The notes beneath the pieces were generated by a model. The model was given only the letters and a program-made list of their open reading frames with translations. It had not been told where the DNA came from and ran no database searches. A stretch of DNA of 61,874 bases, filler included, from Diploschistes diacapsis (lineage: Eukaryota), in assembly GCA_023645945.1 (NCBI GenBank). It is 13 parts of 13 records of this genome, joined end to end, with 100 filler letters (N's around TTAATTAATTAA, not from the genome) between each part and the next. Parts side by side here need not be neighbours in the genome. Positions count along the whole stretch, not along the records: positions 3,043 to 28,710 come from JALAIB010000204.1; 12 more parts are not named here. One strand, 5' to 3'. Position numbers and translations under genes: made by a program. Positions 1-61,874 of this stretch are shown here, piece by piece; within the stretch, counting starts at the first letter, position 1; every line of letters starts with the position of its first letter.

Positions 1-139
1 TCTTAACATTTTCACCTTTCGTACAAATAATTTTATGTGTGGTTGTGGGGCTCAAAAGCTCGCTTAAAACTATCTAGCGCATCTACATTATAATGAGTAA
101 CCCGCTTTGTGGTGTAACCCGTTTTGTGGTGAAAGACGT
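1..139. mobile_element. Right end of a Fot1/pogo-type element or MITE, same family as 17062-17270
   Basis: Ends ...GTGGTGAAAGACGT followed by TA (140-141). Shares an almost identical ~65-bp internal block (TTTCGTACAAATAATTTTATGTGTGGTTGTGGGGCTCAAAAGCTCGCTTAAAAC) with the 17062 copy. Confidence 0.8.
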
Positions 140-869
140 TAGTGAAGATCTAGCATTCAATTATCCAATAATAATTTAAAAGGGTCTTTTTACGCGCCAT
201 AATTACGCTAATATATAGGTTTTAGGCAGCAATGAAAATCCCGCATTTTAATTAATTAGTGTCAGATTATTAACCTAAATGGGTTAGTTAGTCTGACTAA
301 GCAACTAATGGACTCGGAGGCTCTAGGAGGCTCTAGACCAGGCTAGAACCTAATAGAACACTTAGCTGCCGCATAAGCTTTCTTACTTGCTTGGAACAAA
401 GCGGGAGAACTTCGGACTCGACCAAGGGAATCTAGAAAAAGCTGAATTACTTATATGATGAATTTACCAACAAGGACCTTCAGAGGTACCTTCGTATCTT
501 AGTCCCCATCACTTCATGTCGTTTCGTTGTTTGTTCCGGATGCTGGACTCAGGAGACCATGACCAGGGCGACAGGATAACTTCGATAACTTCTTCCTATT
601 CATTGTCCGGCTCCATTCCTGCCAACTAAATGCCCGGGTTGGAGTAAGGACTCACGATCTCATAGGCAACCATGCGCCAGACGATTGTTCCCCATGAAGC
701 TACTGGAGCGCTCCTTCCTCTCCTATGTTAATATTTACTCAAGACTCGCTGGTGATGATGTCGTTGTCTCACGTCTTCGCGAAATTGAATTTCATCCTAT
801 CTTTTGTACCTTCATTTGCTATAATCATCTCCTACAAGCCTCGCCACATACCTCCATCAGTCACGGACC

Positions 870-1945
870 ATGGCAAGAGCAGAAGCAAAAGAAACAGGCC
901 CGACAGCAAAACGCGCACGGAGAAGGGAAAGCAGGATGAAGGGCGGAAGCAAAATGGAAATCGTTAACCAGGGTGGCAGCATTGCCGTCAACACCTCGAT
1001 GAACGAGCCGGGAAAGGGGTCGTTGCACAGAAAGGAGAGCACGTCAGACAGTGAGTCTACCATCCTCGATGTATCGACAACATGAGGACGCTAATCGGGC
1101 CATCAGCGATCCCTTTCAGTAATCTTAGAGATAGTCCCAAGAGATTGCACGGCTCAAGTGCAGCCTCTGATGATACGGCAACACGTTCCGCTCCATCTGA
1201 GCTACCAAATGAAGAGGCCGGCTCTGAGAGCGTCGAAGAAGTGAAAACTCAGAGGCAAAGCTCTTTGCAGGAGCCTGGTCCTACACTCAGCTCCTCTCCA
1301 CTACCTACGGAACCTGCGACTCCTCAGATCTTGCCAGCTTCGAACATTAGCATGCCGGATACACCCACTCCACTTTCTCGAAGCTCTTCCGTCCGTGCCA
1401 TAGCACCCCAGTCTACTAGAAGAATACCGTCTACAAAGTCTGACACTCCAGCTCTGAGCGCCAAAGACCATTGCTCGAGGTTCTTTCTCGACTTTTCAGT
1501 GTTCCCAGGTTGGCGTCGTAAGTTCAGTGAAGAGGATGCCATCTGCGACGCAGGGTCAACCGAACCAGTCACCATGCCCAAGGCCGAGCCAAGGGTGTCC
1601 TACCCAGTTTTCGATAAAAGCTTTTTCCAGAGATACAAAGCATGTAGCAACCCGGTGGCGCCGAAAAGGCCGCATACTTGCTCTGCAGGTATGGATATCG
1701 ATGACTGTCGAGCTGAGAAGACGAAAAGGAGAAAGTTGAAGGCTGAAGCCGAAGCAGCTAAGAGTAACGGGGACGCTTCCAGCGAGGAAACCACCCCACT
1801 CATGGCAAATAAAGAAAGCCTTCTGCCTAGGGTTGCTCACCACGACAATACCCCAGCTACCGAAGAGCACGGGGAATTGGATAGTAACACTGACAGCGAC
1901 CATGACGCCAAGAACAAGGATCCCCAAGAATGGCAAGTCTTGTGA
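870..1945 (+). CDS. Hypothetical low-complexity Ser/Pro/Lys-rich protein (~339 aa), two exons (870-1050, 1107-1945)
   Basis: Intron GTGAGT(1051)...GCTAAT...CAG(1106) joins the 870 and 1082 ORFs in frame. No family recognised. Confidence 0.45.
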
Positions 1946-2188
1946 GGTGAAAGGTGCAGTATAAGGACATTGTTGGTGAGGGCTAAGATGTTGCACGCTC
2001 AACCCTAGTTAACCTAAGAATACCTTTTGCTCGCCGAGCGCACTCATTAACTCGGCTCAACACAATGCTTTGTCACATTCGTTGAGAAGTTGACTATCAT
2101 CCACATGATGCACTCACAGTCGTTGAAAGTTTAGTTATCCATTTGCATGAGGCAGCCTTCAGCTTCCCTTTCAGGTCCTTTAGCTCAG

Positions 2189-2942
2189 TCATTCTGTCTC
2201 TTTTGCTTTCCTTGCCCTGGCGTCGCCCAAGCCCTTCTCCAGCAGTTCCATCAGCCTCTTGTGCTGAGCGAACTCGACAAAACTTATCCTCTCCAGCTTC
2301 CAGTCCAGCCACTCTTCGGCCCTGCTGCCGCTCGGCGCTTCCATCAAACCAACGCTGACGTCTATCAAGTCCGGCCTCTCCGTCGAGCGCCAAAACACTG
2401 TTGCTCCACAGATCCCACAAAAATGCCTAGCGATGCCCTCCCTGCTTGTGTACTGCCTCAAAGTGCCCATAGAGAAATCGGTTGGTCTTCCGTCTTTCTG
2501 GAAGATATTCACTTTCGGCACAAATGCCCATTGCTGCACGTCGTAGCCCGAGGATTTCCGGCACGAATTACAAGCACAAAGAGCCGCAGCGAACCTCATG
2601 CCGTCGTCCGAGATCCACCACTTCTCGTCCCGACGGTTCTCACGGCGGTCGCCGCCCTCGGTGTGTGGCACGATGGCATCCGAGTACGGCGAGCAGGGCC
2701 TCCGCGAGTCCTCATTGGGGCGGGTAATATAGAACTGCACGCCGGCACACCTGCAAGTGCAATCGAGCCTGTCGTCGGGAGAAGGCGACGAGGCCAGCGG
2801 CGAGCCGGTCGGGCCTCTGTAGGGTTCGCCACCGGGGAATCCCTCCCACGCGCGCAGCTGCGGCAGCCACACGCTGAGCCCGCCGTCGCCCGTGTCCGCG
2901 ACGAACTCGTGGCCCCCGAGCTCGCTCACCCCCGTCCACGCT
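2189..2942 (-). CDS. GFA/Mss4-like (DUF636/CENP-V family) zinc-binding protein, 5'-truncated at contig end
   Basis: CTCRCAGV, CACNSCRKSSG, RHFCGICGATVFW and DVSVGL..APSGSRAEEWL motifs. Confidence 0.85.
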
Positions 2943-3042
2943 NNNNNNNNNNNNNNNNNNNNNNNNNNNNNNNNNNNNNNNNNNNNTTAATTAATTAANN
3001 NNNNNNNNNNNNNNNNNNNNNNNNNNNNNNNNNNNNNNNNNN
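2943..3042. other. Artificial contig linker, first of 12 (others at 28711, 31747, 34774, 37800, 40822, 43837, 46852, 49865, 52874, 55877, 58876; each 100 bp)
   Basis: N44-TTAATTAATTAA-N44, a six-frame stop linker repeated identically. Confidence 0.99.
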
Positions 3043-3427
3043 TGGGGGGGGATTGGAGGGGGTGTGTGGTAAAGCGAGGTGGATGTGGAGGAATGGAAAG
3101 GAAAGGACGAGGGAAGGAGAGATCGAGGCGGATAGCACCCACAGTTAGCAACAACATGAGCCGGAATGGGAGGGATGATAATGTATAGAATAGGTATCCA
3201 GTACAAGTGCAAATACGAAGTACTCGAGCACATAGCAATGAAGTGTTGTTGTAAGCGGTAGTTTCTAGCGATGGGTATCTGTGGATTGCTGGTAGAAAGT
3301 ATGGCCCTGGAAACCCGATGGCATATATGCTTCGCCCTGACAAATGCTGCGATCTTGCCCTCTGACGCCGAGCGTTCTCGGCTGAACGAATCACCCGTAT
3401 GATACAGATTAATAAGTGGAGAAAGGT

Positions 3428-4642
3428 TTACACGATGACCTCCCCGCCGTCGACGAGCACCGGCTTCCATTCCTTGCCGCCTCCCTCTGCGTCACTCGGT
3501 ACTCTGACATCCACGGGACTGTACAGGTACCACCCTTTCAGCGCACTTATTGCTCCTTTGAGGCGCGCCGAGTGGAGACTCGCACCGCTACCTTCTCCTA
3601 GCTTCTCGTTACCGCTAAAGACGCCAACGACGAAGACTGGCGTCCGACTGTGCCGGCCGGTTTCGCTGAGTATTCGTGCTACTGGCGACTCGAACCCTTC
3701 TCTTGCACATAATCGGCTCAGATCACGTGTCGGCTGCTTGAATTCGAACAGCGTGCTGAAATCTAATTTCCGGCTCGCAATATGCGCGTTGAAAAAATTC
3801 TTGGCCGCCAATCGCCCGCTGTGTATATAGACAGCACCGAAGACGGCATGCACAAATTGAGAACATGCTGTTTCATGCTTTATACCACTCTCGAGAAGAT
3901 TTTGGGCCTCCTGCTCCTCCGTTGTACTCGGGTCTTGTTCGCCCAAGTAGGAATCGTCGGTGGTGAAGGAGGTTATGCCCCGTCGCCATGGTTTCCGTAC
4001 CTTCTCTTCCATTTCTTGTCTCACATCCTTCACTAGAACGCCGGTACCCTCTTCTGCCTCCGCATTTCCGGGTTTCCGTCTTTTGTATTGTAACAGGCCA
4101 GGGTCGACCTCGCCCCCCGGCGTCGCGGCCACCTCAACTCCCCATTCCTTTGTCACCATCGCAAGAGCAGGACCTCCGACATAAGCTCTTGCTGCAGCAA
4201 ATATAACGGCAGTTGGCAGGCGAGGGTATTTGCTAAGGATGAGCTCGGTGGTATGGTACCCAAGAATGTCGTTTCCGAGGATTGAAAGAGAATTGTTATT
4301 GTAGGAAGGATGATGGTCCGCTGTAGGATCTATCAGACATCGCCCAAGAGTCTCCATAGGAAATCTAGGGGAGAGATGCAAGCGTGCATGTAGTGCGGCA
4401 AGCTTCGCAGACTGGCGAGCCGCAGAAGGTGGTGGTGATGGAAGGTGCTGAAATCGCGATCGGTCATTGCGAGGTGGCGGATGTGGGTTCTCGTGCACTT
4501 CTGGAGTTCCTGCTATGGCTGTAGCGCTCGCTGCATTCCGATGTGGTTGAATGCGGGCTATGCGCTGGAAGAAAAAGGCGGATGGTCGGGTTCGAGGAGA
4601 AAGCACATCGCCGCTCCATTTCGAAAACTGTAGCTTTCTCAT
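3428..4642 (-). CDS. MRPL3: Mitochondrial large-subunit ribosomal protein mL44 (RNase III-like + dsRBD)
   Basis: SAKLAALHARL, KYPRLP, PGGEVDPGLLQ, QPTRDLSRLCAREGFESPVARILSETGRHSRTPVFVVGVFSG, ALKGWYLYSP. Confidence 0.93.
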   Translation of the reverse strand: MRKLQFSKWSGDVLSPRTRPSAFFFQRIARIQPHRNAASATAIAGTPEVHENPHPPPRNDRSRFQHLPSPPPSAARQSAKLAALHARLHLSPRFPMETLGRCLIDPTADHHPSYNNNSLSILGNDILGYHTTELILSKYPRLPTAVIFAAARAYVGGPALAMVTKEWGVEVAATPGGEVDPGLLQYKRRKPGNAEAEEGTGVLVKDVRQEMEEKVRKPWRRGITSFTTDDSYLGEQDPSTTEEQEAQNLLESGIKHETACSQFVHAVFGAVYIHSGRLAAKNFFNAHIASRKLDFSTLFEFKQPTRDLSRLCAREGFESPVARILSETGRHSRTPVFVVGVFSGNEKLGEGSGASLHSARLKGAISALKGWYLYSPVDVRVPSDAEGGGKEWKPVLVDGGEVIV

Positions 4643-4964
4643 AAGCGTGAATCCGGAAAGACTGTATCTAAGGATTGTGCTTCATGTAGTATGTCTTCGG
4701 GTTAATAACAGCCAGTCGTGTATAAGAAGACAATAATCAAGAAAATGGAAAAAATCACGCTCGAGAATGGTATCGTATGAGCAGCGACAAAAGTCGATAC
4801 GGGTATAGATTAAGCTGGGAAAATGTTTCTCCGACAGATCCATGCAGTCGGCCTTTCGACGTCGAGGTGGTAGAACGACCGGAGCTACTAATGAGTAACA
4901 AAACATCAAGGCAACACTTTACAAACGTTCATAAAACATCACAGAAATCTGCTGCTTTAGCATT

Positions 4965-5323
4965 ATGGGTGGTGGAGGCAAAGTTCCGTGAGCAGTGACC
5001 AACGCCACGTTAGCAATCGCTGATCAACCTAGCTATCCAAAGCACGTCTGGTCTCCCGCCGGAGGCTGGTACGCCCAACCTGCAAATTGGAGAGCAAACA
5101 CAGCAATCATGGCAGTTGTCATATTCAGCTTCACGGCAGCGGCATGGAACATCAGTGCTGAGAGGGAATACCGAAGCAAAATGCCAGAACCGAATAAGTT
5201 CTTCCCTAGTCGATGGTAGCAACTACCTTTGTTCGTTTATTACGGTGGCGGTTGCTAAGACTAAACAGGTGGAGCAAGCAGATCATACAACACGAAAAAG
5301 CGATGAAGACTCAAGGGCAATGA
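4965..5323 (+). CDS. Small mitochondrial complex I accessory subunit (NUUM-like), three exons (4965-4987, 5033-5215, 5269-5323)
   Basis: Spliced product MGGGGKVPYPKHVWSPAGGWYAQPANWRANTAI-(one TM)-...FFPSRWWSKQII. Two GT-AG introns keep the frame. Subunit name is from recall. Confidence 0.75.
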
Positions 5324-6340
5324 TGGCGCAGAGGGTGTAGCTGGACAGGCGTTAGAGGGGTACTGTACATATCATGGCGTTACCAGCTAGCGTGCAAGAC
5401 AGCATTGAATCTTGGACTACGATCTATTTTCGGCTTGATCTCTATGCTTTGTTCTGTTCCGTGATTCTTCATGCTCGCCTCCAAACAGTCTTGCTATACG
5501 AAGACTCTGCCGGTTTAATTGCAAGATCTGTAAGAGGAATGGACCCCCGTTTGCTTCGAGATCCACGCTCAGCTCTGTAGGTCTGAGCTAACTAGCCGCT
5601 ACTATAATCGCGTCTGATAGTTTCATAAGATGTTAATATTGGGATAAGCATTCCTAGATTATATGGTCGAAAATATAATTGGGACGTATAGAGGCATCGT
5701 ATGAAATGCATACATGTATTATAGTAGGGAGTTATACTTTGATGCTAAATAGTTTTCTACTTTCCTTTTCACTCCTCTTTGCAACGTAGTATAGCCGGGG
5801 GGATTTGAGGGGAGGGTGATAGAATTTAAGGCGACTTGCTCATGATGAAGGATAAGGAGGGAGAAAATCATGCTATGAGACGCCATAAGACGCCATTAGG
5901 AGCGACGCCAGCAGCATTAGCCGACCGTGCTGTCTGACTTCAATGGTGGCGCTGCTGAATAAATGCATTTTAGGGCAACAAAGAGAGGAAGAGGTAAGAG
6001 GGAGGTGAAAGAGGGTGCTAGCATAGAGTGACGGAGTAGGGCGAAAGGACAGAGCGGTGGAAGGGTGCATCGATGAGGGCGACAGGACAGGGCGATGGTG
6101 GGGCTGACGAGAGGGACGACGGTGAGGGCGATAACGAGAGCGACGGGGGAGGGTGAGCAAGAAAGCGTTGAGGGAGAGGAAGAAGAGGTGATGTGGATGG
6201 TGAGGCCGCCTGTATTGTGCGCCAAAGTGGTTGCAGCGTTCCTTAATATCAGAAACACACGTCTCATTAAAACTATACAATAAGGCACCCCAACGAGGGT
6301 ACAAAGCCAGCGCTTGGAAAGCAAAAACTTTTCATCAAAC

Positions 6341-9089
6341 TCATGACTTCCTTTTCGCAATAAAATACATTAGCAAGTCCCGTTCGCTACTCTCCAACAC
6401 AGGAACCATCTCAAACAACGAATGGCCGTATCTTTTATACAAGCATACCCCCAGATCCACCCCTTCCCGTCTAGTACTTACGTCCCCAGACTTTAGTGCC
6501 TTCGCTAATACTTCGAAGGCATCGTTGGGAACTTGGCAGGATTGGTCCGAGACCAGTCCTTTCAGAACCCTGACAAACCCCGAAGTTAGTTCAGGCTCTG
6601 CAGTCACACCACTTACCTCTGTGGGTTTTCTAGTAGGACTGCCAGTGGGACTTACCGATCGAGAACTTGCCATGGATGGAATCTTGCTATGAGATTCCGG
6701 CGGGTTCGCGATGATAGTCAAAGGCCGACCTCGTTTCTGGTCGACTGTGTTCGTGGTGTTCATGTCATTCGTGCTGGTACCTTGCTTTGGTCCAGCGTTG
6801 GAAACTACATCTCTGGCAGTCTCGTTGGTGTAGGTAATGGCCACATTCTTAGGTCCAGTAATATTGGTTGCTTTCCTGAGAGCAACCAGAGGACGCTTTG
6901 GAGCAGATGAGAGTGTCCCAATGGAAGAGCTTGCAGTAGCTGCGGCAGTCTTGGGACGAGTGGGGATCGGTCTGGTTGCAGGGCGAACAGCCTTAGTAGG
7001 CCCTGCTCCGCCAGTGGTCGATCCGGCTGATTTCGGACGTTGCTCGGTGGTAGATGGGGTCGATTCGAGGGACTGTTCCGGTATGAGTTCTGGAGCAGGT
7101 TCGGGTTTCTCTAGAGCCTTCTTCTTCGCGTTGATATGGTCGCGTATTGAAGGTCGATCGGTACGGTTGCCCGTAGCAGTAGGAGCGCGGGTTACTGTGT
7201 TTCCCTTGCTCGTAGATCTTTCGCTAGCCTTTCCGTTGAGGCTAGGATGGTTTGGATTGCCCTGATGTGCGAGAAGTGACTTTTGCTTGGCAGGTGGTAG
7301 TGATTCCATCATGATATCTGCACGCGAAGGCCAGATGGCGCTGCAACTCCAGTAAGCGGCTTCGGCTTTACCGCGGACAGTGGCATCAGCATCGGTCAAG
7401 CCTTTATGGACAATCTTCTGCACAGTGTCGGCACCGCCCTTCTCTTCGAGCAGGTGCTTTGAGTTGTGGTATTTGGCGAGTATAGCTTCGAGCCAGCCAA
7501 TTGCAAAGCCACGAAGTCCTTTGTTCTTCTCTTCCATAGTGTTTGAGACATGTTGCATATAGCGAGGTGTGTAAGTGGTTTTTGTGAGAACTGCGATGAC
7601 GGCAATGTTGGCCTCTGACGCAGTCTGATGTTTAGTGTTTCCACACTGTTTGATAAGGGGATGGATGACGGATTCGACAATGGGGTCCAGATCAGAGCCG
7701 GCCTTTTCGACTGCTTCGACAACCAGGCGTATGCCGTTGGTTGATAGAGTAGTGCGGAGCGACATGACAGCTTTGATAATTCCTTCTTGTAGAAGTCCTC
7801 GAATGACCGCGATGTATGCCGCATTGTATCGTTGAGGAGCACTTGAGACGGTGAGTCTTCTAAGAAAGATTACAGTGTCCTGGCGGGACTTCCAGTTGCC
7901 TTCAGCTTCGTTGCCTTCAAAGTGAGGTGCGAATACTTGCACTAGTTCGATGATCTTGATGCGGCAAGGGTCAAGGACAAAAGGCCGAGTGAGGTAAACT
8001 TCTCCATGTGAAATTTCAGCCGGAACGGTGGGATCCAAGGGGTTTGAAGGCGCCATGGGGTATGGAGTATTATCTTCGGCCTAGATAGCTGGTGAGTCAT
8101 TGTTGTTGCTCTCAGGAAGAAACGATATCGAAGAGCGCTTCGTACCTTTGCTACTAGTTTGACTGGGAGTCTGGGGGCGGGGACGTGAGAGAAATCCTCG
8201 GCCTAGATCTCGTCAGTCATAGGACAAAAAATGCCAAGGAACGCTTCCTACCTTTGCTGAAAGCCCAGCGACGTGGACAGGGGCAAGAGAGAAATCTTCA
8301 GCCTAGATCTCGTCAGTTAAAGAACGAACGACGTCGAGGAACGTTTCCTACCTTTGTTGAGAGTCTCGGGACGGGGACGACGGGAGAGAAATCTTCGGCC
8401 TAGATCTCGTCAGTCATAGGACGAAAATGCCAAGGAGCCTTTCCTACCTTTACTGAGAGCCTAGCGACGTGGACAGGGGCAAGAGAGAAATCTTCAGCCT
8501 AAGTCCTGTCAGTCTCAAGAACGAACGACGTCGGGGAGCGTTTCCTACCTTTGTTGAGAATCTCGGGACGGGAATGGGAGAGAACTCTTCGGCCTAGACA
8601 GCTTGTGAGTTATTGGTTGCTGTTGCTCTCAGGGGCATCTCCTACCTTCTCGATCGTGGGGGAGGGAGGAGGGGACGGCAGCAGGAGAGGCAATCGAAAG
8701 GCAGGGACAGAAGCCGGCACTGGCGTGAGAGGCTGGTTGAAAGCAACAACCGGAGGAGAAGCAGGCCGAGGAACAGACTCAGGAGAGTCAAGCACCAAAG
8801 GAGCCGGGGTATCAGTTGTAGAACAGTCGGTTGGAACAACAGCGGGCAGCGAAGGTTCGGATGGCTCTCGAAAGGCGATCTGAAAAACATCATTAGCATC
8901 TGTGTGCATCTAGATATGAAGGCATCAAAGTACGAATGGTGAGCTGATCTGCTCCCAGGGGATCCCTCGTGCTTTGCAAGTCATCCAGCAGCCGAATACA
9001 ATGCCGGCTCTGATTCCCTCGCCGACCGCCATGATGGCGATTAGAAGCCAAATGGCCACTTGCGAATGGAGATCTAAACGCGTTTCCAT
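6341..9089 (-). CDS. CLASP_N-domain (Stu1-like) protein, ~793 aa, eight exons (9089-8934, 8879-8646, 8593-8549, 8498-8448, 8399-8352, 8302-8252, 8202-8146, 8080-6341)
   Basis: Last exon has CLASP_N hallmarks (FEGNEAEGNW..R, SLRTTLSTNG, LIKQCGNTK, KGLTDADATVR..A..AYW). Seven GT-AG introns with CTRAC/CTAAT/CTCAC branch sites, all phase 0, give one continuous frame. Confidence 0.8.
8081..8645 (-). repeat. Tandem ~100-bp exon+intron repeat array
   Basis: Unit (minus strand): TAG|GCYGAAGATTTCTCT...AAAG|GTAGGAA...CTGACGAGATCTAG, about 5.5 copies with an alternating dimer pattern. Confidence 0.9.
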
Positions 9090-9956
9090 TGCTGTGACTA
9101 CTGGCCGATGATGGTTTACAAATTGGAAAGCAGTTTCTGATGGAAAGTGCTCAAAGTTTGATGGAAAGCGTGAAAAGTTGATGGGGGGACGTGGAAAAAG
9201 TCAAGATGAAAGTGAGGAAAGAAGAATGGAAGGACAATTGGGCGAGGGAAGGGCTTAAGTACTATCGGCGAGGGTCGCTTTGGCGACGCTGACGAAACTT
9301 TGACTAACCTTCTTCCCGGCAGTAATCGCCTTTAGACCGATCAAGCTCAACGCAGAGCGATAGATGATTGAGTAAACTGGGTAGTAGTCGAGGCCTCTCC
9401 GTATGATGAATCTCGTCGAGAAGTATGACGCTTTCCTATGGTATGGTGATAGAGGAAACCGCTCTTTTTGCCTTGTTTATCTGCTGTCCGCACAATCTGT
9501 GGCACATCCCGACATCGCAGCGCCAAGATTTCGCGTAGCGAGAGAACCTCCAAACATCGAGAGAGCCGATTAACGTTGAGCGCAGCAGCGACGTTGAAGG
9601 TTGAAGATATTCGAAATGGAGGGTTTTGAACAAAGAGGAATCAAGTCTGGCTTATACAAATATTGCTTTGACGTCTGACTGCGCTAGATTAGACGCGACG
9701 AGGTTACATCTGAAATCTGCGCACTCTGATTGGACCATATTGCTCCTGCCGGCGCCACAACCGAGATTAGCTCTTCGCTGCTTTTGTCTCTGGTGGATCC
9801 CAGCATACTGGTAGCTGACCAGGGTATACGAGCTTGACCTTAGGGAGATATCGAAGGTCACACACAGACTTATGTCTGTGACTCCCAATGCTCGTGTGCA
9901 GACAATACCATAATCTGCTGAGAGTCTGCGTTCATTGTTCTATTCCAACATGAACT

Positions 9957-10823
9957 ATGACGCGGTCTAAACCTCTAACTACGCCTAAACCACTACCAAC
10001 TCCACTCGCCATGTCGTCTACCATGTCTGAAGCCAGAGAACCATTAGCTTCGCCCATTCCCAGACGCTCAGCTTCCCAGAATGCTGAAGAGGAAGCATTC
10101 CGTCCAGTACCAAAGCCAAAAATGCCACAGCCCAAGCTTCGCTTCGAGGTCCGAGATCTCTCCCATCCTGGCGCCTTACTGTTCCTTGAGAAGGTGAATC
10201 CGACTAGAGCGATTAGTGACGCGGTGACAATCGTGGTGCAATCGCTCTACGAGCCATTCACCGGCGATGTGCCAAGCCCAGCTGTGCGCTCGATCACGCT
10301 AGTCTTGAAGCCTATGGGAGGCGTAGCCTATACTACCGGGAACGAACTCGATGACGACCACAAGGAGATCCATTTCTCGCTGGACTATATAGTACACGCT
10401 GCCTCAAGCGGCCGCGGAGCAGAAGAGATCCGGGGCGTGCTTGTCCATGAGATGGTCCATGTCTGGCAGTGGAACGGAAAGGGAAAGGCACCTAGTGGCC
10501 TCATCGAGGGCATTGCGGACTTTATCCGTCTTAAAGCCGCATATGCACCGCCTCACTGGGAACGGAAACCAGGTCCGTCCTGGGATGCTGGGTACGAGAA
10601 GACGGCCTATTTCCTGGAGTGGCTGGAGGATGTGTACGGTACTGGAAAGGTTGGGGATATGAATGAGAAGCTAAGGCAGGAGGAGTACCAGTCAGAAGAA
10701 TTCTGGAAAGCCCTGTTCGGGCAGAGTATCGAAACGCTTTGGAAAGCTTACAAAGAAGAGCACGAGAACAGGGAGGGCCTTAAACAGACCTCACAAGACG
10801 AGGCTTTGGACACAAATAACTGA
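9957..10823 (+). CDS. BSP/PBSP-domain protein (basic secretory protein family, HExxH zincin-like)
   Basis: GGVAYT..ELDDDHKEIHFS.DYI, GVLVHEMVHVWQWNG, GLIEGIADFIRL, PPHW, WDAGY..TAYFL.WLE. Confidence 0.88.
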   Translation: MTRSKPLTTPKPLPTPLAMSSTMSEAREPLASPIPRRSASQNAEEEAFRPVPKPKMPQPKLRFEVRDLSHPGALLFLEKVNPTRAISDAVTIVVQSLYEPFTGDVPSPAVRSITLVLKPMGGVAYTTGNELDDDHKEIHFSLDYIVHAASSGRGAEEIRGVLVHEMVHVWQWNGKGKAPSGLIEGIADFIRLKAAYAPPHWERKPGPSWDAGYEKTAYFLEWLEDVYGTGKVGDMNEKLRQEEYQSEEFWKALFGQSIETLWKAYKEEHENREGLKQTSQDEALDTNN

Positions 10824-11476
10824 AGTCCGACTTCTTGATGAAGGAGGAACCAGTTTCGCGAAATATTTACAAACCCTCAAAGTTGAGCGGGCGGGATCAC
10901 GCTGTTGGCAGGTCAACTTGGGTAGCCAGAGAGGTTTTCAACTTATAGTATATAGCTACTACAACAATAGGTGTGCATACAAAATGAATCTATTGCAAAT
11001 ATCGTAAATGATATTGTTCAAACGAGGAAACTGGTGCACAAAGCCGCTTGACTGAAACTTCGAACAGCTGCCTCACGGTTTGATACAAGCGTCAACACAT
11101 AGGGAAGATAAATTGTCAGAGCTACGTATCAGGTCTTACGGGAATCATAGTTGCAAGGGAAGCTTTGAAGAAGGATCAAATTGCACAAATCCGGTACAGA
11201 CTAAGCAATCAATTGGCCTGCTTCACAGGCACGAAACCCAAAAGCCCAGTATACCAGCTCCCCAACCATCAAACGCCGCACTGGTTGTGGGTTCAGTACA
11301 CAGTCCACCCACCTGGTATCAACCGGAGACGCGAGCACGTCTTCATTACGAGATATCAGTATCAGCCACAGCCACAGCTCCAGCGATTCGCTTCGTTTCC
11401 TCGTGATCCCTTTATCCCAGCAGAGACATCCATCAACAACCCGCTTCACCTAAGCTTGACAGAGAGACAGCACATC

Positions 11477-12626
11477 TCATTTCCTCAGCGCAGCTTCATA
11501 CAGACTCGTGATGACTCCAATGCCCGATGCAACGAGTACACCCTGGTAGCCTCCTGGGACGCTATAGTCGATCCTTTGCTTAGTCACTTGAGAGGGGGTT
11601 CCGAAATAGGCAAGGTCTTTGCTGTAGACAAGCCAGGTAACGAGAGCCTTGGAAAGATTGAAGCTAAGGGGGTCATACTGAGCCGCAGGATGCGAGTGCC
11701 TGCTGTGCCTGACCTCGCCATGCTTCGCCTTGAGTGCCAGGTTGAAGAAGTACGCGGCCGTCAAGGGCAGGATTACGCTGGTCAGGGACCAGAGACCAAA
11801 GGCCGACCAGAACTGTGGCGTGATGAGCATGAAAACATCATTGCTTGCGACGGGCCATTCAGGCATCCCGAGTGCGTCAATGGCTGGAAACATGAAGAGC
11901 GTCTTCCTCGGCAAGAGCTCGTTTATGAGACCAATGAACTCGATCAGAATAGCTATGCTTTCAATGGAGGCCGTGCTGCTGACCGCGCCACGAACGTTGT
12001 CGACGTATTCTGACACCCCTGAGGCCTTGTAGACTTCGCTCATCTTTGTGCTGACCGTCGCAGAATACTTCTCAATTTGCTTGGTGACAACGGCCGGCGA
12101 TGGTGGGAACGGCATGCTTTCGGGCAGCAACCGCCTTGCTGGAGTCTTAGGAGCCAGTGCCTGGCTTGTTGTCTCTGGAACAGCAGCATCGCTTGATGCC
12201 TCACTGTTGCGCTGCTGTTAGCCTGGATTTCCAGATCGCCAGCAACGCATGCGCCGAGCGCGATGCGGCGCCTTCTCGCACTTACGCTTCGAAATCCTCT
12301 TTCGCTTTTGTAACTCGTCTCCTTGTTGGCTTGGACTCTACTAGAACAGTGGTACCGGAACTGTTTCTCTTGACGGGTGAGGTGGCGCGCTTGAAGAAGG
12401 TGGAGAGAGAAGGGTCCTTGGATAGTTGCTCCTGGTTTGCTTGCAGGTGTTCGGTCAATGCAGCCAAAAGAGGATCCCTATTCAAGCCTTTCCGGCTGCC
12501 CAAACTGGTCAGCTTGCGACACGTCAATGTCCAGCATTCAAGCACGTACTTGACCCCTACTTGGTCGGCAAGAGCCTCAAGCTCGCCTTTACGCTTTTGA
12601 TTGAGCCCAATCACGGTAGTCGACAT
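11477..12626 (-). CDS. Conserved ascomycete membrane protein with N-terminal helical (SAP/HeH-like) motif, three exons
   Basis: LNQKRKGELEALADQVG start. Introns GTACGT..CTGAC.CAG and GTAAGT..CTAAC.AG. C-terminal TM segments ending IGVITSLYEAALRK. Confidence 0.65.
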
Positions 12627-12935
12627 TGCGGTGAAGGACTGTTTTCGCAAAACCAAAATCTATATGATCGAGAAAGCTACAGAGTAGAAATACGAATGTG
12701 GTAAATGGGTTGTTCAAGAGAGTGTACGCAATGATAGCGATAGTGATACAAAGAGGCAGCTGTTGATTGTTATTGTGGAGGAGGCTGGTTGTTTACTTTA
12801 GATCGCCAGCCAGGGCGCGTGATTGGCTCGCGCCATCCATGGGCTTGGCTTGGAAAGGAAACGCTCAATAGGAGGAATTTCCAGCTATTGGCCGTATTAT
12901 GTTGACTTTCGCAGGCTTAGATTTCTTCCTTTGTT

Positions 12936-13570
12936 CTACTGTGAGCCTAGCTTCTGCAACGCTTCACCCTCCGCCCGACACCCTACCCACTCGTCCATTC
13001 TGACGGCCCCAACCGCTGGAGATTCATAGAAGTCAATGCTAGGCTTGTTCCATTTCAGTACACTCCAATCCAACCTCTTTCCGCCAACGTTGAGTGTCTC
13101 TCGCGCCAAGCGCTTCAGTAAAGCCTTCCCATATCCCCTTCCTCTAAACTCAGGGCGTACGAAAAGGTCTTCCAGATAGATGCCCGGGGCCGCTTCCCTA
13201 GATTTCCGTCAGATTAATTGATCAACTTCCTACAGTGTATTGAAGGGGCTGGACCATGTCGAGTAATTGTGGAAATATAGAGCCATGCCCGCGCATCGGC
13301 CTTGTGATGTGGATGATCCCGGTGGAAATATGAGAAATGTTTTGGCAAACCCTTTGCTGGGGTTGGACGGAAAAGACAAAGAACTCAGGAGCTTCTGCTC
13401 CGTCGCCAGGACGGACTCTGCTGCTTTCTCATACTCGGCAAGTTCTTTGATCATTGCTAGAATAGTCGGTACATCTACGCATTGAGTCAGTATTTCCAAC
13501 TAATACATGGCCCCCAATACGTGCCTTCTTCGGTAGCGAATCTGATCGACGGTCCGGACTCGGCTGCCAT
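12936..13570 (-). CDS. GNAT N-acetyltransferase (SSAT/diamine acetyltransferase, Ats1-like), three exons
   Basis: DVPTILAMIKELAEYEK, GMALYFHNYSTW, PGIYLEDLFVRPEFRGRGYGK, LDWSVLKWNKPSIDFY. First intron is GC-AG. Confidence 0.9.
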
Positions 13571-14618
13571 GGGTGGAAACCGTTTGAAGCGCTTAAGGTT
13601 CAACAAAGGCTGAGCTATATGACAATTCTATCCTAATTGCGAGTCTGTGAAAGTTTTTGGGTATTTTTAGGCTCTGTGGATCTTTAGGCTTAGTCTGCAT
13701 AACCGGCTGATCTTACCTAAAAAGAATGCCAGATAACCATCATCTATTACGGGACTAGAAGGACCGATAATCGATCTTAGAATTTAGCAATATAAGGCAC
13801 GGGGTTCCGAAGGCTCAGGTGTAATGGGCAGTATCAATGGATAATCAAAAGGCCTCTGCGGAAACCTGAGAGGTAGCCCCTTTCTGGGTTTTCCTATTTC
13901 GGCCTGCTTACGGTGCTATCTATCATCCACCATTTTGCCCAGGTTAGGCACTCCAAAAGCGTCATGTGTCCTGCCCTTATTAAGATTGACGTATCATTAC
14001 TTCTTCTATAATTCCAATGCATTCATCTGTACGGACGGGATCTTAACCTGCGAAAACAGAAAACTTTAACGTTGGCTGCTGTCATCTCTTTTGGGACTGT
14101 TTCGCAACCTCTACCGCCGGTGTTGGGCTAAGCTACGTTTGATCTTTGACTCCTAAATATTGTATTACATAATCTGAAGCTCGCTTTTCTTCATATACTT
14201 TTAGAGCTCATTTTCAGGGTTTAATGTGTCGCTTTTTGAGGCTATTTAGATCATTAATATCTAGATAACCTTCTTCTTACAGTGTCAGCTGTGGCCCGTA
14301 TGTGCAATGCATAAAAGTTACTATGGGAACTAGATATAAGCTAAACTACTTGGCAGACACGCGATATGTCAAGCGTGAGCGGAGCAGGTAGTGCTCCTGA
14401 GACAACCGGTCATGACTGGCTCCACGCATCGAAGTCAATCCTCCCTGCCTTCTTCAGATCCAGTAGCATTCATAAGTTTAGCCCACATCGACTAGGGATG
14501 ATGCTGGCTTCATGCCGCTTGTACACTTTGTCTGTCATGGTGCACATGGTCGTATTGGGTAGGACGAGATACGGGATAAAGAGAGATGTTATACTCGGCC
14601 GTCCGCGTCATACAATAT

Positions 14619-16988
14619 CTAATTCGTCCATTCTAAGCAAGATTCCCCTTGCGCTTTCTTCAGTACTCCATTCTCTTGATTCAAAAGCTTGCGTTTCTTA
14701 TTTGGCGATAGCTCCTCAAACACGGTTCGTGATCTAACATTCAAGATGGGTTTCTTGAAGATGTAGGTTGCCCGCTCAAAATCGATTAACATTACTCGCT
14801 GCCTTTCTGAGTTCCATAGGAGGTTTGGGGATCTGATATCGTGTTGTTCGACCCCGGCTTCGCGAACTTCCTTCACGGTTCTATCGACCTGAAGATCAAG
14901 GTCCACCGTATCGTCTAATATAGTCCCGCCCCATGCCATCAAAAGCATGTGAGTTATTTTAACTCCTAGGTCGAGATAATATCGTCTTTTTAGTTTTATG
15001 TATCCCAGACACGCTGGGATGGCATACCCCTGCAGGCCCTTTAGATGCTCGTAAACGTTCGCTTCATGTAAGAGGCATGGAGCAAAAGCTCTGACTGTGG
15101 CCTTGGCGACCAAAACGTAACCATGCGACATAAGCATTATTCGAAACAAGGCTCCCCGTGCTCCTTGGAGGCCAAGTGGCTTACAGCCACAGTCAGGATC
15201 AACTGCAAGTTGTGCTCTAACCAGTTCCTTCAACATATCCGCATTAACAAGATGACGACCGTTGAGCGATGGGTGCAAATCAACATTTGGGCAGCACCTG
15301 TCCACTGCCGTGCCATGAATTATGCCCAACGCGCAATCCTGCGTGCAGTATGGTCTTTGTTTTTTTGGCTTTTCAGTCTTGCTGTTCTGGTCACTTCGTT
15401 GTTTTTGTCCAGTGCGTCTGTCGCTGGCTGCTGTTGAGGTCCGCATGCCTGGACCTCTTTGGTTGCGCGTGCTGCGTCTGGGCTTGCTCGGTGTGTCGGG
15501 GTCATCATCATCGTCCTTCTCCGTCGGATTGGGATTGCTAGGATGGCTGGGCTTGCAGCCCATGTTCTTTATTCGTTCCCGGGTAAGGTATGGAGATCTA
15601 TCGATCGGTCGGCCCTTCGGGCCTCTGTAGGCGAAGTTTGGAGTTTCCTTCCTCTCCGACTTAGGTATTGATCGCAAGACAGCCTCATAATCAACTTTGT
15701 ACCTTTCGAGCTTGCGTTTGGCATCCCGTCGCCAATTTTGACTGCGAGAGGTAGATTGAAAGGCCAAAAGGCACAGACTCAACACAATGCCGATCGCTGT
15801 TTGCGAGAGTAGCACATCAAGATCTTTGTCTTCCACGTCTTCGGAAGGTATAGCAAGGTGGTAATACAGCGTTTCCGGGTCTTCACTTCGAACATGAAAG
15901 AAAACAAATGCTTCTCCAGTGGTTAAGTAGCTGTATTCAAGGCCGTATTCGATCATATCGTGGAAAACCTGCGTGGAAACAGCTGCAACTAACTTGTCTG
16001 CATTGTACTGTAGCTTTTCTGCCTTGCCCCTCCTGTCTTCGTCCGTCATGCTCTCGGTATCCTCTTTGTAAGTCGGAATCGTAGCTCGATTAATAATCTC
16101 CTCTTTCAAGTTCATGTCACGAAATCCTGCTTTGAGATTGCCAATTGATAGTTTGTGTGGAGGTTTGTACTCCACTGTGAGCAGTAGCTGCCGATTTTCC
16201 TCGGTCTCGCCGTTTTCGCTGTAGACACAGAACCGGTCCGGGCGGGTAGAAGGCTTCGGCTCGGAGCTAGGTTCAATGGACGAGCTCGATGGCGGCGGAC
16301 TGTTCCGTGGCGTCCGAATGCTCAAAGCTTCCAGGACTTCCTCTGCCGCATCGCTCAAAGAATTGGGACCATTCTCAAATTTGATGCTCTTATTCAGGCC
16401 AAATTGGGTCTGGGCCTCCGGAGTTTGGGAGAGATTGTTAATGATGCTTGTCACGATATTCTCCACCGCTATCTGCTCGTAGAAGCGTAGGGCTTGTTCG
16501 TCTGCCAGCCTATTTCGATTCAAATCCTCTCCAAGCTCTTGCAAGTATTGAGTGGATTTGAAACAGCGTTGGCCAGATTGACCGTCTGGATGGAAGTATT
16601 GATACGCCTTTTCGAACAATCCATGCAGGGTTTCAGGAAGCCCTTCCCACAGCCGTAAATTCTTGGGATAAAACTTGTTTTTTGGGCTTGTGGTGCCACC
16701 CTTTGTCGTCCAATTTGGATTGGTCTCAACAGTGAAGGCGGCTTGGAGATGAAGGTGGCATAATTCTAGGCATTCAGCCAAAGTTGTCTTTTGCGTACGC
16801 TTTTCCGCTATTCTTTGTTGCTCTTCCGCTATTCGTTGTTGCTCTTCCGCTACCGTTGCTCGTTCCGCTGCTCGTTGTTGCTCTTCCGCTGCTCGCTTTT
16901 GCTCTTCCGCTACTTGTTGTTTCGCTTCCGCTAACTGTCGTTCTGTTGCCTCGAGTAGAGCTCTGAGGCGCTCCTCCTGAGAAGACAT
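14619..16988 (-). CDS. Spok-family (spore-killer-like) nuclease-kinase protein, 789 aa, intronless
   Basis: Heptad coiled-coil repeats, then KTTL.E.L..CH and K.YPK.LR.W. Nuclease RPD(251)...EYK(275)PPHK. Cys cluster YCTQ.C.LG...CPN..LH. Kinase GARGALF, GYVLVAK(629), L.HE..VY..L..LQG..IP, HD(717)IRSPNLLWN.E..R.MLIDFE. C-terminal PNKKRKL NLS-like motif. Confidence 0.92.
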   Translation of the reverse strand: MSSQEERLRALLEATERQLAEAKQQVAEEQKRAAEEQQRAAERATVAEEQQRIAEEQQRIAEKRTQKTTLAECLELCHLHLQAAFTVETNPNWTTKGGTTSPKNKFYPKNLRLWEGLPETLHGLFEKAYQYFHPDGQSGQRCFKSTQYLQELGEDLNRNRLADEQALRFYEQIAVENIVTSIINNLSQTPEAQTQFGLNKSIKFENGPNSLSDAAEEVLEALSIRTPRNSPPPSSSSIEPSSEPKPSTRPDRFCVYSENGETEENRQLLLTVEYKPPHKLSIGNLKAGFRDMNLKEEIINRATIPTYKEDTESMTDEDRRGKAEKLQYNADKLVAAVSTQVFHDMIEYGLEYSYLTTGEAFVFFHVRSEDPETLYYHLAIPSEDVEDKDLDVLLSQTAIGIVLSLCLLAFQSTSRSQNWRRDAKRKLERYKVDYEAVLRSIPKSERKETPNFAYRGPKGRPIDRSPYLTRERIKNMGCKPSHPSNPNPTEKDDDDDPDTPSKPRRSTRNQRGPGMRTSTAASDRRTGQKQRSDQNSKTEKPKKQRPYCTQDCALGIIHGTAVDRCCPNVDLHPSLNGRHLVNADMLKELVRAQLAVDPDCGCKPLGLQGARGALFRIMLMSHGYVLVAKATVRAFAPCLLHEANVYEHLKGLQGYAIPACLGYIKLKRRYYLDLGVKITHMLLMAWGGTILDDTVDLDLQVDRTVKEVREAGVEQHDIRSPNLLWNSERQRVMLIDFERATYIFKKPILNVRSRTVFEELSPNKKRKLLNQENGVLKKAQGESCLEWTN
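16800..16936 (-). repeat. 21-bp tandem repeat encoding AEEQQR(I/A) heptads of the Spok-like coiled coil
   Basis: Plus-strand units TTCCGCT(A/G)(T/C)TCGTTGTTGCTC, about six imperfect copies. Confidence 0.85.
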
Positions 16989-17061
16989 TGATCGTGCGGG
17001 ACGTAGGTAGTAAACAAAACAAACACTCTGTTTACATCCAAGCGAAGCGCGGGACTAAATA

Positions 17062-17270
17062 ACGTGTTTCACCACACAACGGCCCACCCCACAAAGCGGC
17101 TCACAGTCCCTGCACCTTCGTATAATGTAGTTGAAAACAAATTTAGTTTCGTACAAATAATTTTATGTGTGGTTGTGGGGCTCAAAAGCTCGCTTAAAAC
17201 CATCTAGCGCCATTACATTATAATGTAGTGAGCCGCTTTGTGGTGTGATCCGCTATGTGGTGAAACACGT
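17062..17270. mobile_element. Complete 209-bp Fot1/pogo (Tc1-mariner superfamily) MITE
   Basis: ~43-bp imperfect TIRs ACGTGTTTCACCACA...CACAAAGCGGCTCAC / GTGAGCCGCTTTGTG...TGTGGTGAAACACGT. TA target duplication at 17060-61 and 17271-72. Confidence 0.92.
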
Positions 17271-17701
17271 TAGTGCATTTTAATTACGTAATTAGACGCA
17301 TAGCCGAGTAGTGAGTAGTCGTGTAAAACGTGTTGATACAGTGATTTCTTTTGTAAACACGAACTCTTAACTCTCGTACTTAGGTACCGAACGGGCCTGT
17401 GCTGCTTTGTTCATACATTCATAGACCAATGTTGGAAACATAGTCCCTCATGAAAGATCTTAATGAACTCCTGTTCTTCTCTTCGTGTTGCAAGATAACA
17501 GAAGAACCTATCTATATATTGACGTCCGTTTGGCTCCTTTCTTCTGTTGCCAAGCCGCCTCGCTCCCGCTTCCAAGGTTTGTAATGTTGTTAGGCGTGGG
17601 GAGAGAGATGAGACCTTCGACAGCCTGTCTTCCTTCCAAGTCTGCCGGAAGTGATTGCAACTCACTTGTAGGAGCTGTTTTAACATTCTCTAGCCTGCAT
17701 A

Positions 17702-19692
17702 ATGGTCAGCTGGGGTAGTATTCTCAGCACAGCTGGCGGAAGAGATCGGAGCACCCTCCGAGATGACATGCGACATCGTAGGTTTCGTTCAACTTCATCT
17801 GCATCTACTTTTGTTGTGGTGAGCCATTTTCTCATAACTGCTTAGTGCTCTCTGCCTCGAATGGCGAGGCTGTGGAGTCTGCCTACCCCGCCAACGAAGT
17901 AACAAAAGTCGCTCTCCGCTTGAAATACCAGATCGAGCAAGTCATACCTATTGAATTGGATGAGGGAAAGATCACAAGAGCCAACTCTCCTGTAATCACC
18001 CGCAAGGTCGTCCATGCGGCCAAGCAAGCTGGTGGCAAAGAATACCCGTCATGCGTCATCTACTGCTTGCTTGTGTGCAAGAGGTGGTTCAAGAGACAGG
18101 CATTGCTTGAGTTGTGGGACTCCGAGCTTCATGAAGCTAGAGCGGTAGCATGCGATGTGCTCGCGAAAAAGCTGTACGTGCAATTTCGCTGCTTGTACAT
18201 ACGGATCTGATTTGCCATTAGCATTGAATCCGAAGAGGACGAGGAGTTTCTTATGCAGGAAACGCTGCTTAAGCGATACTCTATCCTTGTCAATGGGCGC
18301 GAGACAAAGCCGGCGAACGCGGTAGAGCGAGCGGTTGACCTCCATGCTCTCCGTGTGATTGGCTCTTCTGGCTACCAGAAATGCATCGGCTATCTCTGGC
18401 GCGGGTGGCTAATCCAGGACGAGGACGATCCTGGAAAGTTTAAAGATTATGGGGACAAGAACAAGGTGGATTACTGGATACACTTCGATCCTGATAGAAT
18501 GAGGACACCACAGTACCAGAACTTTCTGCAAATCTCTGTTAGCTTCATCTATCTAGTTCTATACTCGATCGCCATCAATACTATCAACAGTACGGGAGAT
18601 TTAGATATAATCGAAGGTATCCTGTATATCTTCACCGCAGGCTTCATCTTCGACGAGGTGTCCAAGCTCTGGAAAGTTGGCCGCTACTACATCGGCTTCT
18701 GGAACGTCTTCAACCTGATACTCTACGCCTTACTTACCGTCAGCTTTGTTACGCGCATGATTGCCCTGGGCTATGATCTGGGTGACCCCGACAGAGAGCG
18801 ATTCAACGTCCTCAGCTACAACTTCCTAGCCTTCAGCGCGCCCATGTTCTGGTGCCGGCTGCTCCTATACCTCGACAATTTCCGGTTTTTTGGTGCAATG
18901 CTCGTCATCCTGAAAGTCATGATGAAAGAGTCCCTGATCTTCTTCCTCCTGCTGGTCGTCATCTCCATCGGTTTTCTCCAGGCCTTCATCGGCATGGACC
19001 AAGTCCGCGGCGCCGAGGGCGTGACACGCGACATCGTGCAGGCCATGGCCAATAGCCTGATGCAAGCGCCCGACTTCAATGGGTTCAACGAATTCGCGCC
19101 GCCCTTCGGCATCATCCTGTACTACTTCTACACAGGCGTCGTCATGGTCATCCTGCTCAACATCCTCATCGCCCTCTTCAACAGCGCCTACGAGAACGTC
19201 ACGGACAACGCGATCGACGAGTACCTCGGCCTCTTCGCCGCCAAGACGATGCAGTTCGTGCGCGCCCCGGACGAGAACGTCTTCATCCCGCCATTCAACC
19301 TCCTCGAGTTCTTCGGCCTCGTCCTCCCGCTCGAGTGGTGGATGCCCAAGGCCCGCTACCAGCAGCTCAACCGCGCCGTGATGGGCGTCATCTACGCGCC
19401 CATGCTCCTCGTCACGGCCTGGCTCGAGACGAGGACGGCGAGGAGGGTGAACGAGAATCGCGTCCGGCACGAGGCGGACGACGATAGGGTCCAGGAGTGG
19501 GAGCAGATGGGCGAGGAAGGTGGGGTGGACTTCGATGCGGATGGGTGGGCGAAGACGGTGAGCGAGTCGAAGCCGAATGTGGAGACGGACGCGGCGGTGC
19601 TGGAGATCAGGGAGTTGAAGGCTAGGGTTGAGGCGCTCTCGAGGGTTATGGAAAGCATCGAGGGAGGGGGAGAGAAAGGGAGGATGAGTTGA
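17702..19692 (+). CDS. YVC1: Vacuolar TRP cation channel (TRPY1), three exons
   Basis: VTKVALRLKYQIEQVIP.E, AVDLHALRVIGSSGYQKCI.YLWRGW, FFGAMLVILKVMMKES, ILLNILIALFNSAY, QFVRAPDENVFIPPFNL. Confidence 0.95.
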
Positions 19693-20060
19693 TAGCCGAG
19701 TTGATGTGGTTAGGATAGCCAGAGCGAGAAATCTTGGCGTGATCTGGGAGCATATGTTTATATCTGGGAATTATCTTGGGATTGTCATCACGGTGTTTGA
19801 CCCACCAAGGCCGAACTTACACCCAGCTAAACCAGGACGCAAATGCATATATATATGTGACAACCAACCATCTCTTATCATCCGTTCTAGAAAAAGCCAA
19901 TCGCGGGTGTTTGTTACTGCTGTCGTATCCCGAGCTACAGAAAACTGCTCTACAGGCCAACGTTACCGGGTCCAGAAGCACGAGCATCCCCTCCCCCATC
20001 ATACCCCACCTAAGGAAACAAGCACCAGCATGACCGCCCTACTCAACCCTTGAAAAACCG

Positions 20061-21792
20061 CTACCCCTTCTCCTCCCCCTCCTCCAGCCCATGCGTCTTC
20101 ACCTTCGCCATCTCCTCCTCATAATCCTTACCAACCCTCTTGTCCGCCCCCGCTTCCTCCCCTTCATCCCCCGTCTCGCTGCCCCGAACAGTACTCGCCC
20201 TGCTAACATCCCTGCTCCTCGCACTCCGCACTCTCATACCCAGCTTTTTATCCTCCTTCGTGCCGTCCTCCGCATCCCCACCCTTCCAATCCGCCGCCTT
20301 CGCCTCCGGCACAGCCTCGCCCGGGCCGGGCTGCGTAATAACCTGCGCCAGCGCCGCGCCATTCGCCACTGCCTCGGGCCCTGCTGCTGCTGCTGTGCTA
20401 CCGGGGCTCCCCTTCGGCACCCGCCACACCACGGCCAGCTTTTCGAGCGCACGTGTGCCCTTCTTGCTGCTCCCCTTGATGCCGTCCATCGCGTCCCACT
20501 CGATCTCGAAGACGCCGCGGTCCGAGGCTTGGGCGGCGACGTCGCCCTGCACCATGTGTGCGGGGGGCAGGCCCTCGAAGAAGACGTTGAACCACACGTG
20601 CGCGACGGAGGTGACCATCGTCCAGCCGTAAGGGGCGCGGTTGCGGCGCTCGAGATCGATGCAGACGTCCGAGGTGGGGACGAGGATTGGGGCGGAGGGG
20701 CGGAAGATGACGGCTTTGCCGCCGATCTCGGAGCCCGCGCGGTCGACTTTGGAGGAAGGGGTGAGGGGCTGGCTGGTGGAGTCTTCGATGAGGGGGGAGC
20801 CGTCGGAGATGGTGTGTTTGATTGTGGAGTGGTCGAGGGATGGGGAGGAGGGGTTGACGGTGGGTTTAGCGAGGGATTTGAGGGAACCGTTGGGACTGGT
20901 GAGGTTGGAGAGGTGAGAGGTGGAGGAGCTGTTGGTGCTGTTGTTGGCGGGGTTGTCGGAGGAGTCGACGATGAGGCGCTCATGCTTGGTGAAGGTGTGG
21001 ATGGTTTTGATCTTGCGTCCTTCCTCGGTGTAGCCTTCTACTGCGACCTTTACGCCATCGCGCAGGCCCCAGGCATGGACCTCGAGAATCTGGACGGGGC
21101 GCTCGACGTAAACTTTGCCCGTCCGTGTCCAGGTGTCGACGTAATTCACCCAGCGCAGTTGGCTGGGTATGCTGACGCCAGGCCCGAAGCCAGGACGCAT
21201 GCGACGGCTTGTGAAACGGGATAACGCATCTTCCTTCTTCCAGCCTTCTTGGCTGACAAGATAGCTGCAGGCGATAGTTCCACTTCGCCCTTTACCGGCT
21301 TTACAATGTACAACAACCACCCTCTTCGTTCCCTTCTCGACGTCGAGGTCTTTCAACCAGTTTCTCATGCTGGCCATGATGTTGGGTATCAGGGCGAAGG
21401 GTGGTGGGTGGTGGTCCGGCCATGGGTAGTGGTGTATTCGGTCATACACCTCGGCATCAGGATACCCCGTCCCTTCCGCACGGAACTCCCATATCGACCA
21501 GTCCTTGCCATGCTTGTAGTCTAGCCACTTGACAAGCTCGTCGGTGGGGTTTCTGTATGCTCGCTGAGGGTATGTCGAGGAGGGCCCCGAAGTAACAACA
21601 ACTAGAGCGGTCAGCTCAGCAATCAATCTGTTGCGGAGAGTAGCACGTTACTATAGTCGGTAACATAGCAAAGATCGAGTCCTGCTTCTGGATGTCGTGT
21701 GCGCGGACCAGCGACTATCTGGCGGAGGATTGAGGCCTGGATATCGTTAACCGTTAGCGACGTATGGGCAGCAACATCGTTCCACCCACCAT
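20061..21792 (-). CDS. TEP1: PTEN-like phosphoinositide phosphatase, three exons (first coding exon is ATG only)
   Basis: ASILRQIVAGPR..H...LDLCYVTD, YRNP, WPDHHPPPF, catalytic VHCKAGKGRSG, GVSIPSQLRW..Y. Confidence 0.9.
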
Positions 21793-22216
21793 CTTCAGCC
21801 TCAAGTTAGCGAGATTAACTTTGAGTTTGGAGATAGCTTAGAATCCACATTCTGAGAGGAGAGGCTGCATTGTTATTAGTACCTCTCAATACCTACCTGT
21901 TTTCCAAGCGTTTGCGATGCGTTGTCATGCGAGTGACGTCGTTTATGTGGCGCCTCAGCCACTTTTGGCAGATCTAAGCTTAATCTATTATTGCTGGAGC
22001 ACCTCAGCCCCGCTGCCCCTCCGCTTCCTTGCGGCTGCCCCTGTTGACCTGACTCACTGCAGAAAACTTTACCGAGAGAGGACTGAACGATAAACAGGTC
22101 ACAGACACCTGCGGCGCCACGAGGAACGTTGAGACGCTGTAATTCCTTATCGAAAGGAGCACTGTTTCTTGCTTGTCCCCACTCCTGAGCAATTGCACAT
22201 TGTCGTAGCCGCAAAG

Positions 22217-23323
22217 ATGTCGTTAACGAACTGTCGATTCTATGAGGAGAAGTATCCGGAGATTGAGTCGTTCGTTATGGTGAGCCCTAGGAGGAAACGC
22301 CTGTTTCAAAAGCTTAATAGCTAAACCAATGGTTCTTTAGGTGAACGTAAAGCAGATAGCGGAAATGGGCGCCTACGTCAAGCTACTTGAATACGACAAC
22401 ATCGATGGCATGATTCTTCTTTCCGAGCTCTCGCGGAGACGTATCAGGAGTATCCAGAAGCTTATTCGCGTGGGGCGGAATGAGGTTGTCGTGGTGCTCC
22501 GTGTGGACAAGGAGAAAGGTAGGCAATGAGCTATGGCGGAGCCGACTTGACCAGCATATGCTTAGCTTTGCCCAGGTTATATCGACTTGTCGAAACGAAG
22601 AGTGTCAGCCGAAGATGTTGTCAGGTGCGAAGAGAGGTACAACAAAGGCAAGATGGTAGCATCGATAATGCGGCACGTGTCCGAAAAGACCAAAACGCCA
22701 ATGGAGGAGCTGTATTCGCATATTGGGTGGCCACTGAACAAGAAATACGGGAACGCGCTAGACGCCTTCAAGATGTCGATAACGTACGTCTTGCTCTTGA
22801 AATCACGGAGCTTGGCTTTTACTAAACGTCTGCCAGGAATCCCGATATTTGGGCCGGCATTACATTCCCATCGGACGTGGTCAAGGACGAGCTTCAATCC
22901 TACATTGGCAAACGTTTGACGCCTCAGCCAACGAAGGTGCGCGCTGATGTTGAAGTGACTTGTTTTGGGTATGAAGGTATCGACGCGGTCAAGGAAGCTC
23001 TGCGTGCCGCGGAGACAAAAAACACCGCCGAGACACAGGTCAAGGTTAAGCTCGTCTCCCCACCGCTCTACGTCCTCACATCGCAAACTCTGGACAAGAA
23101 CTCAGGCATCACGATGCTAGAACAAGCGATCAAGGAGATCGAGGGAAACATCAAGGCAGCTGGAGGCGGATGCGTTGTCAGGATGGCCCCGAAAGCAGTG
23201 ACCGAAAACGATGACGCCGAGCTGCAGGCGTTGATGGAGAAGCGGGAGAGAGAGAACCAGGAGGTCAGTGGAGACGAAGACGAAAGCGAAAGCGACGAGA
23301 ATCCGGTGAAGGAGACTATCTGA
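22217..23323 (+). CDS. SUI2: Translation initiation factor eIF2 alpha, four exons
   Basis: [70 protein letters not shown]. Confidence 0.98.
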
Positions 23324-23940
23324 GTTTCCCGCAGAAAGGAGCCAAAGTTACTTTGAGGAGCGTACGAGGTACAATGCATTAACCGGCGTTATAGCGCGGT
23401 AGGTGTCTCGGCTGGCAGATTCGCAACACGAGTATTGTGCAGACGACTTTGAAAAAGTCGATACGTATGGGCAGTCGGAGCTGATAGTAGAGGATTAAAA
23501 AGCCTGTTGTAGGTGCTTGTGAAGTAGCTGAAAGGGTATGATAAAACGTACACGCTATTGAAATATAAATGTGAAACGAGCAAGCAGTATCGATTTCTCT
23601 ATCAGATACTAGTCTTATATATATATAGATATTAAAAGATACAAGATCCAACTAGATACGGATTCTGTAACGAGAGTATAAAGCCACAAGTAATTGCGAG
23701 CTATGTAGCGAATCGGCTGCAACCGGCCCCGAAACACCAAGTTCTGTAGCAAGGGGTGGCGGCGAAAGATGATTTCGGAATCTTTCTGGATGAGGACAAC
23801 TTTTTGCTTAGCTAGATGCGACAGGTTGCCATCTATTTCGCTGAATCTTATCCTTCTCTCCCTTTATCCCTCTTGTTCGACAAACAATCGCGTTTGAGGA
23901 GATTTTAACTCCTTCTTTCTCTCTTCGAGGTTGCATCAAC

Positions 23941-26900
23941 ATGTATATTAATTCGTCTGCTTTGCATGGCCTATTGCTAATACCACACTTCCAGGCCATC
24001 ACTTGTTGACAACGCTCAGATAAAGTCGGCCACGCTACACAACCCTTCTCCCATCTATACTCATACCTACATATTACCCTTTTTGATTATATGGCCCGTC
24101 TTCCTAGCATACTACTTATCTGAAGAGAGATACAATCGGTATATCGGCGCGCCAGAATGGACCTTCGTCTGGACCGGCTCGATCATAACTCTGCAGTCAC
24201 TGGCTTGGTTGTGCACCAAATGGAGCGTTGATTTGAATGCACGCTTCACAGCGTCGAATGCCAAGGGACCAAGAGAAGCCAGACTCATCAAGATACACCC
24301 TGTGGAAAATGCTGGAGCTGCTGAGATTTGCAAGCTGGAACGGGATACAGTCCGTACCTCATGCCGGACTTCTCAATGTTGTGCTGACACAAGTGCAGTC
24401 AGCGGGCCAAAAAAACCTTTCCTTCCTTTTCCAGAAGCGGCGCTTCTTCTATAATAGCGATAAGGGCAGCTTTGCGCCTCTGTCATACGCCATTGACGCT
24501 GAACCAAGACCTCTGATCGGTACCTTCCAAGAGTCCAAAGGCCTTAAGATTCTGAAGGAGGTGGAGGATACCCAGCAACGCTATGGTACAAATACCTTTG
24601 ATATTCCGGTACCGACTTTTACAGAATTGTTCCAGGAGCATATGGTCGCGCCGTTCTTCGTCTTTCAGCTCTTCTGCGTTGGTCTCTGGCTTCTTGACGA
24701 ATATTGGTACTATTCCCTCTTTACACTCTTTATGCTGTTCGCATTCGAAAGCACTGTTGTATGGCAGAGACAGAGGACTCTCAACGAGTTCCGCGCCATG
24801 AGCATTAAGCCTTACGATATCTGGGTCTATCGTGAGCGAAAATGGCAGCAGATCACAAGCGACAAACTTCTCCCTGGCGATCTCGTCTCCGTCGCACGAA
24901 CTAAAGAGGACAGCGGTGTAGCTTGCGACATGCTGATTGTTGAGGGTACAGCTATCGTCAACGAGGCCATGCTATCGGGGGAGAGTACACCGCTATTGAA
25001 AGATTCTATTCAGCTTCGGCCAAGTGATGCTCGTCTCGAGCCGGATGGTCTTGACAAGAATTCGTTCCTCTGGGGCGGGACAAAGGTTTTGCAGGTCACT
25101 CACGGGGCTGCAACTGAAGATGCACCAGAAAGCGTTCCGACTTTGGCATCGGGTGTGGAGCCGCCTCCGGACAAGGGCGCCATGGCCATTGTCGTCAAGA
25201 CAGGTTTCGAGACAAGCCAGGGTAGCCTCGTACGTACCATGATCTACTCTACGGAGCGGGTGTCAGCAAACAACGCCGAAGCTTTATTGTTCATTCTGTT
25301 CCTCCTAATATTCGCTATTGCAGCATCGTGGTACGTCTGGCAGGAAGGAGTTAGCAAAGATAGGAAACGGTCCAAGCTTTTGCTGGACTGTGTCCTTATT
25401 ATCACGAGTGTTGTTCCTCCGGAATTGCCTATGGAGCTTAGTCTGGCAGTGAACACGGCTTTGGCGGCGCTTGCAAAGTACGCCATCTTTTGCACGGAGC
25501 CATTCAGGATTCCTTTCGCTGGACGTATTGATGTCGCTTGCTTTGACAAGACTGGTACCATCACTGGTGAAAATCTTGTTGTCGATGGCGTTGCTGGTCT
25601 TATGTTGGGGAAGGCTCAGGGTAACGAGAAGAATGGAGGGGACAGCCGCCTTGTCAAAGTCTCTGATGTCGGATTTCAAACGACCTTAGTACTCGCAACT
25701 GCGCACGCTCTTGTGAAGCTTGATGAGGGCGAGATCGTCGGTGACCCCATGGAAAAGGCCACACTGACATCTCTTGGCTGGACGCTGGGCAGCAAAGACA
25801 CGCTGACTAGCAGAGATGCAGCTGGAGCACAAGTTCAGATCAAGCGACGCTTTCAGTTCTCGTCCGCCCTGAAGCGGCAATCGTCTGTTGCCACTGTCAC
25901 CAGTACGGACAGAGCGACTTCAAGGAAATCGAGATTGACATTTGTCGGCGTCAAGGGTGCCCCTGAAACTATTCGAACGATGTTGGTCGATGTCCCACCA
26001 TACTATGAGGAGACCTTCAAGTACTTCACCAGAAACGGTGGTCGTGTCCTTGCTTTAGCCTACAAGTATCTCTCCACGGATTCCGAACTTGGTCAAAACC
26101 GAATCAACGATCTCCAACGTGAAAAGGTCGAGAGGGACCTTCTCTTTGCAGGATTCTTGGTTCTACAATGTCCTCTCAAGCCGGACGCGAAGAATGCCAT
26201 CCGCATGTTGAATGAAAGCAGTCATCGCGTGGTCATGATTACGGGCGACAATCCCCTAACCGCTGTGCATGTCGCTCGTGAGGTGGAGATTGTCGATCGA
26301 GAAGTCCTAATCTTGGATGCACCGGAGCATGACGAGAGTGGAAAGCAACTCGTTTGGCGCAGTGTTGACGACAAGACAAACATTCCAGTAGATCCAACAA
26401 AACCGTTAGACGACAGTATCATCCAGCAAAAGGACCTGTGTGTGACAGGCTACGCCCTAGCCAAGTTCAAGGACCAGATCGCGTTCAAACAATTGCTGAG
26501 GTATGTTTGGGTTTACGCTCGCGTTTCGCCGAAGCAAAAGGAGGAGATCTTGCTCGGGTTGAAGGCCCTTGGTTACCATACCCTTATGTGTGGTGATGGT
26601 ACTAACGATGTCGGTGCTCTCAAGCAAGCGCATGTCGGCGTTGCTCTACTCAATGGTACCCAGGAAGACCTCAACAAGATCGCTGAACACTTCAGGACTA
26701 CCAAGATGAAAGAAATCTACGAGAAGCAAATTTCAATGATGAAAAGATTTAATCAGCCGGCACCGCCTGTTCCTGTTCAGATAGCTCATTTATACCCACC
26801 TGGACCCAGTAATCCTCATCACGAAAAGGCTATGGAGCGAGAGGCGCAAAAGAAGGGCGGCCTGCAAGTGGTTGCTGTGAACTCGGCTACGGCTACGCAA

Positions 26901-27966
26901 GCAAATGGCTCAGCCTCGACTTCACAGGCATTACAAACCATAAACATGACGACCCAGCAGCAGAAGGAGCAGAAAGCTAGGCAAAACGCTGCTGCTCTGG
27001 CCGACAAATTCACGAGCACAATGATGGAGCAAGAGTTAGACGATGAGCCGCCGCAGATCAAACTTGGCGATGCCTCTGTTGCTGCTCCTTTCACGAGCAA
27101 GCTGGCAAACGTCATTGCTATTCCCAACATTATCCGGCAAGGCAGGTGTACTCTGGTTGCCACCATCCAGATGTACAAGATCCTTGCGCTGAACTGCCTA
27201 ATTAGCGCCTACAGTCTAAGTGTTCTGTATCTGGAAGGTATCAAATTTGGAGATGGTCAGGTGACGATTAGTGGAATGCTCATGAGTGTCTGCTTCTTGT
27301 CCATCTCACGAGCAAAGGTAAGCCTGTATACGCACTTGTAGGATCAACGATTAATCAAGTGACCAGTCAGTCGAGGGCCTATCCAAAGAGCGACCGCAGC
27401 CCAACATCTTCAATCCCTATATCATTGGGTCCGTGCTAGGCCAATTTGCGATCCACGTCATCACGCTCATCTACATCTCGAACTATGTCTACCAGGTGGA
27501 GCCCAAACAAAGCGACGTCGACCTCGAAGGCGAATTTGAGCCCTCGTTACTCAACAGCGCCATCTATCTTCTGCAGCTCGTCCAGCAAATATCCACCTTC
27601 GCCATCAACTACCAAGGGCGGCCCTTCCGTGAGAGTCTCTCTGAGAACAAGGGCATGTACTATGGCATTCTCGGAGTCACGGCTGTCGCGTTCTCTTGCT
27701 CAACGGAGTTTATCCCGGAGATCAACGAGCAGTTGAAGCTCGTCAAGTTCACAGATGCATTCAAGACTACCCTGACCGCCGTGATGGTCTTGGACTACCT
27801 GGGTTGCTATGTGATAGAGAAGGTTTTGAAGGCCTTGTTTAGCGACTTCAAGCCCAAGGATATTGCCGTCAGACGGCCAGAGCAGTTGGAGAAGGAGACC
27901 AAGAGGAAGCACGAAGAATATCTAGCGGCGGAGAAGGAAAAGGAAATAAAGGCGGGCAAAGCATGA
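23941..27966 (+). CDS. SPF1: P5A-type ATPase (Spf1/ATP13A1), four exons
   Basis: PFFVFQLFCVGLWLLDEYWYYS, LSGES, VVPPELPMELS, CFDKTGT, KGAPE, ITGDNPLTA, MCGDGTNDVGALK. Start codon is split by intron 23943-23994. Confidence 0.96.
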
Positions 27967-28269
27967 TTTCGGGAAGATTTGGCGTACTATAGAGAGCTTT
28001 TGATCATGAAAATTTGATTCAATGTTTTACTGCTCTCATTCCATGCCCTCAAGCAAGCATACGTTATCGCAGCCCCTGGAAGCAATGAAGCCATCCCACA
28101 CCCACGGTCACTGGGCGGCATTTGCCGTCAATGACCTTACATAGCTGGAAGTGCGCTGCACCTCTTCACCTGTTCAAAGGCCCTTTTCCCCCGTCCATAC
28201 GGTGCCTCTCGCCTCCATCTCACCTCTCCACCTTGGCTTCTCCACCACCCGAGCAGAAGAAAGCCTCAC

Positions 28270-28683
28270 TCACCACTTCGCCCTTGGACTCCCCAAAAAC
28301 GCATTCAGCACCGTGACCCTCTTCTCCAGCGCGGCCAGCCACTCCTCCATCTGCGCCTTCCTCCTCTCCTCGTCCGGGCTCAGCTTCGCGTAGAAGTCCT
28401 TCCGGTACGGCGTGGCGCTCATGGCGGCGCTGAAGATGGGCTTCACCACGAAGCTGTGGTGCGGCTTCAGCGTGCGCTCGTACGCGGCCCGGAACGAGCT
28501 GCTGAGCTCATCCGTGCCGTTGGTCGTGTTGTGCCGCAGAGCCTGCGCGGTGAAGTCCAGGCCCCGCGTCAGCCAGAGGAGGCCCTCGGCTGCGCTGTGT
28601 TTTTTCGTCGACAGCTCCGACGTCACGAGCGCTTGCAGGGTTGTCGAGGCGGAGGGCGAGGCGAGTTGGCGGTCGCGGATTTT
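28270..28683 (-). CDS. Glycolipid transfer protein (HET-C2/GLTP), last exon only; 5' part cut by contig end
   Basis: AEGLLWLTRGLDFTAQALR, SFRAAY..TLKPHHSFVVKPIFSAAMSATPYRKDFYAKL, ends AKW. Confidence 0.92.
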   Translation of the reverse strand, partial: KIRDRQLASPSASTTLQALVTSELSTKKHSAAEGLLWLTRGLDFTAQALRHNTTNGTDELSSSFRAAYERTLKPHHSFVVKPIFSAAMSATPYRKDFYAKLSPDEERRKAQMEEWLAALEKRVTVLNAFLGSPRAKW

Positions 28684-29062
28684 CTGGAGGTGTGAGGAGG
28701 GTCGTAAGGGNNNNNNNNNNNNNNNNNNNNNNNNNNNNNNNNNNNNNNNNNNNNTTAATTAATTAANNNNNNNNNNNNNNNNNNNNNNNNNNNNNNNNNN
28801 NNNNNNNNNNGTAATATAAATACTCGTTTCATATTAATTATCTTTAAAAAAAATATTGTTACCTTAAAAATTATTAGAATTATCGTATTTAAACCTAAAT
28901 ATAAAAAATAGAGAACGACGTTATTAAGATAGCAACGTGACGGTCGAAATATTATTTTTAAAAACTCAAAAACTTATTCGTCGCTAGATCAAGACCGTAG
29001 TTTAATCATAGATAAACGTCGTCGTTACTGCTGTCGTAATAGCCGCCGTGAAGGTTTCCGTG

Positions 29063-29327
29063 TGTTATGATCTCTATCTCTACAAAGTAGACACGAGATA
29101 TCGATCATGGGGGGTTTGGCCCCGTATAATAGAGAAATATGGGCAAAAGAAAAAGATAAAATAGTCATAGGTTTTAGATTGTCTCTGAAAAAAGGCTTGA
29201 TGATAAAAGATATTCACTATATTTATTATAGATCTATCGTTAAGAATAATATAAGATATAAATACGCTAGGTCTCATAAAGGCTATTACGAAGTTTTTAT
29301 ATAATGAGGAATGCTTGCTGCTCGATA
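29063..29327 (-). mobile_element. Truncated LTR (3' part) of the TGTTACGATC...GATCATAACA Gypsy family
   Basis: TGTTATGATCTCTATCTCTACAAAGTAGACACGAG is the reverse complement of the LTR end at 45814/49499/60637. Homology continues about 240 bp. Confidence 0.8.
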
Positions 29328-29574
29328 CATCACGAAAAGTTTTTGGCGGCGAAACACCGCGAAAATCCGCGAGGTTGGCGAAATTGGCGAAACCGGCGAA
29401 ATGGGCGACAGATAATGCGTTCAAGTGACTTGCCGTGTTTCGCCAAACCTTTTGGCAAAACACAGCGAAACTGGCGAAACCGGCGAAACTGGCGAAAACC
29501 GGCGAAGATGGCGAGGCCAATCGTTTTTTACTAATATATTACGTAAGCAAAAAAAAATTAATGATTATAATATA
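29328..29574. mobile_element. End of unclassified DNA element (CATCACGAAAAG family), copy 1, interrupted
   Basis: Near-identical to 31151 onward. Multiple GGCGAAAC subterminal motifs. Confidence 0.7.
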
Positions 29575-31150
29575 ACGTGAATGCATAATAAGTGGGCCAA
29601 CATAGTAAGTAGGCTACCCCATCAACATTTTTACCACCACTATCTTTATCGTACGATATCTTAACCAATACTCATTGAAATCTTAATCTAAAAAAGCTCG
29701 TACAATCCTTACAATTAAAACTTTCAAACAAAATCCTTATTAAAATATACGTACGCTTACCGGTATTTATAACGTTAATCGTACAACGTTAATCCGTCGC
29801 ATCAAAAATCGCAACGCGCGCGTTAATAATATTCTTAAATCTCGTAATATAACTTTCTTAAAAGAAGAAATGATTATACGAAAATATTTTATCTAAATTC
29901 GCGAAAATTTCCACTCAAACTTCGTCACGTTAAAGATATAGCGAATTAACTTCGTACCGTACGAAACGCGCCGCCCGTCGGCCCACGTTAAACTTCAAAT
30001 TTTATTAAACAATAATTAAATCTATCCACGCGTTTTACGCGTAGATATAATTATCAAAAAACTAAATACAAAGATTTAATTATAATTTATAACTAATTTA
30101 AACTCGTACGAAACATAATAACCAAACACGGGATCCAGAATCAAGATATTTAAAATTTTAACAAGATCGGATTTATAATAGGCGTTATCTCGTCTATTAT
30201 AATCGTAATCAGTTCAAACAGACGTAGAAAGACTAAAATAATTCAGCCAATAATCGAAAATAAATAACAATTATTTAAACCGTTAATTCGTACGGTTATA
30301 ATATTCCGCCGTTTATCATTCTAACGAGCAAAAATTATCTTCAATTATGATATCGCAACAGCCCATTATCATTTTATTGAACCATCGCAGTTAACGAAAA
30401 CGGTTAAATTACTAATAAACTCGATATAAAATAAATTAAATATTTCGATAAACATACTCGCGACCGTACGAAAAGTATTAAACGTTTATTAATATTAAAT
30501 CATCATAAAAACCATCATTCGTACGAATTTAAGAAATATTATAAAAACGAAACGATTATAACGTTTTATATACCTACTCTTTTATTTCATATATTTCAGC
30601 CGTTAGATGTCGATTACTTTAATCATTTAAAACGTGCGTACGGCAAGCAAATCGAAAATTTGATCCGTATATATATTAATTATATCATTAAAATCGGATA
30701 CTTAACCGCGTTTAAAAACGCGTTTTACGCATCTTTCAACGAACAACACGTACGAAAAAATTTCCGAAAATAAAACTTATTCTATTCGATCCGCAATCCA
30801 TTATTTTAAAACTTAATATAAAACTTCGTACGTCTATATCTCCTATATCCTCTTCCGCAAATACCAACCCTTAGATATATAAAACACCATATATTTCATA
30901 CGAAGCTTCTACGCATACCGAATACATTAAAAACAAAATCGCTAAACATCATAACAATTCTCCAACATCTATTTATAGGGCTATAAATCAAATATTTAAA
31001 GATACGAACACGGTTATACATCAAGTAATATTAATAAAAAATCGTATTAATCAACTTACAACCGCCAATCGTACACTTAACAAACGTCGACGCGAAAAAA
31101 AAACACGCGTACGAAAAGAAAGAACCTTTACTATAAAAGATACAAAAGAT
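29575..31150 (+). mobile_element. RIP-degraded Fot1/Pot2 (pogo-like) transposon, 3'-interrupted
   Basis: TA|ACGTGAATGC...GGGCCA...GGCTACCCC TIR. Relic transposase with HTH-psq (IYNVNRTTL.RRI), CENP-B HTH and DDE_1 QP.NR region, many TAA stops. Confidence 0.8.
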
Positions 31151-31746
31151 CATCACGAAAAGTTTTTGGCGGCGAAACACCGCGAAAATCCGCGAAGTTG
31201 GCGAAACTGGCGAAACCGGTAAGGTGGGCAACAGATAATGCGTTCAAGCGACTCGCCAACTTTCGCCAAAAGGTTTAGCGAAACATGGCGAAACTGGCCA
31301 AAGCGGCGAAAGCGGCGAAACTGGCGAAACTGGCAAAAACCGGCGAAGATGGCGAGGCCAATCATTTTTTACTAATATATTATGTAAGCAAAAAAATTAA
31401 TAAATATAATATAATATAATAATAATAATAATTAATTAATGATTATATAATTATAATTAGTATTATATTATACAAAGTATTTTCGCTAAGTTAATAAGTT
31501 ATTAATAATACTCGAGTTAATTGGTACTAGTGGTATCGGATTTAACGGGGTTTAGTAGGTACTATATATTATCGCGAAAATATTGAGAATGGCGTATTTT
31601 ATATTACGTAAGCGTTGATATTCGTCGCGTGAGAGCTTTAGCGAGTTTTAAACGCTAGTTATCCGGCGCTAAATTAGCGGATTTTCTTAATATTTTTCTA
31701 GAAAAATATTAAAAAAAATGCTTTTTTATTTTTTGATTACGTAATA
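31151..31746. mobile_element. End of unclassified DNA element (CATCACGAAAAG family), copy 2
   Basis: Direct repeat of 29328-29574 with GGCGAAAC motifs. Runs to contig end. Confidence 0.7.
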
Positions 31747-32896
31747 NNNNNNNNNNNNNNNNNNNNNNNNNNNNNNNNNNNNNNNNNNNNTTAATTAATT
31801 AANNNNNNNNNNNNNNNNNNNNNNNNNNNNNNNNNNNNNNNNNNNNTAAATAAATATAATTAAAGAAAGGGATGATTCTACAGGTACTTAAAATTATAGA
31901 CAAATTTAAATAATTAAAAAAGTATCTGTAGAATTATGGTATTTATTTTATAATTTATGTATATAATAGGCAGAATAGCACTTGCCCGAGTATGCCTGTT
32001 CGGGATGTTTATTTTGTTGACATCAAAAAGCGGTGGTCTTTGGGTCGCGTAGGATAAGAAACCAGCAATTCACAAGACCGCACTCATTCTCAGTTCGACG
32101 CACCTAGTTCCTATAAGTTGTACTTCTGTGAAGTATGTCATATGGCCAATTTGATATTTTGAAATTACCTTTTGTCGACCAAGCAATCTGGCTATGAACG
32201 CATTCCGAAATTCACCTTATTCTCGAGCAACGAACGACCTGCCTCCAGCAGTCGCAGACATACAAAGAGCCAGAGTGCTTAGCATTAAGGGCTTTCTCTC
32301 TACGAATGATGAGCTGAACCGTATGGCTATTTGTGGAGCTAAACGTGTCTCATCCTGCTGCTACGTGAACCCGTTACTACTTACTATGCTACACTCAACT
32401 CTGGGCTTGAAGTTGTACACGCATAATCTTCCTTTACTTCAAATGATCTGAGAGGCATCGAGACCAAGAGCAAAAGATATGGAGCGAAGGGAGACTAAGG
32501 TGATGGGATCAGTGCATTAGGTTCTTCATAGCGGCCTCAATGAATCAGATCCTACTCCATCGGTCCTCTTAGCTGATCGTATATATGCAGACCTCCTAAG
32601 CCGGTAATTGCTTTTAGTTATCAAGTTCACCTTCTATGTCGTCCGTCCAGATGCGTGACTTCTGGCTTTGGCTTCTGCCCCTTGTCTACTGCATAGAAGG
32701 TTTCTCCGTAAGGATACAACGTTGGCATTCGACCTTCGAATAGCAGTACGAGCAGCATCATCATCCAGGAACATTCAACAGCCTTCCTGTCCCCTCACCG
32801 CACCGCCAGATCCCCATCAACTGACAGAACTCGACTCAAAGCTGTCCATCCGGCCCCCTGCGCTGCGCCCGCTACCCTCCTTCATTCCTTAATTCA

Positions 32897-33649
32897 ATGC
32901 CTGCTCTTCAGACCACGGCTTCTCCTTCGTCATCCCGTACGGAAGGCCAGGACAACTCCGCCATGTCCTCCATCAGGCTGCAAAAGACCGTAGTCACTAC
33001 CTCCGCCCGCTCCCGTCAGTCTACTCATACTATAATGCCTCCTCTCCAGGCCATGATTTCTCCTCGCCCCTCCCACCGAGGACTCCACGACTACTCCTCC
33101 ATATCCCCCAGCAGGCTGGCGGAGGACATAGCCACCACCTCATCCCACTCCCCTCCCTCTGATCATACTACAGTGTCTGCTCTTAAGGCCATGATTTCGA
33201 CTTCCTCTTCCCAGCCTCCACGCCATGACCGCTCTTCGATATCCTCAACCAGCCTGCCGAGCGCCACCGCCGCCTCCTCTTCAAACTATTCGACCTTCAT
33301 CGGCCTCAACATCGGCATAGCCGTCGGCTTCGGCGTCCTCGTCTTACTCCTCGCCACCATCACTTTTCTTCTCTGGCGCCGCCACCGCATCTACAAGCGA
33401 GCACTGGGCCCATACCGGAATCCGGTGACGCGGATGGATCTGCAGCAAGTGTCGTCGCATGTGGGGTCTTTCGGAGGAGCTCCCAGGTCACAGAAGGATG
33501 GAGGAGTAGCAGTGGGCGAGGAGTACGCGGAAAGGGCGAATATGGAGGTAGTGCGGAGTTTGAGAAGCAAAGAAGAGGCAGAGAAGGAAAGAGCGTTCGG
33601 TTATAGGTACGCGGGAGAAAGTGAGCAGAAATCAGAGCTGGCGGCGTAG
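32897..33649 (+). CDS. Ser/Thr/Pro-rich single-pass membrane protein (Mid2/mucin-like architecture)
   Basis: S/T-rich N-terminus, TM IGLNIGIAVGFGVLVLLLATITFLLW followed by RRHR stop-transfer, short tail. No clear signal peptide. Confidence 0.65.
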   Translation: MPALQTTASPSSSRTEGQDNSAMSSIRLQKTVVTTSARSRQSTHTIMPPLQAMISPRPSHRGLHDYSSISPSRLAEDIATTSSHSPPSDHTTVSALKAMISTSSSQPPRHDRSSISSTSLPSATAASSSNYSTFIGLNIGIAVGFGVLVLLLATITFLLWRRHRIYKRALGPYRNPVTRMDLQQVSSHVGSFGGAPRSQKDGGVAVGEEYAERANMEVVRSLRSKEEAEKERAFGYRYAGESEQKSELAA

Positions 33650-36600
33650 AGAGATGAAATGCAAAGGGGTCGCGGGGTACTGCGTATAAGTATCTACATT
33701 CGTGTTATTGATTGTGTGTTATATACAATGGCTATCTCTCTCTTGCATTGCTATCATCTGCATGTTTATATCTCAGATTGAAAACCTTCAACCCTTGTCT
33801 ACTAAACGACCATCAACTGAGAGAATATCGGCATGTCTTAGGCGCACCCTCCAACCCCTCCCACATGCACTATTCAGTGTCAACCGCACCTGTACACAAA
33901 TACGTCACAAAATGTATATATCTGCATGATCAGCGCAGGTATCGCTACTGCATCGTATCTTTGAAAAGCTTTGGAGACCTCGGAGTCTCCGCTAGGCTCG
34001 GCGGCGACAGCGATCGCACAAAGTCATTCGAAGATAGACACTCAGCATCTCCAGCATCTTCCCGGAAAGAAATATCAGAGTTCATTGGCGAAGACGCTGG
34101 AGGTCTTTGTGATACTAACAGATACCTAAGATCTCTGAAAAACTCTGTGGCTGCTGAGGCTGAATTCTCGTATCGCAGAAATGGAACAAACCGGAAGATA
34201 TATCTTCCGTCTGTCAGCCAAGCCGTCAATGCCCGACTTGGGTCTAGTAGCCTGACCAAACGAGCAAGAGTTGTTACTTATCTTTAACCACCCTGCAAAT
34301 GCTTTTCTTCGCATGCACTTTAGCATTGAGACCACTCGTGAATTATGATTAGCAATGAGAACGCAATGAGGCTAACGCTGCCTCATCTCGCTATCGCTCA
34401 TGCAAGGGACGTCGATGCTGGGTCAAGGCCCCCCATTCCCCCCCCCCTTGGAACACGTCCCGTGCTCTGAGCTGAGAAGCCCAAGATAGCATTGAGTTCC
34501 TTCCTCTATCAGGAGATTCAGGAGATGATACGATATATCGAAGGCTCAGCTTGCCGCAGAATGGTTTCTGATAAGGCGACTCGACCGTGTTCTTTGTATG
34601 GGGAGAGTATTTTCTTGTTGTCCTTATTTTCTCGAGCTTTCACTCTGTCCGTTTCGACTCTTCGATCTTTTCCTTCCTGCATCTGCTGTTCGCACACATT
34701 CTCCCGCAAAGGACATTGCCCCCTTTTCCATGGCCCACCTCCCCCTACCCTCGACGCTGACACAAGGCTCCTCNNNNNNNNNNNNNNNNNNNNNNNNNNN
34801 NNNNNNNNNNNNNNNNNTTAATTAATTAANNNNNNNNNNNNNNNNNNNNNNNNNNNNNNNNNNNNNNNNNNNNGTCCCCCAGTCCCCCCGCAGTTTCCCC
34901 TTGTGTCACTTTTGGGATCATTTTTTAATCAGTCTCTTCGTGACTAAGCAGGGTTTCCCAGGCTCGCTAGCAAAACACGGAAAAAATTCTGCTATTCACT
35001 CTGCTCCCTTTATCACACGGTATCAAAGACGCTCGAGCTCTCATCTAACTACCTCCCTGTGCAGCATCTAGTGCAGCTTAGGCGAGCACATAGCAAGCTA
35101 GGGCCCGTCTCAGGCTCGCAGCTCTTGGTGGTCGTTGCACGGAGCTCACCGGATCGCTTTCTGATCGTAACAGCGGAATATGGGCCAAGAAAACCGGGCC
35201 ACCGCTTGCTTGCGCGACATTTAGATATTTCAGCTAGGGGTAGCGGCTCGATACGTTGAGTGCTCCGGGCTGGAACGTCGTCATGTCATTCGGTGAAGCT
35301 AACCTAACGTCAACTTGTCAGGCTGTCAAAAATCCCGTTTCTGAAGTTTGTACACTCGTACGACAGGCTTGGAGCCTGGCAGCTTCAAAGGACCGTTGCA
35401 CAAGCGCTCAACTGCCGGCTGACGAAAGCTTCGAAGAATGCTGCGCAGATACTGTGGGCCGGATGTGTATTTGCGAAAGGGTTACAGGGCCCAGTTTGGC
35501 ACTGCCCCCATAAACGAGCACACCGAGGCTACGCCGCACTTTTGTTGCTCCTTATACGGCTGCTAGATACGGACGTCACATTGTTAGTGTCGCCGTAGCA
35601 TTGAGCAGCCGGCGAGCTGCGCTTACTGCACAGGTTCGCTCCCGCCGTTGCGTGCTTTCGGCCTTGACCATCCATGCCATGTGCAAGCCTCGTGTCTACG
35701 TTGTTGACAAGCTTGACAAGTTTACCATTTTCTGAAAAAGGGGCAGACCTGAATAGAAGGGGACCAAAGCCTTCATTGCACAAATTACCACGAGCACCTG
35801 CGGGGTTCCAGACATTCGTAACATTCTTGGTGTTCTCCGGCATCAATGATTGCAGCGCTCTTCTCACCAAGAATGCGAAGAGGTTTACGGAATTCTGACA
35901 CCAACCGGTGCTAGTATTACTGGGTAACTTCGTCTAGCGCCACCTATCACAAATGTGGACGGTGCATCAACCGGGTTTGAATCGAATGTTTCTACCGTTC
36001 AAGTTAACAGCATGCCCCTTGCTCCCAGCTATCAGAGCTGCACCATCTACAAATGGGACTCCACGTAGGAAGCACGAGCTACATGGTCCTCTTCAGACCG
36101 ACGCGTGTGGATTTTGCCAAGGCTACAATATGGAGATAGGAGTTTCATCTCACATAGGCTCACCTTAAATGCTAGTGAACGGCGTTCAACGGTTTCCTCT
36201 CCGAAATTGGAATTCATTTCGCACTTTGCCTCTCCACTTCCAGCATCTAGAACCACGGGAGAATGGAGTTCTTCCCTTTGTCGTCATAAGGAAGAACCTG
36301 TGGCCAGATGTTGTATTGTCAGACTTGCCGATGGAGCTCTGAACTTCCTCGGTCGATGAAGCTGAATATGAAACTGGCAAATAATCCCTCGATCGGCAGC
36401 CGGTCATAACTCAGGCACCAAGTCTAAACCGTTCGACTAGAGCATCGAACAAAGCTCATTGTTGAGCAAGCTTGGGAATCGACATTTATATGTCACAGTA
36501 ACACTTTAAGCTGTCATGCTGGCCCAGATCTAAAATAAGCTACTGAGTGCTGTCGTCAGTAGTGGATGAAGGTACTAGTATAGGTGAGGTCAGAAACGTG

Positions 36601-37026
36601 ACCTCACCATCTCTTTCCGGGCTCTTGACCTTGGCTTGCAAAGTGTATCTGAATACCAGCGTCATGACAGATGCACTATGTCCTAGATAGGGCGCTGGAT
36701 CTGACGCTGGATCTGACGCTGAATATGAACCTGTATTCGGATCCGGATCCCAGGATCAGTCATAACATTATTATCCACACCTTGTGGAAGACGCTATAAC
36801 TATTAGTCCGCTTTTATGGAATCGAGATCGGAATTATCGCGTTTCAGCTTCAGAATCGAAGAATCTTCGCGAAAGGAGTGGAATGTTCCCTGACTAATCA
36901 TCATTCGACGGGTGAATTGTTATCCTGCTTATAAGTCGAAAAAGTCATTCAATCCTCTGTTCCCTCTGCTGAAACCCAGTCATTGTTATTTTCTCCACTA
37001 TATACAGCCTCTACACCTTCACAGCG

Positions 37027-37548
37027 ATGTCTCAATCACAGACTACGTCCCCGATTCATGGCTCATGCTTGTGCGGTGCCGTTACCTACACTCTGTCCGC
37101 TCCTCCACAAATGAGCCTGCTCTGTCACTGCATCAATTGCAAAAAATGGACCGGTTCAGCATTCATGATGAACGACTGGTATAACCGAGACGAGTTTCAA
37201 ATCCAAGCAGATACTCCGACAACCATCAAGACCTTCGTGGATAAGATGTGCGACTCGAAAAACAAGCTTTCACGCCACTTCTGTGCACACTGTGGCACCC
37301 CTCTATACTCTTCCAGTGAGAGGAACCCTCAGGCAGTCATAGTACCTCGAGGCACGATCGATGGGAAATGTGGAAGAGAAGATGCTATGAATCCGGAGAA
37401 AGTTTGGGAGGGAGACTATATTACAAGGCAGACAGACACTGGGGGTGCTGATCACTCATGGAAACCCGAACGTGAATACTTTTGCAAAAGGAAGATGACG
37501 TGGCTTCCAAAGGTGCAAGGTGCAGAGACTCTTCAGAGCATGACCTGA
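37027..37548 (+). CDS. GFA/Mss4-like (CENP-V family) zinc-binding protein
   Basis: GSCLCGAV, CHCINCKKWTGSAF, RHFCAHCGTPL, WKPEREYFCKRK..W. Confidence 0.9.
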   Translation: MSQSQTTSPIHGSCLCGAVTYTLSAPPQMSLLCHCINCKKWTGSAFMMNDWYNRDEFQIQADTPTTIKTFVDKMCDSKNKLSRHFCAHCGTPLYSSSERNPQAVIVPRGTIDGKCGREDAMNPEKVWEGDYITRQTDTGGADHSWKPEREYFCKRKMTWLPKVQGAETLQSMT

Positions 37549-38248
37549 TTAACTATATTGAACAACTTTGATAGCCTGAATCTCACAGCAAGCCATATAT
37601 GCAGCAGCAAAATCGTAAAAGATTATCCTATCGCACGCACAGGAAGGTGCAAAAATGACAGAGCAGTTATTGTGACCGAAATAAATATATATTTTACCAT
37701 TAGCCTTTACGCCCTTTTTGCGGGTCTTTCAAGTGATGTTTATTATAAGTTTTTTTACACCCACGCTCCTTTAAAACAAATATCACCATTCGAATCAGAN
37801 NNNNNNNNNNNNNNNNNNNNNNNNNNNNNNNNNNNNNNNNNNNTTAATTAATTAANNNNNNNNNNNNNNNNNNNNNNNNNNNNNNNNNNNNNNNNNNNNG
37901 TTGTGGTCCGATGGAGGGATGTCGATGGGCGGCATAGCGCAAGGAGGTGGTGGTGGCTTGATGGAGTTTGGGGAGGGGGTGGAATACAGGAAGCAGCTAG
38001 GGTCGCTCCATATTGATACCCACGAGCTAAAGGAACTGACGCATGCCATTCGCGTGTTCTCCTATCTAGACTGTGTACGCCGTCGCTAATGCCAGTAAAG
38101 TTGCGCTCATGTTATAAAAGTCTTGCCACTAGTTCCTACTCCCGTCTTCCGAGCCCACCGCACCTTCCCATGAAGTCCTCCTTGCCATCCTAAACATCTT
38201 ATGTTCTAGAATCTGTGCATCCCTGGCCCTCCCCTTAGAATCCCGCCA

Positions 38249-38818
38249 TCACAGCCCCTTCCCTCCTTCAGCCCTGTACTGCTCTAAAACCGGATCCCCA
38301 AACTCCCTCAGCGTAAACTCGCGATCGAGAACCTGGTCTCTCGCCTTCGCCATCTCCTCCATCGCCATCCTATTCTTCCACATATACCCTGGCGCGCTCT
38401 CGTCCTCCTCCGTATCCACTACGATAGGTCCTCCCTTTGCATCTGCGCCTACTGACGGCGTGGGTTGAATGGAGCTTTTCTTGGCGGCGGGTATGGTGGA
38501 GGGGGCGCGTGCCGCTGAGGAGTTCGCCGTCGCCGTGGCTAGAGCTGGGGATGTGGAGGTAGGGTCGGGGTTGTCGGCCATTGGGACGTCGGTGTTGAAA
38601 TAGGGGTCTGTGTCGGTGGTGCCGGTGGTGGAGGCGCGAAGGTGTGAAGGGATGGTGGCTTCGTGGGATTGGGAGTCGGGCGGGAAGAAGGTATTGGGGT
38701 TGAGGTCTGTGAGGGGGACGTTGGAGGCGAGCGTCAGTGGCGGTGAGGTGGGGGCGTTGGCGGAAGGGAACATGGAGGAGGAGTCGGACGAGGAGGATGA
38801 GGGCGAAGAGTCGCGCAT
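38249..38818 (-). CDS. Hypothetical protein, 189 aa, S/T/P-rich N-terminus with structured-looking C-terminus
   Basis: ATG-initiated ORF ending PGYMWKNRMAMEEMAKARDQVLDREFTLREFGDP. Divergent from the SUZ gene. Confidence 0.6.
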   Translation of the reverse strand: MRDSSPSSSSSDSSSMFPSANAPTSPPLTLASNVPLTDLNPNTFFPPDSQSHEATIPSHLRASTTGTTDTDPYFNTDVPMADNPDPTSTSPALATATANSSAARAPSTIPAAKKSSIQPTPSVGADAKGGPIVVDTEEDESAPGYMWKNRMAMEEMAKARDQVLDREFTLREFGDPVLEQYRAEGGKGL

Positions 38819-39309
38819 TGCGGTGTCCGGGTTCTGGGCTGTTGAGGGTTGGAAGGACAGTTAGCAGCGAATTGGAAACAGAAGAGTTGGAGGGAGAGTT
38901 TTAAGCTGGATCTTGTTGGCTTATTTCCTAATAGACATGAGGAGTCGGGAAAAAATCAATTCGATATAAGGGGAATTAGATTGACTTACCTGACATGGTT
39001 GGACTATGTAAAATATTTGCAAATAGAAACTCAGAGATGTCTGAAAGACTGGCGACTCTATGGAGCGGTGATAACGAAATTAAGTCCGATGATGGGGGGT
39101 TCACAGAGAACGGAGTCAGCAAAAAGGCGTAGTAACTTAAACCCTGATGAAACCTTGTTTCTCTCTTTAGACTCAGCTGCGCACATGTACAGCATTGGCC
39201 TCCCGAGCCTGTGCGTGGCATACATCTCGATATCGAGCTCTGTAGGCTGAGGCTCGCTTTTGCTGGTTGCTAGATCAGCTAGTCGCCATATTTGCCTTGC
39301 ACGTGTGTA

Positions 39310-40213
39310 ATGAACTCGAAGGGAAAAGTCCCTGACGCTTGGGACGACGATTGGGTAGACAAGGCAAATGTGTGTAAATTCCGACCCTTGTTCGGTACCT
39401 ACGATCCAGTCTAAGGTCGACTGATTATTCGCAGACCTCCGAGAAGATATCGCAGCAGCCTGCACCATCAAGCAAGAAGCTCTCCAAAGCAGAACGGAGA
39501 GCGCAGCAAGCCGAGTTCAATAGGAAGCTTTGGGAAGAAGCGTACGTGCTTATTGCGGATCAATTAGTGTTTGCTCTAACCTGCGCTTCAGCGAAGCTGA
39601 GAATTCCAATTACTTCGTTGAATCACGCAACGTTGTCCCCCTTCAATCAAGTTTCAAGCCAAATGTTACTCTTCTATCAAGAAAGCCTGTCCCCGCCGTG
39701 ATTGCAAAGAAGGATCCTACGTCGGGGATCGAACAACTCAGCATTCATGGCGATGATGACGATGAGGAGGATCAGGCCAAGCTCAAGGTCCTTACGGCGG
39801 AAGAGCAGGCGTTGAAGGCGCAAAAGGAAAGAGAGGAAAAGCAGCGAAAGTATAATGAAGCACGACAGCGGCTTTTCGGAGCACCCACAGCGTCTCCGGA
39901 TACGACCTCCGCGAGGAGTAACACTCCTGTAAGAAGTAACGCAACGGACAGGGGAAAAGGTCGGGGACGGGGCGGAGCAAAGGACGCCAAGGACGCTCGA
40001 GATAGCAGGCCAACCTCATCCCAGTCCTCAAAGCTGTTGTACGACCCTAATTACACTTCCAAACCAGATTCTGTATATTTGCAGAGGAAGGAAGCCTTAG
40101 AGAGCCCGGCAACGCCCCGGATCGAAGACCAAGTCATCAGGAATCCAAGGGGTCCCGACGGTAGCGGTAGAGGCGGTATCGGGTTCGCGAAGAGGGAGGA
40201 CCCGAAAGCCTAA
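39310..40213 (+). CDS. SUZ-domain protein (SZRD1-like), three exons
   Basis: VPDAWDDDW, LLSRKP, REEKQRKYNEARQRLFG (SUZ), VIRNPRGPDGSGRGGIGF (SUZ-C). Two GT-AG introns. Confidence 0.88.
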
Positions 40214-40599
40214 TTTTGCCCAGGGCTTTCTTGCACCTCCTCGAAGAACTCGTATTCGCACATGCAGACTTCTCCGGTGATGATCTTGATTAAGCATAGT
40301 AAGCACAGCTCTAGCATTTGATGACCGTGTTTTGACATTAACATTCAGGCAAACAAGCTTGCACAATCCTGCCGGTGTGGCTCTTCCAGATTGTGTTTAC
40401 TGCACGCAAGGAACCATGCATTCCAACCCTTTCCTCAGGAATGTACCTGTCAAATATCATTATGGTATGCAGGCACATTAATCTACTTGCCGAACTTCAA
40501 ATATAACAGTCTTCTAAATTTTCTTTTGCTTTGCTCTTCTCCAACCGTCATCACTTTTGAACAGTCACTCTTTTGGTGGTACACTCATTTTCTATCACG

Positions 40600-40821
40600 A
40601 TGTCACGAACATTCACCATTCTTATAGCCATTGGGGCTATCTATGCTCCCATTGCCCATGCTGCCGCCTTACCTGAAGCTCTTCCTATACCCAACGCCGA
40701 TGCCGAAGCTCAAGTCGGTCTTCCCCTCCCGCCAACTCTCTCCGTAACCTCAAATATCGCCTCAGCCATTTCCTCCGCCACCTCAGACCTCAGCGGCACC
40801 CACCCAGGCATTTCCACCCCC
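40600..40821 (+). CDS. Secreted protein, 5' fragment
   Basis: Signal peptide MSRTFTILIAIGAIYAPIAHA followed by X-P/X-A dipeptides. Cut by contig end. Confidence 0.6.
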
Positions 40822-40921
40822 NNNNNNNNNNNNNNNNNNNNNNNNNNNNNNNNNNNNNNNNNNNNTTAATTAATTAANNNNNNNNNNNNNNNNNNNNNNN
40901 NNNNNNNNNNNNNNNNNNNNN

Positions 40922-42470
40922 TATTAATTTTTATAATAACTAAAGATTTAGAATGTTATTAAATAGACGTTAATAATAAATTTATCGAAAAATTATTAAC
41001 GTATTAGATTTACATAACCGCATTAAATAGATATAACGTTCTAAAAAACACCATACTTAAGATTAATAAAAGCTTATATAAACTAAAACAGGCGGTCAAA
41101 AATTAACATAAAAAATACGACAATATAATTCTAAATTTAGGATTCGTCCGATCTAATATTAACCCGTACGTCTTCATTCTACGAAATCGAAAGCTATTAA
41201 TTGACCTTTAAGTAAACGATATTATTATAACAACGCCGAAACTACGTAATATATACTAAGTTAAGAAAGCACTCGCTAAACGCTACAAGATCAAAAATCT
41301 AAAGAAATAACAAAACTCCTAGAAATAAAAGTTCAACGATAACGTAATTCAGATTTAATAAGTTCAACTGAACTAACCCTAGATCAAGAAACATACGTCG
41401 AAAAAATACTCCAGCGTTTCAAGATAATAACGGACACATACAAGAACCAAAAAATACCGCTCAATAAATACGACGGCATTAAACCAGGCAAAGAATCCTC
41501 TAAAATAACCAAAAAAATACAGTATCAAAAGATTATTAATAATATTATAAACTTAACGATCTATACGAGACCAAACATCGCATTTACCATTAAAAAGTTA
41601 AGCCAATATATAACTAACCCATACACCTATCATTTACATACTTTAAAAGAACTATTCCGCTCTATTCGAAAAATAAAAAATATTAAAGTTCAGTTTAGTA
41701 CTAAATCTGAATTTTCGAAACTACGGGGATATTCCGATGTAAATTATAAAAAAGATAAGTCAGATCGAAAATCTACGTATAAATATATCTTCCAATTATA
41801 CGGTAAACCAATATCTTAAATAAACAAAAAATAAAACACAGTTTCAACATTAATTATAAAAACTAAAGATATTAATTTATCTCACGTCGCTAAACAAGTC
41901 TTATAATACTCATAATTCTTAAGAAATATTAATTATCTTGATCTTATAGGACCATTTCTATATATTATCAATCTACTCGGCGATAATATTGGTTCCCTAA
42001 ATTTAATAAAATACGCAAGAATCAACGACCGTTCAAAACACGTCGATATTACTTATCATCACGTACGAGATCTTATTAAATAAGAACGCATTAGGATGTC
42101 TTATATCCCTATCGATAAAATAATTGCTAATAGGTTTACGAAACCACTAAACTACTTAAAACACGACGCCTTCATCAAAGAACTCGATCTAATTCAAAAG
42201 ATATCCAATTAAACTATATAGACATATCGGATAATTCCGTTTATGGAGGAATATTAAGCAGATAAATAGAAGACATAACTAGAAGTATAACTAAGTTCTA
42301 GAAGAAGGTTCAGTTCAGCTGAACTTCCTGGAATTCCAACTAGACCGAATAAGGAATAGTGTAGGTAGTAGGGCTTAGTATATCTCACGAGGATAAAAGT
42401 CTACAAAGTAGGGTAACCTCCTAGATAAGACCTCTAGACTTCAATATATCCATTACGTTGCCAAACAATC
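40922..42470 (+). mobile_element. RIP-degraded Ty1/Copia 3' end (RT, RNase H, PPT, 3' LTR from ~42252)
   Basis: Relic motifs K.LY.LKQA, TRP.IAF, GYSD, DRKST, RSKHVDI.YHHVRD, IA..FTKPL. Purine tract precedes TATTAAG (RIPed TGTTAAG). Confidence 0.8.
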
Positions 42471-42479
42471 TAATTGATT

Positions 42480-43757
42480 CTTTACTTTTATAATATAGTC
42501 TTTAATTATTTTAATAACGTCATTTTTTTAATTTATGAGCGTTATTTCGGCATATTTAATAACCGAATCGAGAAATGTAACGAAATATTGATATCTCGAG
42601 AATGTTTTCGGTAATATCGGGCCGCATATATCCGAATATATTAGTCCTAAATAGACAGTTTGGGGCTCTGATGGTTTCTTGGATATCTTCTTCGTCGCTT
42701 TGGCCTGTATGCATGTTATACAAGGCTCCTGATTGGACGATTTAGCGAAATTAACACCTATTGCCTATTTAGGCAGGTGTTCTAGGGCTGGGGAACCGAT
42801 GTGTCCCATTCGCTGGTACCAAATCTTTTTGTTGACTAAATCCTGGTTAGTAAAAGCGGTGTCCTTTTTTATTATTAGTTTAGTAGAGATAATAATCAAG
42901 TTATTTAAATAAATACCTTTTATTAGTAATCTATTGAAATAAACATGACAATAATCGTTATCTAAGATAATTATCGCGTCTTTTTCGCGTAGCGCGGTAA
43001 CGGAAATAAGATTTATTCTTAAATCCGGCGCGTATTTACAGTTCATCAGTCAAAGAATCCGATTGATAGATTTGATCCGAAATTTTGTTATTCCGACGCC
43101 GAGGATTTTGATCTGGGCTACCTAGCCCCACCGTAGGGCTAGGTCACATGATTCGAATGATTCAAAAGCCGATAAATTCGAACAGATATGCGAGGTAGCT
43201 GTTAAATCAAGAATCCAGTCTGTTTGGTCGGAAGAGGAGAAACTAATTTCCGAATTGGGCCTAGTGTCTTTTAACGAGATAAGGAAGATTAATGTGGTTT
43301 TTAAATCCGGTTTAACGCGTTTTGGTCTTTTTTTAAAATGTTTTTTTTAGTAATCATTATTGTTATATCTAGTTTTTTTATAAATAGGGTATTTTTTAAC
43401 CTCCTTTTTTGGATTAGCGTCAGTTATTTGGCGGCTTTCGCTTGTTGGTCGGCTAGCGTTTATTAATCGGTTAGTTAACGCCATTTCGATATCGATATCG
43501 CCCTTTTTTGTCTTTAGCCGCACCGATTCGTCGATTAATTAAAAAAAATAATATTTAATTTAATATTAAGAGAATTGTTGTTCCGAATCTATTAAATAAT
43601 TATCGTTATTAATCCTTCGTAATCTTTAGTAAGATTATTCAAGATCTAAATAACTATGATTTTATTTAAAATAATATATTTCGTGCTGATAAATCATCTA
43701 TTAGTTGTTTAATCTAATTAATATAAGTTTTTATCTTTCTTCTTTTAATAAGCGTCG
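42480..43757 (-). mobile_element. RIP-degraded Copia gag-protease-integrase fragment, opposite strand
   Basis: WILD..ATSHICS protease motif, PDLRINLISV, GAG-pre-integrase WYQRMGHIG, L.YSDICGP. Confidence 0.75.
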
Positions 43758-43836
43758 TGTTACGATCCAAGTTACTAGGTGGTAGTCCACTTGGTACTTC
43801 ACAGCTGATCGGGCCTAACCCAACCATTCCTTATAT
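43758..43836 (+). mobile_element. 5' start of Gypsy-family LTR inserted into the Copia relic
   Basis: Begins TGTTACGATCC, as do the LTRs at 49036, 45361 and 60184. Confidence 0.65.
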
Positions 43837-43936
43837 NNNNNNNNNNNNNNNNNNNNNNNNNNNNNNNNNNNNNNNNNNNNTTAATTAATTAANNNNNNNN
43901 NNNNNNNNNNNNNNNNNNNNNNNNNNNNNNNNNNNN

Positions 43937-45814
43937 ATCATATATGAATAGATCGAATTGTAAGAATTTATAGACATTTAAACGAAATCATTAACGATAG
44001 AGACAAGTTCTTTATCTCGAAATATTAGAAAATCATAATAAAAGCGTTCGGCATAAAGTTGAAATATTTAAACGTTTATTACCTATAAATAGACGGTCAA
44101 ATAGAAAGAATAAATTAAACTTTTAAACAGTATTTACGGTATTACGTTAATTAAAATATAAATAATTAAATTAAATTATTATTAAACGCCGAATACTGCC
44201 TTAATAATAAATACAAAGAAGTTAAGAAGATTTAGAATACACGATCATTTAATAACGAAATATTGAATAATATTAGAAGACACGCGGTCTCAAGGAAGAA
44301 TCCTTAGTTGAAAAAGGAAGATAAGATCTATTTATATATAAATAATTTTAGGACACGTAGATTCTTTAGAAAGCTCGATCACGTCAAAATCGGACCTTTC
44401 TTTATCGATAAACAACCCGTCATACCGGACGAAACCAAACGAGTTAATTATCGATTTAAGTTATTAAAGAACGCGAAAGTTTATCTAATATTCTATTCAC
44501 GATACCTCGAACCAGCATATTTAGACATACCGTTATAAAAAACCTTCTACTTCGAAACAGATAACGAGAACGAGTACGAAGTTAAAAAGATCTTAAATAA
44601 TAACCCCAACGGATTCTTTATTAAGTAAAAAGAATACCCGTTAAAATAAAACACGTAAGAACCTTTAAATAACCTAAGTAATTATAAGAACAAGATAAGA
44701 GAATACCGTAGATTTACTTAACTTAAAGGGATAAGAGCTTTATCCTTTAAAGATTAATTTAATTAAACCGGCGACATCGCAGCCAGTTCTAATAATTCTG
44801 GACCGAACTTTAAAGATACGTCTTCTTAAGCGTTCGCGTACGCCTCGAACGATTCTAAATCTAATTTTTCCGTTAAACACTTCGCTTACGCGTTCGCACG
44901 ATTTTCCGTCAATTTAAGAACCTTTCGATTACGGCGAATACGACGTTTACGTTAAAAACGACGATCCTTAATTTCACGGAATTACTTTTCTAACTCTTCT
45001 TCTTATTCATTATCCTCGTTTATAAACTTTTTATCCTTCTCGATCTCGCCTTTCTTCGAAAGGATGATCCGTTTAACTACCTTCCATATAATAGAAACGC
45101 AATCCTTTCTATTAAACTTAATATAACGAGCATATTTCACCGAGATAGAAGGCATTCTAATATAGTCGTGAGAGAATAAATAGTGGTTATAAGATAATGT
45201 ATCTAAAAAACCCCGAAGACGAATAATAAAATTTAAACGTTTCTTTTATATCGAAAATAAAGAAAATATCGCTGTTTTACGATTTAAGATTTTCTTTATT
45301 TAATATTTATATTAACCCTTCGGTGCTTATCGGGCCGATAAGGCTGAAAAAAAAAGATAATATTACGATCTAAGGTATTGTTCGGTAATACTTAATACGT
45401 AATAATTAGTCGGGCACTTCCCAATTATTTCTTATATATAATCCAATTAGGATAACACGGGTCACGTGATAAATAAAAAATCTTAAAGACCATTCTACTC
45501 AGTCGTAAATAGAAAGAAAGAACGGTAATTCTATTTATTTATTTATTTATTTTACTAAGAGAGCTGTTAACTATATAAGAACGTCGTTATGGCCTTTATA
45601 AGTCCAGAGCGTGTTCATTTTTATAAATATCTTAAGTTATTATTCGGGATCAATTTATATTCGTTATTTCTATCATTTTAGAGCCTTCTTTCCAGAAATA
45701 GTCCAAGACCTATGACTGCTCTATCTTCTTCTCCTACCACACTCCTCTTCTAACAGAGACCAAACCCACCTTGATCCTACTCGTGTATACCTTGTATAGA
45801 TAGAGATCATAACA
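43937..45814 (+). mobile_element. RIP-degraded chromovirus (Ty3/Gypsy) 3' half: integrase, chromodomain, antisense ORF, PPT, 3' LTR 45361-45814
   Basis: DRD..F.S, DGQ.ER.N, KLDHVKIGPF, EYEV.KIL...IK.K.YP...NT.EP. 454-bp LTR (T)ATTACGATC...GATCATAACA. Confidence 0.9.
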
Positions 45815-46150
45815 CCGGGTTCCGGCCACCTTAAACACTACCGTTAACATTCTATGGTTTTTAGATATAATTTGTTCGTCGTAACTAGAGTCTAAGCGAT
45901 CCGAATTGAATCTATTCTTTTCTTTTTTATCTTTCTCGATTTTAGAAACGCGACGACGTTTTTTACGCGTTATAAATCGTTTTAAAATTATTCGATTCGA
46001 TTTAATTCGAATTATTATTTTAAAAACTTCGTCTGTATTAAATATAAAACGACCTTTTAATTCAATTCGTTTATTTAATTTACGTTTTTTACGATTATTA
46101 AAAAGCGTTTTTTATTTTCGGTTTTCTTTACGAAGCGTTATAAGTTTAAT
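45815..46150. mobile_element. Fragment of Fot1-like element end (ACGTGTTTGACGG family)
   Basis: Matches 52675-52873, 61479-61584 and the reverse complement of 60638-60909. Confidence 0.75.
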
Positions 46151-46851
46151 TAGGCTGGCCGTTGAATGCCACGGTCACTGACACGGACACTACCGCGAAA
46201 ATTTTCTCGGCACGGACACTTCCACGGACACTACACTGCAATAAAAGCACGGACACGGACATTACGGCTAAAATTTTTAAAACACGGATACTTCCACGGA
46301 CATTACACTGCAGTGAAAGCACGGACACGGACATTACGATTAAAAATTTTAAAACACGGATACTTCCACGGATACTATATTATAATAAATTCACCGAAAT
46401 ATTACCGTGAATCTATCGAAACACTGCGATGAAAAAATAAAAGCGTAAAAAATAAACGTAATAATTCTAAAATTATTAAAAAATAAATATTATTTAAAAG
46501 TGTTTCGGTAAATATACGGACACGATAATAAATTTATTAACACGGATATTATAATTAAAAATTTTAAAACACGAACATTTCCACGGACACTACACTATAA
46601 TAAAAGCACGGACACGGATACTACGGCTAAAAATGTTAAAAGACGGACACTTCTACGGATACTATATTGTAGTAAAAACACGGAAACGGACATTACGGCT
46701 AAAAAATTTAAAACACGGATACTTCTACGGATATTATATTATAATAAATTTATCGAAATATTATCGTGAGTTTATCGAAATACCGCGATAAAAAAATAAA
46801 AGTATAAAAAATAAACGTAACAATTTTAAAATTATTAAAAAATAAATATTA
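46151..46851. mobile_element. hAT-like element end with ACACGGA(C/T)AC subterminal repeats
   Basis: Starts TAGGCTGGCCGT (same at 61585; inverse ACGGCCAGCCTA ends at 50033). ~66-bp and ~300-bp repeat periodicity. Confidence 0.75.
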
Positions 46852-46951
46852 NNNNNNNNNNNNNNNNNNNNNNNNNNNNNNNNNNNNNNNNNNNNTTAAT
46901 TAATTAANNNNNNNNNNNNNNNNNNNNNNNNNNNNNNNNNNNNNNNNNNNN

Positions 46952-47021
46952 CTTCTAAACGAGACCAAACCCATCTTGATCTATACCTTGTGTCTATCTT
47001 GTAGAGATAGAGATCATAATA
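46952..47021 (+). mobile_element. 3' end of Gypsy-family LTR
   Basis: ...CTTGTAGAGATAGAGATCATAATA (RIPed AACA end). Confidence 0.75.
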
Positions 47022-47406
47022 AGGAAAAACCGAAATTTATATAAATCATATAAACTTATTAAAGTTCACGACGATAAAGAAACTTAACCTAAAACAGTTT
47101 CGATAATTAAAAATTCTCGAACGATACCGTTTCACGATCAGAAAGATCGCAAATAAAGCAAACGAACGAACTAACGCGTTAAACAAACGGCCAGACTATA
47201 TAACAAAAGAATCACGTCAAGTTAGACTACTAAAGATCAATAATAATAAGTAACGACTAATAATTTATTATTCGAGAAAGATATTACTAATAAAAATTAA
47301 TTACGATATAAACGATTAAGAATTACTCGCCATAATCGCTGTTTTAGACGAATGGCATATTTATATTTACGAAACAAAGGAAACCGAAATCTATATAGAC
47401 TATATA

Positions 47407-48682
47407 CAGTCACGTGCCAAAAGTAGTTAGGTATCAAATAAACAAATACCACCTACCAACTTTATTGAGCCATTGCGCACTTAATAAAGCTTCAATAAAT
47501 ACGCAAAGTAAATCATTTTAAAACTCTTAAATAATAGATTATATTAATATTTAATTTGCCATCCTTGCGCGTCGATACAAGCCTCTATTCGCTTCGGCAT
47601 AGAATACATTAATCTAACAAGTAAATCCCACTCCCTATCCCCCAGAAACATCCCAAAAACGTCTCGAATTACTACTTTCAAAACCTCTATCTTCTTCTCC
47701 TTACCCCCGTGCATAATTTTAAGCTCTGGATAAAGCTTTAAAACCTCCTCTTTAAACGTAGGCCATAAATGCTCGATAAGGTTCAGATCCGGGTTATAAA
47801 GGAAATAATCGAGCGTTTAAACGCCTAATTCTTCCAAAAATACTTTAACACTATTAACTGTATATATAGGGGCATTATCTTGCAAAAAAGCTTGTCTAGG
47901 TTCGTAAATTTGGGGCATAATATCACGTAAAAGTCGACAATATGCTTCGACGGTAGCTATTCGTTTATTTATATAATATTCGTCGAAGAAACACCACATA
48001 ACGCGCCCGTCTACCTTCATAAAAGCGACTATTATAATACTCTCCTTATTCTTAAATTTAATAACGATATGCTCGTGCAGCCATTACTTCCCGGAATGCT
48101 TCCAAACCCATTATCGCATCTTACCGCTATTAATCTATATTGAGCATTCATCTGCCTATCAAATATTGGCCCAATCCTCGGCACGCCAGCTCCTATATAC
48201 TTTAAAATACCTTAGGCGTTTTATAACATCTTTAAAGTCCAAATAAGGGCGCCAACGCTTTCGATATTTTTTAAAAAATGGATCGATTTCGGCGAATCTT
48301 CGGCGGATAGTATTTCTATTAGCAAGCGTTATTTCGATTAATTCGTGCTATTGTGTGTCTGGCTATCTCCTAGCGCGTCGATAGAACCTATTTTCTTAAT
48401 TTTCGGTAATAGTTCGGGGTCGTCCTGAGCGATCGAGATTATATTACTTATTATCGCGCTTTAAAGCTTTCTTTTTGGTATATTAGGCTATAAAATAGGG
48501 AATATTAAGCTTTTAGGCAACATTTTTGAAAATATTACCATTATAGAAGGCGCCGAGGAGCTCCGAACGCTCGAAGAACTTCAAACGGCGTTGTGGTGGC
48601 ATAATTAGAAGAATAATAGCAAAAGTTGAATGTTTATTTACTACCGCTTATGGTGGACCTAACTACTTTTGGCCTAGTACTG
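47407..48682 (-). mobile_element. Full-length 1276-bp Tc1/impala-like transposon, RIP-inactivated
   Basis: TIRs CAGTCACGTGCCAAAAGTAGTTAGGT / ACCTAACTACTTTTGGCCTAGTACTG with TA on both sides. Relic ADECSI, FLQDNAPIYT, PDLNLIEHLW. Confidence 0.9.
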
Positions 48683-48928
48683 TAGGTGCGCAGCTGTGGT
48701 AGCGGGGGATCTATGACCCTGTAGGTCACAAATATACATATACATATATATATATGTCAATGCCCCCCTGGTTGAGCTGCGGAGGTGGACTGGTAGCCCC
48801 TGGCATGCAATGCATATGCACTACTTCTCCCACCACCACTAAGATATGGGATGGGGCACACCACGTGTATACAATTCTTTTCTTTAAAAAAAAAAAAAGT
48901 GTTGATGGAAGAGCCCGGCAGGTCCTTT

Positions 48929-48963
48929 GCCCTTGCCTTGCCTTGCCTTGCCTTGCCTTGCCT
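48929..48963. repeat. (GCCTT)n microsatellite
   Basis: About seven tandem pentamers. Confidence 0.9.
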
Positions 48964-49035
48964 AGCGAGCCATCGGGCCCAGGGGGGGGGGAAACAGGTA
49001 GAAGGGCCCCCCTGTGGGCTTAGATAGGATGTACA

Positions 49036-49499
49036 TGTTACGATCCAGGTATCTAACCTGTCACGTCCCAGCCACTCACTTAGGAACTTCGCGTGGGCAC
49101 TAGTCACGTGAGTTGTTGGAGCGAGCGGCGCCGCTTTATGTGTTCTTTGAGAGCAATGGGCAGCGCTCCTTCTGTTTTATGGAAGCCATCGCTGCCGCTG
49201 TTTTCGCTCCGTAGGAGCTGGGGGAGTAGATACTGATGCTCCATCGAGAATTATTATATATAGCTTTTTTATTAGGACTGCTTATGTCCTGATATATTTA
49301 TTTTTATAAATATTTTTAGTTAAAGTTCGGGACCAATTTATATTCGTTATCTTCCATCATCAGAACCTTCTTTTAGAGATCGGTCCTAGACCTATCACTG
49401 TTCTACCTTCTTCTCCTGCCTTTACTCCTCTTCTATACGAGACCAAACCTACCTCGATCAATACCTCGTGTCTACCTTGTAGAGATAGAGATCATAACT
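49036..49499 (+). mobile_element. Solo LTR (464 bp) with 5-bp target-site duplication GTACA
   Basis: GTACA|TGTTACGATCC...GATCATAACT|GTACA. Confidence 0.9.
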
Positions 49500-49964
49500 G
49501 TACAGGGCATTTCACGAAGATGGAAGATGAGGTCGACCACGGCATAGCCCATGTAACGTATATACAAATCGCAGCGCTGGATGAATGCCAATCCATACCT
49601 GTCCCGCGAAACGGAATGGAGCAGAACGGTACTCGCGCAGGCCGCGCGGCCTATGTTATATATATCCCTACAGCCGCAGCCGCAGCCGCAGCCGCGGCGT
49701 TTCGCCTCTGCTGTTTTCAGTCGCCGTCCGCTTTTTTATCACAATTTTTTTCCTTCCCGTTCCTTCTTTTTTTTTTTTAAAGTTCCTCACCCTAACTCCT
49801 CCTATCTTTCCTCACCCCCATCCATTACCGTCCTCCTTCCACCCCGATCTCTCTAATCCTCAATNNNNNNNNNNNNNNNNNNNNNNNNNNNNNNNNNNNN
49901 NNNNNNNNTTAATTAATTAANNNNNNNNNNNNNNNNNNNNNNNNNNNNNNNNNNNNNNNNNNNN

Positions 49965-50033
49965 TATTATAACTAAAAATGTTAAAACACGGATACTACC
50001 ACGGCCGTGTCAGTGTCCGTGACGGCCAGCCTA
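49965..50033. mobile_element. Opposite end of the hAT-like TAGGCTGGCCGT element
   Basis: ...ACACGGATAC...GTGTCCGTGACGGCCAGCCTA. Confidence 0.75.
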
Positions 50034-51059
50034 GTTAAATATACGTAATAATAGAATTATCCGACCCTATAAGAAGCTAAATAATAAATAAAACGGCCCT
50101 TATAACGTACTACGAAACTTAAGCGACGTCGATTATGAATTAGATTTATTAACGTCGATAAAATAATTTAAAACATTTTATTCGTTCTTACTTTTAAAAG
50201 ACCCGCAAAATCCATTAAAAGGATAAACGTATTTTAAATTACTTTCGGTAAAGACGAAGATCGGATAAGAATAGAAGCTCGAGAACATTTTCGACGCCAG
50301 GCGTGGCCCCGATCGACGACTAAACGTCCAATATAAAGTACGTTAAATAAGATAATTACCCGACGACAACTAATATTCCATCGTTAACTTCGAAAATGCT
50401 TTCGATATCTTACGGGAATTTTATTAACTAAATCCCGAAAAGATAAGATCCTTATAGTTCATAACGCCTGAGGATAGACAGCCCATGTTAATAAAAAATA
50501 TAAACGAGGGCGAGTCCTTAGAATAAGGCGGTATCGATTATCACGACGACCACGCTCTCTTATAAAATCTAAGAACATATTCAATTAAAAACGTCGCTGA
50601 AAAGGGTTTAGAAAGAAAAAAACGTTAATCACGAAAAAATAACGAATATCTTTTTAAGTAAATATAATAACAAGAAGGAAATCGAGATATAGATTATTTA
50701 AAAAGAATATAACGTTTATAAAAGATGTAAGTATTTAAAGAAAAGGATAATAAAATAACTTAATTTAAATACCTATTAAGCTATATTAGGGTCATATGAC
50801 CACAATAGGATCATATGACAGGTATCAGCCCGTGCCAAGGATGTTAAGGGGTGGTTGTGTAGGCGGGTAGGACCCGAAACCCCATAAGGCTGGCACTTAC
50901 ATACTATTTATTTCTGTTACCCTCCTATTTAGATAGTTTCTTTTCTAGCTTTTCGAATCGAGACCTTTTACCTGTAGATATCTAGCTATACGTAATCCTT
51001 CCGGATCAGGCCCAGCCCTCGGTAGTGTAGTATTCCATTCCTGCGCTGGCGTTTCAAAA

Positions 51060-52400
51060 AGTATTTATTCGCGTAATATCCCTTTTTGTGGTACGTATAG
51101 CAGGATATATCTACGGGGTTATTATAAAGTATTAGGCATTAAGTTTTTGCCCCCTTTCGACTATCAAAAAATTTATCTACTTTTTGAACGCACATAACTT
51201 TATTAATATTAAAGATAATTAAATAATTTTTAATGTATTAGAAAGCTAGATATCTATAGTTTTTTTAATGTTTAGTAGTCTTTCCTTTTGCTATTCTATA
51301 AGCATCCAGCCGCCGCGGTATTGAATCGATTAATCGCCGGGGTAAATCGAAAGAATTATTATTTAAAATATTTCTAAAAGTATTCTTAATCGTTATTTTT
51401 AATGTTGTTTTGATCTTTTTTATATATTTTATCATTATTTTAAGCTTAGGATAAAGCTCGTAAATTACCCGTTTTAGCCTTTATTAAAAATGTTCGATGT
51501 AATTAAGGTCAGGACTGCGAGGAGGATAAGGTAAGTACTATACCCCGTATTCTTTTAAAAGTTGAATAGTTTCGCGCGTAGTATGCATTTTTGCATTATC
51601 TTGAATAAAAGTTTGTCCCGATTCGTAGAATTGTGGTAAAAAATCGCGTAATAAACGGCGATATCTAGTTCCCGTAAGATATTTATCTTTTAAATAATAT
51701 TCGTCGTAAAAGTATAAAAATATTCGATTATCGTGATGTATAACAGTCCATATTATCGTCGTATAGCTAGTATTGGCCGTTTTGACGATATATTATAATA
51801 AATATTGGTTTTTCGTATATCTTTAAACCCAAGGACGCTATTTTTTATTTCTTATACGAATTAAATATTCGTTTGTAAATCAAGTCTGTTTTTATTGTTC
51901 TTTAAGTAATTTATAATATTAGAAATTATATTGATAACGTTTGAGACGATTTATTTCGTTGATATACGATCGTTAACGCGTTAAATATTATTTAAAATCT
52001 GGATCGATTTCGGCCAGTCTTTTTTATATTGTTTTTCGCGAACGCCGATTAAATTGGTAATTTTTTTCTATTGAAAGAAAGGTTGGATCTTAAGATACTT
52101 ATATCGGCGATCGATTTGGTCGTTAGTAATCTCGCGTGATCGATTTAGGCGGTTTTGATGGATCTATTTAAAAAGGCGACGATTGTGTATTCCTTACATA
52201 GATCGTGTAGTTTAGTGATTAATACTTGATATTTCTGCCGCTTTTAATCGGAATGCTATTTATAATTATTTTAATTAATTCGTTGCGTTAATAGAGTTTT
52301 ATTTCGTTCCTTAGGCCCATTTATGGCGTGTTGAGGTTGAATGGTGGTGGTTTAGTTTTTTAAAATTTTGGGTGGGGGTAAAAACTTAGTGTTACTGTTT
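51060..52400 (-). mobile_element. RIP-degraded Tc1/mariner (DDE_3) transposase relic; boundaries approximate; preceded by a probable LTR at ~50770-51056
   Basis: Minus strand reads FIQDNAKMHT and YPPRSPDLNYIEH. Confidence 0.7.
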
Positions 52401-52674
52401 TTACGTGCTAAAATTTTGTTCGGAATTTATATTTCGATCGCGATAACTTTTTTCTCTTAAATGATAGGAAAGTCTTCTTCATCTTAAGCGTCGCGTATTT
52501 CCTCGATTTTTATTAGAGGGGTTATTCTTGTGGCGAATTAAAGATTGTTTCGTTCTTTTTCTTATATTTTTAAACGGATCGCAAGTGATATTAATATGTC
52601 GAAATTATTAGGATTATAGGAGGTCTTTATAAGTTCATGCTAAATTTTTGGATGAAATTTAGTTATAAATATTA

Positions 52675-52873
52675 ACGTGTTTGACGGTGAGTCCGGCCAC
52701 CCCCAGAGGCCGGCCACCTCAAATCACTACCGTCAACATTCTACGGTTTTTAGATATAATTTATTCGTCGTAATTAGAATCTAATCGATCTAAATCGAAT
52801 CTATTTTTTTTTATCTTTCTCGATTTCAGAAATACGACGACGTTTTTTGCGCGTTATAGATCGTTTCGAAACT
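52675..52873. mobile_element. Fot1-like element end (ACGTGTTTGACGG family)
   Basis: TA|ACGTGTTTGACGGTGAGTCCGGCCACCCCCAGAG. Confidence 0.8.
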
Positions 52874-52973
52874 NNNNNNNNNNNNNNNNNNNNNNNNNNN
52901 NNNNNNNNNNNNNNNNNTTAATTAATTAANNNNNNNNNNNNNNNNNNNNNNNNNNNNNNNNNNNNNNNNNNNN

Positions 52974-54135
52974 CCTCCCCCCCGGCCGCCCTTGCCGGAG
53001 GAGGAGGCCTCGTGACGATCCTCCGCCACGCATCCTCCTCGAAGGCGCGCGCGCCGCCGTCGAACACGACGTTCGGCCGGAACCGCACGACGCTCAGCCG
53101 CTCCGCGCCGTCGCGCTGCATCGCGGACAGCGCGCGCACCGACGCCGCGCCCAGGATGTTGACCGGGTACGCGTCCGCGAACCCGACGACGGGCTGCCAG
53201 CCCAGCTCCTCCTTCCGCGGCGCGCACCGGTGCACTTCCCGCTCGCCGCCGCCGTGCGGCAGGATGCGGAAGAGCGTCAGGTCCCCGGCGGGGAAGCCGA
53301 GGTAGAGCGCCAGCTCCGGGGGCAGGTGCGAGCCCATGTTTAGGGACAGGGGGGTGTCCTTCCAGATGTGGAACTTCTCGGTCGGGTAGCCGGCCTGCTC
53401 GATTTGGGACGGGGAAGGGGAGAGGGGGATGAGGGCCGACTTTGTTGGGGCGGTGGCGCCGGCGCCCAGAAGGCGGCTGAGGGAGCGCCGGAGGAGGCCG
53501 GAGATGCCGCGGCAGGGGTGCGGGAAGGTGAGGATTATGGCGCCGCCGGAGAGGACGGAGGGAGAGGTGGGGGAGTAGAGAGAGGTTTGTGGGGAAGGGA
53601 TCCAGAGCTCCGTGGTGATTTGGGAGAGCAGTGCGTTCTGGCGCTGGGTTAGGAAGCGCCATTCCGGTTCCGGCGGGGAGGCCGAGGGCGAGGAGCGTTT
53701 GGGGCGGTGGAGGTAGGCGAGGGAGAAGACGCGGTCGTACTGTGGGCCCGTGGCGAGGATGCGGGTGGAGGCCAGCTCGATGCCGCGGCAGGACTTGACG
53801 GGGTAGATCCAGAGGGACTTCACGCGGAAGGGGCCGTTGTTTGGGGCGGAGGTGGGGGAGGGGCTGTCGGTCGGCTGGGCTTCGTGCTCGTCTGACAGGT
53901 TGGTGCCCTTTTTGAGACCAATCTTTTTGCAGCCTGTGGGGGCGGGAATGTTGTCGTCCCAGGAGGTGGGTACCAGAATCACGATGAGGGCGGAGACGAG
54001 GATGAGGAGAGGGGCGATGGCGAAGGCCCAAAAGGTAGCGAGGCGTAGCGAGGCGCGGGGCACGCCGAGGATGGAGCCGGTGCTGGGGTCGAGGAGGTTG
54101 CCAAGATTGGAGAGGAGATCCGAGAGATAGTCCAT
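52974..54135 (-). CDS. MOSC-domain (mARC-like) protein with N-terminal TM, 3'-truncated
   Basis: LWIYPVKSCRGIEL, YDRVF, FLTQR, FADAYPVNIL, RFRPNVV..G..AFEEDAW. Likely start MDYLSDL. Confidence 0.88.
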
Positions 54136-56772
54136 GGCTGCTTTCGCCAGACGCGAAGCGGGACAAAAGAAATAGCGATGCACACTCAAAGGTCGAGGAG
54201 AGAAAGCAAAGAAATTCTCTGCATACCTATATACATATTTCCTAGGACTCGACTTTGTTGAAAGTGTGTTCAAAGGTTCATGGCTCTTTGAGCAGAACAA
54301 GGGAATGGGACCCACAATAGGCCATTTTCGAGGCTTACCAGAAACGGAAGTGGCTGGCTACAAAAGGCAGTGGTCAAAAGGCACAATGATCGTCTGGTGC
54401 TTTATGGCTAAACAAGCATCCGATCCTCGGCAAAGTTCACCATGGTGTCGCTGTTAGGCCATAGCCGTTGAATAGATTTATAAATCCCTTACTAGATATT
54501 GGTGTCCGGCAAGTTCACTATCCTTTGCGAAGTTAGGCTGAAAAAACTCGGTGAGCTTGTTGGTTGTTGCAGCCCCTTTGTTGGGAATTGCATCCGTGGA
54601 TCACGTGACTCCACTTTCGGAGTCAGTTACTTATCTAGTTACTGTTTTTTTAGCGCCATTATTGCTTCGCTCATGAACCATCTAGTAATTTTGAATGCTG
54701 CTACTGACAGCATAAGGTAACCAGAGTACCCATATGAGACAGTTTACCCCTAGTAGTAGTACTTTAAGCAAGACTCTTTGGCCCCAACGAGAAACATAAT
54801 GCCGACCAATCTTGTCGGCTATGTTCGCCAAAACAGGAAATTCTGCTCGACCAACGTAACTGGGAGAGCGAAATCGCAATCATACAAAAGTTTTACACCG
54901 GTCTTTTTTCAAAGCTCGGTAACAAAGCAAGCAAATCTACCGGAAAGTGCTGGATGCTTTTGAAGATATCTCTTTTCGATGGTCCATATGGTGTTGTGAT
55001 TCTCATCGTAGAGCCCAATCCAAAAGAAAAAAGGGGCACCAGAGGTTTTACCTAACCCTAGATTTTAAAAAAGAACAGCCCGGTCGAACCCAAAAACCCT
55101 GCCTCTCAAGTGTCAGGGTCCCTGCTGCATGCAAGGGGGGAATTCAAAATAAAAAAAGAATCTACCCACTATGTTTTGACTCTTCTTGGAATACCCATCC
55201 AGTGCATCCAGCGCGTCTAGCGCATCCGGGTCAAGGTCGAAGTGCAGTCGACACCCATCAGATCACTTCAACCGCCGCTCACCTAACCATCAAGCGGGAT
55301 CGCAAGCAGCGATGATGAGGTTCGCATTCGCGAACTTCCCTGATTAGCCGGGAGGTGAGGTAAATAGTAATCCCGGCATCTGCTCGACGCTCAATAGCCT
55401 TTGAGCAGAGATGCTGGACCTGCTGGGAGGAGATGTGGAAAGTAGGAAACTGCTGTGCTATCGTTGACGTTGAGTGTGTCTCCGCAAACATGCCGTCCTC
55501 ATAAGGACAGGGGGTATGTTCTGGCCGGTATCGAGGTCTTGGTTGAGGACGGCGCTTTTGATCGCTCATCGAAGCTTGGTTGCTGCACGTTCTGCGTTTG
55601 TTGCGTCTATTCCGGATCTAATCGAGGTTCTGTACCTATGCAACCGATATTGGATAATCTTGCTCCTATTCCCGTCACCGTGAGGTTTCGAAAGAGACTG
55701 GCATTGCTGCGAGCATCTTGCCGTTCCATCTTCAACCTTGTCTTCTTGCAATTCGGTACCAGGGTACTCACTTTCCCAACGCTTTCATTCTTTGAAGCGA
55801 TAGGCAAGCGCGCCGTGCTATTCAGTTACCACTAATCTTCACTGTAAATGCAGATCTTGTCATCCCTCTATACACCNNNNNNNNNNNNNNNNNNNNNNNN
55901 NNNNNNNNNNNNNNNNNNNNTTAATTAATTAANNNNNNNNNNNNNNNNNNNNNNNNNNNNNNNNNNNNNNNNNNNNGGAGTGCTCAGTAGTGAGGGGGAG
56001 CGGGACAGCGGGGCGAGGAAAAGCTGCCCGAAGGAATGCAGTTGGGTGAAAGAGCGAAGTGAAGCACAGGAGAAAAAAGGTTTAAGTTGTATAAAGAGAT
56101 ATTTGGACCAATGACGATTGATGTGATGGTTGAATGGTGATTGGGGGAGAGAGGGAAGAAGTTTTGTCAGGGGATGATTTCTAGGGAAAGGGAAAGGAAG
56201 TTGGTAAGTGGAGGAAGGAGTCTAGTAGTACTAGGTTTGTAGATAGTAATAGTGAGAGAGAGAGAGTGAGAGAGTGAGAGGGAGAGAGAAAAAAGAAGAG
56301 ACAGCGTGCGTGTGAAATGCACGATTTACGATTTTGGATTAATGGGGCATGCAGGTGCAGTAGTTGGAGCTACTAGGTACCACTACTACTAAGTAATAGT
56401 AGTTGGTCAAGGCACCAACGGTTATTATGGATAGCTAAGTATTAAATACATCATGTATTCTACGATTATAATAATAATTATTGCTGCTTTTGTTCTCAGA
56501 TTAGGGTTTACAAGCTCGGTCTACAGGTAGACACCGTGATCCAAGAGCTTACCTCAGACCTATACCAACCAGCATTCTCGCACGACGCGTTGATGGGATG
56601 GGGACCAAGGGCGCAATCCACTCGTCATAGTAGTAGGTAGGGGTTAGGGGAAGGAAGCAAGTAGGCTTGCTGGCCGTGAGATGCGACATACATACACGTC
56701 ACGCTTCTTTGAACACAGAGGTGAAGGAATTGAACGAGTCAGCGGCTCAGTGCAGGTAGAGGCCCCGGGAAT

Positions 56773-56846
56773 AGTATAATATAGTATAATGGAGCATAAT
56801 GTAGTATAATATGATATGGCATAATATAGTATAATATAGTATAATA
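56773..56846. repeat. Degenerate (TATAA/TATAG)n pentamer tract; an (AG)n tract lies at ~56253-56290
   Basis: Seen directly. Confidence 0.8.
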
Positions 56847-58495
56847 TCGGATTAGTCATTCATTCATTCACTGACCGTGGTTTCAGCCATTTTCAGACTG
56901 ACCGCGTGACCCGACGCACTTTTTTTTTACTTTTTCCTTTTTACTTTTTCCTTTTTCCCTCGCTTCCCACACACTACACTGTTGTGTCTCGTGTCTCTGT
57001 CTCGTATTGCATATATATGCATGTGCGCTCATGCACGAGTTGATCTGCTGAGCTTCTTGTCTCTACCCCCTATTCCCTCCTATTCCCTCCTATTCCTCGC
57101 TGCCGAATCTTAGCTCTGTTGCCCCACCGGTGACGATGTTGTTCCCATGCAAAGTGGCCCTGTGTTATCGCTGTGATGCACACGCAGCATTGGATCACAA
57201 CTCAGCAATGCACAGATCACAGATGGATCTCAGGAACCAAGTGAAACGAGGTAATTCTCCCCTTGGCACTGGCTCCGACTTTGAGGCCTCGCTTCCTTGT
57301 TCAGCGCTGCTGCTCGCTGGCCTACAAAAAGTCCAAGGTCTGGTATCACAACCGCCGTTTCTGCTCGCCTTTAGCCTTCTGAGTTACATGTCTCACTTGA
57401 AGGGGAGCGGGCGGTTCTTGCCAACACTCTTGTTTCTCTGCTAGCCTCCTACACCAGAGGATCAACCGATATCCAACTTTGCAGGCTATGCAGCTCCGTC
57501 TGGTATCAAATAGACTTGTATGGTCAGTCTTTTCACTATGACATACCGTCGTGCTGTACGCTGCACTTTGCCCTCTTTCTCCCGTAACATGGTAGACGCG
57601 CTCCCTTGCACCTCTACATCTCATTGGTTGTGTTCCGAGTAAGGCTTGTAAAAAAACCGGCCGTCTTGTAGTCAGCAGGAACCGTGCGGCCGCAGGGGGG
57701 CTGCTGCTAAGGCATGAAACCGGCCACTTCTTGGGCTCGTGGACATGCGATGCATCCTGTTCCCCACCCCGGCTGGTCTAGAATGCGTGGGTCGTTTTGT
57801 CATTGGGGATTTCAGCTCTTTGCTCGGTAATAGGATCCTTGGAGAGATGCGCCCCAAATATTGCACCTTCCCCAGCCAAAAGGCATGATGACATGGGGGC
57901 ATCCCCTAGCTGTTGCAGCTGCGGTACTATGCCCAGGTAGTGTTATTGCTGCGTCCAAACTATTCTGCCACTGGCTCAAGGTCCAACAATCTATAAATCC
58001 CATTAAAGGGCGGGCTCGGGATCCGATAAACGCAACGGGGCTTGTTGGAGTCAAGAGTTCTCATTGGTCGGCAGCAATGCCCAGCCCTTCAACCACGTAC
58101 TTATGTTACTGTACAGACATCCATCTACGCAAAACCAGACGCCCTCTGCATGCATCCAGCTGGAGGAAGGCATATTCCCCGCCATTCCACGTGGACAGCT
58201 TCTGCGCGAGCTCCCGTGACGTCTTCCGAACTTCCAAAAATGCGCAGTTCTTTCTCCTGCTCTTTTTTTCTTCCACTCAAACCAAGCCCAAGCTGGCAGT
58301 GACCACCATGGCGGAAGAGTCGGTGCCACGCACGAGAACTTCCAGAACGGCTTCATAGTAGCGTAGTGGGACAGAAAACCCCTATGAAACAAGAAAAACG
58401 GCGAATGTGTACAAGGCAGGTTTAGACGTATCCCCCACCCCCCCTCAGCAGCGACGAACGAGGCAGGCGTGCGCCAACATGTTCGAGCGCACCGT

Positions 58496-58875
58496 CTAAT
58501 AGGGAGGCGGCGGGAGGTTGGAGCTCATCGCCCTTTCCTGCTGCTCCATGACCTCCTCGTTGGGGAGCTCGATGGAGACGCCGACGCCGACCTTGGCTTG
58601 TTGCTGTTGGAAGGAAGCAGTTAGTTAATCGTCGGGAATGCGGAACGGTCGTAATAGCGGGGATCGGGGGAGCCTACCTTGAGCTGGTCCAGCTCGCCCG
58701 CGAAATTGACCAGGATGGCCTGCAGCAGCCTCTTCTCCATCAGCACGCTCAGCTTGCCCGTACTATCCGCCTGCGCCCTCAAGCTCGCCGCTCGGAAATC
58801 GTACTTGGCCCCCACCGTGGCCACGGCCTCCCTCTGCATCCTGCCGCCCATCAACCCACCACCACCTCCTCCTCC
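58496..58875 (-). CDS. TOM40: Mitochondrial outer membrane translocase Tom40, last two exons
   Basis: REAVATVGAKYDFRAASLRAQADSTGKLSVLMEKRL, FAGELDQLK|QQAKVGVGVSIE, ends PPY. Confidence 0.92.
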
Positions 58876-58975
58876 NNNNNNNNNNNNNNNNNNNNNNNNN
58901 NNNNNNNNNNNNNNNNNNNTTAATTAATTAANNNNNNNNNNNNNNNNNNNNNNNNNNNNNNNNNNNNNNNNNNNN

Positions 58976-60637
58976 GAATATGGATAATTAGGTTGAATTA
59001 TTATTAAACGCCGAATACTATCTTAATAACAGATACAAAGAAGTTAAGAAGATTTAAAATACGTAATCATTTAATAACGAGATATTAAGAGATGTTAAAA
59101 GATATACGATCTTAAGAAAGAATCTTTAATTAAAAAAAAAAGATAAGATTTATTTATATACGGATAATTTTAAGATATATAAACTTTTTAAGAAACTCGA
59201 TCATGTTAAAATCGGACTTTTTTTTATCGATAAACAACTCGTTATACCGGACGAAGCTAAACGAATCAATTATCGATTTAAGTTATTAAAAGACGCGAAA
59301 GTTTATTTAATGTTTTATTCACGATACTTCGAATTAGCATATTTAGACATATCGTTGTAAGAAACCTTTTATTTCGAAATAGATAACGAAAACGAATACG
59401 AAATCGAGAAGATTTTAGATAATGGTTTTAACGGATTCTTTATTAAGTGGAAAGGATACCCGTCAGAATAGAACACGTGGGAACACTTAGATAACCTAAG
59501 TAACTGTAGGAACAAGATAAGAGAATACCGCAGACTTACTTAATCTGAAGGGATAGGAACCTTATTCCTTAAAGATTAATTTAATTAAACCGGCGATATC
59601 GTAGTTAGTTTTAACAATTTTGGACCGAATTTCGAAGGTACGCCTTCTTAGGCGTTCGCGTACGTCTCGGACGATTCTAAGTTTAGTTTTTTCGTTAAAC
59701 ATTTCGCTTACGCGTCCGCACGATCTTTCGTTAATTTAAGAACCTTTCGGTTACGGCGAATGCGACGTTTGCGTTAAAAACGACGATCTTTAATTTCACG
59801 AAGTTGCTTTTCCAGCTCTTCCTTTTACTTATCATTCTCGTTAATAAGCTTTTTATCTTTCTCGATTTCACCTTTCTTCGAAAGGATGGTCCGTTTAATT
59901 ACCTTCCATATAATAGAAACGCAATTCTTCTTATTAGACTCAATATAGCGAGCATATTTTACCGAGATAGAAGGTATTCTGATACAGTCGTGAAAGAATA
60001 AGTAATAATTATAAAATAGTGTGTCTAGGAAACCTTGAAGACGAATGATAGAGTCTAGACGTTTCTTTTATATCGAAAATAAAGAAGATATCGCTGTCCT
60101 ACGACTTGGGATTTTCTTTTATTTAATACTTATGCTAATTCTTCGGTGTTTGTCAGGCCGATAAGATTGAAGGAAAGGGATAATATTACGATCCAAAATA
60201 CTGTTCGGTAGTACTTGGCACGCAATAGCTAGTCGGGTACTTTTTAACCATTCTTTATATATAATCCAATTAGGGTGACACGGGTCACGTGATGAGTAAA
60301 AAATCTTAGAAACTATTCTACCCAGTCGTGGGTAGAAAGGAAAAACGGTAATTTTGCTCATCTACTTATCTATTCTGTTAAAAAAGCTATTAGTTATATA
60401 AGAACGTCGCTATGGCCTTTATAAATCCAGAACGTGTTCATTTTTATAAATATCTTAAATTATTATTCGGGATCAATTTATATTCGTTATTTCTATTATC
60501 TTAAAGCCTTCTTTCTAGAAATAGTCTAAGACCTATAACTGCTCTATCTTCTTCTCCTGCCACACTCCTCTTCTAACAGAGACCAAACCCACCTTGATCC
60601 TACTCGTGTATACCTTGTATAGATAGAGATCATAACA
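58976..60637 (+). mobile_element. Second RIP-degraded copy of the chromovirus 3' half, 3' LTR 60184-60637
   Basis: Colinear with 44157-45814. IKWKGYPSE.NTWE chromodomain. PPT GAAGGAAAGGGA. Differences are mostly transitions. Confidence 0.9.
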
Positions 60638-60909
60638 AAAGATCGTTTTATATTTAACATAAACGAAGTTTTTAAAATAATAACTCGGACTAAATCGAAT
60701 CGAATAATTTCGAAACGACCTATAACGCGTAAAAAACGTCTTCGCATTTCTAAAATCAAAAAGGATAAAAAGGAAAAAGATAAATTCGATTTAAATCGAT
60801 TAGATTCTAATTACGACGAATAGATTATATCTAAAAACCGTAGAATGTTGGCGGTAGTGATTTGAGGTGGCTGGACTCTGGGGGTGGCCGGACTCACCGT
60901 CAAACACGT
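60638..60909. mobile_element. Fot1-like element end (ACGTGTTTGACGG family), reverse orientation
   Basis: ...GGGGGTGGCCGGACTCACCGTCAAACACGT|TA. Confidence 0.8.
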
Positions 60910-61478
60910 TACCTTAATGTTTCGTAGAATCCATTCAGTTCTTTTATTAAAAAATATCAATCTATTTTTCTTCGGATTAAGCTATATTTAACATTTCTAA
61001 AAAAACATGTTTCCTAGTAAAATTAATATATATCTAAACGTCGTTAAATAATCGATTAACCCTTAAAACGTCGTCCTTAGATCTAAATATTCGCTATCAT
61101 TCTTTTCGAGATATTTTATCCGCGCTTATCTTGGAATTCTCGTGTCCGGATATTTCTAAATAAGTCCATTATATTAATACCGAGAAATTTCGCGATATAT
61201 CGGCCATACGATTCGTTTATTATATCATATACGTTTATTCTAAAGTTATACATACTTTTATTAATTATAGCTATTTCATTTTTCATAATATAACATAGGG
61301 TTATCAAATATTTTCTTTCTATCATATTATTCATCCGGAACTGTCCTATTGTAACAAACATATCTCTTTATAAACCTTAAGAAGAGTCTTTTCCTAAATT
61401 TACTCTTTTTCCGAATCCGAATCTTTCACGTGGGCGACGTTCGCAGAAATTTCTTTCTAAAGGTAGTCTCTAGCCATA

Positions 61479-61584
61479 ACGTGTTTGACGGTAAGTCCGG
61501 CCACCCCCAGAGTCCGGTTACCTCAAATCACTACCGCCAACATTTTACGGTTTTTAAATACAACCTATTCGTCGTAATCAGAAT
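61479..61584. mobile_element. Fot1-like element end (ACGTGTTTGACGG family), interrupted by the hAT-like element
   Basis: TA|ACGTGTTTGACGGTAAGTCCGGCCACCCCCAGAG. Confidence 0.8.
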
Positions 61585-61874
61585 TAGGCTGGCCGTTTCG
61601 TGCCACGGTCACTGACACGGACACTGCAGTAAAAATTTTTAAAACACGGATACTGACACGGACACGATAATTAAAATTTTAAAACATAGATACTGATACG
61701 GACATTACCTTTCCGTAAATTTACGGATACGGACACCGCAATTAAAAAATTTAAAATACGGATACTGACACGGACATTATAATTAAAAAATTTAAAACAC
61801 GGACACTGACACGGATATTATATTTCCGTGAATCCACTGACACGGACACTACACTGCAGTAAAAGCACGGAAAC
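61585..61874. mobile_element. hAT-like element end with ACACGG subterminal repeats
   Basis: TAGGCTGGCCGT...GCCACGGTCACTGACACGGACAC, as at 46151. Confidence 0.75.

Follow-up and report, generated by a model that had tools for sequence, protein, structure and literature searches.

In the lichen fungus Diploschistes diacapsis, a putative short exon and its intron have been copied repeatedly in tandem immediately upstream of a large exon that encodes a CLASP_N / TOG domain. Positions 8081-8645 (minus strand) of the window, which is the whole 61,874-nt stretch of DNA that was analysed, comprise five open segments of 45-57 nt alternating with six mutually homologous, intron-like segments of 48-65 nt, in the order A-B-A-B-A'. 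The interpretation preferred here, tentatively and at a little below an even chance, is that the array units are spliced, coding micro-exons; judged from the sequence, they would be transcribed, spliced and translated as part of the downstream gene.

Read along the minus strand, the array begins with I0 (8594-8645, 52 nt) and continues with micro-exon E1 (8549-8593, 45 nt, type A), I1 (8499-8548, 50 nt, GTAGGA...ACTGAC...TAG), E2 (8448-8498, 51 nt, type B), I2 (8400-8447, 48 nt), E3 (8352-8399, 48 nt, type A), I3 (8303-8351, 49 nt), E4 (8252-8302, 51 nt, type B), I4 (8203-8251, 49 nt), E5 (8146-8202, 57 nt, A-like with a 12-nt insertion) and I5 (8081-8145, 65 nt). The last of these is composite: its donor is GTACGA, its 5' half resembles the inner introns, and its 3' half resembles that of I0 (90 % over 30 nt). 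Same-type exons are identical at 41 of 45 aligned bases (E1 and E3) and 48 of 51 (E2 and E4), and same-type introns at 40 of 49 and 44 of 48. The exon lengths given in a preliminary description of this DNA (45, 51, 48, 51 and 57 nt) are confirmed, and the translations are exactly the five peptides that it listed. Its view that each repeat unit comprises an entire short exon together with an intron is also borne out, both parts being homologous between neighbouring units, and the AB-AB pattern it proposed is recovered by Tandem Repeats Finder as a period of 197 nt in 2.2 copies (87 % matches), alongside a period of 100 nt in 3.2 copies (76 % matches). A repeat search returned five copies at 96-106-nt spacing.

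The array is the top-scoring tandem repeat of the 61.9-kb window. Two 23-nt unit probes, allowing up to three mismatches, matched the array only, with no match expected from shuffled sequence; dispersed introner-like copies were not seen with these probes elsewhere in the window. An origin of the exon interiors in the 3'-terminal part of E0, the predicted exon upstream of the array, was considered and rejected, as local alignments were not significant (p = 0.12-0.48).

The first 9 nt of the large exon, E6, repeat the start of the micro-exons and represent a sixth copy. Together with the exon-plus-intron unit and the six homologous introns, this indicates that introns became more numerous through tandem copying of an intron-exon boundary that was already present. 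An intron and a short exon at the 5' boundary of the CLASP_N exon may have been copied head to tail, after which two diverged units, A and B, would have been copied again as a dimer, generating six homologous introns and five exons of 45-57 nt. Working splice signals and a common reading frame would have been preserved in the copies. All six introns are most likely removed, and the five micro-exons would join the upstream exons E-1 and E0 in a lineage-specific, Pro-rich extension of ~200 residues ahead of a single-TOG protein. The homologous introns and the copying of units uphold the earlier proposal of intron gain by tandem duplication; 'recent' applies in a relative sense, since same-type copies are 6-18 % divergent, as against ~1-2.5 % between three isolates in this region.

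Splicing the window at these coordinates reproduces, letter for letter, the public 774-aa D. diacapsis model P0001, and the five-exon structure was therefore already annotated. The earlier remark that the ORF track misses the array holds for stop-to-stop ORFs only, as the deposited model has all five exons. This model begins at the second ATG (9032); the micro-exons make up 252 nt of its 2,322-nt coding sequence, and its N-terminal extension is 203 aa. The same model resulted when the output of three ab initio predictors was merged with EVM, a weak argument that overlaps with the signal, length, frame and codon evidence. The deposited model was generated by the funannotate pipeline with ESTs and protein models of three other lichen fungi, and RNA-seq is nowhere mentioned in the available part of the genome paper's text (PMC9907504). 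This provenance would suit a rather doubtful, though by no means negligible, alternative: that the array is an unspliced ~100-nt minisatellite in the spacer separating a CLASP_N gene that starts at 8056 from an upstream ORF, either small or spurious. The upstream ORF would then consist of E-1 and E0, ending at a stop 11 codons into I0, and the 774-aa model would be an ab initio over-extension.

Each intron-like segment opens with GTAGGA (GTACGA in I5) after an exon ending in AAG, a branch-like ACTGAC (ACTCAC in I0 and I5) lies ~10-14 nt ahead of the terminal TAG in every segment, and every array junction is in phase 0. The retention of donor, branch point, TAG and phase in introns of 48-65 nt, as first described, thus extends to all six segments. 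With units 1-4 aligned, splice-signal columns are invariant in 18 of 18 cases, compared with 43 of 79 other columns (Fisher p = 9e-5), where the signal columns were chosen by the analyst and are adjoined by further conserved blocks. As the units are copies of one another, they amount to about two independent samples, not five. An unspliced spacer leaves unexplained the invariance of donor, branch and acceptor columns while 36 of the 79 other columns vary, the in-phase position of the first donor where E0 ends, and the in-frame position of the last acceptor, 24 nt ahead of the Met. Rfam gave no match in 7800-9500 at E <= 0.1, and none of the plus-strand ORFs listed for the array region was convincing; nothing else therefore explains the conservation, which further argues against a spacer. 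The invariant columns would suit equally well a spliced, non-coding 5' UTR, in which transcripts would start in or just after the pyrimidine-rich E0, six introns would be removed, translation would begin from the Met at 8056 and the common frame would be coincidental. This is considered unlikely, on grounds set out below.

The segment lengths of 48-65 nt are compatible with short introns elsewhere in the window, where an ab initio census gave 98 candidates, mostly overlapping, with a usable handful of clean 45-56-nt examples. The usual fungal donor consensus has G at +5 and T at +6. Measured against this consensus, the GTAGGA and GTACGA donors are without T at +6, and GTACTT, the donor of intron -1 between E-1 and E0, is without G at +5; donors of this kind favour an unspliced spacer and were counted against coding micro-exons.

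Exon lengths differ by 3, 6 and 12 nt, whereas the gaps among the inner introns I1-I4 are of 1 nt each; aligned with the inner introns, I0 and I5 show longer gaps. Exon-part differences in multiples of 3 are unexplained if the array is a spacer and unexpected if it is untranslated leader, with the limit that they represent three events only. Across E0, E1-E5 and the 24-nt leader of E6, frame 0 contains no stop codon and the other frames contain 3 and 7, and retention of any one of the six introns generates a stop or a frameshift. A codon-usage score trained on the other long ORFs of the window gives the micro-exons a log-odds per codon of +0.224 in frame 0 and -0.41 and -0.30 in the other frames; E0 scores +0.079 and E-1 +0.113, and the introns are negative in all frames. 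This preference for frame 0 speaks against untranslated exons, at scores that are ordinary for open windows (29-57 % reach the same score or higher). The first five codons of the exons are conserved, and the three columns that vary within them are all third positions in an alignment read by eye. The 510-nt spliced leader is free of ATG, which is present in four of the six introns, as would be expected of a 5' UTR, but the depletion is not significant (P = 0.06).

Upstream of the array, E0 (8646-8879, minus strand) comprises 78 Pro-rich codons without ATG and ends in AAG at I0. This stretch is open in four of six frames, so that its openness carries little weight, and the region as a whole is stop-poor in four of six frames, as a spacer could be. 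Pyrimidine-rich tracts lie upstream of fungal start sites, and the 69 % pyrimidine content of E0 is consistent with transcription starting there. Intron -1 of the public model (8880-8933, minus strand, 54 nt, donor GTACTT, branch CTAAT, acceptor CAG) is AT-rich and has five ATGs inside. It is preceded by E-1 (8934-9089, minus strand), which has 52 codons from an ATG at 9089-9087 and includes a hydrophobic stretch (Kyte-Doolittle maximum 2.9 over 11 residues). A hydrophobic N-terminus is odd for a cytoskeletal TOG protein, and this was counted against translation of the extension. The E-1 ORF matches no Pfam family, and among the proteins searched the only match to the E-1 peptide, and to model residues 1-203, was P0001 itself. 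An extension with no homolog is what either a 5' UTR or a spacer next to a spurious ORF would produce, and the orphan N-terminus was likewise set against the preferred interpretation.

The large exon E6 (6341..8080, minus strand) has 579 codons and a stop. It starts GCCGAAGAT (AED...), in frame with the upstream micro-exons, and contains 571 codons from the first Met, in agreement with the earlier account of a next exon that starts AED and continues into a 571-aa CLASP ORF. The E6 frame matches PF12348 with E 2.5e-62 (210.9 bits, cutoff 27), and Pfam detects one CLASP_N / TOG region only in P0001, a sub-threshold XMAP215_CLASP_TOG match overlapping the same region. Seven close orthologs (547-587 aa, 55-60 % identity) have no N-terminal extension, and all share one C-terminal end point. 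In five of them the first residue aligns with the Met at 8056-8054 (codon 9 of E6); the other two begin 3 and 12 residues further on. As these orthologs start at a Met inside E6, the upstream part is a lineage-specific extension, a 5' UTR or an ab initio artefact. Their common start column would be expected if translation begins at 8056 after an untranslated leader, and their short length if the array is a spacer; the missing extension was counted against coding micro-exons. Upstream exons of the seven orthologs could have been missed by gene callers. Both upstream ATGs, ACAGCAATGG and GCCATCATGG, stand in a stronger context than the Met at 8056, where position -3 is C (a purine occupies this position at the 9089 ATG); this is a point against initiation downstream of a non-coding leader.

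A total of 751 relatives were found at E <= 0.001. More distant homologs have leaders of 0 to ~100 residues ahead of the TOG domain, some of them Pro-rich, and these were counted in favour of a translated extension. In many relatives with 34-41 % identity, the matching domain lies 280-550 residues into proteins of 1000-1400 aa; Stu1-type proteins, which bear another TOG domain nearer the N-terminus, are arranged in this way. At the DNA level, a metagenome scan with ortholog alignment confirmed none of 236 pattern matches. Three metagenome loci matching a 21-nt array pattern (L001-L003) were rejected as chance matches, only 21-24 nt being shared.

Only three data sets were listed as covering the stretch, all of DNA and none of RNA, one of them possibly the source of this DNA; X3 covers the array partly. 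A contig of isolate X2 has no differences from the window across 8916-9187, which covers E-1. This conserved block is unexplained by a 5' UTR beginning at E0, and was counted in favour of the coding interpretation. In E0, there are six differences from X2 in 221 covered nt (8659-8879), close to the spacer rate of 20 in 802, and the third codon position holds one of the six. Divergence at about the spacer rate is in keeping with an untranslated E0, and was entered against its translation. Contigs of X2 and X3 depart from the window at the array/E6 junction, as might a fast-changing spacer repeat, which gives a hint that this junction differs between isolates. One contig from each of these isolates contains a joint from 8064 to 8302, skipping 237 nt, for which the shorter side is 27 letters and the likeness threshold was 85; such contig joints often arise from repeats. 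Of a 524-nt contig of X3, 354 nt align to 8417-8064 and 34 nt to 8064-8031, and ~136 nt are unplaced.

A more elaborate version of the coding interpretation, which is distinctly improbable, is that an intron-bearing coding minisatellite, with a module number still changing between isolates, determines how long a Pro-rich tether is that links a hydrophobic N-terminal anchor, itself a new acquisition, to the TOG domain. On this view, an upstream ORF and a former 5' UTR intron would recently have been recruited to form the entire extension, in a gene whose start elsewhere is Met 9. The earlier suggestion that exons are skipped in frame to tune the length of the linker is unsupported, being a matter of arithmetic only. 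Skipped exons account for 3 % and intron retention for 61 % of alternative-splicing events in the available part of a 23-species fungal survey (PMC3925392).

If transcripts confirm the predicted splicing, the locus would illustrate with unusual clarity, for a fungus, how introns are gained by tandem copying of intron-exon modules; all intermediates (the outer copies, the A/B dimers and the composite I5) would still be readable, and the protein would have gained an N-terminal extension absent from its relatives. For annotation, caution is indicated: the deposited 774-aa model is a prediction only, and comparison with the close orthologs points to a protein of 571 aa.

The gene product resembles the CLASP / Stu1 family of TOG-domain microtubule regulators in its one strong CLASP_N / TOG domain. 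CLASP / Stu1 proteins have several TOG domains and a C-terminal partner-binding domain, and are at least 1000 aa long; by contrast, there is a single TOG region here, with a core of ~570 aa in a protein of 571-774 aa. In schistosomes, micro-exons account for the bulk of what encodes certain secreted proteins, whereas the product here carries a cytoskeletal TOG domain and derives 252 of 2,322 coding nt from micro-exons. As in the schistosome micro-exon genes (bioRxiv 10.1101/2023.06.21.545858, available text), there is a run of symmetric short exons in multiples of 3 nt, and the frame is kept whichever of them are joined. All five exons (45, 51, 48, 51 and 57 nt, phase 0) fall within the schistosome-type limit of ~81 nt, but the introns are of 48-65 nt rather than long, those of the schistosome genes reaching 5 kb in the same text. 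Fungal introner-like elements are similar in that near-identical short introns multiply in a fungal genome; according to the available part of the report (PMC4457414), they disperse into unrelated genes, whereas the units described here are confined to the array within the window.

Tandem duplication across intron-exon boundaries, and arrays with splice sites in their units, have already been described in plants, flies and humans; a search of the open literature found neither a study of this gene nor a report of comparable arrays in lichen fungi. As in tandem duplication across an intron-exon boundary in potato, ready-made splice signals are copied and intron number rises. The potato case involves one extra intron with transcript proof, as against five to six intron+exon modules here, arranged A-B-A-B and predicted from the sequence. 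A 2007 paper on 'introns from tandem arrays' reportedly dealt with introns derived from such arrays. The ~50-nt introns of the present array are probably recognised by intron definition. Tandem-array (VNTR) introns and internal tandem repeats that reshape the structure of human genes are similar in that minisatellite units with their own donor and acceptor generate many short introns and exons (PMC2812944, in the part of the text available); in D. diacapsis, the setting is a fungus, the introns are of ~50 nt and the units are few.

The CLASP_N gene lies on the minus strand, and the array (8081–8645, −) is directly upstream. Here five micro-exons, all open, alternate with six intron-like segments, all on the minus strand: E1 (8593–8549, 45 nt), E2 (8498–8448, 51 nt), E3 (8399–8352, 48 nt), E4 (8302–8252, 51 nt) and E5 (8202–8146, 57 nt); and I0 (8645–8594, 52 nt), I1 (8548–8499, 50 nt), I2 (8447–8400, 48 nt), I3 (8351–8303, 49 nt), I4 (8251–8203, 49 nt) and I5 (8145–8081, 65 nt). 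AAG precedes every one of I0–I5, the donors begin GTAGGA in I0–I4 and GTACGA in I5, a branch-like ACTGAC is present near the 3' end of I1–I4, with ACTCAC in I0 and I5, and all six segments terminate in TAG. The usual fungal donor consensus is GTRNGT, from which the array donors depart. Tandem Repeats Finder reports the array as period 100 × 3.2 copies and period 197 × 2.2 copies, the latter with 87% matches, and a repeat search of the array gives five copies spaced 96–106 nt apart. It is the top-scoring tandem repeat in the window. The five tandem exon-plus-intron units of the preliminary description are thereby borne out, and the translations of E1–E5 are exactly its five peptides. As a sequence feature the array is real; its splicing and expression are predicted.

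The NCBI entry 'MAG: hypothetical protein LQ340_002231 [Diploschistes diacapsis]' (774 aa) is the best database match, and it is reproduced letter for letter by splicing 9032–8934, 8879–8646, the five micro-exons and 8080–6344. The array structure is already in the public annotation, by prediction only. This metagenome-assembled genome was annotated with funannotate (Augustus, GlimmerHMM, SNAP, EVM), with ESTs and protein models of three other lichen fungi as hints, and 'RNA-seq' occurs 0 times in the text of the source paper (PMC9907504). As the prediction of such a pipeline, the 774-aa model is therefore not independent evidence.

Several features speak for the units being functional exon–intron modules. 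In a MAFFT alignment of units 1–4, all 18 splice-signal columns fixed beforehand (donor −3 to +6, six branch bases and the terminal TAG) are invariant, compared with variation in 36 of the 79 other columns (Fisher p = 9e-5), the choice of columns being the analyst's own and more conserved bases flanking the blocks. Length differences among the exon parts are 3, 6 and 12 nt, and gaps among the inner introns I1–I4 are single bases. The spliced leader contains no stops in frame 0, against three and seven in the other frames, and a retained intron always brings in either a stop or a shift of frame. Codon usage was scored as log-odds, with the window's other long ORFs as training set. Only the predicted frame has a positive score (micro-exons, +0.224; exon E0 at 8646–8879 (−), +0.079; upstream exon E-1 at 8934–9089 (−), +0.113), and the introns score below zero whichever frame is read. 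Against all windows the E-1, E0 and micro-exon scores rank in the top 6–12%; against open windows alone they are unremarkable. All three variable columns in the conserved first five exon codons, read by eye from the alignment, are third positions. E-1 and its 5' flank (8916–9187) have 0 differences in the contig from another isolate data set, X2, that also covers E0, which suggests that something functional begins in the E-1 region. The reading that best accounts for the frame-keeping length differences, for the bias in codon usage and for the conserved region of the upstream ATG (9089) is that the micro-exons code for part of an N-terminal extension specific to this lineage; we favour it tentatively, at a little short of an even chance.

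The large exon E6 is a 579-codon stop-to-stop frame (6341–8080, −) with a CLASP_N/TOG domain (PF12348, E 2.5e-62); in relation to CLASP/Stu1, the protein is a single-TOG relative and not a canonical multi-TOG member. Seven close orthologs (55–60% identity, 547–587 aa; deposited ENA proteins) all lack an N-terminal extension. Five of the seven start at the alignment column of Met 9 (ATG 8056–8054), and the other two 3 and 12 residues downstream, in a stretch that is otherwise variable. This clustering argues that Met 9 is the ancestral start codon. Translation from Met 9 behind an array of spliced 5'UTR mini-exons would accommodate both the orthologs and the conserved signals, but the multiples of three would go unaccounted for, and we consider it improbable. 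An exhaustive HMMER search recovered 751 relatives, with a best identity of 38% after the ortholog cluster, and distant relatives have 0 to ~100 residues before the TOG, so N-terminal variability is normal in the wider family.

Like the short orthologs and the off-consensus donors, further observations count against a coding upstream part. Homologs of model residues 1–203 and of the E-1 peptide were not found besides the model itself. E0 is open in four of six frames, is 69% pyrimidine and has six differences from X2 in the 221 nt covered by the contig. Only one of the six is a third-codon-position change, and for spacer DNA the count is 20 differences in 802 nt. The array could be an unspliced spacer minisatellite into which gene prediction was over-extended. 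This is unlikely, if less so than the 5'UTR reading: the invariant signals would be unaccounted for, although the orthologs and the orphan status would both be accommodated.

At the array/E6 junction, X2 and a further data set, X3, each have one contig that diverges from the window sequence (27-nt overlap, in repeat, at a relaxed threshold); this is only a hint that the junction may be structurally polymorphic among isolates. Both data sets also have a 21-nt insertion at 6250, immediately 3' of the CLASP_N stop codon, the two copies being one base apart. Immediately 5' of the ATG at 9089, a pyrimidine-rich stretch contains a tandem repeat of ~20–21 nt × 2.3 copies (9138–9184), and some X2 contigs have single-base deletions at 9183 and 9195.

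At 868 nt from this ATG, the divergent neighbour is an ORF of 289 codons (9954–10823, +) that contains a complete BSP domain (PF04450, 'Peptidase of plants and bacteria', E 1.4e-68). A 417-codon ORF (3431–4681, −) has weak matches to Ribonuclease III (E 1.3e-5) and a dsRNA-binding motif (E 1.2e-4). This could be a gene of the RNase III type, two genes downstream of the CLASP_N gene. A 21-nt tandem repeat × 6.6 copies (16799–16933) lies within an 811-codon ORF (14622–17054, −) that matched no Pfam family; its period is divisible by 3, and it is probably a coding minisatellite of the usual kind. Another repeat, of 138 nt × 1.9 copies (32947–33213, 73% matches), likewise has a period that is a multiple of 3. 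AT-rich blocks at ~30000–32000 and 40000–52000 (GC 0.28–0.35, vs ~0.5 elsewhere) contain 40–72-nt tandem repeats on a CACGGACA-type motif and resemble islands of decayed repeats or transposons; repeats are present at 46176–46748 and 61604–61822.

The suggestion that exon skipping tunes the length of a linker finds no support: in a survey of 23 fungal species, skipped exons made up 3% and intron retention 61% of alternative-splicing events, a pattern that its authors credit to intron definition (PMC3925392).

The copies fall into two types, with E1 and E3 (type A) identical at 41 of 45 positions and E2 and E4 (type B) at 48 of 51; E5 resembles type A but has 12 nt inserted. Introns pair as the exons do (I1/I3, 40/49 identical; I2/I4, 44/48), and all six are mutually alignable. 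I5 is composite, like the inner introns in its 5' half and like I0 in its 3' half; a 30-nt repeat of 90% identity links the I0/E1 and I5/E6 junctions, and the first nine bases of E6 are those of the micro-exons. The A/B pairing, the homology of all introns, the composite I5 and the shared start of E6 indicate that a single intron–exon boundary was copied repeatedly, and that an A–B dimer was copied again. Alignments of the micro-exon interior with the 3' part of the exon upstream, a possible source, were not significant (p = 0.12–0.48). Same-type copies differ by 6–18%, compared with a mutual difference of ~1–2.5% here among the three DNA data sets with the locus, so the duplications are far older than the split between the isolates.

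In the 61.9 kb window, two 23-nt probes taken from the repeat unit match only inside the array, and an introner-like element is ruled out within the window. A 2007 paper on tandem arrays reportedly described introns arising from them. The mechanism is already known in kind, and the array is already in a predicted public model. Schistosome micro-exon genes resemble the array in exon symmetry only (bioRxiv 10.1101/2023.06.21.545858). In the potato RdRp gene the same mechanism, intron gain via tandem duplication across an intron–exon boundary, has been described (PMC4974935), and human genes likewise contain arrays with splice sites in each unit (PMC2812944).

Follow-up and report, generated by a model that had tools for sequence, protein, structure and literature searches.

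Does the lichen-forming fungus Diploschistes diacapsis harbor a working spore killer? The original prediction, made on assembly GCA_023645945.1, was that an intact Spok-family toxin-antidote gene sits among housekeeping genes and is a candidate meiotic driver. We analyzed this locus within a window of 61,874 nucleotides, by which we mean the whole stretch of DNA under study. If active, the gene would add lichen-forming fungi to the known range of SPOK-type toxin-antidote drive; the reproductive genetics of these fungi is almost unstudied because crosses in culture are impossible. The literature looked up contains no mention of Spok in lichens, and there is none in the Tangerine Starship preprint.

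On sequence grounds, the D. diacapsis ORF is confirmed as a real, unbroken member of the fungal SPOK (spore-killer) family. Translation recovers the uninterrupted, intronless 789-aa frame that had been described, and every motif residue named in the original prediction is found at its position in the protein (Table 1). Residue conservation was counted in an alignment of 38 homolog sequences (A1). A putative PD-(D/E)xK motif is present, including the predicted catalytic lysine (K275, corresponding to K240 in SPOK3), and the basic C-terminal motif is likely a nuclear localization signal. What had been read as N-terminal “heptads” is a 21-nt tandem array; the predicted N-terminal coiled coil thus appears to be encoded by a repeat of variable length.

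Table 1. Features of the D. diacapsis SPOK locus in window coordinates. Fractions give the number of sequences in alignment A1 that share the residue.
Feature	Position	Strand	Details
GNAT acetyltransferase gene (neighbor)	12936..13499	-	two reading-frame pieces; exon 12936-13208 matches Acetyltransf_1, E 1.7e-13
Second high-copy repeat	14234..14410	.	~210 bp downstream of stop codon; contigs break there
SPOK-family ORF, intronless	14619..16988	-	789 aa plus stop codon; ATG start; zero internal stops, standard code
Basic C-terminal motif PNKKRKL	14685..14705	-	aa 762-768; kept in family consensus
Kinase core	14775..15164	-	aa 609-738; glycine loop, K629, E642, HD717..N722, D736-F-E
Cys/His cluster C548-x3-C552-x13-C566-x5-H572-x6-H579	15252..15347	-	each residue 37/38
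Codon 355, conserved LTTGEAF motif	15924..15926	-	run X2: 1-nt insertion, depth 94/94, single contig
Putative PD-(D/E)xK nuclease core	16164..16238	-	D251 34/38, E273 37/38, K275 38/38
YPK.LR.W motif			aa 106-114 of the ORF
Domain-1 motif KTT..CH	16755..16790	-	aa 67-78; T68, E72 and H78 38/38, C77 36/38
21-nt tandem array	16799..16933	-	6.6 copies, score 158; underlies the N-terminal “heptads”
MITE-like element	17060..17272	.	~211 bp, 45-nt inverted arms; 72 bp upstream of ATG; z -8.86
TRPY1/YVC1 calcium-channel gene (neighbor)	17782..19692	+	

The predicted family and domain order are borne out by profile matches at both ends of the protein and by end-to-end alignment to published Spok homologs. 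Pfam PF27653.1 is on record for exactly the D. diacapsis protein, as well as for all 117 matches of its search. PF27653 is named SPOK2_N in Pfam 38.1, and the three nearest Atlas clusters lie at 0.97-0.99. Toward the C-terminus, a search with the family profile identifies solved protein kinases across positions 613-747 (Cdc7 at E 1.7e-5, and other kinases too), together with weak, sub-threshold Pfam matches to APH and choline kinase at 717-744. A profile of the nuclease region (residues 215-440; alignment A4, 14 sequences) matched 0 sequences in the PDB at E<=10. Among published homologs, FOXG_12586 aligns at 36% identity with 92% query coverage (E 6.8e-130) and carries the label “Reference Spok” in PMC12693581 (Supplementary Table 2). 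Polytolypa hystricis AJ80_09569, described as closely related to the Podospora Spoks (PMC6660238), aligns with residues 65-789 in a BLASTP alignment of 767 columns, at 34% identity and E 3e-125. Podospora proteins are absent from the best 120 of 431 matches seeded with Metarhizium P0110, and from the best 120 of 634 seeded with FOXG_12586. The family comprises 725 representatives at E<=1e-30, and a 2014 study described Spok homologs as prevalent in every major class of Pezizomycotina save two basal ones (PMC4022471). As it stands, the D. diacapsis gene adds a further homolog to this large and well-described family.

In the trees built here, the D. diacapsis gene falls on a branch shared only with lichen-forming Lecanoromycetes and metagenome sequences. 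The closest relatives of its protein are all from lichen fungi and are only about 50% identical, the best of them reaching 52-54%. Two clades that contain the protein, one of 8 rows and one of 22 or 26 rows, have support of 99-100 and consist solely of Lecanoromycetes and metagenome sequences.

Membership in the family does not by itself identify a killer. In Podospora SPOK3, the PD-(D/E)xK nuclease domain is needed for killing and the kinase domain for resistance: K240A abolishes killing, while D667A is toxic (PMC6660238). Kinase-dead SPOK1 leads to DNA damage (PMC9972908), and Spok proteins accumulate in nuclei (PMC4022471). Among six Fusarium homologs examined in yeast, two (FuSpok1 and FuSpok2) are toxic as kinase-dead mutants and the other four are without effect (PMC12693581). 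Homology is thus a poor predictor of killer activity. Furthermore, single-copy “clade I” homologs have been argued to be probably not drivers (PMC6660238).

It is therefore possible, though in our view somewhat doubtful, that the D. diacapsis gene is a SPOK homolog without killer activity, being either a nuclease-kinase protein that the host retains for some cellular function or a neutral remnant whose ORF is still open. The inert Fusarium homologs and the suggested non-drivers of clade I are both consistent with this, as is the residue at position 252, which adjoins the catalytic aspartate D251 and is R in the D. diacapsis protein but Q in 36/38 homologs. Nevertheless, the catalytic residues of both domains are all kept, with K629, E642, D717, N722, and D736 invariant (38/38 in A1). 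The protein departs from columns of >=92% conservation at just three positions (Q252R, L553A, and G630A), within the range of 0-8 seen in its own clade, which would be unexpected in a sequence that has long been neutral.

The gene sits among housekeeping genes. ORF annotation places it between the GNAT gene and YVC1, where the original prediction had put it, with RNase III, CLASP, a BSP peptidase, a dual-specificity phosphatase, eIF2-alpha, and a P5A ATPase as further housekeeping neighbors. It is the only SPOK copy that tblastn finds in the 62-kb window. Its base composition is native, as GC content and codon usage match those of neighboring genes (RSCU distance of 0.133 to the neighbors, compared with 0.094-0.165 among them). 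The locus is also free of signs of RIP, as had been claimed: TpA/ApT is 0.70 and (CpA+TpG)/(ApC+GpT) is 1.26, versus 1.05-1.13 and 0.55-0.68, respectively, in AT-rich blocks of the same window. Positions 13500-17800 contain no Rfam match. The single copy in the window, the housekeeping surroundings, and the native composition would all suit a homolog that does not kill.

The gene occupies the same locus in all three sequencing runs that hold the region (X1, X2, and X3, from three studies), one of which is probably the source. In each, the gene and its flanks have similar depth, and an X3 contig links the start of the ORF to the YVC1 side. Runs sharing the locus diverge by 1-2.5%. This constancy of position can also be read in favor of a homolog lacking killer activity, and one allele points the same way. 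In X2, the insertion at codon 355 shifts the frame so that a stop is reached 13 codons on, and the N-terminal repeat array is shorter by a net 42-nt deletion at 16831-16884. Thus, at least one isolate appears to carry a broken SPOK allele, judging from a single contig, and the gene would therefore be dispensable.

The earlier view of the gene as a lineage-specific insertion is not established, in view of this native composition, codon usage within the range of the neighbors, a locus common to 3/3 runs, and lichen-fungal relatives that are only ~50% identical. We consider a recent horizontal arrival, whether as Starship cargo or as some other fresh insertion, to be very improbable. It would fit with the frequent carriage of Spok genes by Starships (PMC12693581), with the high-copy repeats in both flanking intergenic regions, and with the ~3.4-kb single-gene units that have moved in other lichen fungi. 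In addition, ten neighbor-gene queries find shared neighbors at 0/76 homolog loci; this lack of any syntenic homolog locus is compatible with an arrival, and it also argues against a conserved host gene. However, we detected no Starship captain (DUF3435) in ~95 translated ORFs, a small number of them scanned twice, from the window's 153 ORFs >=90 aa, in line with the absence of a captain recombinase noted before. A captain relic could be hidden in the RIP-degraded AT-rich blocks. The neighbor-like composition and the presence of the locus across runs that differ by 1-2.5% likewise speak against recent acquisition, and no database relative exceeds 54% identity, which leaves no candidate donor. 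Nor do the two flanking repeats mark the ends of one element, a possibility that we rejected because they share no similarity with each other.

SPOK homologs in lichen metagenomes exhibit a pattern suggestive of selfish genes. We find up to five paralog groups per metagenome series. Of 48 ORFs examined, 39 are open and nine have internal stops. Segments of ~3.4 kb that carry only a SPOK gene recur at 96-98% identity in differing contexts, twice within one metagenome series; multiple near-identical copies in a genome are the pattern of clade II. Terminal inverted repeats were sought at the boundaries of this duplication unit, and there are none. Across 10 homolog pairs with dS >=0.03, dN/dS is 0.32-0.68, compared with 0.09-0.21 for the flanking NmrA, FHA, and UNC-50 genes of the same locus pairs. 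Several unannotated or accessory-type flanking ORFs also have high values (0.34-1.26), and the SPOK contrast is therefore valid only against annotated housekeeping flanks. Taken together, the many paralogs, the copies that are broken, the elevated dN/dS, and the duplications of single genes suggest that the SPOK family behaves selfishly in lichen fungi too, sometimes without a Starship. Homologs that are multi-copy, often broken, and fast-evolving are unlike a conserved host gene, and this weighs against the view that the D. diacapsis protein is simply retained by its host.

We therefore favor, at a probability of roughly 55%, the reading that D. diacapsis carries an intact SPOK-family gene of a lichen branch that is a resident selfish toxin-antidote locus, active or recently so, and fixed or near-fixed rather than freshly inserted. 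That the gene is resident and fixed or nearly so is the best reading of the lack of a recognizable Starship, the native composition, and the same site in every run covering the region. Several features count against a resident killer, namely the identity of only 34-36% to the validated clade, the Q252R change beside D251, and the MITE upstream of the gene.

If the resident locus works as Podospora SPOK1-4 do, its N-terminal coiled coil would mediate dimerization of the protein, and the basic C-terminal motif would allow entry into the nucleus. There, the PD-(D/E)xK domain (D251, E273, and K275) would act as the toxin by damaging DNA. The kinase (K629, D717, and D736) would neutralize this toxicity for as long as the cell keeps producing the protein, and loss of the gene would be lethal to nuclei or spores.

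Such killing need not be meiotic. The gene might instead act as a vegetative toxin-antidote system, with post-segregational killing once hyphae have fused or a nucleus has been lost, although we regard this as quite unlikely. SPOK3 kills vegetative cells (PMC6660238). A Fusarium oxysporum spok is reported to lower the loss of a dispensable chromosome, with a fitness gain that needs hyphal fusion (bioRxiv 10.64898/2026.10.04.756499). The D. diacapsis gene, however, is at a core housekeeping location, with no dispensable chromosome to stabilize.

The more ambitious form of the resident-locus reading is that the intact allele is an active killer-antidote and the frameshifted allele a natural sensitive (null) one, so that heterozygous apothecia would display spore killing. 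This would be the first meiotic drive in a lichen, and the lichen clade would be a functional SPOK branch of its own. We think it unlikely that all of this is true. Intact and frameshifted alleles apparently occur at one chromosomal site, which would make it feasible to genotype ascospores from single natural apothecia.

The D. diacapsis protein resembles SPOK1-4 of Podospora anserina and Podospora comata in the order of its parts (repeat-encoded coiled coil, domain 1, PD-(D/E)xK, Cys/His cluster, and kinase), and also in being intronless, about 730-790 aa long, and equipped with a basic C-terminal motif (PMC4022471, PMC6660238). A frame-changing variant at the extreme 3′ end of one allele is a further point in common. 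In contrast, the D. diacapsis protein is only distantly related, at 34-36% identity to close relatives of SPOK1-4, and belongs to a separate, lichen-only clade; its gene has no recognizable Starship. The last spacer of the Cys/His cluster is also x6 rather than the x7 of SPOK3 (C-x3-C-x13-C-x5-H-x7-H, PMC6660238).

The Fusarium FuSpoks (FOXG_12586, FuSpok1, and FuSpok2) have the Pfam family and the architecture in common with the D. diacapsis protein. However, accessory chromosomes are enriched in FuSpoks, of which 33/408 are within Starships (PMC12693581), whereas the D. diacapsis gene lies among core genes. Clade I homologs (e.g., Fs_82228 / NECHADRAFT_82228) occur as a single copy in each genome, at a stable position, which may also apply to the D. 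diacapsis gene; its lichen relatives, however, are multi-copy. Bacterial restriction-modification and toxin-antitoxin modules also pair a nuclease toxin with an enzymatic antidote, and loss of the locus is lethal (PMC9972908). SPOK differs in combining both activities in one eukaryotic polypeptide, and there is no shared family membership. The wtf killers of Schizosaccharomyces pombe are single-gene poison-antidote meiotic drivers that use two transcripts and encode membrane proteins. They are unrelated to SPOK in both sequence and mechanism.

Both repeats that flank the gene are present at high copy number. Bin depth at the downstream repeat is 852, 1369, and 293, compared with roughly 100, 90, and 4, respectively, and the window contains no other copy of it. 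Read depth at the upstream MITE-like element reaches 7576 and 26167, versus about 90. This element is absent from run X3, where position 17059 is joined directly to 17271. Given its proximity to the start codon, it could affect SPOK expression in the allele that carries it. A second, partial copy of the element is found at positions 17-144 of the window.

The protein is a secure member of the SPOK family, judged by its sequence. The database record of the exact protein is annotated with PF27653 (SPOK2_N in Pfam 38.1), as are all 117 homolog matches. The alignment with FOXG_12586, a "Reference Spok" according to PMC12693581 (Supplementary Table 2), covers 92% of the query at 36% identity (E 6.8e-130). 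Polytolypa hystricis AJ80_09569, which PMC6660238 presents as a close relation of the Podospora Spoks, is colinear across residues 65–789 (34% identity, E 3e-125). A profile built from A1, our alignment of the protein with 37 homologs picked from the 117 matches, also matches solved protein kinases at positions 613–747 (Cdc7, E 1.7e-5). The family and domain order proposed in the original prediction are thus upheld.

The SPOK gene is an intact ORF, as had been observed. It runs from an ATG over 789 codons with zero internal stops, and every motif predicted for it lies at the expected residues. Behind the N-terminal "heptads" is a tandem array whose 21-nt unit occurs 6.6 times. K275, K629, E642, D717, N722, and D736 are invariant among the 38 sequences of A1, while E273 and all five Cys/His residues are kept in 37 and D251 in 34. 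Among columns conserved at ≥92%, the protein deviates at only three (Q252R, L553A, and G630A), inside the range of 0–8 seen in its close relatives.

Features of the window and of homolog loci L035, L036, and L042 from lichen metagenomes
Feature	Position	Strand	Details
RNase III	3428–4681	−	
CLASP	6341–8080	−	
BSP peptidase	9954–10823	+	
GNAT	12936–13499	−	
SPOK gene	14619–16988	−	
Domain 1	residues 67–78; 106–114		KTT..CH; YPK.LR.W
Nuclease motif	D251, E273, K275		
Cys/His cluster	C548, C552, C566, H572, H579		
Kinase residues	K629, D717, N722, D736		
Basic motif	residues 762–768		PNKKRKL
MITE-like element	17060–17272		~211 bp; 45-nt inverted arms; strong hairpin, z −8.86
TRPY1/YVC1	17782–19692	+	
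Dual-specificity phosphatase	20061–21647	−	
eIF2-alpha	22566–23320	+	
P5A ATPase	23981–27341	+	
SPOK-only segment	L036:9517–12892; L035:1082–4459; L042:10119–13635		~3.4 kb

The architecture is like that described for SPOK3, in which a coiled coil of variable repeats is followed by domain 1, a PD-(D/E)xK nuclease with K240, a C-x3-C-x13-C-x5-H-x7-H cluster, and a kinase with D667 (PMC6660238); our Cys/His cluster differs by one spacer residue. According to the same source, K240A abolishes SPOK3 killing, D667A is toxic and rescued by wild type, and SPOK3(1–490) kills. In E. coli and yeast, kinase-dead SPOK1 is reported to damage DNA in a nuclease-dependent manner (PMC9972908), and nuclei are the described site of Spok protein accumulation (PMC4022471). 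Because each residue corresponding to the Podospora ones is kept, the protein would be expected to dimerise and enter the nucleus, and to have a K275-dependent DNA-damaging activity that a D717-dependent kinase keeps in check. Two of six kinase-dead FuSpoks, the Fusarium homologs, are given as toxic in yeast, a modest base rate for distant homologs (PMC12693581). On these sequence features, the gene is only a candidate driver.

Intact and frameshifted alleles of the SPOK gene apparently coexist at one locus, and this is the most useful lead. The region is present in three sequencing runs from three studies (X1, X2, and X3, with shares of 0.98, 0.45, and 0.39); X1 is probably the source of the window. 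Contigs placed on 9900–21700 give similar depth over the gene and over its flanks in all three, and one X3 contig bridges the ORF start and the YVC1 side. The gene is thus at this site in 3/3 runs, the probable source included, and the presence/absence polymorphism sought among isolates does not occur among them. Divergence in X2 is ~1–2.6% per contig piece, with 1.9–2.5% in pieces of the SPOK gene and 0.9–1.7% in neighbouring coding pieces. The X2 coiled-coil array is shorter by a net 42 nt, the length of two repeat units, and 1 nt is deleted three codons ahead of the stop. Spok homologs are likewise described as varying in repeat length and as having 3′ frameshifts that shift the stop (PMC6660238). 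X2 also has a 1-nt insertion behind 15924, at codon 355 within the near-invariant LTTGEAF (depth 94/94, one contig), which X3 lacks where it covers the site. Read in the shifted frame, the otherwise unchanged window sequence stays open for 13 codons before a stop. Should the insertion prove genuine, the X2 allele would be disrupted inside the nuclease domain and would lack the kinase. Such coexisting alleles would make a natural-cross test possible.

Both intergenic regions adjoining the SPOK gene contain high-copy repeats. Run depth in the bin 16992–17385 is 7576 (X1), 26167 (X2), and 128 (X3), against ~90, 90, and 4 elsewhere; in the bin 14234–14627 it is 852, 1369, and 293. The repeat upstream of the gene is a MITE-like element 72 bp from the SPOK ATG, with a second partial copy at 17–144 and a contig depth ~30–300x the single-copy level across the three runs. 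X3 lacks the element, joining 17059 to 17271 with TA at the junction. Absence from this site in X3, high copy number, and a hairpin with inverted arms together mark the element as a recently mobile MITE. The downstream repeat (~14234–14410) lies ~210 bp beyond the stop codon; contigs from all three runs break or rearrange there, and no further copies occur in the window. The two repeats share no similarity and are unrelated.

The genes around the SPOK gene are ordinary core genes, and the predicted placement between GNAT and YVC1 holds. No DUF3435 captain was found in ~95 ORF translations from the window, as originally claimed; the sole transposase relic in the scanned ORFs is a DDE_1 fragment (30435–30770) in a 28% GC block. 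The window holds one SPOK-like copy. Its RIP indices (TpA/ApT, 0.70; (CpA+TpG)/(ApC+GpT), 1.26) agree with the predicted lack of RIP, while AT-rich blocks of 28–35% GC (30001–32000 and 40001–52000) have RIP-like values of 1.05–1.13 and 0.55–0.68. Hence a RIP-like process is active in the genome, and the SPOK gene has escaped it. Codon usage is ordinary for the region (RSCU distance to neighbours 0.133, versus 0.094–0.165 among neighbours). With this and the gene at its site in all three runs, the comparisons made do not support the proposed lineage-specific insertion. A 64% GC block at 20000–21000, in the phosphatase region, shows strong GC-skew swings of opposite sign (−0.47, then +0.42). Two ORFs of the window (2192–2986, −, and 36973–37548, +) carry a GFA domain, that of the glutathione-dependent formaldehyde-activating enzyme family.

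The SPOK gene is a new member of a very large known family, and its novelty is low. With exhaustive phmmer against 1.84 billion representatives, 2479 proteins pass E≤1e-3; tightening the threshold to E≤1e-10 leaves 1623, and to E≤1e-30 leaves 725. Earlier work had recorded Spok homologs in the major classes of Pezizomycotina (PMC4022471); our literature look-ups found no paper discussing those of lichen fungi specifically. The closest relatives are 49–52% identical, and the named ones belong to the lichen fungi Varicellaria, Circinaria, Lobaria, Stictis, and Xylographa. In both a FastTree phylogeny (75 rows chosen from 348 proteins) and an IQ-TREE quick search (51 rows), the protein falls inside an 8-row clade (support 100) and inside a larger one, with 22 or 26 rows (support 99–100). 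Both contain only Lecanoromycetes and metagenome rows without taxon names, and lie apart from the clade with FOXG_12586, Polytolypa, Beauveria, and Metarhizium. The terminal branch is long in both trees (0.54–0.57, median 0.22–0.24).

Scanning JGI metagenomes with A1 yielded 76 homolog loci, kept with flanks of ≤10 kb. Ten neighbour-gene queries from the window matched none of them (tblastn, E≤1e-5); thus no homolog shares the position of our gene. These homologs are ≤49% identical to the protein and so are not orthologues, which leaves the comparison silent on the GNAT–YVC1 interval of relatives.

SPOK homologs in lichen metagenomes fit the 2014 account of a patchy, multi-copy, often pseudogenised family (PMC4022471). 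Among 48 of the 76 loci, selected for long matches, the frame is open across the match in 39, and nine have 1 to 10 internal stops each. At 90% identity they form 15 groups, with up to five per metagenome series and some mutually 80–84% identical. One group occupies at least three genomic contexts, two of them (L035 and L036) in one series, that share only ~3.4 kb around the gene (96–98% identity, sharp boundaries); terminal inverted repeats were not seen at these boundaries. Homolog dN/dS is 0.32–0.68 in ten pairs with dS ≥0.03; below that, four pairs give 0.15–0.30, two give 1.48 and 3.98 on very few changes, and two give no ratio. Within the same locus pairs, values are 0.48–0.66 for SPOK homologs versus 0.09–0.21 for the annotated housekeeping flanks NmrA, FHA, and UNC-50; unannotated or accessory-type flank ORFs range from 0.34 to 1.26. 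Flanks are mixed: some are housekeeping genes, and the rest are DUF3723, patatin, Tc1-type transposase, Pkinase_fungal, ankyrin, or NLR-like genes, or AT-rich blocks. DUF3723 and patatin-like genes belong to families described as Starship-typical. They adjoin some homologs together with Tc1-type transposase and Pkinase_fungal genes (L010:21087–22142, L009:14483–15448, and L056:12420–13754 and 15778–18213).
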